A stretch of DNA of 64,000 nt from Alphaproteobacteria bacterium. Its GTDB lineage: Bacteria > Pseudomonadota > Alphaproteobacteria > MPNO01 > UBA830. The position numbers and the translations under genes are program-made. The notes below the pieces were generated by a model, which saw nothing but the letters and a program-made list of their open reading frames with translations, ran no database searches and had not been told where the DNA came from. Shown piece after piece: positions 1 through 64,000 of the stretch. The stretch is from positions 3,168,001 to 3,232,000 of the forward strand of contig OZ251539.1 of assembly GCA_965243135.1 (NCBI GenBank). The letters run 5' to 3'. The stretch's first letter is position 1. Each line of letters begins with the position of its first letter.

Positions 1-111
1 GAGGTCCTTGCCGAGCCTCGCGATCTGGTCGGCCGGGAGTTCGGCGGCGGCCGGAGCGGCGAGCGCGCACCCCAGCGCGAGCGCCGTGCGGATTGCAATC
101 TTGTTTCTCAT
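1..111 (-). CDS. DUF1329-family periplasmic (LolA-like) protein, 5' part only; runs off the window edge
   Basis: Manual translation from ATG at 111: MRNKIAIRTALALGCALAAPAAAELPADQIARLGKDL. This is a signal peptide plus the 'ARLGxDL' start typical of DUF1329. It lies 7 nt downstream of the DUF1302 gene, its usual partner. Confidence 0.7.
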   Translation of the reverse strand, partial: MRNKIAIRTALALGCALAAPAAAELPADQIARLGKDL

Positions 112-118
112 CTTGGCC

Positions 119-2191
119 TCAGAACGAATAGGAGGTGGAGAAGGAGACGAAGTCGCGGTCGCTCAGGTAGTTCTTGCCGCCGCCGTAGAGCGTGACGCTC
201 AGATCCGCCCGCAGCCGGTCGAGCCAGCCCAGTCCGACTCCGAGAGTGACCGCGGTGCGTCCTTCGACGAAGGGGCCGCCGACGGCGCTGCTGCCGTTCA
301 AGTCGTGCTGGTACTGCGCGTACGGCGAAAGCCGCGCCGAAGCGAAGGCGTTGTTGTAGTCCAGCCGCGCCGCCGCGCGCCAACCCCAGGAACTGGCGTC
401 GGCAAGTTCGCTCCTGGCCCCGCCGCTGGCCAACGGAAGATCGCCCTTGCCCGGCATGTCGTGAATTCGCGTCAGCGCGACCTCCGTCGCGAACGCGAGG
501 CTGTCGGCCCCGAAGGCGGGCCCGAACACCCGCGTCGCCGTCGCCTGGACCTGGCTGACGTCGCGCTCGATCCAGCCCTGCAATTTCCCGCCGAGCAAAC
601 CGCGCAGGGCGGGAGCCCGCGGATCCCGTCCCAATGCCGCGGTCAAAGGCAGGAGGCCTTGCCCGAACAGATAGTCTTCGGCCAGTTGCAAGGGGCTGTC
701 GAGATGAAACGAGTATTCTCCCTGCAGCGCCCAGCCGGTGCTGCCCAGCTGCGTGTTGAAGCTGAGGCCGAAGACCTTGAGATCTTCCGGATATTCGACG
801 AAGTAGCGTGCGGTGCCGGCGTAGCGGTCTACGGCGAGAAGCGGCGCCACTGACCGGATACTGTTGACCTGCCCCGTGACATTATCATCGATTAGCTCCT
901 TGGTTTCCGGTGCTCCCAGCCGGGTCGCAACGAGTTCATCGATCATCGCCTGCGGTGTTCCGGGCGGTACCCCTGCAACAACGGCTGTCCTGATCTGCGT
1001 GGCCACTTCCCGGGTCACCGCCTGCCGCACCACGCCGCTTACCGTCGGCAAATCGCCCCTCTGGACCACTTCTGCCGCCACAAGACCCGAACCGTACCCT
1101 TCCAGCGTGCCGTAACGCGCGCTGACGAGCGGCAGGCGGCTGTGATGGTTGACGAAATAGAATCCGAACTCCGTGTCGTTGAGGTTTTCGGAAAGAATGC
1201 GCATCGCGATTCCCCACTGGCCGGAATCTCGGGGATCGCGGTCCGGGCTGCGCGCCACGCCCAGGAAATCGGGTGCGCGCGCCGGTTCGCAACCCGGCCC
1301 CTCGAAGGTCGAATCTGCGATCCGGCATTCCACACGGCCCGATAGGGCGAAGTCGGCGTTGATGGCGGGGAGCAGAGGGAGCAATTCAGGCGGCAATCCT
1401 CCGCCCTTGTCGGACACGGACACGTTGGGCAGAGTGAGAAAACCCATGCGACCGCCCGGGGTTGCGTAGTCGTTGGTCGAGAAATACGTCCCGCTCGGAT
1501 CGATCTCGGTCTCCTTCCAGGCGAGCTGGTAGAAGCCCTCCAGCGACAACGCGTCCAGCGGCGCGACCGACGCCGAAATCATCGGAACCGGCAGCAGGCC
1601 GTCGCGCAGTTCGGCGCCGGGCTTGCGCAGCTTGGCGACGTCGAACGGGTTGATGACGTTGATGCCGTTCTGGATGAAGGTGCTTTCGCCCCAATTGAGG
1701 ACGTGGCTGCCGAGGCGGAAGTCGAAGGGAACGTCCCCCGCGTCGAACGCGCCCGTGACGTAGTAGTCCAGCACTTCGAAACCGTCCCCGACTTCGTCCA
1801 GCGCCTCCCTGGACAGAGCCACGTGCTTCCGGTCGCGGTTCCGGTTTTCGAAGTCGGCGAACCCCTGGACGCGGACGAACGCGCCGAGCCCGCCCCGCCA
1901 GTCGACGTCGAGTTCGCTCGTGATCTTCGCGGTGTTGCTGATGACCCCGCGCGCGTAGTTGCGGTCGCCGTCGTCGGAATTCACGCCGATGAGGCTGTCC
2001 TTCCGCTGACCAATGCGAAACGCCATGCCGTGCGTGACGGTGGTGTCGAGGCTGACCCGGGTGTCGCCCTGGCTCAAGTCGGCCGCCAGCGCCGCCGGGA
2101 GCAGGCCGACGGCGGCGAGCGCGCCCGTCAGGGCGGCCGCGAGCGATACGCCCGCCTTGCGAAGCGGCAGGTTCCTTCGTGGTTGGTTCAT
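119..2191 (-). CDS. DUF1302-family outer-membrane beta-barrel protein
   Basis: Signal peptide, motifs NSDDGDRNY, NWGESTFIQNGIN, PGAELRDGLLPV, YFSTND, and C-terminal DRDFVSFSTSYSF ending in Phe. Start moved to ATG 2191, which has a GAGAGGA RBS. Confidence 0.85.
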   Translation of the reverse strand: MNQPRRNLPLRKAGVSLAAALTGALAAVGLLPAALAADLSQGDTRVSLDTTVTHGMAFRIGQRKDSLIGVNSDDGDRNYARGVISNTAKITSELDVDWRGGLGAFVRVQGFADFENRNRDRKHVALSREALDEVGDGFEVLDYYVTGAFDAGDVPFDFRLGSHVLNWGESTFIQNGINVINPFDVAKLRKPGAELRDGLLPVPMISASVAPLDALSLEGFYQLAWKETEIDPSGTYFSTNDYATPGGRMGFLTLPNVSVSDKGGGLPPELLPLLPAINADFALSGRVECRIADSTFEGPGCEPARAPDFLGVARSPDRDPRDSGQWGIAMRILSENLNDTEFGFYFVNHHSRLPLVSARYGTLEGYGSGLVAAEVVQRGDLPTVSGVVRQAVTREVATQIRTAVVAGVPPGTPQAMIDELVATRLGAPETKELIDDNVTGQVNSIRSVAPLLAVDRYAGTARYFVEYPEDLKVFGLSFNTQLGSTGWALQGEYSFHLDSPLQLAEDYLFGQGLLPLTAALGRDPRAPALRGLLGGKLQGWIERDVSQVQATATRVFGPAFGADSLAFATEVALTRIHDMPGKGDLPLASGGARSELADASSWGWRAAARLDYNNAFASARLSPYAQYQHDLNGSSAVGGPFVEGRTAVTLGVGLGWLDRLRADLSVTLYGGGKNYLSDRDFVSFSTSYSF

Positions 2192-2521
2192 CGGGTCCTC
2201 TCTCGAAGCGTCTTTCCGGCCAGTCGCGCCGCCGCGGCGAGCGGCGGCCGCAAACGGTTCGGTCATTTTCCATGCAAGGGCGCGGATGTCAAGGAACGCC
2301 GTCCGGGCGCGCGGCGCGACGCATGCATCGGCCGAAGAAGCGGCCGCGCAGGGGAACGCAACGCCCGCGTCTCGGCCTTCGAAGCCGCGGAAGCGACCGC
2401 GCGGCGCGCCGGACCCGGCTGCCGACGGGCGGACCCGCCTCGCATCGAAACCGCGATTCCCTTATGTTGGCCCGCGCTGCGGGCGGGCGGCGCGAAAGGC
2501 GTTCGGGGACATGGCTTACGG

Positions 2522-3007
2522 ATGAGGAAGATCGAGGACCTGCCGGAAATCTGGCGCGAAAGCGCGCGCGCCGAATGGTGCGATTACAACGAACATCTCA
2601 ATCTGGCGTACTACGTCCTGATCTTCGACCACGCGACAGACGCGTTCTACGATTCGGTCGGTCTCGACGAGGCCTACCGCAAGGCCACGGGCTGCTCCAC
2701 CTTCGCCGTCGAATCGCACACGAACTATCTCGCCGAACTCCGTGCGGGCGACGAGGTCTTCTGCACGACTCAGCTCCTTGGCTGCGACGCCAAGCGAATG
2801 CACTATTTTCACCGCATGTACCACGCGGAGCGGCGCTACCTTGCCGCGACCACCGAGCTCATGGGCGTCCACGTCGACCTTCGGGTTCGCAGGGTCGCGC
2901 CGATGAACGGGGATTTGATAACCGCGTTCGAACGTCTTCTGGAAGATCATCGGCAGTACCCGCGTCCCGAACAGCAAGGCCGCGTCATCGGCATTCCCGG
3001 GGCGTAG
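2522..3007 (+). CDS. Hotdog-fold acyl-CoA thioesterase (4HBT-like; resembles betainyl-CoA thioesterase domains)
   Basis: EWCDYNEHLNLAYY...FAVESHTNYLAEL motif; C-terminal part of ORF 1703..3007, start taken at ATG 2522. Confidence 0.8.
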   Translation: MRKIEDLPEIWRESARAEWCDYNEHLNLAYYVLIFDHATDAFYDSVGLDEAYRKATGCSTFAVESHTNYLAELRAGDEVFCTTQLLGCDAKRMHYFHRMYHAERRYLAATTELMGVHVDLRVRRVAPMNGDLITAFERLLEDHRQYPRPEQQGRVIGIPGA

Positions 3008-3439
3008 GGCGTTTCGGCCCGGCGGCAAGGCGCAGGGAGGCCGCGATCCTGCGGCGGTCGCCGGGCGCTTGGCGGCGCGCCGGCCCTTCGACTCCTTCGT
3101 CGCGCCAGCCGCCCGCTGCGAACCCGGTCGCCGCGCGCCGACCGGCGCGCGAACGGCGGCCCGGCCGGCAACCCGCGGCCCCCTGCGCGAAGGACGGCGG
3201 CTTGACCGCGCCTGCGGGAGCGCGAAACGAGCGAACGGGAGCGCCCGGCGGCCGGTTCCCGCTCGCCGCGACGGCCGCCGGATTCCGTTCCGCGAGCGCT
3301 CGCGCCGAAAAATGCCTCAAGATTCCCGATTCTGGATTCGCGTATCGAATTCCGGTATCTTTCGCTGACCTGTCACGGTCGGGGCGTCGGGTTTCGGTCG
3401 TTGGGCAATGGACCTTTACTACAGGGAAGGGACACAACA

Positions 3440-5416
3440 ATGTCGGCAAAAATTGTCTGGCTATCCATTTTCGTCCTCCTCTACTGGTGCTACTGCATCT
3501 ACTGGGGGTTCAAGTCGGCGAGGATGGCGAAGACGGCGGGCGACTACTTCATCGCGGGCCGCCAGATATCCATGTGGGTATTCGTGCTCGCGGCGACCGC
3601 GACATCGTTTTCGGGATGGACCTTCATGGGCCACCCGGGCCTGGTATACCGCGACGGCTTCCAATACGCGTACGCCTCGTTCTACACGATCACCATTCCA
3701 TTCACCGGCGTCATGTTCCTGAAGCGCCAGTGGATGTTGGGCAAGCGATTCGGATACGTCACGCCCGGCGAGATGTTCTCGGACTATTTCCAGGGCGACG
3801 CGATCCGGATTCTGACCGTCATCGTCGCGCTCCTGTTCTCCATCCCCTATCTCGGCGTCCAGCTCGGCGCGTCGGGCTTCCTGTTCAACGTCCTGACCGA
3901 CGGCTACGTCACCCAGGAATTCGGGATGTGGGTGCTGTCGCTCATCGTGCTCATCTACGTCGCCTCGGGCGGACTTCGCGCCGTGGCCTACGTGGACACC
4001 CTGCAATGCGTACTGCTCGCCATCGGCATCATCGTCACGGGCTTCATCGCCCTCAGCCTCGCCGGCGGATGGGGCGGACTGAACGAAGGCTTCGCCAAGC
4101 TGGCGGCCTCCGACGTCGCGAAGTGGGGAACGACCAAGGGCGTCGCGCTTTCCGGCGGCGACTACAATTCGTACTTCGCGATTCCGGGCGTGATCCAGTT
4201 CACGGCGGGCCTCGGCAAGGAAACGCCGATCGGCGGCCTGTGGACCGGCGTCATGGTCCTGACCTACATGTTCGCGCTGATGGGCATTCAGTCCGCGCCG
4301 GCGTTCTCGATGTGGTCCTTCGGCAATCGCAACCCGCAGCCGTTCGCGCCGCAGCAGGTCTGGGCCTCCTCGTTCGGCATCGGCCTGATCCTGTTCTTCT
4401 TCACCGCGTTCCAAGGCATGGGCGCGCATCTTCTGGGCGCCAATCCGCTGGTCAACGAGGCGAACCTCGCGATGTCGAACGCCCTTCCCGATTCGATCGC
4501 GGGGAGGCCGGATTCGCTCGTGCCGTTCTACTTCAACAACATCGCGGACGCCGCTCCGTGGCTGGTCGGCCTTCTCGCCGTCTGCGCCCTTGCGGCGATG
4601 CAGTCCACCGGAGCGGCGTACATGTCCACGGCCGGCGCGATGCTGACCCGCGACCTGTACAAGAGGTATCTCAAGCCTGACGCCAGCCACAGCGAGCAGA
4701 AGTTGTACGGCCGGTTGGGCGTCGCGTTCATCGTGATCGCCGCCCTCCTCGTCGCCACCTTCTCGCGAGACGCGCTGGTGCTGCTCGGGGGCCTGGCGGT
4801 GGCGTTCGGCTTTCAGATGTGGCCGGCGCTGGCGTCGGTTTGCTGGTTTCCGTGGCTCACCCGCCAAGGCGTGACCTGGGGGCTGGCCGCAGGTTTGCTG
4901 GCGGTCATCTTCACCGAGACCTTCGGACAGCAGATCGCCGGAACCATCGGCCTCGAGCTGCCGTGGGGCCGCTGGCCGTGGACCATCCATTCGGCGGGAT
5001 GGGGCATCTTCTTCAACCTGCTGATATGCCTTCCGGTCTCGGCGATGACCCAGGACGAGAGCGCGCGGGCGCATCGCATGCAGTTCCACAACTTCCTGCG
5101 CGAACACGCGTCTCTGTCGCCCGACAAGCGAAGCCTGGTTCCGGTAGCCTGGATCGTCACGCTGGCCTGGCTGTTCTTCGGCATCGGTCCCGGAGCGGTC
5201 ATCGGCAACGACATCTTCGGCGCGCCCAACGCCGGCATCGACGGCTGGACCTTCGGGATCCCGTCGATCTGGGCCTGGCAGATCCTGTTCTGGGTGCTGG
5301 GCGTCGCCATGATGTGGTTCCTCGCCTACAAGATGGAAATGTCGACCGTGCCCGAGCGCGAAATCGAAGCGCTGGTCGAAGACATCGGCGACAAGGCCGC
5401 GCAACAGAGCGGCTGA
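3440..5416 (+). CDS. Sodium:solute symporter (SSS) family transporter
   Basis: About 14 hydrophobic segments; motifs DYFIAGR, ATSFSGWTFMG, SGGLRAVAYVDTLQ, LAAMQST. ATG 3440 follows GGAAGGGA. Confidence 0.92.
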   Translation: MSAKIVWLSIFVLLYWCYCIYWGFKSARMAKTAGDYFIAGRQISMWVFVLAATATSFSGWTFMGHPGLVYRDGFQYAYASFYTITIPFTGVMFLKRQWMLGKRFGYVTPGEMFSDYFQGDAIRILTVIVALLFSIPYLGVQLGASGFLFNVLTDGYVTQEFGMWVLSLIVLIYVASGGLRAVAYVDTLQCVLLAIGIIVTGFIALSLAGGWGGLNEGFAKLAASDVAKWGTTKGVALSGGDYNSYFAIPGVIQFTAGLGKETPIGGLWTGVMVLTYMFALMGIQSAPAFSMWSFGNRNPQPFAPQQVWASSFGIGLILFFFTAFQGMGAHLLGANPLVNEANLAMSNALPDSIAGRPDSLVPFYFNNIADAAPWLVGLLAVCALAAMQSTGAAYMSTAGAMLTRDLYKRYLKPDASHSEQKLYGRLGVAFIVIAALLVATFSRDALVLLGGLAVAFGFQMWPALASVCWFPWLTRQGVTWGLAAGLLAVIFTETFGQQIAGTIGLELPWGRWPWTIHSAGWGIFFNLLICLPVSAMTQDESARAHRMQFHNFLREHASLSPDKRSLVPVAWIVTLAWLFFGIGPGAVIGNDIFGAPNAGIDGWTFGIPSIWAWQILFWVLGVAMMWFLAYKMEMSTVPEREIEALVEDIGDKAAQQSG

Positions 5417-5431
5417 CCGCCCGCGCTTCGA

Positions 5432-5460
5432 ACCCGGGGAAGGACGGTCCTTCCCCGGGT
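5432..5460. repeat. Perfect 14-bp inverted repeat (intercistronic hairpin)
   Basis: ACCCGGGGAAGGAC-G-GTCCTTCCCCGGGT between the SSS gene and the next ORF; no U-tract. Confidence 0.75.
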
Positions 5461-5474
5461 CCTGAACCGACCGC

Positions 5475-5717
5475 ATGGAAGATCTGTTCACAGGCCGGTT
5501 TCAGCTATTCTGGGCGGTGGCCCTGGCCGGACTGCTTTTCCTTCCGGTCAGGCAACTCGTCTGGGTGCTCTCGGTTCGGCGCGCCGAACGCGACGGCGCG
5601 AAAACGGGCGACGAGGAGCGTCGGCGGCTTCGTCGGCGTTCTTCCGTCACCGCCGGGTTGCTCGTGTTCGTCTTTTCCTATTTCTACACGCTTCAACTCT
5701 TCCGGGACGGCGCATGA
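5475..5717 (+). CDS. Small two-TM membrane protein
   Basis: 80 aa with two hydrophobic helices; ATGA overlap with the downstream TPR gene. Confidence 0.7.
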   Translation: MEDLFTGRFQLFWAVALAGLLFLPVRQLVWVLSVRRAERDGAKTGDEERRRLRRRSSVTAGLLVFVFSYFYTLQLFRDGA

Positions 5718-6325
5718 ACGCCCGCGTTCTCCGGCGGTTCGTCATTCTGCTGGCGGTCGCCACCGGGGCGATGCTCACCGTCTGGACGATCGTTCTTCCG
5801 ATGGTGCGGAGCCCGCCCGGCGATTACGAAACCCGTCAGGGGGACATCCTGCTCGGCGACGGAAAGCTCGACGAGGCTCTGACCAGGTTCGACGAGGCGC
5901 TCGCCGCCTCGCCGGACCACCGGGGCGCGCTGATGGGACGCGCGCTGGTCTTCATCCAGAGCGAGAACTACCCGGATGCGAAAGCGGAGCTGACATACCT
6001 GATCCGCTTTTTGACGCGCTCCCTCGATCAAAGCGACATCACCGGGCGCGGGGTTCTCGCCGCCGCCTACGCCAACCGCGGGATCGTGCACGACCGGCTC
6101 GGACATTACCGGAAGGCGCTGGAAGACTACGTGGCGGCGCTCAGGACCGACGAGGGAACGCTGGAAGGCCCGGGGCTTTTCGAGAAGATCATCTACGGAA
6201 CGCCGCGGCCCTCGACCGTGCGCAAACGCGCCCGGTACATTTACGAACAGCTCCAGCTCCCCCCTGAAAAACGCCTGCTGCGCGTACCGGAAATCGACCG
6301 CAAGCAGCGCATGCACAAGCCCTGA
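5714..6325 (+). CDS. Membrane-anchored tetratricopeptide-repeat protein
   Basis: N-terminal TM segment; TPR patterns (ALMGRALVFIQ, AYANRGIVHDRLGHYRKALEDY). Confidence 0.85.
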   Translation: MNARVLRRFVILLAVATGAMLTVWTIVLPMVRSPPGDYETRQGDILLGDGKLDEALTRFDEALAASPDHRGALMGRALVFIQSENYPDAKAELTYLIRFLTRSLDQSDITGRGVLAAAYANRGIVHDRLGHYRKALEDYVAALRTDEGTLEGPGLFEKIIYGTPRPSTVRKRARYIYEQLQLPPEKRLLRVPEIDRKQRMHKP

Positions 6326-6333
6326 GCCGGGCC

Positions 6334-6534
6334 TCAGAAAGTGACGACGCCAAGCACGTCCTGGAAGAGCACGAGAAAAAAGAAGACGGCGGCGATGCAG
6401 CCGAAAAGCAGATGCACGAAGTCCTGCTGCCCGTCGGGATTGCGCTTTCTCAGGCCGTTCCACGCGATGGCGGCCGTCGCCGCGAGAAAAATCCAGTTGA
6501 CCGCCGTTTCGTATTCCCCGGTGAACTCGAACAT
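6334..6534 (-). CDS. Small membrane hypothetical protein
   Basis: 66 aa with two TM segments; GAGG-rich RBS. Confidence 0.65.
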   Translation of the reverse strand: MFEFTGEYETAVNWIFLAATAAIAWNGLRKRNPDGQQDFVHLLFGCIAAVFFFLVLFQDVLGVVTF

Positions 6535-6561
6535 ACCCTCTTCCTCTCCGCGGCTCCCGTT

Positions 6562-7029
6562 TCACTGCCCGGCCGGAACCAGCTCCCTCTTCTCGAAATA
6601 AGGCGGCAGGATAGATCCTCCCTCTTCGGTTGAATAGTGGGCGAGCGCCAGTCCAAGCGCGAGAACGCTGAACACGGCGACCGACGCGACCGCGAACCTG
6701 CGTCCAGCTCGCGGCACGGGCTTGACGTAGTCGGGATCGTAGCGATGAAAGCGCGGATCTCGCCAGTCGAGCGCGCCCCTGGCGTCGAGGTCGAGAATAT
6801 TCCGCGCGTAGTGCCGCGCCCAATGCGGCACGCTGTCGCGAAGCATGTACGAAGCGAACAGCGAGTCGACCAGCGCCGCGGGGAGTTCCCGACCGTGCCA
6901 GTCGCGATACGCGAGTTGCAGAAGCTGGAACTCGCCCACCTGCAGAGCGTTGGCGGCGCGGGCGATTTCCGCCTTCTCCGGCTCCTCCTCCCGGTCCGGG
7001 CGCAGCAACGCTTTCAGGAATTCGTCCAT
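6562..7029 (-). CDS. Hypothetical protein with C-terminal TM helix
   Basis: 155 aa with natural composition (VGEFQLLQLAYRDWHG, PHWARHYAR); GGAG RBS. Confidence 0.7.
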   Translation of the reverse strand: MDEFLKALLRPDREEEPEKAEIARAANALQVGEFQLLQLAYRDWHGRELPAALVDSLFASYMLRDSVPHWARHYARNILDLDARGALDWRDPRFHRYDPDYVKPVPRAGRRFAVASVAVFSVLALGLALAHYSTEEGGSILPPYFEKRELVPAGQ

Positions 7030-7115
7030 CGCAGGCTCCGTCCGCCCCCGTTATCTGATACCGTCGGTCGAGGGATCAAGGTCCGGTCCCGAAGCGCCAC
7101 GTCCAGATTCCGGCC

Positions 7116-8801
7116 ATGACAGATCCCGTCGCCGTCCGCATCCTTCGCAATCGCGTCTCCAGCGTCATGGAGGAAATGGACTATCACTTCTACCGATCCG
7201 GGTACTCCACGATCGTCCGGGAATCCAGGGATTTCAGCTGCGTTGTCGCCGACCGCAACGGACGCCTGGCGGCGGCGCCGCCGATGTTCTTCCACGGGCC
7301 GGTCTATTATCACCTCGTCCAGCGCGTTCTGGAGCTTTACGGGGAGAACGGCCTCGCCGACGGCGATTACCTCGTCTGCAATCATCCGTACGAAGGCAAC
7401 CTGCCCCACGTTCCCGACATGGCGATCGCCGCTCCCGTCTTTCACGGCGGGCGACTCGTCGCCTTCGCGGCGAGCGTCGCCCACAAGGCGGACATGGGCG
7501 GAGCGGTTCCCGGCAGCGCCTGGGGCCAGGCGACGGAACTGTTTCAGGAGGGGCTGCTTCTGCCGCCCCTCAAGATCGTCCGCGCCGGCGTTCCGAACCG
7601 CGACCTCGAACGCCTGATCGGCGCCAACTCTCGCGCGCCCGAACTGGTGCTGGGCGACATGCGGGCCCAGATCGGCGCGGTCGGAATCGGACGACGGCGC
7701 GTCGAGGCGCTGTGCCGCCGGTTCGGAGCGGACGCCTTCGCCGCGACGATGAAGGCCGTGATCGACGCGTCGGCCCGAAGTTTCAAGGCGGCGGTCGAAC
7801 GCCTGCCCGAGGGCGAACACGCCTCGGAAGGCTTTCTCGACGGCGACGGCGTCGACCGCGCCGCGCGGGTTCGCCTGCACGTCAGAATCGCCGTCGCGAA
7901 CGGGCGGGTGGAGTTCGATTTTTCCGGCTGTTCGGGCCAGACGCGGGGCCCCGCCAACCTGCGCCTCGCCATGGTCGAGGCCTGTTGCTTCTACTGCCTG
8001 ACGGGGTTTCTCGACCCCGAACTCCCGTACAGCGACGCCGCGAGGGACCTCGTGAGGTTCGTCTTCGCGCCCCGCTCCGTCCTCAACCCCGAACTGCCCG
8101 CCCCGTGCTCGTCCTACATGAAGACTTGCCACAAGCTGGTCGACGTCGTCCTGCAGGCGCTCGATCCGTTCATGCCCGGCCGGGCGATCGCCAACGCCGG
8201 CGGCAGCGGCGGCAGCATCGTCATGGCGTGGCCCGACCGCGAGCCGGGCCGCGGCAACCAGTACGAGATCTTCGGGTCCGCCTACGGCGCGGGAAAGAAC
8301 AACGACGGGGCGACCGGCGTTTCAACTCACCTCGCCAATCTCTACTGCACGCCCGTCGAGATCGTCGAATCGGAGTTCCCCTGCCGCGTCGTCCGCTACG
8401 AGCCGGTTCCCGACACCGGCGGCAACGGCGAGTTCCGCGGCGGGTTGTCCGTCCGGCGGGATTACGAACTGCTTGCGCGCGCCAGCGTCGTCTATCGCGC
8501 CGACCGGGCGGTCGTGCCGCCGGCCGGCCTTGCCGGCGGCGGCGACGGCGCCCCCAGCAGGTTCCTTCTCCATCCCGATACCCCGCAGCAAAGGCAGCTG
8601 CCTTCGTCTTTCCGCGAGGAATTCGCGCCGGGAACCCGCTTCAGCCTGCGCAGCGCCGGAGGCGGCGGTTACGGCGACCCGGCCCGCCGTTCGCCGGCCG
8701 CCCGCGCCCGCGACCTTGCGGAAGGCTACGCGACGAAGGCGGATGACGGCGTATCGAGGCTCGCGTTTGCCGAGGAAAAAGACGCGCGCCGCGGCGAATG
8801 A
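7116..8801 (+). CDS. Hydantoinase B / 5-oxoprolinase-family subunit
   Basis: MTDPV..ILRNR, YSTIVRESRDFSC, NHPYEGNLPHVPD, HKADMGGAVPGS, ELFQEG, GGGGYGDP. Confidence 0.92.
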   Translation: MTDPVAVRILRNRVSSVMEEMDYHFYRSGYSTIVRESRDFSCVVADRNGRLAAAPPMFFHGPVYYHLVQRVLELYGENGLADGDYLVCNHPYEGNLPHVPDMAIAAPVFHGGRLVAFAASVAHKADMGGAVPGSAWGQATELFQEGLLLPPLKIVRAGVPNRDLERLIGANSRAPELVLGDMRAQIGAVGIGRRRVEALCRRFGADAFAATMKAVIDASARSFKAAVERLPEGEHASEGFLDGDGVDRAARVRLHVRIAVANGRVEFDFSGCSGQTRGPANLRLAMVEACCFYCLTGFLDPELPYSDAARDLVRFVFAPRSVLNPELPAPCSSYMKTCHKLVDVVLQALDPFMPGRAIANAGGSGGSIVMAWPDREPGRGNQYEIFGSAYGAGKNNDGATGVSTHLANLYCTPVEIVESEFPCRVVRYEPVPDTGGNGEFRGGLSVRRDYELLARASVVYRADRAVVPPAGLAGGGDGAPSRFLLHPDTPQQRQLPSSFREEFAPGTRFSLRSAGGGGYGDPARRSPAARARDLAEGYATKADDGVSRLAFAEEKDARRGE

Positions 8802-9793
8802 CCGCGCGCGCAAGAGGCGCGACGCAAAACTGGAACGATCGAAAGTTGGCCTTCGAGGCCGCGAAGGCGGCCAACAGGCTGAGCGGCGCTGAAGGTCGCA
8901 CGCCCCAGTCGCCCGATCTCAGAGAGTTACGCCTGACGCGCTCCGGAGCGGGCGGTTCTCTCCGGTTTCTCGTTGAGCCGGCCCGCCCCGCGAGGTCCGT
9001 GAAATTTCTTGTCGGACGCCGGATTTCGCCCGTCATCCGGCTCCCTTCACGGATGCATCGCGCTCCGCGCCGGCCAACGGCTGCATGCGCTTGACGGCAT
9101 GGCGTTCAGCCGCGAGGCGGGCGCCCTTGAGTTTTCGGCGCGCATTGGATGCCGGAAAAGAGAACTTTCGGTCGGCGAGAGCGGAGAGCGTCGCCGAGCG
9201 TTTCCTGGACGCGCTCGCGGGCTGACCGGCGAAGATCTCGCTGCATCGACGGCGCAATAGGAGATCCCTGCCCGACATGCGCCACGGCGCACTGCCGGGC
9301 GAACGAGAACGTCCTCGACAAGTTTCGCGAGGGGCCGGCCGTCGCGGTCTCCATGCTGTCGCGCTGCCGAACCCAAGGAAGACGCCTGCATCGCCAGCCC
9401 GACAACTTCGACGACCTGCCGACCTGCGTCCGTTACAAGGATCCCGGCAGACCGAAGCGCGAGCGCTGCGATTGTTCGCAAAGTTCGGCGACGAAATGCA
9501 GGCGCTTTCCAGGACAGGATCTCGTGCATCCTGTTCGCCATTTTCGCCAAGAAGCGGCAGGGTGCGCCTCCCTCGTTCTCGCAAACACGGAATTTTTTTG
9601 CGAACCCAGACGACCGGGCTTGATTCGGTGCGCGACAATCATATATGTTTCGAACGTCGCCCAAAGGGATGGCCGAACGTGGCCTTCAGGGATCTTTCGG
9701 ATGACTGATTCCCTGCAGGTTCGGCGTTGAGCCGAAATTCTGCTCGTCCCGGCGGATCGATTCAATCAACTCCGCATCCGGGAGATCCATCTC

Positions 9794-12700
9794 ATGTCTC
9801 AGAAGACGACCGTGGCGGTTCTCGTCGCCACCGCTAATCGACCGACTCTGCTGAAAAGTCGGGCCCTTCCCTCGATCGCAGAACAATCCCGGCCGCCGGA
9901 CCGCGTGGTCATCGTCGACGATTCGACCGACGACATGGCCGAACATATCGAGAGGCTGGTCCAAGGCTGGCAACCTCCGGGAATCGCTGTCGATTTCCTG
10001 CGCAACCGGCGGACGAAAGGCGCGGCCGGCGCATGGAATTCCGGTCTGGATCATTTGCTGCGGACATGCGGCGATCCGGCCCTGCTCTACGTCGCGATCC
10101 TTGACGACGACGACCGATGGGCGCCGCGCCATCTGGAGACATGCCTGGAAGCCGCGGATAATTTCGGCTTCGAGGTGATCGCGGCGCCTTTTCGGAGAAT
10201 CGAGGAAGGCGCCGAACCGAGCTTGACGATTCCGCCGCCGAACCTCGACGAGGCGGATTTTCTGGCGGGGAATCCCGGCATCCAGGGCAGCAATCTGGTC
10301 ATCCGTCTGGACGCGCTGCTCGAAGCCGGGCTGTTCGACGAGTCGCTCGCTAGCTGCACGGATCGCGACCTGTGCATCCGTATCTCCGAGTTGCCGAACG
10401 CGCGCTACGGCGTCACGTCCGAGGCAACCGTCGATCATTTCGCCTGCGCGTCGCGGGCGCGCCTGTCCACGCCGGGTTCGGACGCCAAAATAAGGGGATT
10501 GGACCGCTTCTACCGCAAGTACCGGGGCCGCATGTCCGAAGATTTGCGCCGGAAATTCCGGGCGCGGGCGGCTCGGAATTTCGGGTGGGAGGAATCGGCG
10601 CCGAAAGCCATGAACGGAGCCGCCGCGCGCCGCGGACCATCGCCGCCGCGGTCCTCGGCGCCGCCGCAAGCGCCGCCCCATCTGATTGTCGGGATGATCG
10701 CCGACACGGCGCGACTCGAAGACTTGGGTGGTTTGCTCGCGGACCTTCGCGGCCTCGCCGAGGACCCCGAACTTTCGGGCCTCGACGTTCTGATCCTGGA
10801 GAACGGGCAAGGACGGGCGCCCGACGAATCGTTGCGGAGCCTTGTCGAGCGCAAGCGCACGGATGGCCTGCGGGTCCATCTCGTGGACCGCGCACGGCAC
10901 GCCGAGGACGCGAGAAACGCACTTGTCCTCGACGGCGGCGCGGGAGAGGGACGCAGGCTGGCCATAGCTCCCGCTCGAACGGTTCTCCAATCGTATCTGT
11001 ACGCGTTCGCCAAGCGCCGGCCCGGCGCTGTGGTATGGATCGTCGATGACGACATGCGGCTGGATCCGCTCGTCATCGGAAAGGACGGGCGATTGCGGCG
11101 GCAACCCCGGCCGCTCGCGTCGACCCTGCGGGAACTTCGCAGACTCCACGCGGGCGGCAAACTCGACATCGCCATCGGGACGTACGCCGGGGCGCCTCCG
11201 CTGCCGTTCGCGGCGACAGTGCGGGTGCAGCTCGTCGATCTGACCGCGTCGCTCCGGTTGCTGGCGTCGCTGGATCCGAAGGGGATCCTGCCGGACAGCG
11301 GCACGGAGAATGCGAATCTGCGATCCGGCCGGCGCGACTATTTTTACGACCTTTCGCGCGAGGAAACGGATCGCTTGGAAACGCCGTTCTGGATCGTTCC
11401 CGCGTTTCCGGGCGAAACCGTCGGCGAAGCCTTTGAGCGGATTTCCATGACGGCCGAACGTATCCTGGCCGGCGAGCAGATCTTCCGGCCCCTCGCGGCC
11501 ATTGCCGACGCCGACCCTCTGGAGTCGATCGGCGTGGGCCTCCAGCGCGGCGGCAATACGTTCGTGTTCGATGTCGAGGCGTTGAGGCTGGCGCCAAATC
11601 CCTCGCCAACCATCGACGGGCGGCCAAGCCGACGCTCCGACATGATCTGGGCCCTGCTGCAGGAGCGCCGCTTCGGCCGGCGGGTCGCCACCGTGCCGAT
11701 CGCCCTCTATCACGACCGCTCTCGCGTCCTTGCCGGAGAACTGGACGCCGAGCGCATCGTGGACGACGTTCGCGGCTATGCGACGTTTTCGGCTCTCCAG
11801 GACACTCTCGAATCCATTCCCGACGACGGGCGAGGCTCTGTCACGGATAGCTTCGGCCAGATCGAAGGAGGGATCGAACGCTTCACGAATCTTGCGCGCA
11901 AGTACCTTGAAGAACGGCTGGCGGCGTTCCGCCTGTCCTTCTACCGCATCCTCGGCCTGAAACGCGTCCTTCGCAGACTCGTGGACGACGGGGAGATCTG
12001 GTGGCGGGAGGAGCGGTACCGGGACGCCAGAGCGCAGCTCCGAACGTTCTGCGATCGGCTGGACCGCTTCTACGCGATGGAGATTCTGAACCGTATCGAA
12101 CGCGAAGCTGAAGCCTTGCAGGCTCCTCAGATTCGCGAATTTCTCGATCAGCTTCCCAAGGAGATCGAAGCGCATCGGAACCGACTCTCGAAGTTCCCGG
12201 CTCTGGCGCATGGTATCGAGGGCGAAAGAATCCTTAACGCCAAAGCCGTCGCTGCGCGGCTGGGCGGGTCCGCCGATCCTCTCACGGTATTGGGATGCGG
12301 CATGGAAGGCGTGGCGCTCACCGACGGGAAACGGGTGATCAAGGTCTTCGACTACTGGTGGAAGTCGTCGCACGTCATCTCGGCTCCATCGTATCTGCGC
12401 ACGCTCCCAAGCGCGTGGAAGGGCACGCGTTGCCTATATCCCATCCTCGATTTCCGTGAATGGGGATATCGCGCGGTACTGGTCTATCCGTTCGAGGTCA
12501 GCGAACCGTACTCTGGCGGCCACGGGCCGGGCATGGCCGAGTTCCTTGCCGAATGCCGACGGCATGACGTCGTTTGCCGCAACCTCCATCCCGACAACCT
12601 GCGGGTCGTCGATGGGCGGGTCCGGCTGGTCGACTACGGATCGGATATTCGTCCTCTGGAAAAGGAGCGCGAGTTCGCGGCGATGTGCCAACGGGGCTGG

Positions 12701-15043
12701 CTATGTTACCGCTGGGCGAACCGTCCCGACCTCAAATCGATCATGCGTCGGGCCCGAAACGATGCGGCCATCGCCGAACTGGATGGCTTCGAGCGGTTTT
12801 ACGAGGCGGTTCGACGGATGACGGGACTGCAGCGAACGTCGGAGGACATCGTTCTCAAGATGGCCGGTCGACCCGTGCGCGTCCTCGATTACGGGTGCGG
12901 AAGCGGCCGGCTGGCCAAGGCAATGGCGAACCGGGGAGCGCGAGTCCTGGGCTACGACCCCGACCGCGCCCATCGAGCGCGCTGGGATTCGCGTTGCGCG
13001 GCAACGAACCGGTTGCGATTTACGAGCGACCGGGACGAGGCGCTGGCGGCCGGACCGTTCGATCTCGTGATCTGCCGCCGAGTGCTCTGCACCCTCGAGG
13101 ACGATGTCGAATTGCGAGCCGTGTTCGACGACCTGCGGGCCTCGGTAAGCGAGCGCGGCCATGCCATCGTGACCGTATGCGACCCGCACTTCACGTTCGG
13201 CGGTCCGACCCCGGAGGCCGACCGCGAATTGCCGCCCGGGGCACGTTACGAAAGCACTTTCACATGGCGCAAGAGGCTGCGCGCAACGGGACGGGTGCGG
13301 CGCGACGTGCATCGGCCTGAGCGGGCGTTGCGGCGCGAATTCGCCCGTGCGGGTCTTGCGGTGTGCCGCCGTCTCGAAGTGCCGACGGTCGATCTGGAGC
13401 GGTTCGAGCCGGCATCGGATCAATTGGCGTTCGAACTACGGCCGTTGGCCCCCCTTGCCGGAAAGGTCGCGCTGATGGTCAAGGCGTGCGCGATGGAGGC
13501 GAAGACCCTCGACATCCAGCTCCGCCACCTGGTTTCGCAACTCGAAGAGCCAAGAGCGTTCGCCGAGCGGATTCTCGTGATCGATTCCCGCGAGAACGGT
13601 TTTCTCAGACAATACGCGCAGGGCGACCTGCGCAGTCTGCGAGAAGCGGCGCATCGTCTGGCGGAAGCCGGTTGGATCGACCGGATCGTAGAGGGACCCG
13701 GCGACGGCGAGGCCACCGCAGCGCTGCATCGCGCGTGGTTCGGGATTCCGTGCCCGCTGGCGCACGTCGCGACCGGTATTCAGTCAGCTTCGACGTTGAC
13801 GGGTTTCGAGGCATGCACGACGCGCTATGTCCTCCATGTAGACGCGGATGTCATGATCGGCCGTCTGGATCGCAACCACGACTATCTGGCCGAGATGACG
13901 GCGGCGCTGGCCGGAAACCCCGACGCGCTCACAGTGTCGTTCTACATCGCATCCGACCGCGACCGGCCAGTCGGCGCCGATGAAGGGTCCGGTCCATGGC
14001 GCACGGAAACGCGCGCCGGGATGTTGGATCTCTTTCGACTGCGCCGTGCGCGCCCGCTGCCGAACGCGCTCGACGGAAACCGCTTGGCGCTCCCTTGGCA
14101 CAGAGCGTTGGACCAAACCGTCCGGGAAGGGATTGGGCGCTCCTATCGGGGCGGCGACCGCCGGGCCTTCTTCGTGCATCCACCCAACGTGCGCAAGCGA
14201 GATCAGGAAGCGTGGTTCGCGACGCTCGACCGTATCGAACGGGGAACGGTTCCAAGCGTTCAGAAAGATAGAGTGAACTGGACGGGCACCGCCGAGGAAT
14301 GGTCGGGGCCGCAGCGGAACGAACCCTTCGTGTTCGTCGTCTCGGGCCGCAACGTGCCGCCGGGCCGGCTGCGCCGCTGCCTCGACTCGATGATCCGCCA
14401 GCGCGGTCCGCAATGGGGCGCCGTGGTCTTCGACGACGCATCGGAGCCGCGCTTCGCCGATCATTTCGAGATCGCCTGTACGCAGCTCGGAGCGCACTGC
14501 ACGATCGTTCGGAACCGGGTTCGGCGCGGGCTGCTGCCCAACATGGTCGCCGCCATTCGGACGATATGCACGAACCCCGACTCGGTGATCGTGACGTTGG
14601 ATGCGGACGACGCCCTGATCGGCGCGCGGGTCCTGGAGCGGCTGAACGAAGAATACCATCGGGGCGCCGACGTCACTGTGGGTTCGATGCTGCGGACCGA
14701 TCAGGCCGCCGACTATCCTGTGCACTTCGACCGGCCGCGCGAACGGCGAGGCGGCAACATCTGGCAACATTTGCGGTCGTTCAAGAAGCGGCTGTTCGAC
14801 GCCATACCGGACGATGCCCTGCGCCTCGATGGCGGCTACATCGATTTGGCCAACGACTGGGCGTTCATGCTGCCCATCGTGGAGATGGCCCGCAACCCTG
14901 CGCACATCCCAGACCCGCTCTATCTGCACGAACCTTCGGCGACCGGGAAAAGTCCGGCAATAAGGGCGGCCCGCGAAGAAATCGTGGCGCGTATCGTCGC
15001 CAAGAATCGAGTCTTGCCAGACGACGGCCGGGTCGGATCCTGA
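9794..15043 (+). CDS. Giant multidomain protein: GT2 - GT-A-like - kinase-like - class I SAM-methyltransferase - GT-A-like - GT2
   Basis: 1749 aa with GGAGA RBS. DxD-type motifs LDDDD, VDDDM, VDADV, LDADD. Kinase-like LGCGMEG / VIKVF / RNLHPDN / VDYG. MTase motif VLDYGCGSG...FDLVIC. Confidence 0.85.
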   Translation: MSQKTTVAVLVATANRPTLLKSRALPSIAEQSRPPDRVVIVDDSTDDMAEHIERLVQGWQPPGIAVDFLRNRRTKGAAGAWNSGLDHLLRTCGDPALLYVAILDDDDRWAPRHLETCLEAADNFGFEVIAAPFRRIEEGAEPSLTIPPPNLDEADFLAGNPGIQGSNLVIRLDALLEAGLFDESLASCTDRDLCIRISELPNARYGVTSEATVDHFACASRARLSTPGSDAKIRGLDRFYRKYRGRMSEDLRRKFRARAARNFGWEESAPKAMNGAAARRGPSPPRSSAPPQAPPHLIVGMIADTARLEDLGGLLADLRGLAEDPELSGLDVLILENGQGRAPDESLRSLVERKRTDGLRVHLVDRARHAEDARNALVLDGGAGEGRRLAIAPARTVLQSYLYAFAKRRPGAVVWIVDDDMRLDPLVIGKDGRLRRQPRPLASTLRELRRLHAGGKLDIAIGTYAGAPPLPFAATVRVQLVDLTASLRLLASLDPKGILPDSGTENANLRSGRRDYFYDLSREETDRLETPFWIVPAFPGETVGEAFERISMTAERILAGEQIFRPLAAIADADPLESIGVGLQRGGNTFVFDVEALRLAPNPSPTIDGRPSRRSDMIWALLQERRFGRRVATVPIALYHDRSRVLAGELDAERIVDDVRGYATFSALQDTLESIPDDGRGSVTDSFGQIEGGIERFTNLARKYLEERLAAFRLSFYRILGLKRVLRRLVDDGEIWWREERYRDARAQLRTFCDRLDRFYAMEILNRIEREAEALQAPQIREFLDQLPKEIEAHRNRLSKFPALAHGIEGERILNAKAVAARLGGSADPLTVLGCGMEGVALTDGKRVIKVFDYWWKSSHVISAPSYLRTLPSAWKGTRCLYPILDFREWGYRAVLVYPFEVSEPYSGGHGPGMAEFLAECRRHDVVCRNLHPDNLRVVDGRVRLVDYGSDIRPLEKEREFAAMCQRGWLCYRWANRPDLKSIMRRARNDAAIAELDGFERFYEAVRRMTGLQRTSEDIVLKMAGRPVRVLDYGCGSGRLAKAMANRGARVLGYDPDRAHRARWDSRCAATNRLRFTSDRDEALAAGPFDLVICRRVLCTLEDDVELRAVFDDLRASVSERGHAIVTVCDPHFTFGGPTPEADRELPPGARYESTFTWRKRLRATGRVRRDVHRPERALRREFARAGLAVCRRLEVPTVDLERFEPASDQLAFELRPLAPLAGKVALMVKACAMEAKTLDIQLRHLVSQLEEPRAFAERILVIDSRENGFLRQYAQGDLRSLREAAHRLAEAGWIDRIVEGPGDGEATAALHRAWFGIPCPLAHVATGIQSASTLTGFEACTTRYVLHVDADVMIGRLDRNHDYLAEMTAALAGNPDALTVSFYIASDRDRPVGADEGSGPWRTETRAGMLDLFRLRRARPLPNALDGNRLALPWHRALDQTVREGIGRSYRGGDRRAFFVHPPNVRKRDQEAWFATLDRIERGTVPSVQKDRVNWTGTAEEWSGPQRNEPFVFVVSGRNVPPGRLRRCLDSMIRQRGPQWGAVVFDDASEPRFADHFEIACTQLGAHCTIVRNRVRRGLLPNMVAAIRTICTNPDSVIVTLDADDALIGARVLERLNEEYHRGADVTVGSMLRTDQAADYPVHFDRPRERRGGNIWQHLRSFKKRLFDAIPDDALRLDGGYIDLANDWAFMLPIVEMARNPAHIPDPLYLHEPSATGKSPAIRAAREEIVARIVAKNRVLPDDGRVGS

Positions 15044-15179
15044 AATGGGACGCAGCGATTTCTTCGGATAGTGCGCTTCCACGAAACCGCCGACCCGCTT
15101 TGAAGGCGCGCGAGTTGATCCTGTGTCGATCACTCAGGAAAAGAGCTGAGGTCAAGAATCGGGCGCAATGCGGCGGACG

Positions 15180-15790
15180 GGGGCGTCGACGAGCCGTTCG
15201 ATGTGATCCGCTCCAAGCTCATGCGCCTCAGCGACCACGGAGGGCAGGCGCAGTACACCCTGAAACGCGATCGCCAATCGCCGCCTTGCGTCGAGTCTTG
15301 CGAGGTCGCCAACCTCGGCCCCAAGCCGTGCACCGAACGGGAAACCGTCGGCGACCCGAAACGCGCAGATCTCGTCCATCCGATGTGCAGTTCGCCGACG
15401 AGGGACGAAGTGCGGCGAACCGTAACCTCGCCCGAGTTCGCGATCAGCTGGGAGGACGGCAACCTTCGGACGAGTATGGTCGGGATCGTGCCGGACGGCA
15501 TCTTGGAATCGCTGCCCAAACGGAGAAAAAACCGCAACGCCGGTTTACAACGCCATCGGCAAGGGAAAACTGCACCGCAGGCATCCTGAAGTGGGAATGG
15601 AACAGTATCGGGATCTTCAGGACGCTCTCGACTATCGGGAAACGGTCTGGGATGAAAGCCCCAACCAATTTCCCACCCTGATTGTTCACGCTCCCCGAGA
15701 CGCTGACCGTTGGTGGCAATACGCGATCCCTCGACACGAAAGGCCGTCGTCTTTTGAGCGTCCATTCGGCGACGAGAGGCGCCGCCACGC
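15180..15790 (+). pseudogene. Probable fragments of one or two decayed genes
   Basis: Protein-like stretches without credible starts (GVDEPFDVIRSKLMRL...EFAISWEDGNLRTSMVGIVPDGILESLP; YRDLQDALDYRETVWDE...RWWQYAIP). Confidence 0.3.
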
Positions 15791-16252
15791 CAAAAAGGCC
15801 AAAACCGCCGTCATCCCGGGAAGCGGTGGAAAAAGAAATGACGGCGGTCAAAAGGGGAGCTTGGAGGGTCGCAACATCCCCGCAGGCACTATTTCAGCCG
15901 GTACAACGAGTGGCTCAAGCTCCCCGGCTGCAATATGGAGCCCGGCGACGATGAGAGCAATCGTCCTGGAAAGCGACGGTCGGCGGGAGCCGCACCGCCG
16001 GGAGACATGCCCGAAAGCCGCGGGGACTCTCGGCCTCGCCGCGGACGTCGAAGCCGCTTCTTGCGGGCCCACGCTATCGCAGATACAAGGGGAATTCAGA
16101 CTCAGCTTTCAAGTCGCCGTCAGAATCCGGCGCCGCAGGAGCTTGGATCGACTCGGCCGGGGGAAAACGCGATCCGTCTTCTCCTACCGGGGTGATCCCC
16201 GTTCCCGCTGCATGAAAACGGCAGAAGAACTGAACGAACAGCGAGGTGGATA

Positions 16253-18838
16253 GTGGCCTTATTACGTTACCAAAACCTTGGCGTTCATCGCCCTGACATT
16301 CTTATGGAGCGGTCGGTCAATGGCCTCAAGATATTCTATGACTTTCTAACTCAAGCGAAGAGGTACATGAAGAGCGAGAGCGCCGTGAAGCGGCTCGCGT
16401 GGCGCAAGGGAAACTCCCCCGACGACATTAAGCACAAGGGGCAAGGATCGTGGGTTCAGCTCACCGAGCCCGAAGATCGGCCCGACGAACCGAATGAGAC
16501 GTTCCGTTCTTTTCTCGACGAGAACGTCGAAAAAATCTACGAATGGCAACCGACGGAGGAGCGGCAAGACTCCGCTTTACGTCCGCATGATCGCTTCAAA
16601 TCCGAACACAGAATCCGGATTCTGGATCGGCATCCTGAGACTGAACAGCTTTTTCTCGAACGCGCACCGTCGGAAAACGCACAGCTTCTCCTTGAACCCA
16701 ACACTTACGTCATCGAACGTCAGCGGCGGGCGCTACGAGCGCTTCAGGACGCGCCGACGCAGGATCACCTGCCTCTGCTGCGGCTGTTCGAAAGTCTGGA
16801 TCATGCCGATTGGGAGAACGTATCCCCAGAATACATGGGCGAAGCGGACTGGACGGTGCTGACCGACCTCGACCGTCCCGGTACGAAAGAACAGCGGCGG
16901 TTCGTGGAAACGGCTTTGGGCACGCCGGATTTCGCTTTTCTGGAAGGTCCGCCCGGCTCGGGCAAGACCACGGCCATCTGCGAACTGATTCTCCAGCTGG
17001 CGAAGCGCGGCAAAAGGGTGCTGCTCTGCGCGTCCACCCACGTCGCCGTCGACAACGTGCTTGAGCGTCTGATGGACGGTGGCAATCCCCACCGCGATCT
17101 CATGATCCCGGTCCGCATCGGCGACAGGAGAAGAGTCTCGGACAAGGCGCGGCCCTGGCAAATCGAGAAGTTCGTCAGGACAGAGAGGAAGAGGATTCTA
17201 GGCGGGATCGACCGCGCCGAACCGCTCACGCGTTCCCGAGCGGCACTGCGCGAATTGTTGCGACAAGGAGACGAAACCATCGAACGCATGGTGCTCGACG
17301 CTGCCAATCTCGTTTGCGGCACTACCATCGGCATTCTGCAACACCCGGACATCAAGAAACGCGGCAAGGAACGCCGCGGTACCGTTCCCGAATTCGATAT
17401 TCTCATCATCGACGAGGCGTCGAAAACGACATTTCAGGAATTTCTCGTTCCCGCGTTATGGGCGAAACGCTGGATGATCGTGGGCGACGCGAAACAGCTT
17501 TCTCCATATGTGGACGACGAAGCGTTGGCCGTGAATATCGAAACATGTCTCCCGGAGAAATATAGGCGTGATGCTTGCGTTGACGCTTTCCTGGCCGCCA
17601 ACGACTCTCGCCCACGCGTCGCAGTGGTCGTAACGGATTCCGAGGCGGCCAAGCGCGCTTACAAGGCTGAATGCGCCGAGCGACCGGTAAAGGTCGTCGA
17701 CAGCGATGAAGCCACCGGGGGCGAATTGTGGGACGCCTCCATCGTCATCGGCGGGAGAGACAGCTTGCAGCAAAGATCGGGCGAATTGCCCCTGGACGTT
17801 GCCTCGCTTCGTTGCGCCGACGGCGAATTTCCGGTTCTCCGTCGGCGCGTCGATGCTTGGCTGCGTCTTTCCGGGCAAGACCGGGAGGAACAATCGGAAT
17901 GGGCGGAAGAGGTCGGCTGGCGACTGGCGCGGTTGTACGAGCAGCGGTTTACCGAGGAAGACAATGGAAAGACGAGGGCAGCGCAGCTCAAAGAACAAAT
18001 CGACAATCTTCTTCCCACGGAGGGCGATAAAGAGGTCTGGAAGAACATCGACAGGGTCAGACGCGTCGCTTTGCCGTCGGTGCTTGAATCTCTGCAATCC
18101 GGCTTCGAACGCGATGACCGCCAGCGCCGCGGGACAGCGCTTTCCGACGGTCTGCCCGATCACGTATTCAGACCGCGCCATGTGCTGCTCAGAACCCAGC
18201 ACCGGATGCATTCGGAGATAGCGCAGTTCTCGCATGACCACGTCTACGACAAAGAGGCGCTCCGCACGCCGGATGACATGGATCGAGAACGAGGCTGGAG
18301 CTACGGCCGTTACGATTATCGGGCCGTATGGATCGACGTGTCGGCGGACGGCGCTTTCAGCAACAACCGCAACGAGAAAGAGGCGCGCAAAGTCGTCGAG
18401 GAGCTCCGCCATTTCGACGAATGGGCGAAGGCCAACCGCAGGAGCGACGGTTCGCCATGGAAAGTCGCCGTTCTGACGTTCTACCGCGGCCAGGAGCGCG
18501 AAATCCGGAAGCATCTGCAGCGCTGGACGGGATCGGCTTCGGCCATGCGTCATTTCCGTCGCGGACCGGGAGGTCGCACGCATATAACCATCGAGCTTTG
18601 CACCGTCGATCGTTTCCAGGGCCACGAGGCCGACCTTGTCCTGATCAGTTTCGCCAACCGGCGGTCGACCAGCTTTCTCGAAAGCCCGAACCGCCTCAAC
18701 GTCGCGCTGACCCGCGCGCGTTACCAGCGGGTGGTCATTGGGGATCGCACTGCGATGCAACGCGCCAGGAACGGCGCGCTCCGCGAGTTCGCCAAACATG
18801 AGAAATGGGAACGCGATATGGGAAGGACGAGGGGATGA
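16253..18838 (+). CDS. Superfamily 1B (Upf1/DNA2/NAM7-like, AAA_11/AAA_12) helicase
   Basis: Walker A EGPPGSGKTT, ASTHVAVDNV, IIDEASK, VGDAKQL, LRTQHRMH, TVDRFQGHEAD, NRLNVALTRAR. Start uncertain (GTG 16253, or ATG 16304/16367). Confidence 0.92.
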   Translation: MALLRYQNLGVHRPDILMERSVNGLKIFYDFLTQAKRYMKSESAVKRLAWRKGNSPDDIKHKGQGSWVQLTEPEDRPDEPNETFRSFLDENVEKIYEWQPTEERQDSALRPHDRFKSEHRIRILDRHPETEQLFLERAPSENAQLLLEPNTYVIERQRRALRALQDAPTQDHLPLLRLFESLDHADWENVSPEYMGEADWTVLTDLDRPGTKEQRRFVETALGTPDFAFLEGPPGSGKTTAICELILQLAKRGKRVLLCASTHVAVDNVLERLMDGGNPHRDLMIPVRIGDRRRVSDKARPWQIEKFVRTERKRILGGIDRAEPLTRSRAALRELLRQGDETIERMVLDAANLVCGTTIGILQHPDIKKRGKERRGTVPEFDILIIDEASKTTFQEFLVPALWAKRWMIVGDAKQLSPYVDDEALAVNIETCLPEKYRRDACVDAFLAANDSRPRVAVVVTDSEAAKRAYKAECAERPVKVVDSDEATGGELWDASIVIGGRDSLQQRSGELPLDVASLRCADGEFPVLRRRVDAWLRLSGQDREEQSEWAEEVGWRLARLYEQRFTEEDNGKTRAAQLKEQIDNLLPTEGDKEVWKNIDRVRRVALPSVLESLQSGFERDDRQRRGTALSDGLPDHVFRPRHVLLRTQHRMHSEIAQFSHDHVYDKEALRTPDDMDRERGWSYGRYDYRAVWIDVSADGAFSNNRNEKEARKVVEELRHFDEWAKANRRSDGSPWKVAVLTFYRGQEREIRKHLQRWTGSASAMRHFRRGPGGRTHITIELCTVDRFQGHEADLVLISFANRRSTSFLESPNRLNVALTRARYQRVVIGDRTAMQRARNGALREFAKHEKWERDMGRTRG

Positions 18839-19941
18839 ACAAGCATGTCGTTTTGAAAAGACGGATCGCCATACGGGGCTGGCGCGTGGTCGGATATGTC
18901 TCCAAGGCGGACAAGCGGAAGGAACTCGAGCCGATTCTGGAGCGCGCCCGCGAAACGGGCGGGACGGACGCCGATGATGTGGCCCGGCATCTGCTTTTCG
19001 AGTCCTCCCGCAAGGTCGTCGCGCAGAGGCTTCTCCGCATCGGGAGAGTATTAAATCTCCTGGAAGAAAATGGCAGAAAATATAGGCTGACCGCGGACGG
19101 CGAGAGAGCCATCGACACCGGCAATGTGTTCGTGCCGGAGCATGGCGCATGGACCGTATGGGTGAGCGAAGATCCGTTGCTCCCGTCTCCCGTCCTGAGA
19201 ATCGACGCTTGGGAAGAACTTGACGCCCTTACCGAGAGCCGGAACCGCCGGGACGCGGAAAAGAAGCGATCGTTCGAGCCGTTGCCGGACATAATTCGCG
19301 AGGTCCAGGAAACGGAAGTCACGCCGCCCGCTTCCGGAGACGGCGTCGCGGTTCGTGTCGGTGAACTGGAGGAGAACGTTGAAGCGGTTTCCTCCGGCGA
19401 ATCCCTGAACCTGATATGGAGCGTCCATGAGCGCCGATTGCGCCTGCAGGGAAAGTGGGACAACAAGACGGTCGACTTCGAACTGGAGGCTCCCGAAACG
19501 CCGCCCGACGAGTTATGGGAAGCTCTTCTTGCCGGCGAAGGGCTATTGAACGATTGGGAACGGCATGCGTTGCGCGTTTCCTTCGCGGAAACGACCGAGA
19601 GCGAACGAGAAAGCATGTCTCGCGATTTGGAGATTCCGAAGCCGTCCGTGCCCCGTTTCGGGGAATTCGAGCCTCTTACGGTTCCGGAGATAGCCATCGC
19701 GGCCCGCTCGCGCGACGATGCCCGCGATTGGTCCGCCTGGCGCCTGCGAACGCGCATCCGAGACTTCGCCACGTCGGAACGTTATGACGAGTGGCGGAAA
19801 GAGGCTGCGGCGCCGTTCGTCGAACACCGCCCGGAGCTTCCCGCCAGGGCCGAACTCGCCGCCGAAGAATGGGCAAACGCCGGCGACAGGCCCGCTCCCC
19901 GAGCATGGCATCTCGTCGCGGCCGAGGACTGGAGACTGTAA
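18835..19941 (+). CDS. Hypothetical protein, possible N-terminal winged helix
   Basis: 368 aa; ATGA overlap with the helicase stop; wing-like segment LLEENGRKYRLTADGERAI. Confidence 0.8.
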   Translation: MNKHVVLKRRIAIRGWRVVGYVSKADKRKELEPILERARETGGTDADDVARHLLFESSRKVVAQRLLRIGRVLNLLEENGRKYRLTADGERAIDTGNVFVPEHGAWTVWVSEDPLLPSPVLRIDAWEELDALTESRNRRDAEKKRSFEPLPDIIREVQETEVTPPASGDGVAVRVGELEENVEAVSSGESLNLIWSVHERRLRLQGKWDNKTVDFELEAPETPPDELWEALLAGEGLLNDWERHALRVSFAETTESERESMSRDLEIPKPSVPRFGEFEPLTVPEIAIAARSRDDARDWSAWRLRTRIRDFATSERYDEWRKEAAAPFVEHRPELPARAELAAEEWANAGDRPAPRAWHLVAAEDWRL

Positions 19942-21464
19942 TGAAACGCGACGAGACTGCCTGGATCAGACACCACTCCCGCGTCGTCGACCAGCGGGAC
20001 TATCGGTTGCCGTCCATGTGGGCGCCGCGTTCGGCGCCGCGTTCGGCGCCGCGCGCGGCCCAATCCGAGAGCGGCCGTACCGTCCACGCGTCCGGGCGAA
20101 ACCGCGAACTCGCGAACCGGATCGTCTCGATGCTGGCCGACGCCGAAGAGCGGGTCGTGTTGTCGAGTTTTCTGCTTGCCGACCGCGATATAGAAGACGC
20201 GATCCTCGCCGCCGCCGCGCGCAAGGTGCGCGTCTACATTCTGCTGGCGTCGGAAGCGCGGCTCGACATCGAGGACAAGGACGGCGAGTTCGAGCAGGCC
20301 ATGCGCGACCAGCATCGGGAGATGCTGTTGCGTCTCGGCGGCCATGCCCTTTTCCGCTCGGCGCCGCACTTCCACGCGAAGTTCGTCCTGGCCGACCCCG
20401 GCGGCGGCGGCGGCGCCGGTCTCCTGCTCACAGCGAACCTCACCAGGGAAGCGCTCCAACGCAACGAAGAGCTGGGCGTGGAGTTGACTCCCGAAGAAGT
20501 GAAGGAAACGTTCGCGCTTGCGCGTTGGGCGTTCTGGGAGTACGCCGAGCATGAATTCGTCGACCCGACGGATCGCTTCAAGTCGGTCAAACCTTTGGGA
20601 TCGGTGGACCATCCGGAACCGTCGTCCCACGTTCCGGCGACGACGTCCGAATCCCGGGAGCTGCTCGCCGAAGCCACGCGTCTCGTCGAGGCCGCTTCCG
20701 GGAAACTCGTCGCCGCCAGCTTCGGATGGGACAAGGACCACGAGATCGTCGAGTTCCTGCGCGTCCGCGCCCGCGAGGGCCTTGACGTGACGGCGCTCGC
20801 CCGCATACGGCCAAGCCAGATGCCTGCGCTTCTCGCCCTCGCCGAATCGGGAGTGCGCGTCTTCGGTTTCAAATGGCTTCACGCCAAAGCGCTGTGCGCC
20901 GACGGCGACAAGGCGCTCGTCATGTCCGCGAACCTGCAACCCGACGGACTCGACCGCGGTTTCGAGTTGGGCGTGCGGCTGAACGGCGATCGCGCCCTGG
21001 AAGTTCGAGATCGACTGGATCAATGGTCCAAGGCTGCCCGTTTTGAACTCCTCGCAGCCCCGACGCTGGGCGACATCCAGGGCGACGCCTTGGCATGGCG
21101 CGAGAACCGACTTGACGAGATGACGGTCGAAGCCGAGCGCCGCATCGACCTCGGGCCGGTCACGGCGGAGTCCGCGGACAGACTGGACGACGCCGCGCCT
21201 CCGGATCCCCCGCCCGCAGGCGATTTACCCGAACTCGCGCACAGCGTCGTTTACGAATGGCGAACGCAGGCTCCCGTTCTCGCCAAGAATGCGAAGCCGG
21301 TGCTCCACGCCGGGAAGAACGAAAAACCCGCTCCCTACGACCTTCCGGTATTCGATGAACCGGGCGGCAGACGCGTCGTGGCGGTCGACTCCGAATTGCA
21401 GATACCCGAGGCACAGGAGATAGCCGCCAGCGCAAAGGCCGCCGCGATCGTGGTCAAGGAGTGA
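19941..21464 (+). CDS. Phospholipase D-family nuclease with two HKD motifs
   Basis: TAATG overlap with the upstream gene; FHAKFVLAD...TANLT and LHAKALCAD...SANL...FELG. Confidence 0.9.
   Translation: MKRDETAWIRHHSRVVDQRDYRLPSMWAPRSAPRSAPRAAQSESGRTVHASGRNRELANRIVSMLADAEERVVLSSFLLADRDIEDAILAAAARKVRVYILLASEARLDIEDKDGEFEQAMRDQHREMLLRLGGHALFRSAPHFHAKFVLADPGGGGGAGLLLTANLTREALQRNEELGVELTPEEVKETFALARWAFWEYAEHEFVDPTDRFKSVKPLGSVDHPEPSSHVPATTSESRELLAEATRLVEAASGKLVAASFGWDKDHEIVEFLRVRAREGLDVTALARIRPSQMPALLALAESGVRVFGFKWLHAKALCADGDKALVMSANLQPDGLDRGFELGVRLNGDRALEVRDRLDQWSKAARFELLAAPTLGDIQGDALAWRENRLDEMTVEAERRIDLGPVTAESADRLDDAAPPDPPPAGDLPELAHSVVYEWRTQAPVLAKNAKPVLHAGKNEKPAPYDLPVFDEPGGRRVVAVDSELQIPEAQEIAASAKAAAIVVKE
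20021..20053 (+). repeat. In-frame 12-bp tandem repeat (GGCGCCGCGTTC x2.75) in the PLD gene
   Basis: Encodes APRS-APRS-APR. Confidence 0.8.
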
Positions 21465-22004
21465 TAAACCGGAAAGCCGCGCGCGACAGCAGGCCCAAGT
21501 CCGTCGTTTCCTGCTTTTTTGCTTCGGAGATCCGGGGCGAAGACCGGGCCGAGGCCCGGCCGCGAAAGCCGAACGCGACATGCCGCTTGGCCAAAAAAAA
21601 AGCGGCGGGCAGTCCTCTCCGGCAGCATCGCGTTGTGTCGCTGTCAAACTGCAACATGAGGAGCGTCCATGGAACGTTGGCGTACCGGCGAAGCGGAAGC
21701 TTCTCGCGGCGGCCGAGCGAACGCACGTTTCGCCGAACCCGTAGCCGGACGTTGCGCTTCCTGAAGCAACGGCCGAACTGCGTCGCCGCCGGTCAAGCCG
21801 TTCGTCAATCGTCGGAAGAACGACCCGCCTGTCCGTGCCGTTGAGCGCCGCCAACCTTCAGGAAGGAGGCGGGCGACGCGACGGCGCGCGGCAAAAGGCG
21901 GCGAACCGCAAAAGATCGCGACGGCGCGAACGCCTCGCTTTGACGGCCCTTGCGACGATGCCTATCTTCCGGCGCGATCCGTCTCCGCAAGCGAAAGGGC
22001 GCAG

Positions 22005-22772
22005 ATGTACCTGCTGAGCATCGAGGGCCGCGTCGTCATCGTGACCGGCGGCGGCAAGGGCATCGGGCGCGTCTACTGCCGCGAACTGGCGAAGGCCGGA
22101 GCGAGAGTCGTGGCCGCCGACATCGACCGCGACGCGAACGAAGACACGGTCGCTGAGATCAGGGCCGCCGGAGGCGAGGCCATCGCGGCGACGACCGACG
22201 TCTCCGACGAAGGACAGACCGTCGAAATGGCGCGCAGAACCGTCGAAGCGTTCGGCCGCATCGACGGACTGGTCAACAACGCCTCGCTCATGAGCGTGCT
22301 CGAACGCCGCGACTGGAACCTTATCCCGGTCGACGAGTGGGACCGCGTCATGGAGGTCAACCTTCGCGGCATCTTTCTCGGCTGCAAGGCGGTGTTTCCG
22401 CAGATGAAGGATCAGGGCGGCGGCAAGATCGTCAACATTTCCTCGGGCCGGTTCTGGAGCGGCACGCCCAACCGCCTTCACTATTCCACCTCCAAGGCCG
22501 GAGTCATCGGCCTCACCCGTTCGCTGGCCCGCGAGGTCGGACCGGATAACGTCTGCGTCAACGCCGTCACGCCCGGCTTCACGCTTTCGGACACCCAGGT
22601 CGCCTCGTCCGGCGAATACGCTCAGACCAACGCGCCGCCCGAGGACAGATGCATCCGGCGCCACCAGTACCCGGAAGATCTCGCGGGCGCGGTGATGTTT
22701 CTGCTGTCGCCGGGGAGCGACTTCATCTCCGGACAGACCCTGAACGTGGACGGCGGCCAGCACATGCATTGA
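22005..22772 (+). CDS. Short-chain dehydrogenase/reductase (SDR)
   Basis: TGGGKGIG, LVNNA, YSTSK, VNAVTPG, GQTLNVDGG. Confidence 0.95.
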   Translation: MYLLSIEGRVVIVTGGGKGIGRVYCRELAKAGARVVAADIDRDANEDTVAEIRAAGGEAIAATTDVSDEGQTVEMARRTVEAFGRIDGLVNNASLMSVLERRDWNLIPVDEWDRVMEVNLRGIFLGCKAVFPQMKDQGGGKIVNISSGRFWSGTPNRLHYSTSKAGVIGLTRSLAREVGPDNVCVNAVTPGFTLSDTQVASSGEYAQTNAPPEDRCIRRHQYPEDLAGAVMFLLSPGSDFISGQTLNVDGGQHMH

Positions 22773-22818
22773 AGCCCGGTTCCGCGGCATGAGGACCGGA
22801 AAGGACGAGGAGAACGCG

Positions 22819-24282
22819 ATGCCGGAAGGCAGGGGTTACGGCGAATACGATCGGCCGCACGAGGACCTGCGCGAATGGATCGAACGCGCGGAAAATCTGG
22901 GCGAGCTGATGCGCATCGACGGCGTCGACTGGAACCTGGAAATGGGTTCGGTCGCCGAGATGATCTATCACGCCAAACCCGACAACCCGCCGGCGATTCT
23001 GTTCCAGAACGTTCCCGGCTACCCGTCCGACTACAGCGTTCTGTCGGGCGCGACGAATTCCATGAACAGGCTTGCGATGACGCTGGGTTTCCCGAAGCCC
23101 GACGGCCCGCTCGACGTCGTGCAGTGCTACCGCGACCGCCTGAAGGACTTCGAGATCGTCCCGCCCCGCGAGCTGAACGCCGGCCCGGTGATGGAGAACG
23201 TCGACCGGGACGGCGAGGTCGACGTCTACAAGTTCCCGATCCCGTTCCTGCACGAGGAGGACGGCGGGCGATATTTCGGAACGGCGGATCTGGTCACGAT
23301 CCGGGATCCGGACAGCGACTGGGTCAATCTCGGAACCTACCGGGTGATGGTCCACGACAGGAACACGGTCGGGCTGTGGATGTCGCCCGGCAAGCACGGA
23401 CGGCAGATCCGCGAGAAATACTTCGCGCAAGGAAAGCCCTGCCCGGTCGCGATCAGCGTCGGACAGGACCCCCTCCTTTTCCTGTCGGCGGCGAACGAGG
23501 TGCATTGGGGCACGCCGGAATTCTCGCATGCGGGCGGGCATCGAGGGATTCCCTTCGACATCACCAGAACCGAGCTTCACGGACTGCCGATGGCGGCCGC
23601 GGCGGAGATCGTTCTCGAGGGCGAGATCATGCCCGACGAGAAGCGCGTCGAGGGCCCGTTCGGCGAATGGACCGGCTATTACGCCAGCGCCGAGCGCGAA
23701 GACTACGTCGTCAAAATTCGGCGCGTCTACCACCGCGACCGACCGATCCACACAATGGCGCGGCCGGGGCGTCCTCCGTCCGACTACTCGTTTTCGAAAT
23801 GCACCGTCAAGGCGGCGATGATCTGGGACGACGTGGAAAGAGCGGGACTTCCCGGCGTCCACGGAGTCTGGAGCATGGAGTTCGGCGGCGGACGCATGTT
23901 CAACGTCGTCGCGATCGAACAGAAATATCCCGGCCACGCCCGGCAGGCGCTGCTGCTGACGGCGGGGTCGCACGCGGCCAACTATCTCGGACGGTTCGTC
24001 GTCGTCGTCGATCACGACATCGATCCGACGAGCGTGCACGACGTCATGTGGGCGGTGGCGTCGCGCTGCGACCCGGAGCACGACATCGACATCATTCGCC
24101 GGACCTGGTCGGGTCCGCTCGATCCGATGAAGCGACCGGGCGAGAACATGAACTCGCGCGCGCTGATCGACGCCTGCCGGCCTTTCGAGTGGATCGACGA
24201 ATTCCCGCACGTCGCCGAAGCCAGCCCGGCCGAACGCGAGCGAATTCGGAAGAAGTTCGGCCACCTGCTCGCACGTCTCTGA
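22819..24282 (+). CDS. UbiD-family (prFMN-dependent) decarboxylase
   Basis: DLREWI, HEEDGGRYFGT, NLGTYR, EGPFGEWTGYY, VVVDHDIDP, ALIDACRP. ATG 22819 follows GAGGAG. Confidence 0.93.
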   Translation: MPEGRGYGEYDRPHEDLREWIERAENLGELMRIDGVDWNLEMGSVAEMIYHAKPDNPPAILFQNVPGYPSDYSVLSGATNSMNRLAMTLGFPKPDGPLDVVQCYRDRLKDFEIVPPRELNAGPVMENVDRDGEVDVYKFPIPFLHEEDGGRYFGTADLVTIRDPDSDWVNLGTYRVMVHDRNTVGLWMSPGKHGRQIREKYFAQGKPCPVAISVGQDPLLFLSAANEVHWGTPEFSHAGGHRGIPFDITRTELHGLPMAAAAEIVLEGEIMPDEKRVEGPFGEWTGYYASAEREDYVVKIRRVYHRDRPIHTMARPGRPPSDYSFSKCTVKAAMIWDDVERAGLPGVHGVWSMEFGGGRMFNVVAIEQKYPGHARQALLLTAGSHAANYLGRFVVVVDHDIDPTSVHDVMWAVASRCDPEHDIDIIRRTWSGPLDPMKRPGENMNSRALIDACRPFEWIDEFPHVAEASPAERERIRKKFGHLLARL

Positions 24283-24496
24283 CCTGCCGGGCCGCCCGGC
24301 GCGCCGACGAGTCGGAAAACGGCAGGGCCGCGGGACCCGGGAACGGCGCCGCGGACGCGCCGGGCGGCGTCGCGCGTCTCGAAGGAAGACCGTCAACGGC
24401 TTCCGGGAGTTCGAAATCGCGGACCGGGAGTATTTCCGGACGAAAGGAAGACGCGGGGCGGCCTGCGCGGGACGCCCCTCGCCCAGGGAGACCGCC

Positions 24497-24940
24497 ATGT
24501 CGGCAAAAGCCAAACCCGTCGGTATCAACCATATCGCGCTCGAAGTCGGCGACATTCGGGAAGCGCTCGATTTCTACGGCGGCTTTCTTGAGCTGGAAGT
24601 CGTCTCGCGGAACGAAAAGGCCGCTTTCGTCTATTTCGGGGACCAGTTCATCAACTTCATCGCCGGCCGCACCCAGGGTCCGGACCAGCGGCGTCATTTC
24701 GGCATCGCGGTCGACGACAAACCGCTGGTTCGCGAACGCCTGACGGAGATGGGCGTCGAACTGATCGGCGGCCGGTTTCTGGACTTCCTCGACCCGTGGG
24801 GCAACCGGGTCGAAATCACGACTTACGAGAATATCCAGTTCACCAAGGCGGACCATGTCCTCCGGGGCATGGGACTCGGGCATCTGAAGAAGACCGAAGC
24901 CGCCCTGAAGGAATTGGCCGAAAAAGGCATGGCGCCCTGA
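24497..24940 (+). CDS. VOC / glyoxalase-superfamily protein
   Basis: GINHIALEV...FYG, HFGIAV, FLDPWGNRVEI. Confidence 0.9.
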   Translation: MSAKAKPVGINHIALEVGDIREALDFYGGFLELEVVSRNEKAAFVYFGDQFINFIAGRTQGPDQRRHFGIAVDDKPLVRERLTEMGVELIGGRFLDFLDPWGNRVEITTYENIQFTKADHVLRGMGLGHLKKTEAALKELAEKGMAP

Positions 24941-25127
24941 ACGCCGTCCCGATTCCTCGGCCGGCGACGGCCTGCCGGCCCGCGCCTCCCCTGCCCGACG
25001 GTCCGGCGGCGAACGTGACAGGTTTCCCCGAAAGCCGCCGCCGCCGGGAGCGAAAGCCTTCCGAAACGCGTCCGTTTCCGGCGGCGGGAACCAGGGCCCG
25101 AACGACGATAGGGAGGCTCGACGGGAG

Positions 25128-27200
25128 ATGACTCGGAACCGCATCGGGGTCGACGTCGGCGGCACCTTCACCGACCTTGCCGTCGTCGACGGAGAAGGCG
25201 GCATCCGGGCGGTCAAGGCCTTTTCGACGCCCGGCGCGCCCGAACGGGGCGTCTTCGACGTTCTGGACCGCGCCGCCTCCGTCTTCCGTATGCCGGTGGA
25301 GGACATCCTGGCGGAAGCGGACGCCTTCGCCCATGGAACCACCGTTTCGACCAACGCGCTGATCGAGCGGAACGGCGCCCGCGTCGGCGCTCTCCTCACC
25401 CATGGTTTCGAGGACACCCTGGCCATCGGCCGCGGCCCGGTCGGGCGAGTCGGCGGCCTGCCGCAGTCCAGCGCGATGGACTTCGTTCATACGGAACCGC
25501 CGGCCCCGCTGGTGGCGCGGAACATGGTCCGCGGCGTTTTCGAACGCATCGGTTCGGACGGGCGAATCGTCGCGCCGCTCGACGAGGCCCGGCTTCGCGA
25601 GGCGATCGGCGCGCTGCTGGACTCCGGCGCCGAGAGTCTCGCCGTCTGTCTCTTGTGGTCGTTTCGCAACCCCGTTCACGAACGCCGCGTGGCCGCCGTC
25701 GCCGCGGAGATGGCGCCCGGGCTTCCGGTCAGCCTGTCCTGCGACATCGCGCCGAAAATGGGTGAATTCGAACGCGCAGTGACTACGGCCGTGAACGCCT
25801 TCGTCGGTCCGGTTACCCGGAACTATGCGGCAAACCTGGAGGCCGGGCTATCGAACAGGGGGCTCGGCAGCCCTCTTCGCATCATCACTTCCCGCGGCGG
25901 CGCGGTTCGCGCCGAAGACGCCGGCCGCGAAGCCGTCTCGGTGGTCAACTCCGGACCGGCGGGCGGCCTTGTCGCCGCGCGGTATCTCGGCGATTTTCTC
26001 GGCCATGAACGAATCATCACCGCCGACATGGGAGGAACCAGCTTCGACGTAGGCCTGATCGACGGCGACGCTTTGGAAGAGGAACCGCGGCCGTTCCTCG
26101 GCCAGGGCCTGCCGGTCCTCCTGCCGGCGGCCCGACTCGTCACCATCGGCGCCGGCGGCGGCAGCGTCGCCTGGACCGACGGTTACGGACTGCGCGTGGG
26201 ACCGCGCAGCGCCGGCGCCGAACCCGGTCCGGCGGCTTACGGACGGGGCGGCTCGGAGCCCACCGTCACCGACGCCCTGATCGTCTGCGGCGTCATCGAC
26301 CCCGAATTCTTTTTCGGCGGCGCGCTCGACCCCGATCTCGCCGCGCGCGCCGTCGCCGACCGGATCGCCCGGCCGCTCGGCATGACGCTCCACGACGCGG
26401 CCTCCGGAATCGTCGAAGTCGTCAACGCGCGAATGGCGAACCTCATCCGCAAGGTTTCGATCGAAAGCGGCCACGACCCGGACGATTTCACGCTGTACGC
26501 CTATGGCGGCGCCACGGGCGCTCATTTCGCGGATTTCGCGAGGCAACTCGGCATTCGGAAGGTCGTTCTGCCGTACGCGGGACCCGTCTTCTCCGCGCTC
26601 GGCGTGGCGATCGCCGACATCGTCCATATGCACGCGCGCTCGGAGCCCGTTCCTCTCTGCGAAGCGGCGACGGCGGTCGCGAACCGCAATTTCGGGGAAC
26701 TCGAAGAACTCGCCCGCAACGATCCCGGCGACCGCTGGGTCCTTCGCCGCCGGATCGAGATGCGCTACCGCGGGCAGATGAACGAAGTCACCGTCGACTG
26801 GCCGAAAGAGGCCATGTCCGACGGAGACGACGCCGTCCTCCGGAGACTCTTCGAAACCGAATACGAACGCCGGTTCGGCGCCGGCGTCGCAAGACCGGAA
26901 TCGCCTCTCGAGCTGGTCAGTTTCCGCGTCGACGCGGCGCTTCCGACCCGCAGGCCGGATCCGGCTCCGCTTCGCTTCGGAAAGCCGGAGCCGGTTTCGA
27001 GGACGCGCAGGATCCACGCGCGCGGCGCCGGCTGGATCGAGGCGGCCGTCCACGAATTCGGGGCGCTGACTCCCGGAACGGAGATCGGCGGGCCTGCCGT
27101 GATCGAACGGGACATGACCACGATCTGGTTGCCGAAAGGCGTCAGGGCGACGCTCGACGCGTACGGCAATCTTGCGGCGGACACCGGAGACGCCCGATGA
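25128..27200 (+). CDS. Hydantoinase A / oxoprolinase-family ATP-binding subunit
   Basis: IGVDVGGTFTD, HGTTVSTNALIE, SGPAGG, DMGGTSFDV, IGAGGGS, GPRSAGAEPGP. Confidence 0.95.
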   Translation: MTRNRIGVDVGGTFTDLAVVDGEGGIRAVKAFSTPGAPERGVFDVLDRAASVFRMPVEDILAEADAFAHGTTVSTNALIERNGARVGALLTHGFEDTLAIGRGPVGRVGGLPQSSAMDFVHTEPPAPLVARNMVRGVFERIGSDGRIVAPLDEARLREAIGALLDSGAESLAVCLLWSFRNPVHERRVAAVAAEMAPGLPVSLSCDIAPKMGEFERAVTTAVNAFVGPVTRNYAANLEAGLSNRGLGSPLRIITSRGGAVRAEDAGREAVSVVNSGPAGGLVAARYLGDFLGHERIITADMGGTSFDVGLIDGDALEEEPRPFLGQGLPVLLPAARLVTIGAGGGSVAWTDGYGLRVGPRSAGAEPGPAAYGRGGSEPTVTDALIVCGVIDPEFFFGGALDPDLAARAVADRIARPLGMTLHDAASGIVEVVNARMANLIRKVSIESGHDPDDFTLYAYGGATGAHFADFARQLGIRKVVLPYAGPVFSALGVAIADIVHMHARSEPVPLCEAATAVANRNFGELEELARNDPGDRWVLRRRIEMRYRGQMNEVTVDWPKEAMSDGDDAVLRRLFETEYERRFGAGVARPESPLELVSFRVDAALPTRRPDPAPLRFGKPEPVSRTRRIHARGAGWIEAAVHEFGALTPGTEIGGPAVIERDMTTIWLPKGVRATLDAYGNLAADTGDAR

Positions 27201-29224
27201 ACGCTCCCGACCCCGTGACCTTCGAGGTGATCAAGCATCGCCTCTGGCAGATCAACGACGAACAGGGGATCGCGATCAAGACCATTTCCGCGTCCCCGAT
27301 CGTGGTGGAGGGCAACGATTACAACGTCGGACTGTTCACCGCGGAAGCGGAGCTCGTGACGGCGGGCATCGGCTCGCTGGTTCACGTCACCACGATGGGC
27401 GACGCTCTCAAATCCGTCATCGAGGGGGCGAGCGACATCCGCGACGGCGACGCCTTCATGACCAACGATCCGTTTCTGGGCGCGCTCCACCAGAACGACG
27501 TCGTCATGGCGAGCCCCGTCTTCCGGGACGGAGAGATATTCATGTGGGCGGCGAACGTCCTGCATCATGCGGACGTAGGCGGCATCGACGCGGGCAGTTT
27601 CTGCATCAACGCCCGAACGATCTTCGAAGATCCGCCGCGGTTCTTCATGAAGATCGTCGATCGGGGCAAGCCCGTCAGGGAAGCGGAGCACACCTTCGTC
27701 TCGAATTCCCGGCTCCCGGATTCCGTCGCGCTCGACCTGCGGGCCCAGATCGGCGCGCTCAACGTCGCCCGCGAAAGGCTTCGCGAGCTGCTGGACGAAC
27801 GCGGCCGCGATCTGGTTCGCGCCGTGATGAAGCGCTCGATCGACGTCGCCGAACGCCGGGTTCGCGAACTCGTTCGCGAACTGCCGGACGGCTCCTGGAA
27901 CGGCGAAGCGTTCATGGACGGAGTGCGCGTCGGAGACGAGCGCATCTGCCGGGTCGCGCTGACGCTGCGCTGCGACGGCGACCGGCTGCATTTCGACTAC
28001 GCCGGTTCGTCGGATCAGGTGGACGCGGCGGTCAACAGCACCTACTCCGCCACTTTCGCGGGTTCGGCCGTGCCGCTGTACGCGTTCCTGTGCCAGGGCG
28101 ACATCGACTGGAACGACGGTCTCAAGCGATGCATTTCGGTCGCCGCGCCGGAAGGCAGCGTGGTCAACGCCCGTCATCCGGCGCCCGTCAGCATCTCGAC
28201 GGTCGGGTTTCGCTGGCTCGTCACGGTGGCGGCGACTCAGGCGGTCGCCCGCATGTTCGCGGACTCGGAGCGCTTCCGGGATCGCGCTTGCCCGTCCTGG
28301 AACTCCTCCAGCAATTGCAACAATATCTTCGCCGCGTTGCCGGACGGCAGGCGGGCGGGAGCGCTGCTGTCGGATCACCGCGGATCCGGCGCGGCCGGGC
28401 GCTCCTTCGCCGACGGCTTTCACCATGCCGGCACGGTGACGTCCTACGCGAGCAGCCTGGGCAACGTCGAGGCGACCGAATGGAAGCTTCCCGTGCGCTA
28501 CCTCTATCGCCGGAGGCTGCCGGATTCCGGCGGTCCCGGCGAATTCCGCGGAGGCTTGACCTCGGAGGCCGCGCTGACTCCCTACGGGGTCGAGGAGCTC
28601 GCGCTCAAATCGACCAACACCGCGGGAACGGAACAGACCAACGCCCACGGCATGGAGGGAGGATATCCGGGGGCCGGCTCCCAGACGGCCATCGTCCGCT
28701 GTGCGCTTCCGCTCCCGGGCGAAGAAATTCCTTCCTTGCAGGATTTTCCCGGAACGCTAACGTGGTTGCCGTCGAAGGCCGACGAGATCGTCCGGGCGGG
28801 CGACGTCTTCGCCTTCTGGGCGGCGGGCGGCGGCGGCTTCGGCGATCCCCTGAGCCGCCCGCCCGAAAGGGTCGCGCAGGATGTCGCCGACGGCGCAGTA
28901 TCGGCGGAGGTCGCCGCTTCCGTTTACGGCGTCGCTCTCGCCGAAGGAGGACGGCCGCGCGAGGACGCCACCGCGGAACGCCGGAAAGCCATCCGAAACG
29001 CGCGCATGAGCGCGGGCCGGATCGTTCGCGGAGGCATCCGATGCGGAAATTGCGGACAGGATGAAACTTTCAGGATCTCCCGCCATCCCCTTCGACGCGC
29101 CGGTCCGTGGGTTGCGCGGCGCCACGACGGCGACGGACCGAACTTCGTGCTGGAGGAAACCTGCTGCGGCGCTTGCGGCGCGCTTCTCGACGTCCGGGAG
29201 GCGCGAAGAACAGCCGAAACGTAG
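27197..29224 (+). CDS. Hydantoinase B / oxoprolinase subunit with C-terminal Cys-rich extension
   Basis: DPVTFEVIKHRL, NDPFLGALHQND, HHADVGG, GGGGFGDPL; terminal CGNCG...CCGACGALLDV; ATGA overlap with hydantoinase A. Confidence 0.92.
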   Translation: MNAPDPVTFEVIKHRLWQINDEQGIAIKTISASPIVVEGNDYNVGLFTAEAELVTAGIGSLVHVTTMGDALKSVIEGASDIRDGDAFMTNDPFLGALHQNDVVMASPVFRDGEIFMWAANVLHHADVGGIDAGSFCINARTIFEDPPRFFMKIVDRGKPVREAEHTFVSNSRLPDSVALDLRAQIGALNVARERLRELLDERGRDLVRAVMKRSIDVAERRVRELVRELPDGSWNGEAFMDGVRVGDERICRVALTLRCDGDRLHFDYAGSSDQVDAAVNSTYSATFAGSAVPLYAFLCQGDIDWNDGLKRCISVAAPEGSVVNARHPAPVSISTVGFRWLVTVAATQAVARMFADSERFRDRACPSWNSSSNCNNIFAALPDGRRAGALLSDHRGSGAAGRSFADGFHHAGTVTSYASSLGNVEATEWKLPVRYLYRRRLPDSGGPGEFRGGLTSEAALTPYGVEELALKSTNTAGTEQTNAHGMEGGYPGAGSQTAIVRCALPLPGEEIPSLQDFPGTLTWLPSKADEIVRAGDVFAFWAAGGGGFGDPLSRPPERVAQDVADGAVSAEVAASVYGVALAEGGRPREDATAERRKAIRNARMSAGRIVRGGIRCGNCGQDETFRISRHPLRRAGPWVARRHDGDGPNFVLEETCCGACGALLDVREARRTAET

Positions 29225-29235
29225 AGGAACGGGCG

Positions 29236-29396
29236 TTGAAACCGCGGGAGTCGTCGACCTCGGAAAGATGCGAGGTCCGCTGGCGCGTCGCCTCTCGACC
29301 GGCGGCTTCGGGACGTTGGGCTCCGATATCCGAAGGGAAGCGTTGGACGCCGCCGCCGCATCGGCCTGCCGCTTTGCGGCTCCGTCGGGGAAGTGA
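29236..29396 (+). pseudogene. 5' remnant of an NAD(P)-dependent beta-hydroxyacid dehydrogenase
   Basis: Degenerate Rossmann start (T)AGVVDLGKMRGPLARRL..GF...GSDIR..AL then a stop; RBS AGAGGA before an out-of-frame TTG. Confidence 0.5.
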
Positions 29397-29481
29397 TAAA
29401 AGGCGTCGAGATTCGGTCAGGGAATGCCGACGGAGAAGTGACGATTCGCCTGCCGTCTCGGCGTCGAAGGGGGAGACATTG

Positions 29482-30015
29482 GTGAGAAGGATTGTCACAG
29501 GACACGATCAGGTCGGCAAGGCCATCGTCGTCGCCGACGGAGAAGCGCCGAACGTCGTTCGGCCGGAAAACCGTCCCGGCGTCGAAATCAACAATCTCTG
29601 GGTGATCGACGGAAGCCCGGCGAAGGCGCATGGCCCGGAGGAAACGACCGACCGCAAGATCGGCCTGCTGCCGCCCGCGAACGGCTCCGTCTTCCGCATC
29701 ATCAGATTCCCGCCGGAGAAAACCTGGATCGACGATGTCGACCGGGAAGCGGCCCGGCGCAGCTTCGCGTCCGTCGGCGCCGAGACGGCCGCGGATGCGT
29801 CCGAAAAGCCTCCCCATCCCTTGATGCATCGGACGGAAACGGTCGATTACGCCGTCTGCCTTTCCGGCGAGATCTATCTGGTGCTCGACGATTCCGAAGT
29901 CCTGATGAAAGCGGGCGACGCCTGCGTCCAGCGCGGAACGAACCATGCCTGGAGCAACAGAACCGACGAAGACTGCCTCATGATGTTCGTCCTGGTCGAC
30001 GGGACGTTCGATTGA
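29482..30015 (+). CDS. Cupin-domain protein
   Basis: VRRIVTGHD..GKA, MHRTETVDY, GDACVQRGTNHAWSN; GGGAGA RBS. Confidence 0.9.
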   Translation: MRRIVTGHDQVGKAIVVADGEAPNVVRPENRPGVEINNLWVIDGSPAKAHGPEETTDRKIGLLPPANGSVFRIIRFPPEKTWIDDVDREAARRSFASVGAETAADASEKPPHPLMHRTETVDYAVCLSGEIYLVLDDSEVLMKAGDACVQRGTNHAWSNRTDEDCLMMFVLVDGTFD

Positions 30016-30037
30016 ACGGGACGCAGGGGCGACCGCC

Positions 30038-31330
30038 GTGCCTGCCGCGCTCTTCACCGAGGAAGAAAACGAACTCCTGGCGCGGACCGGTCCCGGCGCG
30101 CCCATGGGCCGCCTTCTGAGGCGTTTCTGGCTGCCCGCGCTGCGATCGGACGAGATCCCCGAACCCGACGGACCGCCCGTCCGCCTGAAACTCCTGGGCG
30201 AGGATCTGATCGTCTTTCGCGACACGCTCGGACGCGTCGGCATCCTCGACCAGTTCTGCCGCCATCGCCGGGCGTCGCTCTTCTTCGCCCGCAACGAGGA
30301 ATGCGGGCTGCGCTGCAGCTATCACGGCTGGAAATTCGACGTCGAAGGACGGATCGTCGACATCCCGTCCGAACCCGATCACGCGTCCTGGAAGAGCAAG
30401 CCCCGCATCAAGGCTTACCCTGCGGCCGAGGCGGGCGGCATCGTGTGGGCCTATATGGGGCCGCCCGACAAGAAGCCTTCGCCGCCGGAGTACGAATACT
30501 GCCTTCATGGCGAGGCGCATCGTTTCGCGACGCGGCGATGGGAGGACTGCAACTGGCTGCAGGGGCTCGAAGGCGGAATCGATCCCGTTCACGTGCCGTT
30601 CCTGCACAAGTGGGAGCTGAGTTCCGACCCGCTGCACAGGAACACCGCCGGAGCGGATTTCACCGCGACGACCGACATCCATTACGACAGCGTAAACCAG
30701 CCGTATGGGGTCAACGTAATCGCGCGCCGGCCGGCCGGCGCAGAGACGTATTACTGGCGCATCGGCCAGTGGATCATGCCGTGCTTCACCATTGCGCCTC
30801 CCTACGGCGATTTCGCCATGGGTTCGAACGCCTGGGTTCCGCGCGACGACGAGAGTTTCTGGCGCTGGATCATCTCGTGCCATCCGACGCGTCCGCTGTC
30901 GAACGCCGAACGCGCCGCGATGTCGGAAGGCAAGGGCACCCACGTGAAGACGGATCCCGATACGTTGCGTCCGCTGGCCAACAGGGACAACGACTATTTC
31001 ATCGATCGCGTGGGCCAGAAAGCCGGCAAGACCTACAACGGCGTATACACGGTCGGGCTTCAGGACAAGGCGATGCAGGAAAGCCAGGGCGCGATCCACC
31101 GCCGCCATGACGAGTATCTCGTCAACAGCGACAAGTCGATCATCATGGTCCGGCGCCGCCTGCTCGACGCCGTCGACATGAACGAAAAGGGGTTCGATCC
31201 GCCGGGGCTTCGATCCGAGGACCAGCGAATTCGTGCGGCCTCGCTCGTCGCCGACCGGTCGTTGAGCTTCGAACAGGCCAGCCGCGACGCTCTGCGCACG
31301 CGCGAAGGCGTGCCGGTGACCTCCGTCTGA
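30038..31330 (+). CDS. Rieske non-heme iron oxygenase alpha subunit (phthalate 4,5-dioxygenase / VanA-like group)
   Basis: Rieske C-x-H...C-x-x-H (CRHRRA...CSYHGW); mononuclear iron site DPVHVPFLH...QD. Confidence 0.92.
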   Translation: MPAALFTEEENELLARTGPGAPMGRLLRRFWLPALRSDEIPEPDGPPVRLKLLGEDLIVFRDTLGRVGILDQFCRHRRASLFFARNEECGLRCSYHGWKFDVEGRIVDIPSEPDHASWKSKPRIKAYPAAEAGGIVWAYMGPPDKKPSPPEYEYCLHGEAHRFATRRWEDCNWLQGLEGGIDPVHVPFLHKWELSSDPLHRNTAGADFTATTDIHYDSVNQPYGVNVIARRPAGAETYYWRIGQWIMPCFTIAPPYGDFAMGSNAWVPRDDESFWRWIISCHPTRPLSNAERAAMSEGKGTHVKTDPDTLRPLANRDNDYFIDRVGQKAGKTYNGVYTVGLQDKAMQESQGAIHRRHDEYLVNSDKSIIMVRRRLLDAVDMNEKGFDPPGLRSEDQRIRAASLVADRSLSFEQASRDALRTREGVPVTSV

Positions 31331-31688
31331 TCGGGCGCGCAAGCCGCCCGCTTCCCGCCGATGCCCTCCGCGGCGGAGGAAGGATTCTCGAAGATCCCGT
31401 CGGCGGGAAAGCATGGCGGCAGGCGTCGCTTTCGCGGCCGAACGGCGGCGCTTCGCCGCGCCGGCAGACCGGAAGGAAGCGCGGTCCCGGGGGCGCGGAG
31501 TCTCATTGTCGAGGCGCTCGAAGAGCTTGCCGCAATCGGCCGTTTCGACAGGAACGCCCTCGACCGTTCGTCGCCGGCTTGCGGCCGTTCGCCGGAACCG
31601 TGACGAGGCGCGAACCGCCGGAGGCAAGGAGGCGTCCGGGACCGTGCCCGCTCTTTTCGTGAATTTTTGATTTCTCCATAAAAGGTTC

Positions 31689-31807
31689 TTTTTGGCCTCT
31701 TATGGCGTCTTTCCGACACAATAGGCCAAAAATAGCCTCTTGACATTCCTTCCAATAACGGCCATAGTTGGCTGCATATCGTGGAATTTCACCCTTAAGA
31801 GGCCTAA
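31689..31807 (+). promoter_or_regulatory. Sigma70-type promoter with repeated operator-like motifs upstream of the XRE-hipA module
   Basis: TTGACA (31740-31745), 17-nt spacer, CATAGT (31763-31768). 10-bp inverted repeat TTTTTGGCCT/AGGCCAAAAA (31689-31698, 31723-31732) and a third related copy TAAGAGGCCTAA near 31796. Confidence 0.6.
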
Positions 31808-31808
31808 T

Positions 31809-32162
31809 ATGGCTGATAACGACTATAGAACGGCAACTTCGATCGGAGCGGAGCTTGGCAGGCGCTTGGCCAAGACCCGCCTCGCCCGAAACGTCACGCA
31901 GAAAGCTCTCGCCAGAGACGCAGGAATCGGGTTGCGCACGCTTCGCCGACTTGAGACGGGGCAATCGTCCACTCTCGACAGTTTCTTGCGCATCGTCGTC
32001 GCCCTCGATCTGGTCGACGACCTCCTGTTAGCCGTTCCGTCGCACGACATTCGTCCGATCGAACGCGTGGACTCCCGCCGATCCGAACGGAAGCGCGCCC
32101 GGCCTTCCAAGACCGGAAGGCCCGACGCGCCATGGTCATGGGGAGACGAGTCGGGTGACTGA
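31809..32162 (+). CDS. XRE-family HTH regulator / HipB-like antitoxin
   Basis: RLARNVTQKALARDAGIGLRTLRRLETG, C-terminal RKRAR...WSWGD; overlaps hipA. Confidence 0.88.
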   Translation: MADNDYRTATSIGAELGRRLAKTRLARNVTQKALARDAGIGLRTLRRLETGQSSTLDSFLRIVVALDLVDDLLLAVPSHDIRPIERVDSRRSERKRARPSKTGRPDAPWSWGDESGD

Positions 32163-33436
32163 CGCGAGCGTAAACCTCTGGGGGCGGCGGCGCCGTTTCG
32201 TGGGACCAGGCGCGCGCCGTCGCGGTCTTTCAATACGACGCGAACTTTCTCTCTTCCGGCGTCGAGGTTTCTCCGATGCCCGTCCGGGAGGCGCCATACG
32301 CGTTTCCGGCGCTTCGGCGGGAAACGTTCATGGGATTGCCGGGTCTCCTTTCGGACGCGTTGCCCGACAGATTCGGCAACAGGCTGATCGACGTCTGGTT
32401 GGCGGAGACCGGAAGGCGGCTTGAGGATTTCAGTCCCGTGGACCGGCTTTGCTACATCGGAAGGCGCGCCGTCGGCGCGCTGGAGTTCGAGCCCGTCATC
32501 CGGAATCCGAGTGGACGAAGCGAGATCGCCGAACTCGCGGACCTTGCCGACAGGCTTCTCAAGGAGCGGTCTCAGCTCGCCGGCAGAATCGGAAGCAAGA
32601 ACGACCGCGCTGCGCTCGGCGACGTTCTCAACGTGGGAACGTCCGCAGGCGGCGCGCGGGCCAAGGCGGTCCTGGCCTGGAATCCGAAAACCGGGGAATT
32701 TCGGTCGGGTCAGGCCGACCCGAAAGAAGGCTTTGAACATTGGATGCTCAAATTCGACGGCGTTTCCGGCGATAACGACCAAGAGCTGGCCGACTCCCAA
32801 GGCTACGGGCGCATCGAATATGCGTATCCTCTCATGGCTCGCGAAGCCGGAATCGAAATGTCGGACTGCCGACTCCATCGCGAAGGCGGACGAAGTCATT
32901 TCATGACCCGGAGATTCGATCGCGACGGGAAGGGACGCAAGATCCACATGCAGTCCCTCGGAGCGTTGCGGCATTTCGACTTCCGCGAGCCGGGCGCTTA
33001 CGCCTACGAGCAAGCGATCCAAACGATCGTCGAAATGAAACTCGGGATGGCCGTCGTCGAAGAGCAGTATCGCCGGGCGATCTTCAACGTCGTCGCCCGA
33101 AACCAGGACGATCACGTCAAGAACGTCTCTTTCCTGATGAATCGAAACGGAGACTGGCGGCTGTCGCCCGCCTACGACGTGGCGTACGCCTACAATCCTT
33201 CCGGCCTCTGGACCCGCGACCACCAGATGAGCATGGCCGGCAAGCGCAACGATTTCGAACGAGAGGATCTTTTGAAATTCGCGGCGTCCTGCGGTCTGAA
33301 AAAGTCGGTTGCCAATCGCATAATCGGCGAGGTCGTTTCCGCGGTCGGCAATTGGCGGAAGGCGGCTGACGAAGCGGACGTCGAGATAAGAGACGTTCAG
33401 CGTATCGAAAAGACGCATCGCACGAAACTGACATAG
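32155..33436 (+). pseudogene. hipA: HipA-family kinase toxin, frameshifted near codon 11-12
   Basis: MTDASVNLWGR in one frame continues as GAVSWD...FQYD...LPGLLSDALPDRFGN...GTSAGGARAKA...WMLKFDG...NQDDHVKN...LSPAYD in the +1 frame. Confidence 0.85.
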
Positions 33437-33768
33437 TCGTCGACAGCGGGGCGATCCCGCGCCAATGCTTCCCCCTGCGCGACTTTAAGCGGTCGGCAGT
33501 CTCTGTCGCGGAGTTCCCTCGAACCACAGGCGTGCTGGAACTCCCGGACTGCGCGGCATGCCGTCGAAGTCGAACCCGGTTGTCGATGCCGGTTTCTCCG
33601 CAAGAAAAACGTGCAGCTGGGCCGAACCGCCGACCAAGGCGAACCCGCTGCAGCGAAGCTCCTAGCCGCGAAACAGTTCGCGGACGGCCCGGACAACCTC
33701 CATCAGAATGCCGGCCGGCTTCGACAGGTTGCCCAGTTTCACGAGGGAGCGCGAAGGGACATGGCGGT

Positions 33769-33975
33769 TCACGCGAACGTCGGGCGCTCACCCTTCGGTT
33801 CGGGAATCGAGTCGCCGAACTCCTTCGCCGTATCGATCCATAGCTGCATCGCGTCGTTGACGTTCTTGAGGGCTGCCTCCTGGCTATCGCCATGCGCCAT
33901 GCAACCAGGCAGTTCGGGGACTTCGGCGATGAAAGCGCGGTCTTCGTCGCTCCAGATGATCTCGAATTTGTACAT
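33769..33975 (-). CDS. hicB: HicB-family antitoxin
   Basis: MYKFEIIWSDEDRAFIAEVPELPGCMAHGDSQEAAL...WIDTAKEFGDSIPEPKG. Confidence 0.9.
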   Translation of the reverse strand: MYKFEIIWSDEDRAFIAEVPELPGCMAHGDSQEAALKNVNDAMQLWIDTAKEFGDSIPEPKGERPTFA

Positions 33976-34145
33976 CAGTCTCCCTCTCCCAACTCGTACT
34001 TCGAAATCGCGCGGCGAACCTGCTTCACCTGGCAGGGTTTCGCGTAGCCGTCGTCGCGTTGCAGGTTGATCTTCTCGGCAACACCCTGTTTCCTGCAAAT
34101 GCGATGGCTGCCGCGCATCATCCTCGCCCGCAGTCGGCCGATCAT
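33975..34145 (-). pseudogene. hicA: Truncated or degenerate HicA-family mRNA interferase
   Basis: Manual translation MIGRLRARMMRGSHRICRKQGVAEKINLQRDDGYAKPCQVKQVRRAISKYELGEGD*. GSH motif and INLQ...AKPxQVKQV present; N-terminal helix missing; TGATG overlap with hicB. Confidence 0.7.
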
Positions 34146-34307
34146 CCGCAACCGCCTGGATTTTTCAGCGGATTGCTACGGGTCGGCGAGCGCAACGTCG
34201 GCCAGCGTCGGTCCGCCTCGCGCCCGGAGAAATTCGGGACGCGCGCGCCCTTTCCCCGGCGCCGCGATCCACCGTCGTTGTCGCGAACCGCGACTCCGGG
34301 CGGAAAA

Positions 34308-34384
34308 TGGTGGGCCCGGAGGGACTCGAACCCCCGACAACACCGTTATGAGCGGCGCGTTCTGACCAACTGAACTACGGGCCC
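34308..34384 (-). tRNA. ileX: tRNA with CAU anticodon, most likely tRNA-Ile2 (lysidine-modified)
   Basis: 77-nt cloverleaf: GGGCCCG/CGGGCCC acceptor stem, CTCATAA loop, TTCGAGT T-loop, encoded CCA. Acceptor stem is of the Ile2 type rather than initiator or elongator Met. Confidence 0.9.
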
Positions 34385-34441
34385 CGCCAACCTGAGCCCG
34401 CATCCTGACAAGTTCGGGGCGGTTTCGCAAGCCGCCGGTCT

Positions 34442-35893
34442 TCAGTCGTAAAGATGCGGCCACTTGCGGCGTATGGAAGCCTTGAGATCGGGGCTCGCCT
34501 CGGCGACGCGCGGAAATTCGTCCTTCCAGCCATAGGGACGGCATGCGTCGACGACTGCGCGATTGTTCTGCCAGGGCGGCTCGCGCAGCAGCGGGTCGAG
34601 CGGCGTCGACCAGGACCGCTTGATGTACTGAATGTCCTCCGGCGGGTCGCAGCGCGTCGACATCGCCCACGTCACGTCGAAAAGGTTGGATGGATCGATA
34701 TCCTCGTCAACCACCACGACCCAGCGGCCGGCGTAGTTGCCCGCATGGCAGGTCGCAGCCAGCATCCCGGCCTGGGAGGCGTGTCCCGGATAAAGCTGCT
34801 CGATGGAAATCACGTTGAACAACCGCCCGGCGCCGGACTCGTGGCACCAGACGCCCTTGACGCCGGGCAAGCCTGCCTTTTCCACCTCGTCCCAAATCAT
34901 CGCCGACTTCACCGTCGCGCGGGCGAAGGTGAAGTTTTCGGGGGGCCGCGACGGAATGGCGAGGGTGAGGATCGGCGCGTTCCGCCAATAGACCCGCCTT
35001 ATTCGGACGATCGGTAGTTCGGAGGCATTGGACGCATAATATCCCATGAATTCGCCGAACGGCCCCTCCTCCCGCAATTCGCCCGGAATCATTTCCCCTT
35101 CGAGAACGACCTCCGCATAGGCGGGAATCGGCAATCCATGCAGTTCGCTCGGAACGATCTCGATGGGCCTGCCGCGCTGACCGCCGGCATAGGCGAATTC
35201 GTCGAGCCCGTAATCGACTTCCTGATGCGCCACAAGGAAAAGGTTGGGATCCTGGCCGCAGGAGATCAGGACCGGGCATGGCTGGTTCTTCGCGAAGTAC
35301 TTGTCGCTGATCAGCCGGCCATGCTTGCCGGGCGACATCCAGATCGCGACGGTATTCTTGTCGTGCACCATGACGCGGTAGGTGCCCACGTTGATCCAGC
35401 CGGAGTCGGGGTCGCGCATGATCACGAGGTCGTCGGTGCCGATATATCGGCCGCCGTCATGCTCGTGCACGAAAGGCGCAGGAAACCTGGACAGATCGAC
35501 CTCGTCGTCCCGATCGACGTTCTCGAGCACCGGTCCGGTCGGAACCTCCACCGGGGGCATCGGCCGAAATTCCTCCCTGGCGCGCGTCCGGTAGGCCCGC
35601 ACGAGATCCATTTCCGTTTCGGGCTCGGGAAGACCCAACACCAGCGCCAGCCTCCGGTAGGCATTGGCCGCGCCGGACAGAATCCGGAATCCCTTCGGAT
35701 AGCCCGGAATTCCGTCGAACAGCAACGCCTTGGATCGGCCCGGATTCGCGGCGGCGATCGTCTCCGACAGCGCGCCGATTTCGAGGTTCCAGTCCGCGCC
35801 CTCGACGCGTTCGAGTTCGCCCATCTCCGCGAAACGCTCAATGAGCTCGCGCAGGTCCAGATAACCTTCGTTGCGGCCTTGCAGCCCGGTCAT
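34442..35893 (-). CDS. UbiD-family decarboxylase (second paralogue)
   Basis: DLRELI, HEHDGGRYIGT, NVGTYR, EGPFGEFMGYY, VVVDEDIDP, AVVDACRP. Start ATG 35893 follows GGGAGA. Confidence 0.93.
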   Translation of the reverse strand: MTGLQGRNEGYLDLRELIERFAEMGELERVEGADWNLEIGALSETIAAANPGRSKALLFDGIPGYPKGFRILSGAANAYRRLALVLGLPEPETEMDLVRAYRTRAREEFRPMPPVEVPTGPVLENVDRDDEVDLSRFPAPFVHEHDGGRYIGTDDLVIMRDPDSGWINVGTYRVMVHDKNTVAIWMSPGKHGRLISDKYFAKNQPCPVLISCGQDPNLFLVAHQEVDYGLDEFAYAGGQRGRPIEIVPSELHGLPIPAYAEVVLEGEMIPGELREEGPFGEFMGYYASNASELPIVRIRRVYWRNAPILTLAIPSRPPENFTFARATVKSAMIWDEVEKAGLPGVKGVWCHESGAGRLFNVISIEQLYPGHASQAGMLAATCHAGNYAGRWVVVVDEDIDPSNLFDVTWAMSTRCDPPEDIQYIKRSWSTPLDPLLREPPWQNNRAVVDACRPYGWKDEFPRVAEASPDLKASIRRKWPHLYD

Positions 35894-36311
35894 CGCATCG
35901 TCTCCCAGCGCCGCTTCAAACGGCGTTTCTTCCGCGCACGTGCATAAGTGCCGGACAGTAGCAAGGACAGCCAACGTTCACGCCGCAAGAGTGAACGGAG
36001 TTCGGTTTCTCGTCAAGACGATTGCAGCGACTCGTATTCTGCAGTTCCTTGCTCCGCTCGCCCTGTTGGCGGCCTGCGGTCAACCGGATCTCGAAACCGC
36101 CGGCGGCGGCGAAGTCCGGCCGCGCGAACGTGAAACGGCTCGAGGCGCCGTCGGACCGCTATTCGTCGATTCGCGTCGCGGACCCGTTCGTATGCCGGAC
36201 TGACGGCGCTTCCAGAAAACCTGCGGCGCTGCGACCTGCTGACGACGGAGCCGGTGACGCTGCCGCTGCGCGGCGACGAGACGGACAAAGCATTATTTTG
36301 GAAATTCTTTG

Positions 36312-37361
36312 CTAGCCGACGCGGGTCCTGCAGGCTTTCTCGTGCTGACGAACGTGGTCGCCAACGGTGCTCGCCAGTTTTACCGGAACCGCATTGCCGA
36401 TCTGACGCGCCATGGCTCCCATGCTTCCGGAAAATTCGAACGCATCGCTGAATGTTTGCAACCTCGCCGCCTCCCTTACGCTCAGCGCCCTGTTTTGCGT
36501 CGGATGCCCGTAGCGCCCGTTCGAAAGGCTGATGCACCGGGTGGTCAGGGCGGCGGCGGGCCGATCCTTGTGGAGTCTGCCATACACGTCAGTGTGACCC
36601 GCGTAGTTCCTGTGGCAGTCGAGTTTCAGGCGTTCGGGCCAGCTCTCCCGGCCGCTGCCGGGAGGCGTCGCCCTGATGCGCTCCAGATTGATCTGCGACA
36701 GCTTCGCCGCCCGGTGGTTCGTCACCTTCCCGCTGGACTCGCCGGCTTCGAGCGAAGGGAGGTTCCCGATCCATTTCCACACGGTCTCGAATTCGGGATG
36801 GTCGGTACCCGGTCCGTAAGTCTTCTTCGGCACCCCTATCGGGCCGAGCAGGCTCGCCAGCAGCACGAACCGCCGCCGGTACTGAGGCACGCCGTAATCC
36901 TGCGCCCGAAGTATTTTCGAGTCGCGTTTGTATCCCAGCTCGTCGAGCAGGTCGACGAAACGCCCCAAGGGCCCCTTTCTGGAATCGACTTTCTGGAGGC
37001 CGGCGACGTTCTCGACGAAAATGTAGCCGGGCCGGATAGCCTCGACGAAACGGTGGATTTCATCGAGCAGGGTCACGCGCTCGTCTTCGCGGTCCCGGCT
37101 CGTCCGTTGCCGAGTGAACGGCTGGCAGGGAGCGCAAGCCGAAAACAGCAAAGGTCCGTCCGCCGGGATCACGGGAAACAAATCCTCGGGATGAAGGGAT
37201 CGGACGTCCTTCAGGAAAAAATGCGCTTCCGGGAAATTCCCGGTAAACGTGCGTTCGGCGTCGGGGTCGTTGTCGATTCCCGCGAGAATCTTCATGCCCG
37301 CATCCCTCAGCCCGGCGCTCGTACCTCCGCACCCGCAGAAAAAGTCGATTACCCCGATCAC
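36312..37361 (-). CDS. DNA (cytosine-5)-methyltransferase
   Basis: DFFCGCGG (I), APCQPF (IV), ENV (VI), YGVPQYRRR (VIII), REAARLQTF (IX), QIGNAVP (X). Confidence 0.95.
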   Translation of the reverse strand: MIGVIDFFCGCGGTSAGLRDAGMKILAGIDNDPDAERTFTGNFPEAHFFLKDVRSLHPEDLFPVIPADGPLLFSACAPCQPFTRQRTSRDREDERVTLLDEIHRFVEAIRPGYIFVENVAGLQKVDSRKGPLGRFVDLLDELGYKRDSKILRAQDYGVPQYRRRFVLLASLLGPIGVPKKTYGPGTDHPEFETVWKWIGNLPSLEAGESSGKVTNHRAAKLSQINLERIRATPPGSGRESWPERLKLDCHRNYAGHTDVYGRLHKDRPAAALTTRCISLSNGRYGHPTQNRALSVREAARLQTFSDAFEFSGSMGAMARQIGNAVPVKLASTVGDHVRQHEKACRTRVG

Positions 37362-38229
37362 GGACGCCTCGCAGTCTGGAATCCTTCGTCCTCATATTAC
37401 CATGCATTTGCCCAATTTGTAGAATCAGGGTACTCTTCAAGAAGTGGTTTTGGAGCGGACGCGACGCATAGTGCGCTGACATCCTGCAGGCGGACAGGTG
37501 CGACTTGCGCTGGCCGGAATCGCGCCTCTGCGGTCCGGTACGAAGGGAGTGGAAGCGGGCGCTTCGCGGTTGGCGGCCTGTGACGAAGCTGCTTCCATGC
37601 TTCGGTGTAGCCAGAATGCGCCGACTTGGTGAGAACCGGGGCTTCTTTCAGGAACGGCATGCGGCGTTGGCCAAGGTCGTCCGGCGGAAACGAAAACCTG
37701 TCAGGTCAAGCGAACGAAGGGAAATTGTCATGTCCAATCAACCTCGTCGGGTACGCGGGGCAACGATCTGGGTCGGGTTGGAGGAAGGCTGAGGCTGTCG
37801 TTTCAAATTCATCCCCTTCTCCCTGAAAGCAGGAACCGCCTCAGGTGAGAAAGGTTTGAAATTTCGCACGCATCAAGGACCTTTTTCCGATGCACGAACT
37901 CTTGCAGCTACCGTCTCCATCACCCGCAAGAAGACGCCGAAACCTCCGGCAGGAGGAACTCCCTGCCGGTCGCTTCCTGGACAGCCGTAGGTCGTTTGCA
38001 ACCATTGCTACCGCAGACCGTCGGCCCATGCTGCTATGCGAACGTTCCCCCGATAGTTAGGCCAGTCAAGGCTGCAACGGATTGCGACGGGCAGGCTGGA
38101 CGTCGTGTCGACCGTCTCTTCGTATGCAGACTCGGGATGCGAGAGAAGCGTCGCGAGCCGAATGAATCTCGCGGCGCGACCGTCCACGTACGGAGCCGGC
38201 GTGTACAATCTCGATAGGAGGGAGAAGGA

Positions 38230-40368
38230 ATGAGCGAGCCTGCCCGGATCCCGTTCCGCATGCATCCGCGAGTGTTCGACGCTCTGGGCGCCGATCTCGT
38301 CACAAGCGATGTCGTTGCCGTGATCGAACTGGTCAAAAACGCGTATGACGCATTCGCCCGGAAAGTCGATGTAAAATTTCGGAAAAATCAAGATGGTCAC
38401 ACCCGGCTGGACATCGTCGACGACGGGCACGGAATGACGCGCGAGGAGATCGAAGACGTATGGTGCCTTGTGGCGACGCCCCACAAGGATCGGCATCCGG
38501 TAGCGAGAAGAGGCGCCGAAAGGCGCCGCGTTACCGGAGCGAAGGGCTTGGGGCGCCTGTCGGCCGCTCGGCTGGGAGGCCGCCTCAGCATGTTGACCAA
38601 GGCGCGCGGCGAACCCTGCTGGCGGGTTCGCGTCGACTGGTCCCGCGTGTCCGACGGCGCCGACATTGCGGAGAGTTATGTCGTTTGCGAGCGTGCTGAC
38701 GAAGCTTGGCCCAGCAACTCCGGCTCGGGAACCTGGCTCCGCATACGCGATCTTCGCGAAACCTGGGACGAGGCGCGTATTTCCGATCTTGAGCAAAATC
38801 TCGCCCGCCTGATCTCTCCTTTCGCCGAGCGACGCGATTTCCGGATTTTCCTATCCGTCTTTGGCGAATCCAAAGGGGGATCCAAACCGGTCGAGGTGCG
38901 CGCCCCGACTTTCCTCGCGCATCCGAAATACAGATTCCGTGGACAGGTCGACAACAGCGGAAACGTCAGCAGCGAGTACGAATTCAGACCGGTCGCGGCG
39001 GGCGAACCCAGAACCAGGAAACTGGGTCTGACATGGCGGCAGGTGCTGGACGCGGCGCAGGAGCGCATCCCGGAGGGAGACGCTGCCTGCGGTCCGTTCT
39101 CTTTCGAGATAAGGGCATGGGATATCGGCGGACAGGATACGGCCGAAATCGCCGACCGGTTCCGGGTCAATCGGTCCGATGTGCGAAAGGCGATCCGCGT
39201 CCACAAGGGAATATCGGTCTATCGGGACGAAGTGCTGGTCTTGCCCAAGTCAGACAACGCCCGCGACTGGCTCGGACTGGACCTGCGCCGGGTAAGCAGA
39301 GTGGGACAGCGCCTCAGCACGAATCAACTCGTCGGCTACGTTTCCATCACCGCCGACAGCAATCCGGGAATCGGGGATACCAGCGATCGCGAGCGGCTGG
39401 TGTCGACCGCCGAGGCCAGCCAGTTTCAGGAGATATTGAAAGCCGTCGTTGGCCAGATGGAGAACGAGCGGGCCGTCGATCGGTCGGAACCCGATCGGGA
39501 GCGACCGATGAAGAATCTTTTCGAGGGCCTTTCCGCGGACGAACTGCTCGACGAAATCAAGTCGCTTTCGGACGACGGCCTGCCTGCCTCCGAAGCCGTT
39601 CCATGCGTCAGAAATTTCAGGCGCACCCTCAAGACGACCCGGCATTCGATCGAGGAGCGTTTCGCTCATTACAGCCGCCTCTCGACCGTCGGCACGATCG
39701 CCCATATGCTGGTTCACGAAATAAGGGCCCGCACCACGGCCTTCGGAGGCTTTCTCGAATTTGTCAGGGAACGATCCGCGCCCTGCAACGACCCGGAACT
39801 GCAAGAACAGATGCGGCTGGCCGACCACGCCATCGAGGCGCTGGAATCGCTTGCGGACACCTTTCTGCCGCTAGCCAACCGGAATTTCCGGCGACGGAAG
39901 CGACAGTCCGTTCTCGAGGAGCGGATCAGTCATTGCCTCGCCCTTGCCAAGGGAGACATCAGGAAGAGGCGAGTGAAATGCAAGGTCCCGGAAACGGAGA
40001 CGATCGTGGCCGTGGATCCGGGCGAACTCGACGCGATCGTCCTCAATCTGGTCACCAATGCGGCGTACTGGATGGGCGATGTCGCGGGCGAACGCCGCAT
40101 CGATTTCGGGATCAGGCGCCGCCGCGGCGTTCCGCGGGTCGAAGTACGGGTTTCCGACACAGGCCCCGGCATCGAGCCGGAAGACGCCGACAGGGTTTTC
40201 TGGCCCGGAGTTACCGGCAAGCCCGACGGGATCGGAATGGGGCTGACGGTTGCCCGGCAATTGGTTCATTCGTACGACGGACGGATGACGGTCTCGTCGG
40301 CGCCGGGCGCCGGCACCGAGTTCACTTTCGACCTGCCGCTCCGCCGGAAAGGAAGCGCGAATGCTTAA
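38230..40368 (+). CDS. GHKL (MORC/HATPase_c_3-like) ATPase fused to a histidine kinase
   Basis: N-terminal ELVKNAYDA, DDGHGM, GAKGLGRLS, GTWL; C-terminal H-box LVHEI, N-box NLVTNAAYW, DTGPGI, GIGMGL. Confidence 0.9.
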   Translation: MSEPARIPFRMHPRVFDALGADLVTSDVVAVIELVKNAYDAFARKVDVKFRKNQDGHTRLDIVDDGHGMTREEIEDVWCLVATPHKDRHPVARRGAERRRVTGAKGLGRLSAARLGGRLSMLTKARGEPCWRVRVDWSRVSDGADIAESYVVCERADEAWPSNSGSGTWLRIRDLRETWDEARISDLEQNLARLISPFAERRDFRIFLSVFGESKGGSKPVEVRAPTFLAHPKYRFRGQVDNSGNVSSEYEFRPVAAGEPRTRKLGLTWRQVLDAAQERIPEGDAACGPFSFEIRAWDIGGQDTAEIADRFRVNRSDVRKAIRVHKGISVYRDEVLVLPKSDNARDWLGLDLRRVSRVGQRLSTNQLVGYVSITADSNPGIGDTSDRERLVSTAEASQFQEILKAVVGQMENERAVDRSEPDRERPMKNLFEGLSADELLDEIKSLSDDGLPASEAVPCVRNFRRTLKTTRHSIEERFAHYSRLSTVGTIAHMLVHEIRARTTAFGGFLEFVRERSAPCNDPELQEQMRLADHAIEALESLADTFLPLANRNFRRRKRQSVLEERISHCLALAKGDIRKRRVKCKVPETETIVAVDPGELDAIVLNLVTNAAYWMGDVAGERRIDFGIRRRRGVPRVEVRVSDTGPGIEPEDADRVFWPGVTGKPDGIGMGLTVARQLVHSYDGRMTVSSAPGAGTEFTFDLPLRRKGSANA

Positions 40369-41444
40369 GCTATTGTTCATTGACGACCAACCAGACTCTC
40401 TTGGGCCTCTGAAGAACTTTCTCCGCCAGCACCTCAGCTTCGAGGAGAAGACTCGCAACTTCCCCGAGGCCCGGAATTGCGTTGCCGGATATCGCCCGGA
40501 TATCGTGATTCTCGATGTCGTCGACGCCGCCAGCCCCCAAGAATCCCGAAGTCGAGGCCAAAAATACGCTCAACCTTATCTGGAACGGGCATTTCTGTCC
40601 GATAATCGTATATTCCGCCAATCTCGACCTTCTTGAGGGCCATCGAGACCATCCTTTCGTCGTCAGAGTGTAAAGGGGGGCCCGGAATCCACAAAAGGTG
40701 CGGAACGCGATCAGAGAATTCGAACCTCATATCGCGGCGTTGAAGGAGGCAGAGGAAAGCGTCCGGCGGTCGTTCTCGGAAGCGATGCGCGATCTGGCTC
40801 CCGTCGCGCTCGGCGCAACCGGAAAAGTCAATGCCGATACCATCAGACGTGCGGGCCGACGACGGCTCGCCGCGCTTATGGACGAGCCGGCGGCTGATGG
40901 GGAATCGCCAGCCGCGTGGGAGCAATACCTGTTTCCTCCGGTATCGGAGGATTTCCTGCTTGGCGATGTATTGAAAAAGAGAGACGCCGAGGATCCGGCA
41001 GCGTACCGCGTCGTCCTGACTCCTTCCTGCGATATGGTCGCATCCGGGGAACGTGAGCCGAAGGTGCAGGAGATTTTTGTCGCGAAGTGCTGCTCCATGC
41101 AGCAAGCGTTGGAGCAAATCGGCCGCGCCGGAATCGGGCGTCGCAGGATCGAAAGAGACCTACCCAACAACATGCTGGACCCGGGTTACATGAGCCCGGT
41201 AATTCCTTTTCCCCGACTGAACGGCCAGATACCGCAGATGGCCGCCAACCTGCGCCAACTGGAATTGATTCCATTCGATAAATTGAATGACGATTACGAG
41301 CGGAAGGCCTCCATCGACAGCCCCTTTCGCGAGATGGTCGCCTGGGCTTATCTTCAGACTGCGGCCCGTCCCGGTCTCCCGGATCGGGACACGGCCAAAT
41401 GGGCGACGGAAATCGCTGACGAGATGGACACTCATCGAGGCTGA
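40361..41444 (+). pseudogene. Response-regulator-like protein (receiver plus C-terminal 'PSCD' domain), disrupted
   Basis: Receiver start LLFIDD...PDIVILD; +1 frameshift in the C5 run at 40534-40538 (frame resumes ...IWNGHFCPIIVYSA); in-frame TAA at 40671-40673; continues as ORF 40698..41444. Confidence 0.75.
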
Positions 41445-42618
41445 AAATCTCGTCGTCGGCGATTTTCGGGAGGTCGCTCCGCTCGGCGATTTCTCCGTCG
41501 ATTCGTCAGTCAATCGTTCGGGTCGCGCCAAGGAAATCGCTGACGGTCGTGGAGCCAAAACGCGTCTGACGTTCTTGTCCATGGAAAACTTCGTGCTCCG
41601 CCGTCTCGGGCGATCGTCAATCCCACAAAAAAGGCGGCTTTCAACGGCTTTTGGCGGATTCGGGAATCTCGAAAACGTGGGGGCCGCTGCGCATAGGCCG
41701 CGCTGAACCTTCACCCATCCTCGCCACTTATGGCGTCCAACGATGACAAACTCTTCAGCCCGTCTTCCGTTGCTTCATGTTTTTCATCGGCTCTCGACGC
41801 TCCAAGCGACCGAGCCGTTTCGCCGCAAGGTCGTGGAACGTCGAAGCGAAACGGTTGTTGAACTGTTTCGCAGAGCGCACAAGGTTGATCTTTCGGCGAA
41901 CGGGACGTTCCGGTTCCCCCCGCAGAGCCACGGACGCCGCTTGCCGCTCCGCCTCCGTGAACTTCCGCCTCCCCCGTCCCCGACCGCCTTCAGGCGTGTG
42001 ATCCTCGTGGCCCTCCAGATAGTGCGTGCCGACCGTTCAGCGTTCCAAGGATCCTTACTCTCCTGCAGGCTCGGCCGCCTGGATGCGCCCTCAAAGCGCG
42101 TTCTTCCGGCCCTGCGGAGAGCCGTTCGAGACCCCGTTCGACAGCCGCTCGGGCGGCCTCCGCACGGGGCGGTTCGCGAAAGCCTTCATGCGTTCGACAA
42201 GCTCTCCTGGTATTCGAGGATCGGCGTTCCGTCACGATGGTTATCGACGTCCTGAAGGAAATCTCGTATATTCTCCATGCAGGCTCCCATGTAATTCAGG
42301 ATCGGATCCCCTTGGAGGAATCATGCCTGGTTATGGGGGCCCGCCAGTCTTCCCAATATATGATCGTAATAGCTCGTTCCATCGCGCCTTTCCTTCGTCC
42401 CTTCAAGTTTCGCTGCCGCTTCGTTCACTGCGCAGCACCCTTTCTCGGGCGAAAGTTACTCGCAAAAACGGGAACACCACGGTTCGCGACATTAGGATCA
42501 GCAGTATCCCCGCTCTTCGCGCCGCCATCTCCCGCAGAGATGTTTCGCCGCGCGCTGCTGGTGAGTCCCTGTTTTCGCTCGACCGCATACGCTGAAAATC
42601 CGTCCATTGAGCGATAAA

Positions 42619-42858
42619 ATGAGCACGAATCGCCTGATGGATCAAGGATGGGAGTGCAAATTTCTCTCCGCCTTCAAACAAAAATGAGGATCTCGGAGAG
42701 GGCAACACAAATCCGCGACGGGCATATAGACAGCACCCTGCCGTACGGTTGTCCGCCCGCGGATTTGACTGGCTTGAGGACCGGCTTCAGGAGGCACTCG
42801 AGGTCCACGGAACGTTACCGCGGCGGGAGTTGGACGAACTGGCCGAAAATCGCATAAC
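42619..42858 (+). pseudogene. Possible internally deleted PLD/NgoFVII-type nuclease gene remnant
   Basis: N-terminal MSTNRLMDQGWECKF and C-terminal RGFDWLEDRLQEALEVHGTLPRRELDEL resemble, from memory, the ends of PLD-family restriction proteins; no HKD motif remains. Confidence 0.3.
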
Positions 42859-42933
42859 GGGCGTCAGGCACTGTCTACAGCGACAGCGTGAAAGCGGTCG
42901 CCGTCCTGAATGCCGTGTGGCAACTGTCGTAAT

Positions 42934-44784
42934 TCAAACCTGAACGGGCTCCTCAAGCAGATTGGAAAAGAACCCTGCCTCGGGATTGCCGGGCAGCCCC
43001 ACGAGCGTCGACCGATCGAGAAACCGGTTGTATTCCTCGCAGGCTGTTTCAGGCGCCATCACGCAGGCATGGCACGCCGCCAGAGAAAGTCTGTCGGCAG
43101 CGGAAATCATCCCCTCGATACACAGAGGGTCGGACGAACACCATTCCATCGCCCGAATCGCTGCGACCACCGCACGTTCCGCACGCAGAGATTCTCCCTG
43201 GCGCTGCAATCCGCCAAGCGTTCCATCCGAACCGGAGGTCGCGGTGTAGATCAGGACGCCAGCCATTTCTTCCGGGTCTTCGTCCACGTACAGGCGCTCC
43301 CGCAACGCGGCCGTCGAGTAACCGCTTTCGAGAGTGAGTTGCCTCATGAGCGCGTGGGAAAATGTATGGACCATGAGGAAACGGGGCGTGATGCTCCGGG
43401 AAGGCTTTGCCTCCCCGTGGCGCTCCCTCCATTCCAGCTTCCATGCATCGTCGACTTTGCGGGCGCGTTCCATCACACGATCCTGTTTTTCCCAGGACCG
43501 TAGGGATTCCAGGTTGAAGGCAAGAAAAATCCCTTCTCCACGAACCTCGATCGCCGGGAGCCATTCCTTGCGAGCGGCCGAAAGCGGTGAAATTCCGGAA
43601 CTGTCTTCTGCATCCGGCGGATTTATTCTTGTGAAACCGTTCAACGCTCGCACTTCGCGCAATCGTACGACGCGCACTACGCGAGCGAAGAACGGGCGGA
43701 GCCGTTCGGGAATCGCTACGTTTCGAACCTCGAAGTCCTCGGCTTCGGGAGCGGTCGTATCCGAAGACAGCTGGCGATACTCCTCGCCGCGTATATCCAG
43801 AGTTGCGTCGTCGCTGTATATTTCAAGCCGGTTCTTGACCTCTCGAATCAGATCGTCGGCGCTCAGGTTCAATTCGGCTAGCGCCGTACTCAATTTCCCT
43901 CTGGCAAGTATACGAACGAAATCTGCCTGATCCGCTGGTTGAGTTTCGACGATGAGATGCCAGTAGGTTCCGAGGGCCTGCTGGAGCCGGTCCGTCCATG
44001 GCGGGATGCTGAGGGCGGACTCGATGACGGGAAAGTACAAGTTCGACGCGCCACGCTGCAAGGCTCTCGGGCGAGCGTCGCAGTCCTCGTTTGCGCCCGC
44101 AAGCCAGGGACGCCTTCCGCGACAGCGAACGCCTTGCCATGTCCCAGCGCTGAATATCCCGTCCATTGATCTGCTCGCCTTGCACGAGCGACATCGCAGT
44201 ATCAAGCCGGCCAGCCCGGGGCGTTCCGCCCGAAGTTGCAAGCGTGCTCTTTCCTTTTCCTCGCAATCCGGAGCGTGTCGGACCCACAGATGCCACGGAA
44301 AGTCGTCGAGGTGTCCCTTGTCGCAGGCCATAACGAAACGCGTCGGTACAACGAATTCCTCTCGCTGACCGGGGTTTGTCGCCGTGCATCCAGCGCAGTA
44401 GCGATAAGTCCGGCCCGCGACTTGGGCCCATGAGTTCGCCGGCGCGATGCGGTTGCATTGCGGACACAGAAGCCATTCGGGAAAACGTGCCGCGACGAGG
44501 GATCGCGTGTCGGGATTGCCGTTGTCGTCTCGCCAGTTTTCGTCGACGACAGGTGGCACGCGAAACCCGCCCACCAACAACTTCCGCTGCAATCTCGGCT
44601 CGGCGATTTTCTGCGGGTTGGCCAGTCCCGCCGGCGGAAAGCGTTTGTCCCATTCCTCAAGACCGGCCGCGACTGCCGATACGGGCGCTCCGTCGGCACG
44701 AAAATCCACCACGGAGCCGGGCCCGAAATTCATCACCGCAGCGCTTCGCCGCACTTTGCCCAAAATATTGTCAACCATCGGCAT
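42934..44784 (-). CDS. drmB: DISARM DrmB-like protein (DUF1998)
   Basis: GKVRRSAAVMNFGPGSVVD, RFVMACDKGHLDDFPW, RGASNLYFP, HTFSHALM, C-terminal AACHAC...ETACE.N..LDR. Confidence 0.92.
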   Translation of the reverse strand: MPMVDNILGKVRRSAAVMNFGPGSVVDFRADGAPVSAVAAGLEEWDKRFPPAGLANPQKIAEPRLQRKLLVGGFRVPPVVDENWRDDNGNPDTRSLVAARFPEWLLCPQCNRIAPANSWAQVAGRTYRYCAGCTATNPGQREEFVVPTRFVMACDKGHLDDFPWHLWVRHAPDCEEKERARLQLRAERPGLAGLILRCRSCKASRSMDGIFSAGTWQGVRCRGRRPWLAGANEDCDARPRALQRGASNLYFPVIESALSIPPWTDRLQQALGTYWHLIVETQPADQADFVRILARGKLSTALAELNLSADDLIREVKNRLEIYSDDATLDIRGEEYRQLSSDTTAPEAEDFEVRNVAIPERLRPFFARVVRVVRLREVRALNGFTRINPPDAEDSSGISPLSAARKEWLPAIEVRGEGIFLAFNLESLRSWEKQDRVMERARKVDDAWKLEWRERHGEAKPSRSITPRFLMVHTFSHALMRQLTLESGYSTAALRERLYVDEDPEEMAGVLIYTATSGSDGTLGGLQRQGESLRAERAVVAAIRAMEWCSSDPLCIEGMISAADRLSLAACHACVMAPETACEEYNRFLDRSTLVGLPGNPEAGFFSNLLEEPVQV

Positions 44785-47700
44785 TCACTTCCGGCTGGCT
44801 TGCGCGAAGCCATTCCGCGAGTTTGAACCTCGTCGAGGGTTCGACGTCGCGCATGCTGTTCAGGGTGGGCCACGCCTCGCCGGGCATTCGTCCGATCGTG
44901 CGAAGCATCGCTGCGCGTTCGGCATCCTGAAGCAGGGAAATCCGGGTGTTGCGGTGCCAGTAGCTCTCGGGTTTACGCCTCTTCCATGCTCCAAGACAGC
45001 GCTCCAGTTCCGTCCTCACGTCGTTTTCCTCGGGATCGATCCGGCGGGCCCGTTCTACGATGTAATCTATAAAACTCAATGCCGCATGAAGCGCTTCGTC
45101 GTCGAATTTTGGATGGCTGAGCGTTCCGGGGGCCAGATGCCGGACCAGTGCAACCAGCACGGCGTGAAGCGCGCGATCGCGCGCACGGGAGGCGAACGGC
45201 GTTACGCTTGTCGGCTCCACGTCGCGATAGAGCGTTTGGTGCCAAGTGGAAAAGGTTTCATAACGCGAACGGTCGCGCGCCTTGGCATTGTTGAGCAACG
45301 ACACCACAAGGCCGGGAATGCGGCCTCGTCCGACACGGCTGGTCGCTTGGATATATTCCGCGATTCCCTTGGGTTGGCCGTTGACCAGCATCAATCCCAG
45401 GCGAGGTATGTCGACGCCGACACTGAGCATGTTCGTTGCCAGCGCAACGTCGAGGGCAGCATTGTCGTCCCCGGCCGAGGTTTCGAGCTTGACCAGCATA
45501 TCCCTGATCTCCTCCTGGGTTCGTCTTGAAGTCAGCTCTTCGATGCATTCCGGTTCCCTAGCATCTTCCCGTCGCCTGTCGGCGAGTACGCTCAGACTGT
45601 CGTTGACGTCGTCCCGCATAAGGGCGAGCGCGCCTCCCAGTTCCCGCAGCGAATTGAAGTAGGAAACCAGCGTCCAGTAGGGATCCCGAGTCTGATCGTC
45701 GTCCGTGCCGCCCTCTGCGGATTGGAGAAGCGACGCGGCAACCGCCTGAAGGGCGAACTTCGCCGACCGCCCGGCCGTTGTCACCGCCGCATAAACGCGG
45801 CCGGGCGAATCCGGATCCTCGACAGCGAAACCGGAATCTCCCGCATTCAGGCATGGCGGCGGAAATTGCTCGGTCTTGCGGTCGAACAGCGCCCTGACCT
45901 GTTCCGGAGCACGGCGAATTGTCGCGGTCGAGCCAATAATCTTGGGCCGAGAACCGTCGTTGGCGAACATGCAGTCGATTGCAGCCTCGTACAGACCGGC
46001 GACCGTTCCCAACGGCCCGGAAATCAAGTGCAGTTCGTCCTGGAGAACCAGATCCGGCGGACAACGGCCGTCCAGTCCGAAAAGCTCATTTACTTCCGCT
46101 CGCCGGACGATCTGGGCGAATTTGTCGATGGTGCCGATAAGAAGGGTCGGCCGTTCCCGGTAAACGTCCTCATCGACGGTCCAGACAGGAAGCGGTTCAT
46201 CCGGATGAAAGAGAATGCAGGCTTCATGAAGACAACGAACGTGTATGGCATCGCGCATCGCAGTGGAAGACCATTGCAATTTCTTTTGGCACGCGGGGCA
46301 ATTCAACAGTTGCTCCGGCGTTGGCTGACTTCTGGTCGCCAGCGCATCAGCTGCTTGGCGGATGCCGTTCGGTGTCGCTTCGCCGCCAACCCAGAGACCG
46401 GCCGAGAAAGGTACACTGCCAAGATCTCCGGTTTCGATATCACCGGCGCTTCCGCGCCGGATCGCCTCGCAGGCGAGCATGACGGAACAGGCGCGCGTAA
46501 ACTGTTGCGTCGTAAGCAGCCGCAGCGTGTAACGCATGACGGCGACCACGCCCGCACCGGCATCCGGCCCTTCCGAAGCGGCGAGTCGGCGATAGAACGC
46601 CAGAAAGGCGATCAGCGCGAGATAGGCTTCTGTCTTGCCGCCGCCGGTCGGAAACCACAGCAGATCCATTACGGCGCGGTCAGGATGTTCCCGATCGACG
46701 ACCGAGTCCGCGGCCATGAGAATGAAACCCAGCTGGAAGGGTCTCCAGTTGAGAGATCCGCCTGCGCCCTTTATTGGATCCCAGCCGTATTGAAGGTCCA
46801 TCGCCATGTTGGCCAAGCGAAACGCTCGCGAAGCTTCGGGATCCCGGACAATGCGCACGACGCCGTCCGATATGCGTTTCAGAACCCTTCTGCAGGTCTG
46901 GATGTTGCATTCGGCCTGCTCCCGAAATTCCTGAGGTATGTCGCCGAGACCCGCCTCCTGTAATTCGATCCACCGCTCGTACGTCTCCGGCATCATCGTT
47001 AACGCCTCGTCCAGTTCCTGCTGCGTCGCGTGCGCGAGCCATCGGGCAGACAGAGGTTGTCGCTTCCCGTCCTGGCGCAAGGCATCGAAGAGAGCGTGAC
47101 CCTCGGGGCTGGTTCCCGGCACCTTGACGCGCGGTACCCATGTTATGCCAACCATGATGGCGAACTCCGGATCCGGTCCGACCTCCCGTTTCGCCGAGCA
47201 TGTATGTCCGGTCGCAAACTCACGGGTGCTGCGATAGAGCAGCTCCGCGCTCCGGTCGTCATCATCGAGAACGACTCTCCGGGATGGCCGGGCAACGAGT
47301 CTTGTCCCCTCTGACGGCCGGATTTCCATTTCAACCTGAAAAAACGTCAGCCCCTCAATTCCTTCGCGTCCCTTGTCCTCGTCGGGTCGTGCGACATTCA
47401 CCAAGGTGATAGTCGCGAGGGTTCCCCCGGTCCAGGGCACCGTCCGGACGTGCAACTTCGCCTCCTCCGGTAATTCCTCGAGTGCGACAAACCCGGCGTC
47501 CCTGTCCAAGGCAAGCCGTACCGTTCCATCGTGGAAGAGCCTTCGCCAACGCTTTTCGAACCTGCCCTCGGACTGTCCATCCACTTCAACGGGCTCGTAG
47601 GTCGCGAAGCGGACCCTTACGGTCACGACGGGAGAACCCTCGTTCAATCCGACAGCGAAAGAAACGCCGGCAGAACAGGGACGCGCCTGCCCGAACACCG

Positions 47701-47914
47701 GGGTTTCTTCTTCCTCCGCCGTCCCGCCAGCATGATTATCCTCGTTTCCGCCGGAATTACCGAGCCTGTCGTCTTCCTCGCCGCCCATTCTGGCTTCCTG
47801 CGGCCAGAGTACGCCGGTCAGATAGACATCGGACGGGCGGGATGCCAGTTCCTCGTTGTCGTCATCCGGGCCGATCAGATCTCTTTCCAGCCGTTCCAGC
47901 AACAGGTCGCGCAT
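44771..47914 (-). CDS. drmA: DISARM DrmA-like SF2 helicase
   Basis: DLIGP, WRPFQLGF, LWFPTGGGKTEAYL, RYTLRLLTTQQ, QDELHLISGPLG, YFNSLRELGG, ATNMLSVGVDIPRLG, YIQATSRVGR. Confidence 0.93.
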   Translation of the reverse strand: MRDLLLERLERDLIGPDDDNEELASRPSDVYLTGVLWPQEARMGGEEDDRLGNSGGNEDNHAGGTAEEEETPVFGQARPCSAGVSFAVGLNEGSPVVTVRVRFATYEPVEVDGQSEGRFEKRWRRLFHDGTVRLALDRDAGFVALEELPEEAKLHVRTVPWTGGTLATITLVNVARPDEDKGREGIEGLTFFQVEMEIRPSEGTRLVARPSRRVVLDDDDRSAELLYRSTREFATGHTCSAKREVGPDPEFAIMVGITWVPRVKVPGTSPEGHALFDALRQDGKRQPLSARWLAHATQQELDEALTMMPETYERWIELQEAGLGDIPQEFREQAECNIQTCRRVLKRISDGVVRIVRDPEASRAFRLANMAMDLQYGWDPIKGAGGSLNWRPFQLGFILMAADSVVDREHPDRAVMDLLWFPTGGGKTEAYLALIAFLAFYRRLAASEGPDAGAGVVAVMRYTLRLLTTQQFTRACSVMLACEAIRRGSAGDIETGDLGSVPFSAGLWVGGEATPNGIRQAADALATRSQPTPEQLLNCPACQKKLQWSSTAMRDAIHVRCLHEACILFHPDEPLPVWTVDEDVYRERPTLLIGTIDKFAQIVRRAEVNELFGLDGRCPPDLVLQDELHLISGPLGTVAGLYEAAIDCMFANDGSRPKIIGSTATIRRAPEQVRALFDRKTEQFPPPCLNAGDSGFAVEDPDSPGRVYAAVTTAGRSAKFALQAVAASLLQSAEGGTDDDQTRDPYWTLVSYFNSLRELGGALALMRDDVNDSLSVLADRRREDAREPECIEELTSRRTQEEIRDMLVKLETSAGDDNAALDVALATNMLSVGVDIPRLGLMLVNGQPKGIAEYIQATSRVGRGRIPGLVVSLLNNAKARDRSRYETFSTWHQTLYRDVEPTSVTPFASRARDRALHAVLVALVRHLAPGTLSHPKFDDEALHAALSFIDYIVERARRIDPEENDVRTELERCLGAWKRRKPESYWHRNTRISLLQDAERAAMLRTIGRMPGEAWPTLNSMRDVEPSTRFKLAEWLRASQPEVNADG

Positions 47915-47915
47915 G

Positions 47916-49802
47916 TCACTTCTTCCAGCTATGGGATTTTCTTTTCGGGAACGATATCGTAGGGTAGCCCAGAATGAGCGGTGCCAAAAGTACTCCGCTT
48001 TGGGACCATGGCTCGTGCAGACGTTCGCATTCCGGCGATTCCGGCGGCAAGACGATGGTGCGCAATCCCCACAAGTGGAGAAAAGGGATAAAGTTCGGCG
48101 GGCGAAGTTTGGGCGTCTTGTGCCTGTGTTTTACATCCTTCGCGATCTTGAAAAGATCGCTGTTTACCTCGTTGGAAAGGATACCCAAGCAAGGCCCTTC
48201 TTCAATCTCCCCGAACCGGTACAGAAACTTTGTATCTGGATCCGACTTCGCCTTGAGCGGAAGCATCGCACCAACCATTCTAAGAAGATTCTGGTTGCGT
48301 TGAACTTCGTCCGCCGAGGCGAAAACTGACCGCCCTGCCAATCCTTCTGCTGTGACATCTCCTTCAAGCCCGATCTCCACCTGCGCACGCGGACCGTCCC
48401 TCTTTCTGAGAACGCGATACGCCCTGCCGGATTCCAGTTTGCTTGCAATACCCCGGTAACTGCTTCCCGACAACAATTTCGATCTTGCCCGCGTGGCGCC
48501 GACAAATATAACGCGCGCCTCCTCTTCCTGATCTGTGGTTCCGCTGTAATTTGGCGGAATCATCAGGTGGACGGTATTGGCTTCCCTACCTTTCGACGCA
48601 TGAATCGTTCCGATTATCGGCCCGTTGTCTCCCAGCTCGGGCGAACAGAGGTCCACCGGGGGGCGTCTGCGACCGAGACGGTTACGCAGGTCACGCATGC
48701 TTACGGTTCGCCCCCTCCTTCCAACCCCGGCGAGCCGTACAAGCCGGGCCCACGCTCCATAGCAATCCTCGGACAAGGAGATATCGTCCGGCACTCTGCC
48801 TTCCCAAAGCATCTCGAATTTCTTTTGCGTCAGTCGCGCTTCGGTATAATCGGCCAATACCATTCCGATCCAAGGCGTCAATATTTGCGGCAATCCCGAC
48901 ATCCGTATTCTGTGAGGAACACCGGCGTTCACAAGATAAGATGATCGTTGGAGAACATCCGCCCTGCGGCGGTAAAGAACGAAAGCGTCGTTCCCCATAT
49001 CGCGAATTCGCTCGTTTTCCTTGTTGTCGGTTGATTCGTGCGCATAGCGTTCCACCTTTTTAACCACATCCTTCAGGTGAGTCTGTTTATCGGGAGACGA
49101 CAGCACAGTGCGACGCACTTTCGTGAAAATTTTTTTCAGTTTCTTCGAGTCTGTGCGATAAACTTTTTCGAGATCGTGTTTATCGAATGGTTTCCCGGTC
49201 CAATGTTTTATCCTTGCGGCGAGGGTTTGTTCTCCATCCTCGCTCTCCTCAACTTCCCGGTCATCCGCAAATCCGTAAATCGCTTGCGCTTCATCGGCAA
49301 AAACCGTGACCCCGCAGTTGTCGGAAAGCTTCTCGATGAATGCGGCCAGCAGGTCGGAGCGCATGCCGACGATATCCTGAGCTTCGTCTACGATCAAATG
49401 TTCCAGCTGTTCGAGGTATTCCGACACTCCCGTGTTGCTCCGCACCAGATCAAGTACCCGTTTAATGTTTTCTTCGTAAGATCCAAGAATTTTGGCATCT
49501 TCGTCGAAACCGGAATGGATGGTCCATGCGTGCGAATCCAGCGTAGCGATTTTCACCGTGAAGGCATCCGCATCGTTTTCCATATATTCGGCTATCCTGT
49601 CGCGAATCTCGTTGACCGCGGTTCGGGTGAAGCTGATCAGCCATATGTTGCTCGCGGCCAGATCCTCGCCGACCAGCCACGCTACCCTCGCGCAGGCCAC
49701 AGCCGTTTTTCCGGTGCCCGGCCCGGCGCTGACGTGCAGCCGGGCCGAGGGAGCAGCCTCGATAATCTCTCTCTGGGAGCGGTGCCACTTTACGTCAGAC
49801 AT
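47916..49802 (-). CDS. UvrD/Rep-type SF1A helicase
   Basis: AGPGTGKT, ISFTRTA, LIVDEAQD, DEAQAIYGF, TIHASKGRE, EEARVIFVGATRAR. Confidence 0.9.
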   Translation of the reverse strand: MSDVKWHRSQREIIEAAPSARLHVSAGPGTGKTAVACARVAWLVGEDLAASNIWLISFTRTAVNEIRDRIAEYMENDADAFTVKIATLDSHAWTIHSGFDEDAKILGSYEENIKRVLDLVRSNTGVSEYLEQLEHLIVDEAQDIVGMRSDLLAAFIEKLSDNCGVTVFADEAQAIYGFADDREVEESEDGEQTLAARIKHWTGKPFDKHDLEKVYRTDSKKLKKIFTKVRRTVLSSPDKQTHLKDVVKKVERYAHESTDNKENERIRDMGNDAFVLYRRRADVLQRSSYLVNAGVPHRIRMSGLPQILTPWIGMVLADYTEARLTQKKFEMLWEGRVPDDISLSEDCYGAWARLVRLAGVGRRGRTVSMRDLRNRLGRRRPPVDLCSPELGDNGPIIGTIHASKGREANTVHLMIPPNYSGTTDQEEEARVIFVGATRARSKLLSGSSYRGIASKLESGRAYRVLRKRDGPRAQVEIGLEGDVTAEGLAGRSVFASADEVQRNQNLLRMVGAMLPLKAKSDPDTKFLYRFGEIEEGPCLGILSNEVNSDLFKIAKDVKHRHKTPKLRPPNFIPFLHLWGLRTIVLPPESPECERLHEPWSQSGVLLAPLILGYPTISFPKRKSHSWKK

Positions 49803-49909
49803 GTCGATCCTCGCATTACGTCGACCGGGGCGAGTATAGGCCGCTTGCACGAGACGTGCCGCGCCGTTCCCTTTGCCCTGCGGCAAACCGCTCCCGTCGA
49901 TCCGGCGGA

Positions 49910-51103
49910 TCAGACGGCGCGGCGCACTTGCCCGACGAAGCTCTCAAGAGTTAGCAGATGCGGACGAACGGATGCGGGAAATTTTACGGCGAGAGGCTCG
50001 GGAACCACGAGCCGGACGCCGGACGCGGTCATCTCCCGGAACTGGGACTCGGACACGCCTTCCTGCAACGTGAGGAGATCCTTGCGTTCGATCCGCGCCG
50101 CCTCGTTGAGAATCTGCCGCCACCGGTCGCGGCATGTGGTCTTGACGGCGAGCATACGCAGGCGCCCGGCAGGGAAGCCGGGGTTGCGGTAGGCTTCGGC
50201 CGAGGGAAAGAGGAAATCGGGGCGATGGCCGGGCTCGGACTCCGCCTGCCAGGAAAATTGCCGTCCCTCTTCCAGCCCCTCTTCGAGGAATATCTTCCGG
50301 ATATGGAGTTCGAGCGACCGCCCGGATCTCGACTTGCGCCGCTGGAGTATCGGCTGGGCGAGCCTGGCGAAAGCTTCGACGCTGTCCACGTGGTTTCCGA
50401 AGTCGTGGATTTTCGGGAACTCGATGGCCTGTTCCACGCTCCGGAACAGCACGAGTTCGCAGTCCCGCCGACGAAGCAGCCGACGATCGACCCCGAAACC
50501 GGGCCGCAACCCGGCAGCCTTCTCGACAAGTTCCGTCGGAGAAGGAAATTTTTCCAGCCACTCCGGCGGCATCTCTTCGGGTTCCAGCCAGCAATCGGCC
50601 TGGATCTCCCGTTCCCCGAAACCGGCATCGCCTGCGGGATGCCACAGCCACCATTTCCCGGGCTCGGTCGGACCGATGCGATCCTGCACGACCTCTTCTT
50701 CGGCCTCGTCCCGGCATACCCAGACGCGGCACGCGGCGCCATCGAATACGAAGACGCAGAGTGCGCCGGTGTTTTCCGGGTCGAGCAGCGCCGACGCCGC
50801 GCCGCCGAGATTGGTGATGCGCGCTTCGTTCCGGGTGCCGCCGCGAAGCATGTTGTTGTACCAGACCGCCCGCACGAGCCGCCGGTCGCCGTGCGACGCG
50901 ATATCGAGGTCGAACCGGACATCGGGATTCGCCTCGTCCGGACGGTTCAGCCCGGGCAGCAGCCGCAGCAGGAGATCGCGCGGAACGTAAGGTCCGGCCT
51001 GATGCGCGCCGTTGGCCAGCGTGTCGTTTCCCGACAGGCGCTTCGCGAACCACGCAAAACCCCGGCGGGAATGCTCGTCGAGCCAGTCCCGGAGTTCAGG
51101 CAT
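49910..51103 (-). CDS. EcoRII-like type IIE restriction endonuclease (effector N-domain plus catalytic domain)
   Basis: KRLSGNDT..GAHQAGPY, RNEARIT, RRKSRSGRSLELH, PDFLFPS, MLAVKTTCRDRWRQILNEA, LTLQEGVS. Confidence 0.93.
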   Translation of the reverse strand: MPELRDWLDEHSRRGFAWFAKRLSGNDTLANGAHQAGPYVPRDLLLRLLPGLNRPDEANPDVRFDLDIASHGDRRLVRAVWYNNMLRGGTRNEARITNLGGAASALLDPENTGALCVFVFDGAACRVWVCRDEAEEEVVQDRIGPTEPGKWWLWHPAGDAGFGEREIQADCWLEPEEMPPEWLEKFPSPTELVEKAAGLRPGFGVDRRLLRRRDCELVLFRSVEQAIEFPKIHDFGNHVDSVEAFARLAQPILQRRKSRSGRSLELHIRKIFLEEGLEEGRQFSWQAESEPGHRPDFLFPSAEAYRNPGFPAGRLRMLAVKTTCRDRWRQILNEAARIERKDLLTLQEGVSESQFREMTASGVRLVVPEPLAVKFPASVRPHLLTLESFVGQVRRAV

Positions 51104-51551
51104 CGCCCTTCAGCTCGAGATATCCGTCGCCGGATCGCAGCCATCGGGCCGCCTCTTCTGAAACCTCGTCCCCGCCGCGTTTCAGCCGTCCCTTCAGCGC
51201 GCACTCCCAGACCACGAGAACGCGCCATCCCGCATCCCTGAGGCGCACGAGATTTCCGGCGTCCCTCTCGCGATTCCCCGAAATCTTCTCCTTCCAGAAC
51301 TCGGTCCGCGAAGCCGGCCACTTGAACAGGTGGCAACCATGGCCGTGCCAGAAACAGCCGTGCACGAGAATCACGGCTTTCAGCCCCGGGAATACCAGAT
51401 CCGGCTTGCCGGGCAGTTTCCGGTCGTGCAGCCGGTACCGGAATCCCCTGGCGTGAAGACCGCGGCGCACGACCAGCTCGGGACGCGTGTCCTTTCCCCG
51501 GATGCCCGACATCATGCGGCTCCGCGTCTCCCGGTCAACGACGTCAGCCAA
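51096..51551 (-). CDS. vsr: Very short patch repair endonuclease Vsr
   Basis: ADVVD...RSRMMSGIRGKDTRPE, LPGKPDLV, HGCFWHGH, GWRVLVVWEC; TTG start overlapping the dcm stop. Confidence 0.95.
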   Translation of the reverse strand: MADVVDRETRSRMMSGIRGKDTRPELVVRRGLHARGFRYRLHDRKLPGKPDLVFPGLKAVILVHGCFWHGHGCHLFKWPASRTEFWKEKISGNRERDAGNLVRLRDAGWRVLVVWECALKGRLKRGGDEVSEEAARWLRSGDGYLELKGDA

Positions 51552-52821
51552 AGAGCGGCAACTCCCGCTGGCGGAGATCTCCGCCGGCAATCTCCGGGAC
51601 GCCCAGCCACGGCGCCATGTGGCGGGCTACGGCCTCGACGCAGGGAACGACCACGGCGTTGCCGAACTGCCGGTACGCCTGGGTATCGGAGACGGGGATG
51701 GCGAAGGAGCTTTCGCCGGGTTTCTCGAAACCCATCAGCCGCGCGCATTCGCGCGGCGTCAGCCGCCTCGGGTTGCGCCCGTCCTGCCTCACGAGGATCT
51801 CGGACCCGTCCTTGTAGTAGCGCGCCGAAAGGGTGCGGGTGACGTCCTCGGGGCCGACGAGGCCGTAGCCGAAACCGTTGCCCGCCGCCCGATGCTTCAT
51901 CGCGTACGACTGGAGGTAGTTCCAGAGATGGTCCGACAACGTGTACTTGCCGACGACCGCCGCTCTTTCGCCCTCGGTGAACGGGCTCTCGGCCGGCTCG
52001 CTGCCGTCCTCCGGGTGCAGCACGCTCCGCAGCCGCGGGCCTCCCGCGGGCGCGTCCAGGTCGTCGAAAGTGAAACCGTTCGGTTCCCGGAACCCGGCGA
52101 TGAAGATCCGTTCGCGATGCTGCGGCACCCACGGTTTGGCGTCGAGCACCCTGCAATGGACCTGATAGCCCAGCTCTTCCGTCAGGGTCCGCCGCATGAT
52201 CGCGAAGGTCCGTCCGCGATCGTGGCTGAGGAGGTTCTTGACGTTCTCCAGCAGGAAGGCGCGGGGACGATGCGCCTCGACGATCCGGGCCACGTCGAAG
52301 AAAAGCGTTCCCTGCGCCTCGCAGCGGAAGCCGTGCGGCCGGTTGAGCGCGTTCTTCTTGGACACGCCCGCGATCGAAAACGGCTGGCACGGAAAGCCGG
52401 CGAGCAGGAGGTCGTGTTCCGGGATGTCGCCGACGGAGATCCCGGTGATGTCGCCGGCGATTTCGTGATCGCAATCGTGGTTGGCGGCATAGGTGAACCG
52501 GGCGTACCGGTTCCATTCGCAGGTGTAGACGCAACGGCCGCCGAGCGGTTCGAAGCCGCGCCGCAACCCGCCGATTCCCGCGAACAGATCGACGAAGCGG
52601 AAGGGCGGATCGTTGGCCGCCGGTAGACGAGCGGCGCTTGCCAGCCGGTCCAGGTAATGGATCGCAGCCTTCCGAGGCGGATGCTCGCCGCGATCCCACC
52701 GGTATACCGTGCGGGCGGAGAACCCGATTCGGTCTGCGAGCTGCTCGATCGACAGTCCTGCCCTCTCCCTCAGCAGGGCGAATTCGGACGTAGCGGGATT
52801 TGCGATCATCAAGGCTTCCAT
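51544..52821 (-). CDS. dcm: Dcm/M.EcoRII-like C5 DNA methyltransferase with N-terminal HTH (probably CCWGG)
   Basis: DLFAGIGG, GFPCQPFSIAGVSKKN, ENVKNL.SHD.G.TF, PQHRERI, TLSARYYKDGSEIL, QFGNAVV. N-terminal LRERAGLSIEQLA...VYRWDRG HTH. Start is ATG 52821 or 52809. Confidence 0.93.
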   Translation of the reverse strand: MEALMIANPATSEFALLRERAGLSIEQLADRIGFSARTVYRWDRGEHPPRKAAIHYLDRLASAARLPAANDPPFRFVDLFAGIGGLRRGFEPLGGRCVYTCEWNRYARFTYAANHDCDHEIAGDITGISVGDIPEHDLLLAGFPCQPFSIAGVSKKNALNRPHGFRCEAQGTLFFDVARIVEAHRPRAFLLENVKNLLSHDRGRTFAIMRRTLTEELGYQVHCRVLDAKPWVPQHRERIFIAGFREPNGFTFDDLDAPAGGPRLRSVLHPEDGSEPAESPFTEGERAAVVGKYTLSDHLWNYLQSYAMKHRAAGNGFGYGLVGPEDVTRTLSARYYKDGSEILVRQDGRNPRRLTPRECARLMGFEKPGESSFAIPVSDTQAYRQFGNAVVVPCVEAVARHMAPWLGVPEIAGGDLRQRELPLFG

Positions 52822-52970
52822 TAGGGGAATAATTTTGACATAGTGACAGTCTTTCTCACAGATGTAAAGAGATGCGATTCGGCCGGACAAAAAAAATTCT
52901 GCGCTTCGGACGCTTCCGCTCGCTGCGACGCCGCGCTTGCGAGGACTGCCGACGCTGCCGCGGCACGGAA

Positions 52971-53734
52971 TCACGCTGCATTGCAGACGTGCGTCTTGTG
53001 GGCGCGGCAGAAATTGTAGTGCACGAAGTAAAGCGACAGCATGTGAAGATGGTTCTCAATCTTCTTGCTGAACGCATAGGCAGCCGGGTGAACCGGCGCA
53101 TCCCCATCCGCATGGTCAGATTGTGACGTTCGACATGGCTGATCGAAAACTGCCTTGGGTCGGGGCACCCTCCATCCGCCACGTCATGGTCCCGGTACAC
53201 GTCCAAGGCGAGCACTCGTGCTCTGCGCCCTTCCCTTGTTCTCGCCATCATGCAGCTTAACTGTCATGGTGTAGCCGATATCCCGCCGAACGCGCCCTCG
53301 ACAGCGGCCAGATACACCTTATGGTCGTCCGTCGTTAGCTGCACCCGACTGCCAGCTACGCCCGCAGATCGTCCATGAGACCGGTTGCCGTCGCCCCCGA
53401 GCGACCTCCGACCCGGCACGATAGGACATCTTGCTATCGGTGCACAGCGCGGTCCAAGTCCATACATCGCCAGCATCGACCGGCGCGGCCTTTGCGTGCG
53501 GGATATTCTTCTCTTTCGCGTACCAGAAAATCCAAATCTCGTCGCACTGAACCTCGCGGGCTTCGACATCGCGCTGCCTCATCGTGACACGCGGCGCAAG
53601 CCTCGCCCGCTTCGACCTCAGCTCGGTGACGGTGTTGATTGACCCCCGCCAGCCGCGTCTTCAAACGCACCGATATCCCCTCGACCGGCATGGTCGGGAT
53701 CATCGTACGCTTTTCCTGAAGGGAGCCTGTTCAT
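52971..53734 (-). pseudogene. IS1-family transposase, multiply frameshifted
   Basis: Fragments MNRLP, EG.S.R...RL, VQCDEIW, GDVWTWTA, VQLTTDDHKVYL.AVEGAFG, SHVERHNLTMRMGMRRFTRL, AFSKKIENH...YFVHYNFCR.HKT. Confidence 0.85.
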
Positions 53735-53778
53735 GCCCTCGGCAATAGTCCTATCGCCGAGGATTATTTCACCGCAAT

Positions 53779-55086
53779 TTAGGCTGCGATATGCAACTTG
53801 GCCCGGAGATATTCCATGCCCCGATGTCCTTTCACGCGGTTGCAGTGCCCGCAAAGCAACTGGAGGTTTTCGAGATGATCCGTACCACCCTTCGCACGGG
53901 GCACTATATGATCGACTTCAAGGTTCTGCGGCGGAAAATGCAGCTGGCAGCCGGTGCAAAACCCGCCCTGTTCACCGTAAAGGTATCGCTTGTTCTTGGC
54001 GTGGTCGTATCGGAGAACGACGCCAATGTCCGTGCGGGAGGGGATGTCCGTCCGATGCGCTCCTTGAAAGAATAGACCGAGCTCGTTCCTCATGCGCTGG
54101 GCAACGAGTTCCGCCGCCTTTTCGCTAATGTCGATGCCTGCCCACTGGCGCTGTAGATTTTGCGCCGCGATACAGGCTGTCGCACAGCCACAAAACGGAT
54201 CCAGCACCATATCGCCTTCGTTCGACGACGCACGAATGATCCTGTCCAACAGCTTTAACGGTTTCTGCGTCGGATAACCAACGCGTTCTTTCTTCAATCG
54301 TCCGACCGGAGAAAACCCAGTCCACCAAGTCTCGGGGACTTTGCCAACCCTCAAGTATTCGTCTCGTTGGTCAGACGTGAGTGCCTCGTGGATCATCGCA
54401 CCAGCCTGGTTGGTGTTCAACTTCTTGTGGGGGACACGGATGTCCTCGCGGTTGAAGGTCCACGTCTTCCCAACCGTGTACCACAACAGCGTATCGTGCT
54501 TCCGGTTAAATTGGCGCATTCCCGGCGAGCCTGGCCCCGTGTAGCACCAGACGATTTCATTCCGAAACGCCTTGCGCCCAAAGATCGCGTCCATGACGAG
54601 CTTGAGGTATGCGCCCATCGTCGGGTCGCAGTGGAGGTAGATCGAGCCGGCAGGCTTCAAGAGCCGCCGCATTTCGAGCAGCCGCGCCGCCATGTAGGCG
54701 AGATAGGACTTGTCGCTATCCGTCATCGCCGCGAGCAGCACGCGGTAGAGCACGGGATGCTTGGCCTCGATCAGGTTGATCCATTCGACGTCCACATCCG
54801 AAAGCGTCCAGATGTCCTTGAACGCCGCGCCCGCCGCCTTGGACCCTATCGGTGCTGCATAGTTGGCTTTGGAGTTGAACGGCGGGTCGAGATAGATCAG
54901 GTCAACCGACGCGCTGTTCATCCCTCGCATGATGGAGATGTTGTCCCCGGTCCAGATTGTCTGGTTGGCCCAGTTCGGATCGCCTACTTGATTCGGGCTG
55001 GCGGGCTGGCGGGCTGGCGGGCTGGCGGGCTGGCGGGCTGGCGGGCTGGCCCTTTTCAGGGTACCCGTTCTGTCGGGGCTTGTCAC
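53779..55086 (-). CDS. N4-cytosine/N6-adenine DNA methyltransferase (beta class) fused to a C-terminal HNH nuclease
   Basis: WTGDN, LIYLDPPFNS, GSIYLHCD, YPTQKP, VLDPFCGCAT; HNH CTGC...VDHIVP..GG...NLQLLC..CN..K. GTG 55086 overlaps the upstream TGA (alternative start GTG 55101). Confidence 0.9.
   Translation of the reverse strand: MTSPDRTGTLKRASPPARQPASPPARQPASPNQVGDPNWANQTIWTGDNISIMRGMNSASVDLIYLDPPFNSKANYAAPIGSKAAGAAFKDIWTLSDVDVEWINLIEAKHPVLYRVLLAAMTDSDKSYLAYMAARLLEMRRLLKPAGSIYLHCDPTMGAYLKLVMDAIFGRKAFRNEIVWCYTGPGSPGMRQFNRKHDTLLWYTVGKTWTFNREDIRVPHKKLNTNQAGAMIHEALTSDQRDEYLRVGKVPETWWTGFSPVGRLKKERVGYPTQKPLKLLDRIIRASSNEGDMVLDPFCGCATACIAAQNLQRQWAGIDISEKAAELVAQRMRNELGLFFQGAHRTDIPSRTDIGVVLRYDHAKNKRYLYGEQGGFCTGCQLHFPPQNLEVDHIVPRAKGGTDHLENLQLLCGHCNRVKGHRGMEYLRAKLHIAA
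54995..55050 (-). repeat. Simple sequence repeat (GCCAGCCC)7 inside the 5' end of the MTase-HNH gene
   Basis: Seven exact copies of GGGCTGGC on the + strand, 56 bp. Confidence 0.95.
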
Positions 55087-55319
55087 TCTTTGTTGCCCCA
55101 CCGCACGGATGCCGCTGCTGCCACGATTTCGCTCTGGCGTTCCGGCTTCAAGGATGTAGCGTGGGCCTTTCCGCCCATGCGGCCGCCTTTTGCCCTGTTC
55201 GAGCAGCAGGGTTTCGCGTCAAGGGTCTTCGCGATTTCGCTTGTGGCGATCTTTCCTACCGTGACGAAGCACCCTACTGGATCGGCAGGGTGTCGCTCTC
55301 CTCGCGATCCTGTCAGCAT
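55083..55319 (-). CDS. Small basic protein of the type found in IS1-family cargo elements
   Basis: G.RGE.HPAD......KIAT.EI ... KGG..GGKA....L.PER.SEI...AA..RW pattern. Confidence 0.7.
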   Translation of the reverse strand: MLTGSRGERHPADPVGCFVTVGKIATSEIAKTLDAKPCCSNRAKGGRMGGKAHATSLKPERQSEIVAAAASVRWGNKE

Positions 55320-55928
55320 GGTCAGCCTGTTCTCCTTCCATGAATTTTGTCGTTTCCTCTACCCTCTGTCAATGCATAATATGGAATGCGTCGGGAAACC
55401 GATTTCAAACTGAGACACTACCACATGGCGCGTTGCATTGACGCGCCGGAATATGGCTGCCAATCTTCTCGGAAAGCCGAACCGGCGAGGGGTGCGGTCT
55501 GGTTTGGTCTCTTCACCGCACAGGTGGCGCTGATCGTTTTCAGTGGGGACCTTTGCCAGATCTGGCTGCACGAGCCGGAGACGGGAATCACGGTACCTCG
55601 TCCGCCATGGAGAATGGAACGATGCAATCCGCTCGCGAAACACGGGATGTCCGCCAAAGATGTCCGTAGATACAAGGCTTGGTCTCCTTTTCCTTCCGTA
55701 TACGGTCGGTTGCCGAAGACTGTTGGACGGCTCTGCCGGATACCCGTCGGATGTCCTGCTGTTGTTCGGCAGATCGAGACCGTGCGCCACGCTGTCGGTG
55801 CCGCCACGCACGGCGCGTGGCTCGTCCGGGCAATTCCGCTCAGTAGCGACTTCGCGGAGTTGTTTCTGTTATCCGTGTGCAATCCCGGGTTCTGCCGCGT
55901 CGGTTCCTCGTGATCTGGATGCAGCAAG

Positions 55929-58112
55929 ATGAACGCCCGTGTCGCCGGTGCCCTTTCTGGAGACCAGTCGCTGGATCTGCCGTTTAGGCCGCGCGCGCGC
56001 ATTCTTCAGCTTCTCGGAGACGAACTCATCGGTTCGCCTCGAATTGCCATCTTCGAGTTGGTTAAAAATGCTTACGACGCCGATGCCGAGACGGTATGCG
56101 TGGTCATGAACGATATCGACAATTCCGAGGCGTCGATCATTATCCAGGATGATGGCGAAGGCATGACGCTGAAAACCATCCGCAACATCTGGCTGGTCCC
56201 CGGACACGACCATCGCGCACGGCAGCGTGCAGCCCACGAACGGACCCGTCTGGGCCGCCTGCCGCTTGGGGAAAAAGGGCTTGGCCGGTTCGCGGCCCAC
56301 AAGCTCGGGGATCGTATCGAAGTCGTGACGCGGGCGGCGAATGCGAAGGAATGCGTCGTTTCCATTGACTGGACCAAGCTGCTTCGGCGAACGGACCTTT
56401 CGGACGCGAAGGTTCGAGTGGAAACGCGCGCCCCCGAGATATTTCGGAAAAAGCTGACGGGAACACGGATAACGATTTCCAGACTCCGCGAGAAGAACTG
56501 GACCCGCGGCGAGGTGCGCCGTCTGCAGCGACAGGTCACCTCCATTTCGTCGCCATTTACCGGGGTAACCGACGAATTCACTCCGAAGTTGGAGGTACCC
56601 GGTCATAAAGACTGGCTGACCGACGTGCCGGACATCGGCGCCCTGTTGAAACGGGCGCCATGGGATTACGAATTCCGTTTCGATCAAGGCCTTTTCAACT
56701 GGCGTTACCGTTTCCGGGGTATCCACGGCATCAATCTCCAGCCCCGCGAACTCCCCGAAATCGAGCAACCGCTCCAGGTTCGGTCCGAGCGCGACCTGGA
56801 CCCGTTCGGCCAAGACGACGAGGATGGCCGCCGCCGCCGAAGTTCCGTCATTGCGGATGCATCCTTCGCGGAGGGCATCGGCCCGGTCACGGGCGAGTTT
56901 TTCGTCTTCGACAGGGATCCTGCCGTGCTGGCCCGGTTGGGCGAGCGCCAGCTCATTCGGGAATATCTGGACGAGAACGGCGGCATTCGCGTGTATCGCG
57001 ACGGTATACGGGTCTACAACTATGGAGAACCGGACGACGACTGGCTGGGACTCGACTTGCGGCGAGTCAACCTGCCGACACGCAATCTCAGCAAGAATAT
57101 CGTCGTGGGCGCGGTCAATCTTTCGCTGGAAGACAGCCACGGTCTGATGGAAAAAACGAACCGGGAAGGATTTGTTGAAAATCAGGCATTACGGCAATTG
57201 AAACGAATTGTTATCGGCGCACTGACTCCGCTGGAAGTAGAACGCAAGAAAGACAAGGACAAGATACGGCAGCTTACGGGTCGTGGCAAAAAATCGGAAA
57301 CGCGGCGCATACGACAGCCGCTACAGGAACTCCGTCGCGCAGCTCGCAAGCATAACGTACTTGAGCAACTCGAACCCATAATAGATCGCGTGGAGAAGGA
57401 GTACGACGAATTGCGGAACCTCATGCTGCGCGCAGGACTTTCCGGGATGGGGCTCGCTGTTGTCTTCCACGAAGTTGAACAGGGCGTTCGAGGGCTTTGC
57501 AACCTGATCGAGGCAGGCGGAGAGCACAAGGTCATCCGATCAAGCGCACGCCAACTTGCGCGCGTCTTGAATGGATTCACCGTTCTGTTGCGCAAGGACT
57601 CCAGCCGGTCGAACAGCCTGAAGAAGCTCGTGCGCCGGATCCACGACATCAACAGTGTCCGGTTCCAGAAGCATCGGGTTCGCCTAGACAGCCCAACGCT
57701 GCACGGCGACTCGCCGGACGTCAAGGCGGATTTCTCATTCGGTCTCGCGCTCGGCGCGCTGAACAATCTGCTCGACAACGCCTTCTACTGGCTTCGGGTC
57801 CGCTGGCCGGACGCAGACGACGAGCCGTTGGAGCGGGCGATCTACATGAATACAAGCCTTGATCTGGCGGACGGACCCGCCATCGTCGTCGCCGATACCG
57901 GACCCGGATTCTCCGACGGACCGGAAGAGTTGACAAGCCCGTTCTTCAGTCGCCGTCCGGAGGGAATGGGACTCGGGCTCTATTACGCCAGTCTCGTGAT
58001 GGAACTCGGAGGCGGAAAACTTGCGTTCCCTGACGCGAGTGAAGTAGGTGTACCGGAAGAGTTCGCCGGCGCCGTTCTGGCTCTGGTTTTTCCAAAGGAG
58101 AAGCAGCCGTGA
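55929..58112 (+). CDS. GHKL (MORC/HATPase_c_3-like) ATPase fused to a histidine kinase (second copy)
   Basis: ILQLLGDELI, ELVKNAYDADA, DDGEGM, GEKGLGRFA, GTRI, DWLGLDLRR; H-box VFHEV, NLLDNAFYW, DTGPG, GMGLGL. Confidence 0.92.
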   Translation: MNARVAGALSGDQSLDLPFRPRARILQLLGDELIGSPRIAIFELVKNAYDADAETVCVVMNDIDNSEASIIIQDDGEGMTLKTIRNIWLVPGHDHRARQRAAHERTRLGRLPLGEKGLGRFAAHKLGDRIEVVTRAANAKECVVSIDWTKLLRRTDLSDAKVRVETRAPEIFRKKLTGTRITISRLREKNWTRGEVRRLQRQVTSISSPFTGVTDEFTPKLEVPGHKDWLTDVPDIGALLKRAPWDYEFRFDQGLFNWRYRFRGIHGINLQPRELPEIEQPLQVRSERDLDPFGQDDEDGRRRRSSVIADASFAEGIGPVTGEFFVFDRDPAVLARLGERQLIREYLDENGGIRVYRDGIRVYNYGEPDDDWLGLDLRRVNLPTRNLSKNIVVGAVNLSLEDSHGLMEKTNREGFVENQALRQLKRIVIGALTPLEVERKKDKDKIRQLTGRGKKSETRRIRQPLQELRRAARKHNVLEQLEPIIDRVEKEYDELRNLMLRAGLSGMGLAVVFHEVEQGVRGLCNLIEAGGEHKVIRSSARQLARVLNGFTVLLRKDSSRSNSLKKLVRRIHDINSVRFQKHRVRLDSPTLHGDSPDVKADFSFGLALGALNNLLDNAFYWLRVRWPDADDEPLERAIYMNTSLDLADGPAIVVADTGPGFSDGPEELTSPFFSRRPEGMGLGLYYASLVMELGGGKLAFPDASEVGVPEEFAGAVLALVFPKEKQP

Positions 58113-59422
58113 TACCGCCCAGCTACGTAGTCGTGGACAACAGGGAGGAACACCTGAAGGCCATTCTGGAGGTGTTTCAACGGCTCGAAACGCCCTGTCT
58201 GGGAATCCGCTACGATCCTGCGGACGGTATCGGGGAAAGGAAGCTCCGGAACGTTCGGGTCCTGTTTCTGGACTTGCACCTCATCGATGCCTCGGCGACT
58301 ACGGACGAGAGGCAGCACTATACGGCGATCGCTGGCATACTTCGGGATAACGTCAGCCCGGACGGAGGGCCTTTCGTTCTGGTTGTCTGGACCGAGTACG
58401 AGGACAAGGCGGAAGGACTCGGGAATTACCTGAACGAAGACGCCGATCTGGGGTTTGGCGTGCCTCTTGAGATTATCATACTGCCAAAGAGTGAATTCAT
58501 CGATACCAATTCGGGCGAGCCCCTTCCAGGCAATACGCTGCGCGAAAGAGTTCAGGATGCGATTTCCAAGAACCCTCGGCTCAACGCTTTGCTGTCGTGG
58601 GAGGCGGACGTTCAGGCGGCCGCCGGAGAAACGCTCGCGGAGTTGATGAAACTCGTTCCCGACGACAAGCGAAACGCTGGTCAGTACGACGCCGGGCTAG
58701 ACGAGGTGCTGAGCGGCCTCGCAAGTGCAGCCGTTGGAAGAGATCATGTGGACGACGACCCGCGTGGCGCGATCTCTTCCGTTCTCGCCCCGATACTGGC
58801 TGACAGAATTCTCAACCAAGAGAACAAATCCTTAGAGTTATGGAACGAAGCGATTACCCAGCACCGAAACGGCGAAATACCGTCGACGCCGCAAAACAGC
58901 GGCCGGGTCAACCGCTTGCTGCATGTGGCGGTTACTTCGTCGGAGAAAATCGCCCCTAGCGACTGGGGCGCCGTCGTGGAGCTTCCTTCCGAATTGCGGG
59001 ACGACGACGGATTTCAGGACCGCTTCAGCGTGGATAGAGACGGACTTCTCGATAAGGAATTCAAACTCAAAAACGAAGGAGACTACGCCCGGTGCCGCTG
59101 GAGGCTTGTCCGTATCGGAGCTGCGTGCGACTACGCGCAAAATCGTTCCGGTCCGATTCCGTATTTGCTCGGAATTGAAATTCCGCATGACGTCAGACGG
59201 GATCAGCCGTCGGCAGCGGAGTGGAAATCACCCGTTCTCCTTAGCGACTCGAACGACGAACCGTTCAACCTCGCTGTCAACGCGCGTTATTCCCTGAGCG
59301 TTGCGCCGACCGACATTGGGGAATGGAACTCCGTTTACCGACTTCGCGAACAATTGCTTATGCAGCTTATCTCTCATGTCAGCGGCTATCTTTCCCGGCC
59401 CGGCATCATAGCATTGTACTAA
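58109..59422 (+). CDS. Response-regulator-like protein (atypical receiver plus C-terminal 'ACDYAQ' domain)
   Basis: YVVVDN, FLDLHL, VVWT, LPK receiver elements; RIGAACDYAQ; GTGA overlap with the kinase gene. Confidence 0.8.
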   Translation: MIPPSYVVVDNREEHLKAILEVFQRLETPCLGIRYDPADGIGERKLRNVRVLFLDLHLIDASATTDERQHYTAIAGILRDNVSPDGGPFVLVVWTEYEDKAEGLGNYLNEDADLGFGVPLEIIILPKSEFIDTNSGEPLPGNTLRERVQDAISKNPRLNALLSWEADVQAAAGETLAELMKLVPDDKRNAGQYDAGLDEVLSGLASAAVGRDHVDDDPRGAISSVLAPILADRILNQENKSLELWNEAITQHRNGEIPSTPQNSGRVNRLLHVAVTSSEKIAPSDWGAVVELPSELRDDDGFQDRFSVDRDGLLDKEFKLKNEGDYARCRWRLVRIGAACDYAQNRSGPIPYLLGIEIPHDVRRDQPSAAEWKSPVLLSDSNDEPFNLAVNARYSLSVAPTDIGEWNSVYRLREQLLMQLISHVSGYLSRPGIIALY

Positions 59423-59903
59423 TCACTTCCCGGGAGTCCTTCAGACCAACATAAGTTCCTTCGTTCCGCCGTCGCCCTCCTGAATACAGAATTCTGCCTC
59501 CCGGAAACGCTGGACAGCCGGAACTGCAAGCAGAGCGGTTACCCGATCCCGCATGGGGAGCACTGTGCATAGTCGCGGGACGGTTCGGCGGCAGTTTTGC
59601 ACATACAGCGAGCCCGGGTCGTCCCATTCGTTTCGGAGCACGAACGAAATGCAATCGTGCGTACAGTTGATGGTCGAAGCGTCTGCGGCAACTCTGGAAA
59701 ATTTCAAGAGGTCCGTTCGCCAGCGACGATCTGTATCGCAGACCGCAAGTTGTCCGACGAGCCGAGAGCCGCGCCCGACTTTGGTAACGGGTTGTCGATG
59801 ACTGTTATTATCATCGGTAACGTTGTCTACGTTTACGCCTGCCCCCGAGGAATCACTCGCCATCGTAGTGGATCATGTGATCGGGAGCATCGCAGGGTTA
59901 GAC

Positions 59904-61850
59904 CTACGTTTTCCGGGCAATGACTTTCGTAAGTACCTGCGGAAGAATGGCGACTCCGAAGAGACCGAGCCCTGCCAACGGATAGTACAACCCGGGACCG
60001 ATCAGAAGCAGGCCGCCGACGAAGGCAAGCAGGCGCTGAAGCGAACCGAGCGCCGAAACGGCGTAGCCCCGGATGGCGGTCGCGAGCGCGGTCGCGCCGA
60101 GCACGGCGGTGACAAGGGCGAGCAATACTGCGGTTGCACTGCCCCGCATCAGCAATCCTTCGTTGAGAACGAACGCGAACGGGATCAGAAACGCGGCGAT
60201 GCCCAGTCTCACCGCCTCCCAACCGGTGAGCCAGACGCGGCTTCCCGCGATGCCGGAAGTGACGAAGACGGCGATGCAGGTCGGCGGCGTGAAAAACGAC
60301 GCGAGACCCCAATAGATCACGTATAGATGCGCCGCGATATCGGGGACCCCGAGCCGCACGAGCGCAGGCGCCATCAGCGTCGCGAGCGTGATGTACGCGG
60401 GCGTCGCGTCGAGTCCCATTCCCACGATCAGGCTCACGATCCCGACGAAAAGCAGGGTGAGGATGAGGTCGCCGCCGGCCAGGTCGACGATGAAGCGCGA
60501 AAACTTGATGCCGACGCCGGACAGTTCGAGCGCTCCGATCATGATGCCGACGGCCGCGGTGATCGCGGCGATCGTTATCCAGCGGACGACGGCGTCCTCG
60601 AAGGCGGCGACGATGCGTCGCGGAGTCAGCCAGTGCGCGCGGTCCCCGGAAAGGAAACTGACCGCGACGACGAACGCGCAGCTGTAGATCGCGGCCATTC
60701 CGGGCGGCAGCGACTTGAAGACCAGAAAGTAGACCAGCGCGGCGATCGGAATGAAATAGTACCAGCCCCGCCGAAGCGTCGGCGCAAGCGGGGGAAGTTC
60801 GCCGCGCGGCAACGCCGCGATGCCCTGTTTGCGCGCCTGCAGATGCACGGACACGAACACGATCAGAAAATAAAGGCCCGCCGGCGCCGCGGCGGCGATC
60901 ACGATCTCCGTGTAGGTCGTCTCGATCCATTCGGCCATGATGAACGCGATCGCGCCCATGACGGGCGGCAGGATGATTCCGCCGGTGGACGCGACCGCCT
61001 CGACCGCCGCGGCGAAGGCTGGCGTGTAGCCGATGTTCTTCATGAGCGGGATGGTGAACACGCCCGTGGTCGCCGAGTTGCCCGACGGCGAACCGGAAAT
61101 CGATCCGAACATGGCGCTCGCGACGACGGCCGCCTTGGCCGGCCCTCCGCGCGACCAGCCCGTCAACCCGAGCGCAATGTCCATGAACCATCTGCTGGCG
61201 CCCGCGCCTTCCATCAGCGCCCCGAAAATGAGGAAGACGATCACGATGTTCGCCGCGATGCCGAGCGGCAGCCCGAAAATGCCGGCCTCGCTCACGTAGG
61301 CCGAATAGAGCATGCGGTCGAGCGGATAACCCCGGCCGTACAGGAGGCCCGGCAGATACTGCTGAAAAATCGTGACCAGAACGAAAAAGAGAATGATGGC
61401 CGGCAGAACCCAGCCGGTCGTTCGCCGCACGGCCTCCAGAACCGGAACGGCGAGCATTGCGCCGAGAATTATCCCCTTGGCGTCGAGAAACCCGTACTCG
61501 CCATAGTCGAGAATGGCCTCGTGATCGACGATCACGAAGCCGGCGCCGACCAGCCCCGAAGCCAGCAGCAGCAAATCGTACCAGGGCGCCCGTCGAAAGC
61601 GTGAGTCGGCCCTGGTGTCCTCGCCATGCTTCTTGCCGGCCGCAGGCAGCAAAATGAAAATCAGCGCCATCGCGCACGAGATGCTGACCGCCTTGTGCAC
61701 CTGGGTCGGCAGAAAGATGCCGAGCCATGTCGGCCCCTGCGCCACGACCACCAGATGGTAGACGGCGACCAGCGACGCGAACCATGCGAGCGCGCCGACG
61801 CCGCGCTTTGCCGGTTCTCCTTGCCGCGGCCCTTCCTGCCGCGCTCGCAT
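59904..61850 (-). CDS. TRAP transporter fused 4TM/12TM permease (TAXI type)
   Basis: EAVRRTTG, GIFGLPL, GGPAKAAVVASAMFGSISGS, EAVASTGG..LPPVMGA, GMGL...AYI, TPP. Confidence 0.95.
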   Translation of the reverse strand: MRARQEGPRQGEPAKRGVGALAWFASLVAVYHLVVVAQGPTWLGIFLPTQVHKAVSISCAMALIFILLPAAGKKHGEDTRADSRFRRAPWYDLLLLASGLVGAGFVIVDHEAILDYGEYGFLDAKGIILGAMLAVPVLEAVRRTTGWVLPAIILFFVLVTIFQQYLPGLLYGRGYPLDRMLYSAYVSEAGIFGLPLGIAANIVIVFLIFGALMEGAGASRWFMDIALGLTGWSRGGPAKAAVVASAMFGSISGSPSGNSATTGVFTIPLMKNIGYTPAFAAAVEAVASTGGIILPPVMGAIAFIMAEWIETTYTEIVIAAAAPAGLYFLIVFVSVHLQARKQGIAALPRGELPPLAPTLRRGWYYFIPIAALVYFLVFKSLPPGMAAIYSCAFVVAVSFLSGDRAHWLTPRRIVAAFEDAVVRWITIAAITAAVGIMIGALELSGVGIKFSRFIVDLAGGDLILTLLFVGIVSLIVGMGLDATPAYITLATLMAPALVRLGVPDIAAHLYVIYWGLASFFTPPTCIAVFVTSGIAGSRVWLTGWEAVRLGIAAFLIPFAFVLNEGLLMRGSATAVLLALVTAVLGATALATAIRGYAVSALGSLQRLLAFVGGLLLIGPGLYYPLAGLGLFGVAILPQVLTKVIARKT

Positions 61851-61854
61851 CGCC

Positions 61855-62841
61855 CTACTTGCGCGCGAGAAGTCTCTCCTGGTTGGCTTCGTGCGCTTCC
61901 GTCCAGAGACCCGCTTCCTTGAAATACCGGATGACGCCGTCGTGGAACGGCAGCGGCACGTTGTTCAGCGCCCGCTTGAGGCTCCACTGCAGCGCCGCCT
62001 TGTGGTAGGAGCCGAACTCCTCGGTGTTCTCGAAGATCGCCTTCGCGACCTTGTAGATGACCTCGTCCGAAACGTCGGGCCGCGCCAGGAAGTAGGTGTT
62101 GAGGCCGACCAGGTGCACGTCCTTCGACTGCCCCTTGAAATTGCCCTTGGGCACGGTGGCCGGCCACATCATCGGCGGCAGATGCGCGAGCATCGCGTCC
62201 CGCCGTTCCTTCGACAGATACAGAAAGTCGATCACGCCGTCCTGCATCGGTTTCGCCACGGCGGCGGCGCGCCGCGCGAAAGGCATGACGGCGGCGTCGA
62301 TGCTTCCGGCGCGGAACGCCTTGTAGGCTTGGGGCGAATTGGTCGTGGCGACGGCCTTGACTCCGGTCACGCCCGAAACCTTCCGCATCGCGTCCCAGAC
62401 CAGCTCGATCTCCGGAAGCGCCCGCCGCTTCGCGATGATCGTCCGTCCTTCGAGATCGGACAGCTTCTCGACGCCGCTCCCCTTGCGAACGAGCATCCAG
62501 CGATAACTCGACTGTCCCTGCAAGACCAGACGGACATCGACGGGCTTCTTGAAATTGTGGGTGCCGTTGTAGCCGCTGAAGGCCGCGAAGGAATTGGCGA
62601 GAGCGAATTCGATGCGCTTCGCGGCGAGGCCTCGCACGTTGGCCGAAGAGCCTCCTACCGGTTCCACGGTGGCGTTTATTTTCGCGTGCTTGGTGATGAT
62701 TTCCGACGCGCCGATGGCGACCGTGTAAAAAACGCTGCCGACGCTGGACGTGCCGATGCGAACGGCGTCCTGAGCATGCAGCGGCGAGACGGACAGCAAC
62801 GCGCCGAGCGCGACGAACGCCCCGCTGGCAACGACCTTCAT
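61855..62841 (-). CDS. TAXI-family TRAP substrate-binding protein
   Basis: Signal peptide, IGTSSVGSVFY, GGSSAN, PFHDGVIRYFKEAG; ATG 62841 follows GGGAGG. Confidence 0.92.
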   Translation of the reverse strand: MKVVASGAFVALGALLSVSPLHAQDAVRIGTSSVGSVFYTVAIGASEIITKHAKINATVEPVGGSSANVRGLAAKRIEFALANSFAAFSGYNGTHNFKKPVDVRLVLQGQSSYRWMLVRKGSGVEKLSDLEGRTIIAKRRALPEIELVWDAMRKVSGVTGVKAVATTNSPQAYKAFRAGSIDAAVMPFARRAAAVAKPMQDGVIDFLYLSKERRDAMLAHLPPMMWPATVPKGNFKGQSKDVHLVGLNTYFLARPDVSDEVIYKVAKAIFENTEEFGSYHKAALQWSLKRALNNVPLPFHDGVIRYFKEAGLWTEAHEANQERLLARK

Positions 62842-63497
62842 GACGATTCCTCCCTGCTTTTGCGCAAAGCTTACCAGAACCCGGATGCGCATCAAGCGCC
62901 GCGAACCCGGCGCCTGCCGGCCGCCGCGGGCAGCGCCGCCTCCCCCGCGTTTCGTTCCCGCGCCGAACGCGCGGACGCGCCCGGCCGGGGTGAGACTCCG
63001 GTTGCGCGCTCGGCAAACCGGTTTCGCGGGCGTCGCCGGGCGGTTTTTCGGGAACGGCAGCTTCGAGACGGGAATCGCGGACGGCGGGGCGAAGGGAGGC
63101 GTCCGCCCGTCTTTCCGGAAGACGGCGGCCGGAGGTTTCCGGCGCTTCGCCGTCCGACCCGGAGCGTCTTGCGGCAAGCGCGGCGGCGAAACGCCGCACG
63201 CCGAGTTCGGCGCGTCCCCTCGACAGGCCGTGCAACGGATTCCCCGGCGCCGATCGCTTTTCGCGATTCCGGCGCTCGCGATGGTCGAACGCGGCCTGAC
63301 GCTGCGGCCATCGGCCCGCGGCGTCGTCCGGCCGCGGCAACGCCTTCTGCCGGCGTCTCTTCGCCCCGGGCGGACATGCGTTGCGCCCGTCGCCGGCGTT
63401 GCGCCCACGTTGCCCGACGAGGCGCGGCGGACTCAGCCGCTCGTCCCGCCGGGCGAGGGGCGTTCTTCCGCGAACCGGGCGCGCGCGGCCCGGCGCC

Positions 63498-64000
63498 TCA
63501 GCTGTCGAGAAAGCTGCGCAGCATGCGCGAACGGCTCTTGTGCTTGAGCTTGCGCAGCGCCTTGGCCTCGATCTGCCGGATGCGCTCGCGCGTCACCGAA
63601 AACTGCTGGCCGACCTCCTCCAGCGTGTGGTCGGTGTTCATGCCGATCCCGAAGCGCATGCGGAGGACGCGCTCCTCGCGCGGCGTAAGGGACGCCAGCA
63701 CCCTCGTCGTGGTTTCCCGCAGATTGCCCTGGATGGCCGCGTCCAGCGGCTGAACGGCGTTCTTGTCCTCGATGAAATCGCCGAGATGGCTGTCCTCCTC
63801 GTCGCCGACCGGCGTCTCCAGGCTGATCGGCTCCTTCGCGATCTTGAGCACCCTCCGAACCTTTTCCAGCGGCATCCCGAGCCGCGACGCCAGTTCCTCC
63901 GGGGTCGGCTCGCGGCCGATCTCGTGCAGGATCTGGCGCGACGTGCGCACGAGCTTGTTGATGGTCTCGATCATGTGCACGGGAATGCGGATCGTGCGCG
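63498..64000 (-). CDS. rpoD: RNA polymerase primary sigma factor, 3' part; runs off the window edge
   Basis: [68 protein letters not shown]. Confidence 0.98.

Follow-up and report, generated by a model that had tools for sequence, protein, structure and literature searches.

We found that a strain-specific island of ~14 kb (positions 8736-22781) probably carries two functionally independent accessory modules: a giant glycan enzyme and a set of Mokosh-related nuclease-helicase effector genes. The island lies in a 64,000-nucleotide stretch of alphaproteobacterial DNA, which we refer to as the window. The two modules were not seen together elsewhere. None of the helicase, middle or PLD proteins was detected by tblastn at any of 26 loci encoding giant homologues, most of them searched with a ±10 kb flank. 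In the reverse census, the giant protein was absent from all 27 metagenome loci encoding the middle protein and from the corresponding locus of genome G071 (L038/L040). The first-pass annotation had joined the giant gene and the helicase/PLD genes into one modification-restriction-like system and had named their linkage across homologues as the check to be made. Co-occurrence was nil, and because the giant and cassette genes never meet at the censused loci, the single-system inference is unsupported.

Structure and surroundings of the island

The island lies between the HyuB and UbiD genes and carries both modules and an SDR gene (22005-22772), which is also part of the insertion. In tblastx comparisons with two genomes of the same genus (G001 and G002), the HyuB match (window ~7113-8735) stopped at 8735 and the UbiD match (~22782-24258) began at 22782. 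In both of these genomes HyuB is followed by UbiD after a gap of only ~185 nt; the ~14 kb are therefore specific to the genome studied here, and the earlier proposal of a block inserted into a catabolic region was borne out. Contigs from other public runs spanned the junction from the giant gene across the gap to the helicase (14415-16369) and the PLD-SDR-UbiD junction (20897-23220). Among the Pfam matches of 17 surrounding ORFs there were no sugar-nucleotide, flippase or ABC-export genes, in agreement with the initial view that this is not a normal polysaccharide locus.

The four ORFs, their domains and the ATGA and TAATG overlaps reported previously were all confirmed. Read directly, the ATGA overlap joins the helicase and middle genes (18835-18838) and the TAATG overlap joins the middle and PLD genes (19939-19943). 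The description of a four-gene block held in part: all four genes are co-oriented on the forward strand and the last three overlap, but the giant gene is uncoupled from them by a 1209-nt spacer (15044-16252) without a recognisable gene. This spacer is unique within the genome and has a lower G+C content (0.58-0.61), and its ORFs gave no Pfam or PADLOC matches.

The helicase-wHTH-PLD cassette

The first gene of the trio (16253-18838, forward strand) encodes an Upf1/DNA2-type SF1 helicase of 861 aa with Pfam AAA_11 and AAA_12 domains. It matched the PADLOC MkoA profile with an E-value of 3.3e-85 (285 bits), but the match spans just profile positions 497-1096 of 1112: the N-terminal ~500 positions, a region described as a Ser/Thr kinase, are missing. 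A canonical Mokosh type I copy is located elsewhere in the same genome; alignment with its MkoA (26-28% identity) showed that Walker A K238 and the DE pair at 387-388 are present in the helicase. The last gene (19941-21464, forward strand) encodes a PLD-family nuclease of 507 aa, counted from the ATG at 19941, with two stretches matching Pfam PLDc_2. It has both HxK(x)4D motifs; H145, K147, D152, H314 and K316 were invariant in 21 aligned sequences and D321 was conserved in at least 90% of them. The PLD protein matched PADLOC MkoB at positions 311-599 of 610 only (7.1e-11, 40 bits; the genome's canonical MkoB scores 361 bits), and its similarity to that canonical MkoB was barely detectable (E 2e-4). 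These MkoA and MkoB matches uphold the earlier assignment of the helicase/PLD pair as Mokosh-like.

These comparisons make the cassette no more than a distant relative of Mokosh type I. In both, an Upf1-like SF1 helicase is accompanied by a separately encoded PLD nuclease with two HKD motifs, but the cassette has an extra wHTH gene between the two, and other cassette loci add a CARF-AAA+-HTH regulator gene in last position. The Mokosh preprint describes a kinase domain as a normal part of type I and reports that defence requires the ATP site of the helicase and the PLD active site (bioRxiv 10.1101/2022.05.11.491447). In the profile libraries, the PLD protein matched DISARM DrmC best (PADLOC 6.2e-19; NCBIfam DrmC_I 92.8 bits, below the cut-off of 133 bits); unlike DISARM, the cassette has no DrmA, DrmB or methylase partners.

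The middle gene (18835-19941, forward strand) encodes a putative wHTH adaptor of 368 aa, counted from the ATG at 18835. Its family comprises 406 cluster representatives at E<=1e-3 and has no Pfam, PADLOC or NCBIfam model. The structure model (pLDDT 95.7) contains a winged helix at residues 26-97 that matched 2x4h_A (Z 11.4, rmsd 1.2 Å over 66 residues), consistent with the wHTH originally noted. Complex prediction of the middle protein with the PLD protein gave ipSAE values of 0.79, 0.79 and 0.80 in three runs, with 0.00 for the best control (116 of 157 solved complexes attain this ipSAE mark, and so do 2 of 215 mismatched pairs). The runs showed 100% contact agreement, with partner pLDDT values of at least 82. 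The predicted interface with the PLD protein involves middle-protein residues 311-368, including the invariant W358 and D365, and the model supports docking of the conserved C-terminal helices on the nuclease.

The helicase-wHTH-PLD trio is a strictly conserved cassette. The same gene order was found in 24 of the 27 metagenome loci (the remaining three are cut by the contig start), in genome G071 and on annotated plasmids of Vibrio rumoiensis and Pontibrevibacter nitratireducens. It is uncommon and scattered: of 400 other genomes of the phylum, 2 carry it. The loci are not independent, several being close relatives. A fourth gene, encoding a CARF-AAA+-HTH activator, was present in 21 of the 27 metagenome loci, in G071 and on both plasmids. 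Six metagenome loci were without it, five of which stop at the PLD gene or no more than ~170 nt past it; at L061 a DruH-like gene stands in its place. The activator matched PADLOC RtcR_PspF1--CARF_AAA_HTH over its full length (E 1.4e-158) and Pfam Sigma54_activat, and a GAFTGA loop is visible in its sequence. It scored 177.7 bits against NCBIfam RtcR, under the cut-off of 650, and is thus not an RtcR equivalog. A sigma-54-type -24/-12 box was located 52-84 nt upstream of the helicase start in 8 of 17 of these non-independent cassette loci, for which their own background rate predicts 0.07 boxes; the simple consensus scan found none in the other nine. RtcR-like activators share the CARF-AAA+-HTH architecture and the GAFTGA loop and are described as adjoining R-M systems and CoCoNuTs (PMC4012209 and PMC11090510). 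The cassette activator differs in being encoded last in the operon which it would control, and a link between an RtcR-like activator and the helicase-wHTH-PLD trio was not found in the literature open to search.

The trio in the window represents the effector genes of this nuclease-helicase cassette. Three of its four genes remain here; the complete set is conserved, widespread and related to Mokosh. In the full cassette, the regulator would sense an infection or RNA-damage signal and turn the operon on. The Upf1-like helicase would then engage foreign RNA or single-stranded nucleic acid, and the PLD nuclease, held via the wHTH adaptor, would cut it.

At the site occupied by the regulator in related cassettes, tblastn and bridging contigs showed an empty stretch of 540 nt (21465-22004). 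In tblastn with seven regulator proteins, the best match anywhere in the window had E 0.13, and the whole genome yielded no full-length match to a CARF-AAA+-HTH regulator. Upstream of the helicase, no sigma-54-type -24/-12 site scoring at least 8/11 was present in 15044-16252. Since both regulator and promoter box are missing, the copy may be inactive. One could go further and regard the trio as a decaying, non-functional remnant, whose activator and promoter were lost at insertion or rearrangement; the non-coding, lower-G+C flanks (15044-16252 and 21465-22004) agree with this. We consider such decay possible, although somewhat unlikely. The three ORFs are full length relative to their homologues (tblastn coverage of helicase residues 1-854, middle-protein residues 1-368 and PLD residues 1-488), and the Walker A and Walker B motifs of the helicase and the two HKD motifs of the PLD are preserved. 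Among the indels listed for a strain 3-6% diverged, those inside the cassette genes (4+1+1 near 17873-17886 and 12 at 20021) total multiples of three. Locus L061 is likewise without the regulator. We favour a copy whose effector genes are intact and which is silent or driven by another promoter.

The giant enzyme

The giant gene (9794-15043, forward strand) is an ORF of 1749 aa with at least 120 full-length homologues (57-84% identity). Its modules, all read from the forward strand, follow the order GT2, GT-A-like, helical region, kinase-like domain, SAM methyltransferase, GT-A-like, GT2. Pfam Glycos_transf_2 matched the protein in two stretches (E 1.3e-28). GT2 module 1 (aa 1-280; 9794-10633) has the PF00535 match at residues 9-138 and a DDDD motif, D104-D107, that was invariant in 22/22 sequences. 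GT2 module 4 (aa 1500-1749; 14291-15040) was matched to module 1 by hhalign (probability 95.9%, E 6e-9), and in its DADD motif (1603-1606) the aspartates D1603, D1605 and D1606 were conserved in 22/22. Module 2 (aa 285-700; 10646-11893) is probably GT-A-like, as suggested by a weak hhalign match to module 1 (E 0.018), atlas leads to GT2, DUF6271 and RGP (scores 0.90-0.93) and a DDD motif at 418-420, invariant in all 22 sequences. For module 3 (aa 1215-1500; 13436-14293), which is unassigned, the GT-A-like lead comes from a GT2-named atlas cluster (score 0.95) and from an equally invariant DxD (D1350 and D1352, 22/22); hhalign found no significant match to the other giant modules.

Between these modules, the AlphaFold model of aa 700-1215 (mean pLDDT 86.6) placed helices at model residues 2-125, giving a long helical region (aa ~700-825; 11891-12268) that is possibly a coiled-coil spacer. 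It is followed by a protein-kinase-like domain (aa ~831-1010; 12284-12823), which was recognised by searching PDB sequences with the family profile (MRCK alpha, 8.9e-6; ROCK2, 0.0015). G834, G836, K850, N935 and D947 were conserved in 21/21 family sequences, while the catalytic-loop D934 was conserved in only 13/21. The class I SAM-dependent methyltransferase (aa 1018-1190; 12845-13363) gave a Pfam Methyltransf_23 match of 1.4e-15 and a structure match of Z 20.1 to 8rdl_A. No nucleic-acid-binding or nuclease domain was present among the assigned domains.

GT modules combined with an extended helical region and a kinase/methyltransferase pair are also the build of the coiled-coil polymerase-terminators of ABC-transporter-dependent O-antigens, namely WbdD/WbdA (E. 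coli O9a), Klebsiella O7 ORF6 and O12 WbbB. In Klebsiella O7 and O12, GT modules, coiled coil and methyltransferase-kinase terminator are described as parts of single polypeptides (PMC11231755). WbdD was among the matches of the giant-family profile to PDB sequences (1.5e-6), and in the same search the nearest solved relatives of the giant kinase were DMPK-family kinases, to which the WbdD kinase is likened in the WbdD structure paper (PMC3482155). Structure searches with the kinase-methyltransferase model returned many generic methyltransferases and did not single out WbdD. The giant differs from the polymerase-terminators in having four GT-A-type modules, no hydrophobic segment (no 19-residue window with a Kyte-Doolittle mean above 1.37) and no adjoining wzm/wzt or sugar-nucleotide genes, and from WbdD in placing the kinase before the methyltransferase, with GT modules flanking both sides. 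A Wzt_C cap-binding domain was not found in the whole genome (98.8% complete). From its build and the weak profile matches, we infer that the giant resembles the coiled-coil polymerase-terminators. By analogy with WbdD, O7 ORF6 and O12 WbbB, its GT modules would assemble a glycan on some acceptor, and its kinase-methyltransferase pair would cap the growing end, for example with a methyl phosphate.

Several phyla contain members of the conserved stand-alone family to which the giant protein belongs. Homologues occur in Alpha- and Gammaproteobacteria, Latescibacterota, Gemmatimonadota and Poribacteria, at 58-78% identity; the tree has Gemmatimonadota branching from within Latescibacterota and Gammaproteobacteria from within Alphaproteobacteria. 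The bins are metagenome-assembled, and therefore some cross-phylum placements may be binning errors. The gene is missing from 4/4 genomes of the same genus. Its usual partner (11 of 26 loci) is a SLOG-deacetylase protein, in which a LOG-like, nucleotide-binding SLOG domain precedes a polysaccharide deacetylase. The neighbourhoods are otherwise variable rather than conserved, often with conflict- or mobile-type genes (AAA_15/AAA_21 ATPases, SIR2_2, HEPN, PIN, NYN, TOTE primase, HsdM, integrase, transposases).

This partner and these neighbours leave room for a non-classical role, in which the giant, with the SLOG-deacetylase protein, would belong to a system of conflict or symbiosis instead of working as an ordinary surface-glycan enzyme; it might alter a phage receptor or a host-recognition glycan, or act on a nucleotide-derived molecule. 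The patchy distribution, the 58-78% identity across phyla with nested placements, the nucleotide-binding domain of the partner and the absence of export genes point the same way. We nevertheless regard this role as unlikely: the partner's deacetylase domain points to a glycan, the giant itself has no domain acting on nucleic acids, PADLOC gave only generic methyltransferase and kinase matches for it, and both the variability of the neighbourhoods and the possible misplacement of bins weaken the comparison. A glycan-building enzyme related in build to the polymerase-terminators is the reading we retain.

Role of the cassette and relation of the two modules

Cassette neighbours at other loci included type I R-M, two GmrSD genes, Cas3/Cse1, DruH, a PglX-like gene, CapP with a CBASS-type effector, PDC-S11 and an integrase. 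A housekeeping role in RNA/DNA quality control or repair under RtcR-like control, analogous to RtcAB, would be in keeping with the sub-threshold RtcR match of the regulator and with the function of Upf1-type helicases in RNA surveillance, as described in PMC11090510. However, the cassette is rare, has plasmid copies, adjoins R-M, GmrSD, CRISPR-Cas, Druantia-type and CBASS-type genes and has defence proteins as its closest profile matches, which makes a housekeeping rather than anti-phage role improbable.

A single four-gene system, with the giant writing a sugar mark and the helicase/PLD effector sparing marked molecules, is highly improbable and already largely refuted by the neighbourhood census: the genes are co-oriented neighbours inside one island, a contig of another study (spanning 14415-16369) shows the same giant-spacer-helicase arrangement in a related strain and the giant has a kinase-like domain where the helicase lacks the one of Mokosh type I, but the two gene sets do not co-occur elsewhere and translational coupling across the spacer is absent. 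The shared-kinase link to Mokosh was rejected, as the giant kinase-like domain proved unrelated to the N-terminal region of the canonical MkoA (hhalign E 0.65). The giant was also rejected as a member of the cassette, whose own usual fourth gene encodes the CARF-AAA+-HTH regulator and not a glycosyltransferase.

Four genes and their co-occurrence

We found the four open reading frames as the first-pass annotation had described them, all on the + strand: the giant gene (9794-15043, 1749 aa), the helicase gene (16253-18838, 861 aa), a middle gene (18835-19941, 368 aa) and a PLD gene (19941-21464, 507 aa), the last three coupled by ATGA at 18835-18838 and TAATG at 19939-19943. The giant gene is uncoupled from this trio and separated from it by a 1209-nt spacer (15044-16252) of lower G+C (0.58-0.61). 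ORFs of the spacer had no Pfam or PADLOC match, and no second copy of it was found in the genome. Pfam assigned GT2 and class I methyltransferase domains to the giant protein, AAA_11 and AAA_12 to the helicase and PLDc_2, in two stretches, to the PLD protein; the middle protein had zero Pfam matches.

The same annotation had proposed that the four genes form one glycosyltransferase-armed system of modification-restriction type, with conserved neighbourhood as a check. This check was run both ways. One genome per species was scanned for homologues of the giant protein, giving 26 loci, most of them with 10 kb of flank either way; none of the 26 was matched by the helicase, middle or PLD protein (tblastn, E<=1e-5). 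For the reverse census, metagenomes were scanned with an alignment of the middle protein's closest relatives. The giant protein matched none of the resulting 27 loci, nor the sole other locus among 400 genomes of the phylum, in a further genome (G071; L038/L040). Such a lack of co-occurrence, seen here in both directions, had been named in advance as the refuting outcome, and the proposed four-gene system is not supported. The window contains a giant glycan-type enzyme, which stands alone and belongs to an apparently widely transferred family, and, without its regulator, a copy of an uncatalogued four-gene Mokosh relative. A false lead is thereby removed, as there is no glycosyltransferase-armed Mokosh-like system in the window.

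A helicase-wHTH-PLD cassette related to Mokosh

[quoted passage not shown] The window helicase, which is COG1112/Upf1-like as the type I MkoA helicase is, matched the PADLOC MkoA profile PDLC03920 (3.3e-85, 285.3 bits), though it spans only positions 497-1096 of 1112, whereas the canonical MkoA of its own genome spans 5-1103 with 863.7 bits. That canonical two-gene type I locus lies ~350 kb upstream of the window (G000:C1:2816437-2821844; L071 6438-11845) and encodes a full-profile MkoA of 1203 aa and a full-length MkoB of 599 aa, so the genome has both a classical system and a divergent cassette. Identity between the window helicase and the canonical MkoA is 26-28% over the core.

The PLD protein gave a weak match to the MkoB profile (7.1e-11, 40.1 bits, positions 311-599 of 610 only), as against 360.7 bits for the canonical MkoB, to which BLASTP linked it with an E of 2e-4. 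DrmC models matched it better than MkoB. DISARM, which combines DrmC with DrmA/DrmB and a methylase, does not describe the locus: the PLD protein is DrmC-like only and below cut-off, and the helicase matches MkoA rather than DrmA. The N-terminal Ser/Thr kinase region of Mokosh type I is likewise missing, with no Pfam kinase match in the window helicase, and the two-gene architecture differs, as the cassette has a third gene and, in 21 of 27 metagenome loci, a fourth. Judged from sequence, the cassette has the core chemistry of Mokosh in common and lacks both its kinase and its two-gene layout. Two other derivations were considered. The kinase of the giant protein is ruled out as a displaced MkoA kinase (hhalign E 0.65), and descent of the middle protein from a split-off N-terminus of MkoB or MkoA was not detectable (hhalign E 0.12 and 0.13).

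We next turn to the middle protein, for which an AlphaFold model was built from 63 sequences (pLDDT 95.7, pTM 0.86). Residues 26-97 form a winged helix, superposing on 2x4h_A over 66 residues (Z 11.4, rmsd 1.2 A) and also on many MarR-type proteins. With the whole model as query, Foldseek found no match in the PDB at E<=0.001, and VIA-align rows were confined to residues 26-97, with no solved relative for the rest. When the middle and PLD proteins were predicted together, the complex scored 0.79, 0.79 and 0.80, against 0.00 for the best control, with 100% contact agreement between runs and a partner pLDDT of at least 82. Among solved complexes 116 of 157 reached the mark set for this score, as did 2 of 215 mismatched pairs; these counts hold only roughly here because our own alignments were used. 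The predicted interface joins middle-protein residues 311-368, which include the invariant W358 and D365, to PLD residues 70-222. The prediction supports binding of the PLD protein by the middle protein.

Relatives of the middle protein amounted to 406 cluster representatives at E<=1e-3. The gene order helicase, middle, PLD was kept in 24 of the 27 metagenome loci, the remaining three being truncated by the contig start, and a third gene between helicase and PLD genes was conserved in all loci with room for it. Following the PLD gene, and usually overlapping its stop, is a fourth gene of ~480 aa, found in those 21 metagenome loci, in G071 and on the annotated plasmids NZ_AP018688 and NZ_CP049815, which come from Vibrio rumoiensis and Pontibrevibacter nitratireducens and in which RefSeq names it a sigma-54-interacting transcriptional regulator and the middle gene hypothetical. 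Of the six metagenome loci that lack it, five stop with the PLD gene or shortly beyond it. At the sixth, cassette locus L061, a DruH-like gene (3755-7126; PADLOC DruH 3.9e-162) follows the PLD gene, in the regulator's place.

The fourth protein matched the PADLOC model RtcR_PspF1--CARF_AAA_HTH over positions 5-464 of 468 (1.4e-158) and Pfam Sigma54_activat; GAFTGA was seen in the protein of cassette locus L046. It falls below the equivalog level of RtcR proper (NCBIfam RNA_repair_RtcR, 177.7 bits for a cut-off of 650). Neither RtcA nor RtcB was matched among the neighbouring ORFs scanned beside cassettes or listed in the two plasmid tables. Upstream of the helicase start, by 52-84 nt, a -24/-12 box was present in 8 of 17 loci, which are not independent of one another, compared with 0.07 predicted from the background rate of the same loci; the scan used a simple -24/-12 consensus. 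The combination of CARF, NtrC-type AAA+ with GAFTGA, HTH and -24/-12 boxes is a property of the related loci only. In the window no trace of a regulator gene was found beside the trio and no sigma-54-type box upstream of the helicase gene, and the own genome gave no full-length CARF-AAA+-HTH match. The window trio ORFs are full length, with Walker A (K238), DE (387-388) and both HKD motifs intact.

Neighbours of the cassettes include type I R-M, two GmrSD genes, Cas3/Cse1, DruH, a PglX-like gene, CapP with a CBASS-type effector, PDC-S11 and an integrase. With the patterns used, neither the middle protein nor the giant protein had a relative in viral contigs.

RtcR-like CARF-AAA+-HTH proteins are placed beside R-M systems and beside CoCoNuT superoperons in two papers (PMC4012209 and PMC11090510, respectively). 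In the searchable texts on RtcR/CARF regulators or Mokosh, judged in part by title and opening of the abstract, we found no description of the helicase-wHTH-PLD-regulator cassette, and the Mokosh passages of two accounts (10.1101/2022.12.12.520048 and 10.1101/2025.07.10.664194) mention no such variant. The searched profile libraries hold no named system of this kind. The RtcR_PspF1 model name presumably comes from Makarova et al. 2020, whose text or supplements may already record the cassette neighbourhood.

Our reading of the full cassette is a tentative one, which we hold to be plausible rather than probable: an undescribed, inducible branch of immunity akin to Mokosh, in which an Upf1-like helicase and a PLD nuclease are joined by a wHTH adaptor and by a CARF-AAA+-HTH activator of RtcR/PspF-like type, with the window copy a regulator-less derivative. 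The CARF enhancer-binding protein would sense an infection-derived signal and, as activator, would fire the sigma-54 promoter, so that on this proposal the nuclease-helicase effector would be expressed only when required. Coupling of the PLD to its nucleic-acid target would fall to the wHTH protein. If this is true, signal-controlled transcription of a nuclease-helicase defence becomes directly testable. Found on plasmids and within defence islands, the conserved cassette, with a predicted adaptor protein and a CARF/sigma-54 switch of its own, is a means of studying how such defences stay off until needed.

The giant protein and its family

At least 120 full-length homologues of the giant protein were found, at 57-84% identity. 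The gene was not found in any of the four same-genus genomes searched. The other 36 relatives matched single GT2 or methyltransferase domains only. The GT2 modules at the N- and C-termini are homologues of each other (hhalign probability 95.9%); for residues 285-700 and 1215-1500 there were weak or language-model leads only, to GT-A families. All 22 of the 22 sequences keep the acidic motifs of the four modules unchanged. Residues 700-1215, searched as a family profile, matched DMPK-group Ser/Thr kinases (MRCK alpha 8.9e-6, ROCK2 0.0015) and many methyltransferases, among them WbdD (1.5e-6), and in the structural model (pLDDT 86.6) ~125 residues of long helices lead into a kinase fold and then a class I methyltransferase. 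No hydrophobic segment was detected in the protein.

No variation occurs at K850, N935 or D947 of the kinase-like domain. The window protein has the catalytic-loop D934, which is kept in 13 of 21 relatives; in the other eight family members residue 934 is A, N, R or K, with lysine, asparagine and DxG aspartate unchanged (alignment A4). The domain may be a kinase of atypical kind, or inactive in some lineages.

Known analogues come from O-antigen synthesis, where polymerase-terminators of the WbdD, O7 ORF6 or WbbB type are built on a coiled coil. In WbdD, methyltransferase and kinase sit on a coiled coil; by capping the O9a mannan the enzyme sets the size of this polymer, and the WbdD kinase resembles DMPK-family kinases (PMC3482155). 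In Klebsiella O7 and O12, GT modules, coiled coil and terminator are joined in one polypeptide (PMC11231755). The giant protein agrees with such enzymes in having GT modules (two GT2 and two GT-A-like regions). Its chain also contains a kinase-like domain, a methyltransferase and the ~125-residue helices, a candidate coiled coil. It departs from them in context, since the locus lacks the setting of ABC-transporter-dependent export (wzm/wzt, initiating and adaptor GTs). No ABC-transporter or sugar-nucleotide genes occur among the 17 ORFs flanking the giant gene, the whole genome has no match to the Wzt_C domain, and no export genes are conserved beside the 25 homologue loci inspected, where a single MacB/FtsX-type gene was seen (L021). 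WbdD was not among the top 50 structural matches of the kinase-methyltransferase model. The absent transporter and sugar-nucleotide genes, the absent Wzt_C and the failure of the structural search to single out WbdD argue against the classical pathway.

A partner gene recurs in the family. The gene after the giant encodes a SLOG domain (PF18306, LDcluster4) in 11 of the 26 loci, in most of them fused to a polysaccharide deacetylase (~436 aa), and it overlaps or abuts the giant stop (homologue loci L011, L014, L017, L018, L021, L026, L028, L030, L034, L035 and L036). The window has no SLOG-deacetylase partner. Weak tblastn hints of a remnant at 9548-9779 (E 0.078) were not confirmed when a family HMM was run over six-frame translations of three non-coding stretches (best E 0.41). 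Other neighbours vary and include catabolic genes, AAA_15/AAA_21-type ATPases, SIR2_2, HEPN, PIN, NYN, HsdM, integrase and transposases. A gene for an AAA_15/AAA_21 ATPase of 576-581 aa lies directly upstream of the giant homologue, on the same strand, at L021 7908-9638, L023 7958-9703 and L029 7955-9697, in the Latescibacterota/Gemmatimonadota clade; its relatives are found further off in L018, L024 and L025.

In a quick maximum-likelihood tree of 19 sequences, whose rows are metagenome bins, a Gemmatimonadota row fell inside Latescibacterota, and Gammaproteobacteria rows fell inside Alphaproteobacteria on short branches. This topology suggests that the giant gene has been transferred between distant lineages. 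Several record titles name sponge-typical lineages, and runs labelled sponge metagenome contain parts of the window. This family of 1750-residue, all-in-one glycan enzymes, 58-78% identical across distant phyla, may be a surface or symbiosis trait that is traded horizontally.

The insertion and its surroundings

In both same-genus genomes compared (G001 and G002), the UbiD gene (window start ~22782) follows the HyuB gene (window end ~8735) by ~185 nt, and therefore ~14 kb are specific to the window genome. Besides giant gene, spacer and trio, this insertion includes an SDR gene. Further downstream, HyuA and HyuB are collinear in both relatives. Stretches 14415-16369 and 20897-23220 are bridged by contigs of other public runs (90-99% likeness), so the arrangement is not an assembly artefact and is present in a related strain. 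No convincing flanking direct repeats, integrase or tRNA were found at the island ends, and simple sigma-70 and terminator scans stayed at or below shuffle expectation.

The spacer was also searched for a degenerate second giant-like copy; the sole tblastn match, at its margin, was to the 13 C-terminal residues of the giant protein itself. Positions 10098-10172, in the first GT2 module of the giant, and 15964-16038, in the spacer, form an imperfect direct repeat of 75 nt at 73% identity. It shows no protein-level similarity and may be a chance product in a G+C-rich genome.

Beyond the insertion, the gap between UbiD and HyuA is ~40 nt in G001 and G002 and ~860 nt in the window, where a glyoxalase-family gene (24497-24940, within 24300-25127) also seems to be specific to the window genome. 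At 63084-63173 ARAGORN called a 90-nt tRNA-Arg (CCG) on which the Rfam tRNA model was silent at its gathering score, and which may therefore be spurious or else an unusual tRNA. Around a tRNA-Met (34308-34384, minus strand), the stretch 32276-40368 may be a second accessory or defence patch, with genes for a HipA-like kinase (32276-33436), a Dcm-type C5 cytosine methylase (36312-37361, minus strand) and a 712-aa protein with two HATPase_c-type domains (38230-40368).
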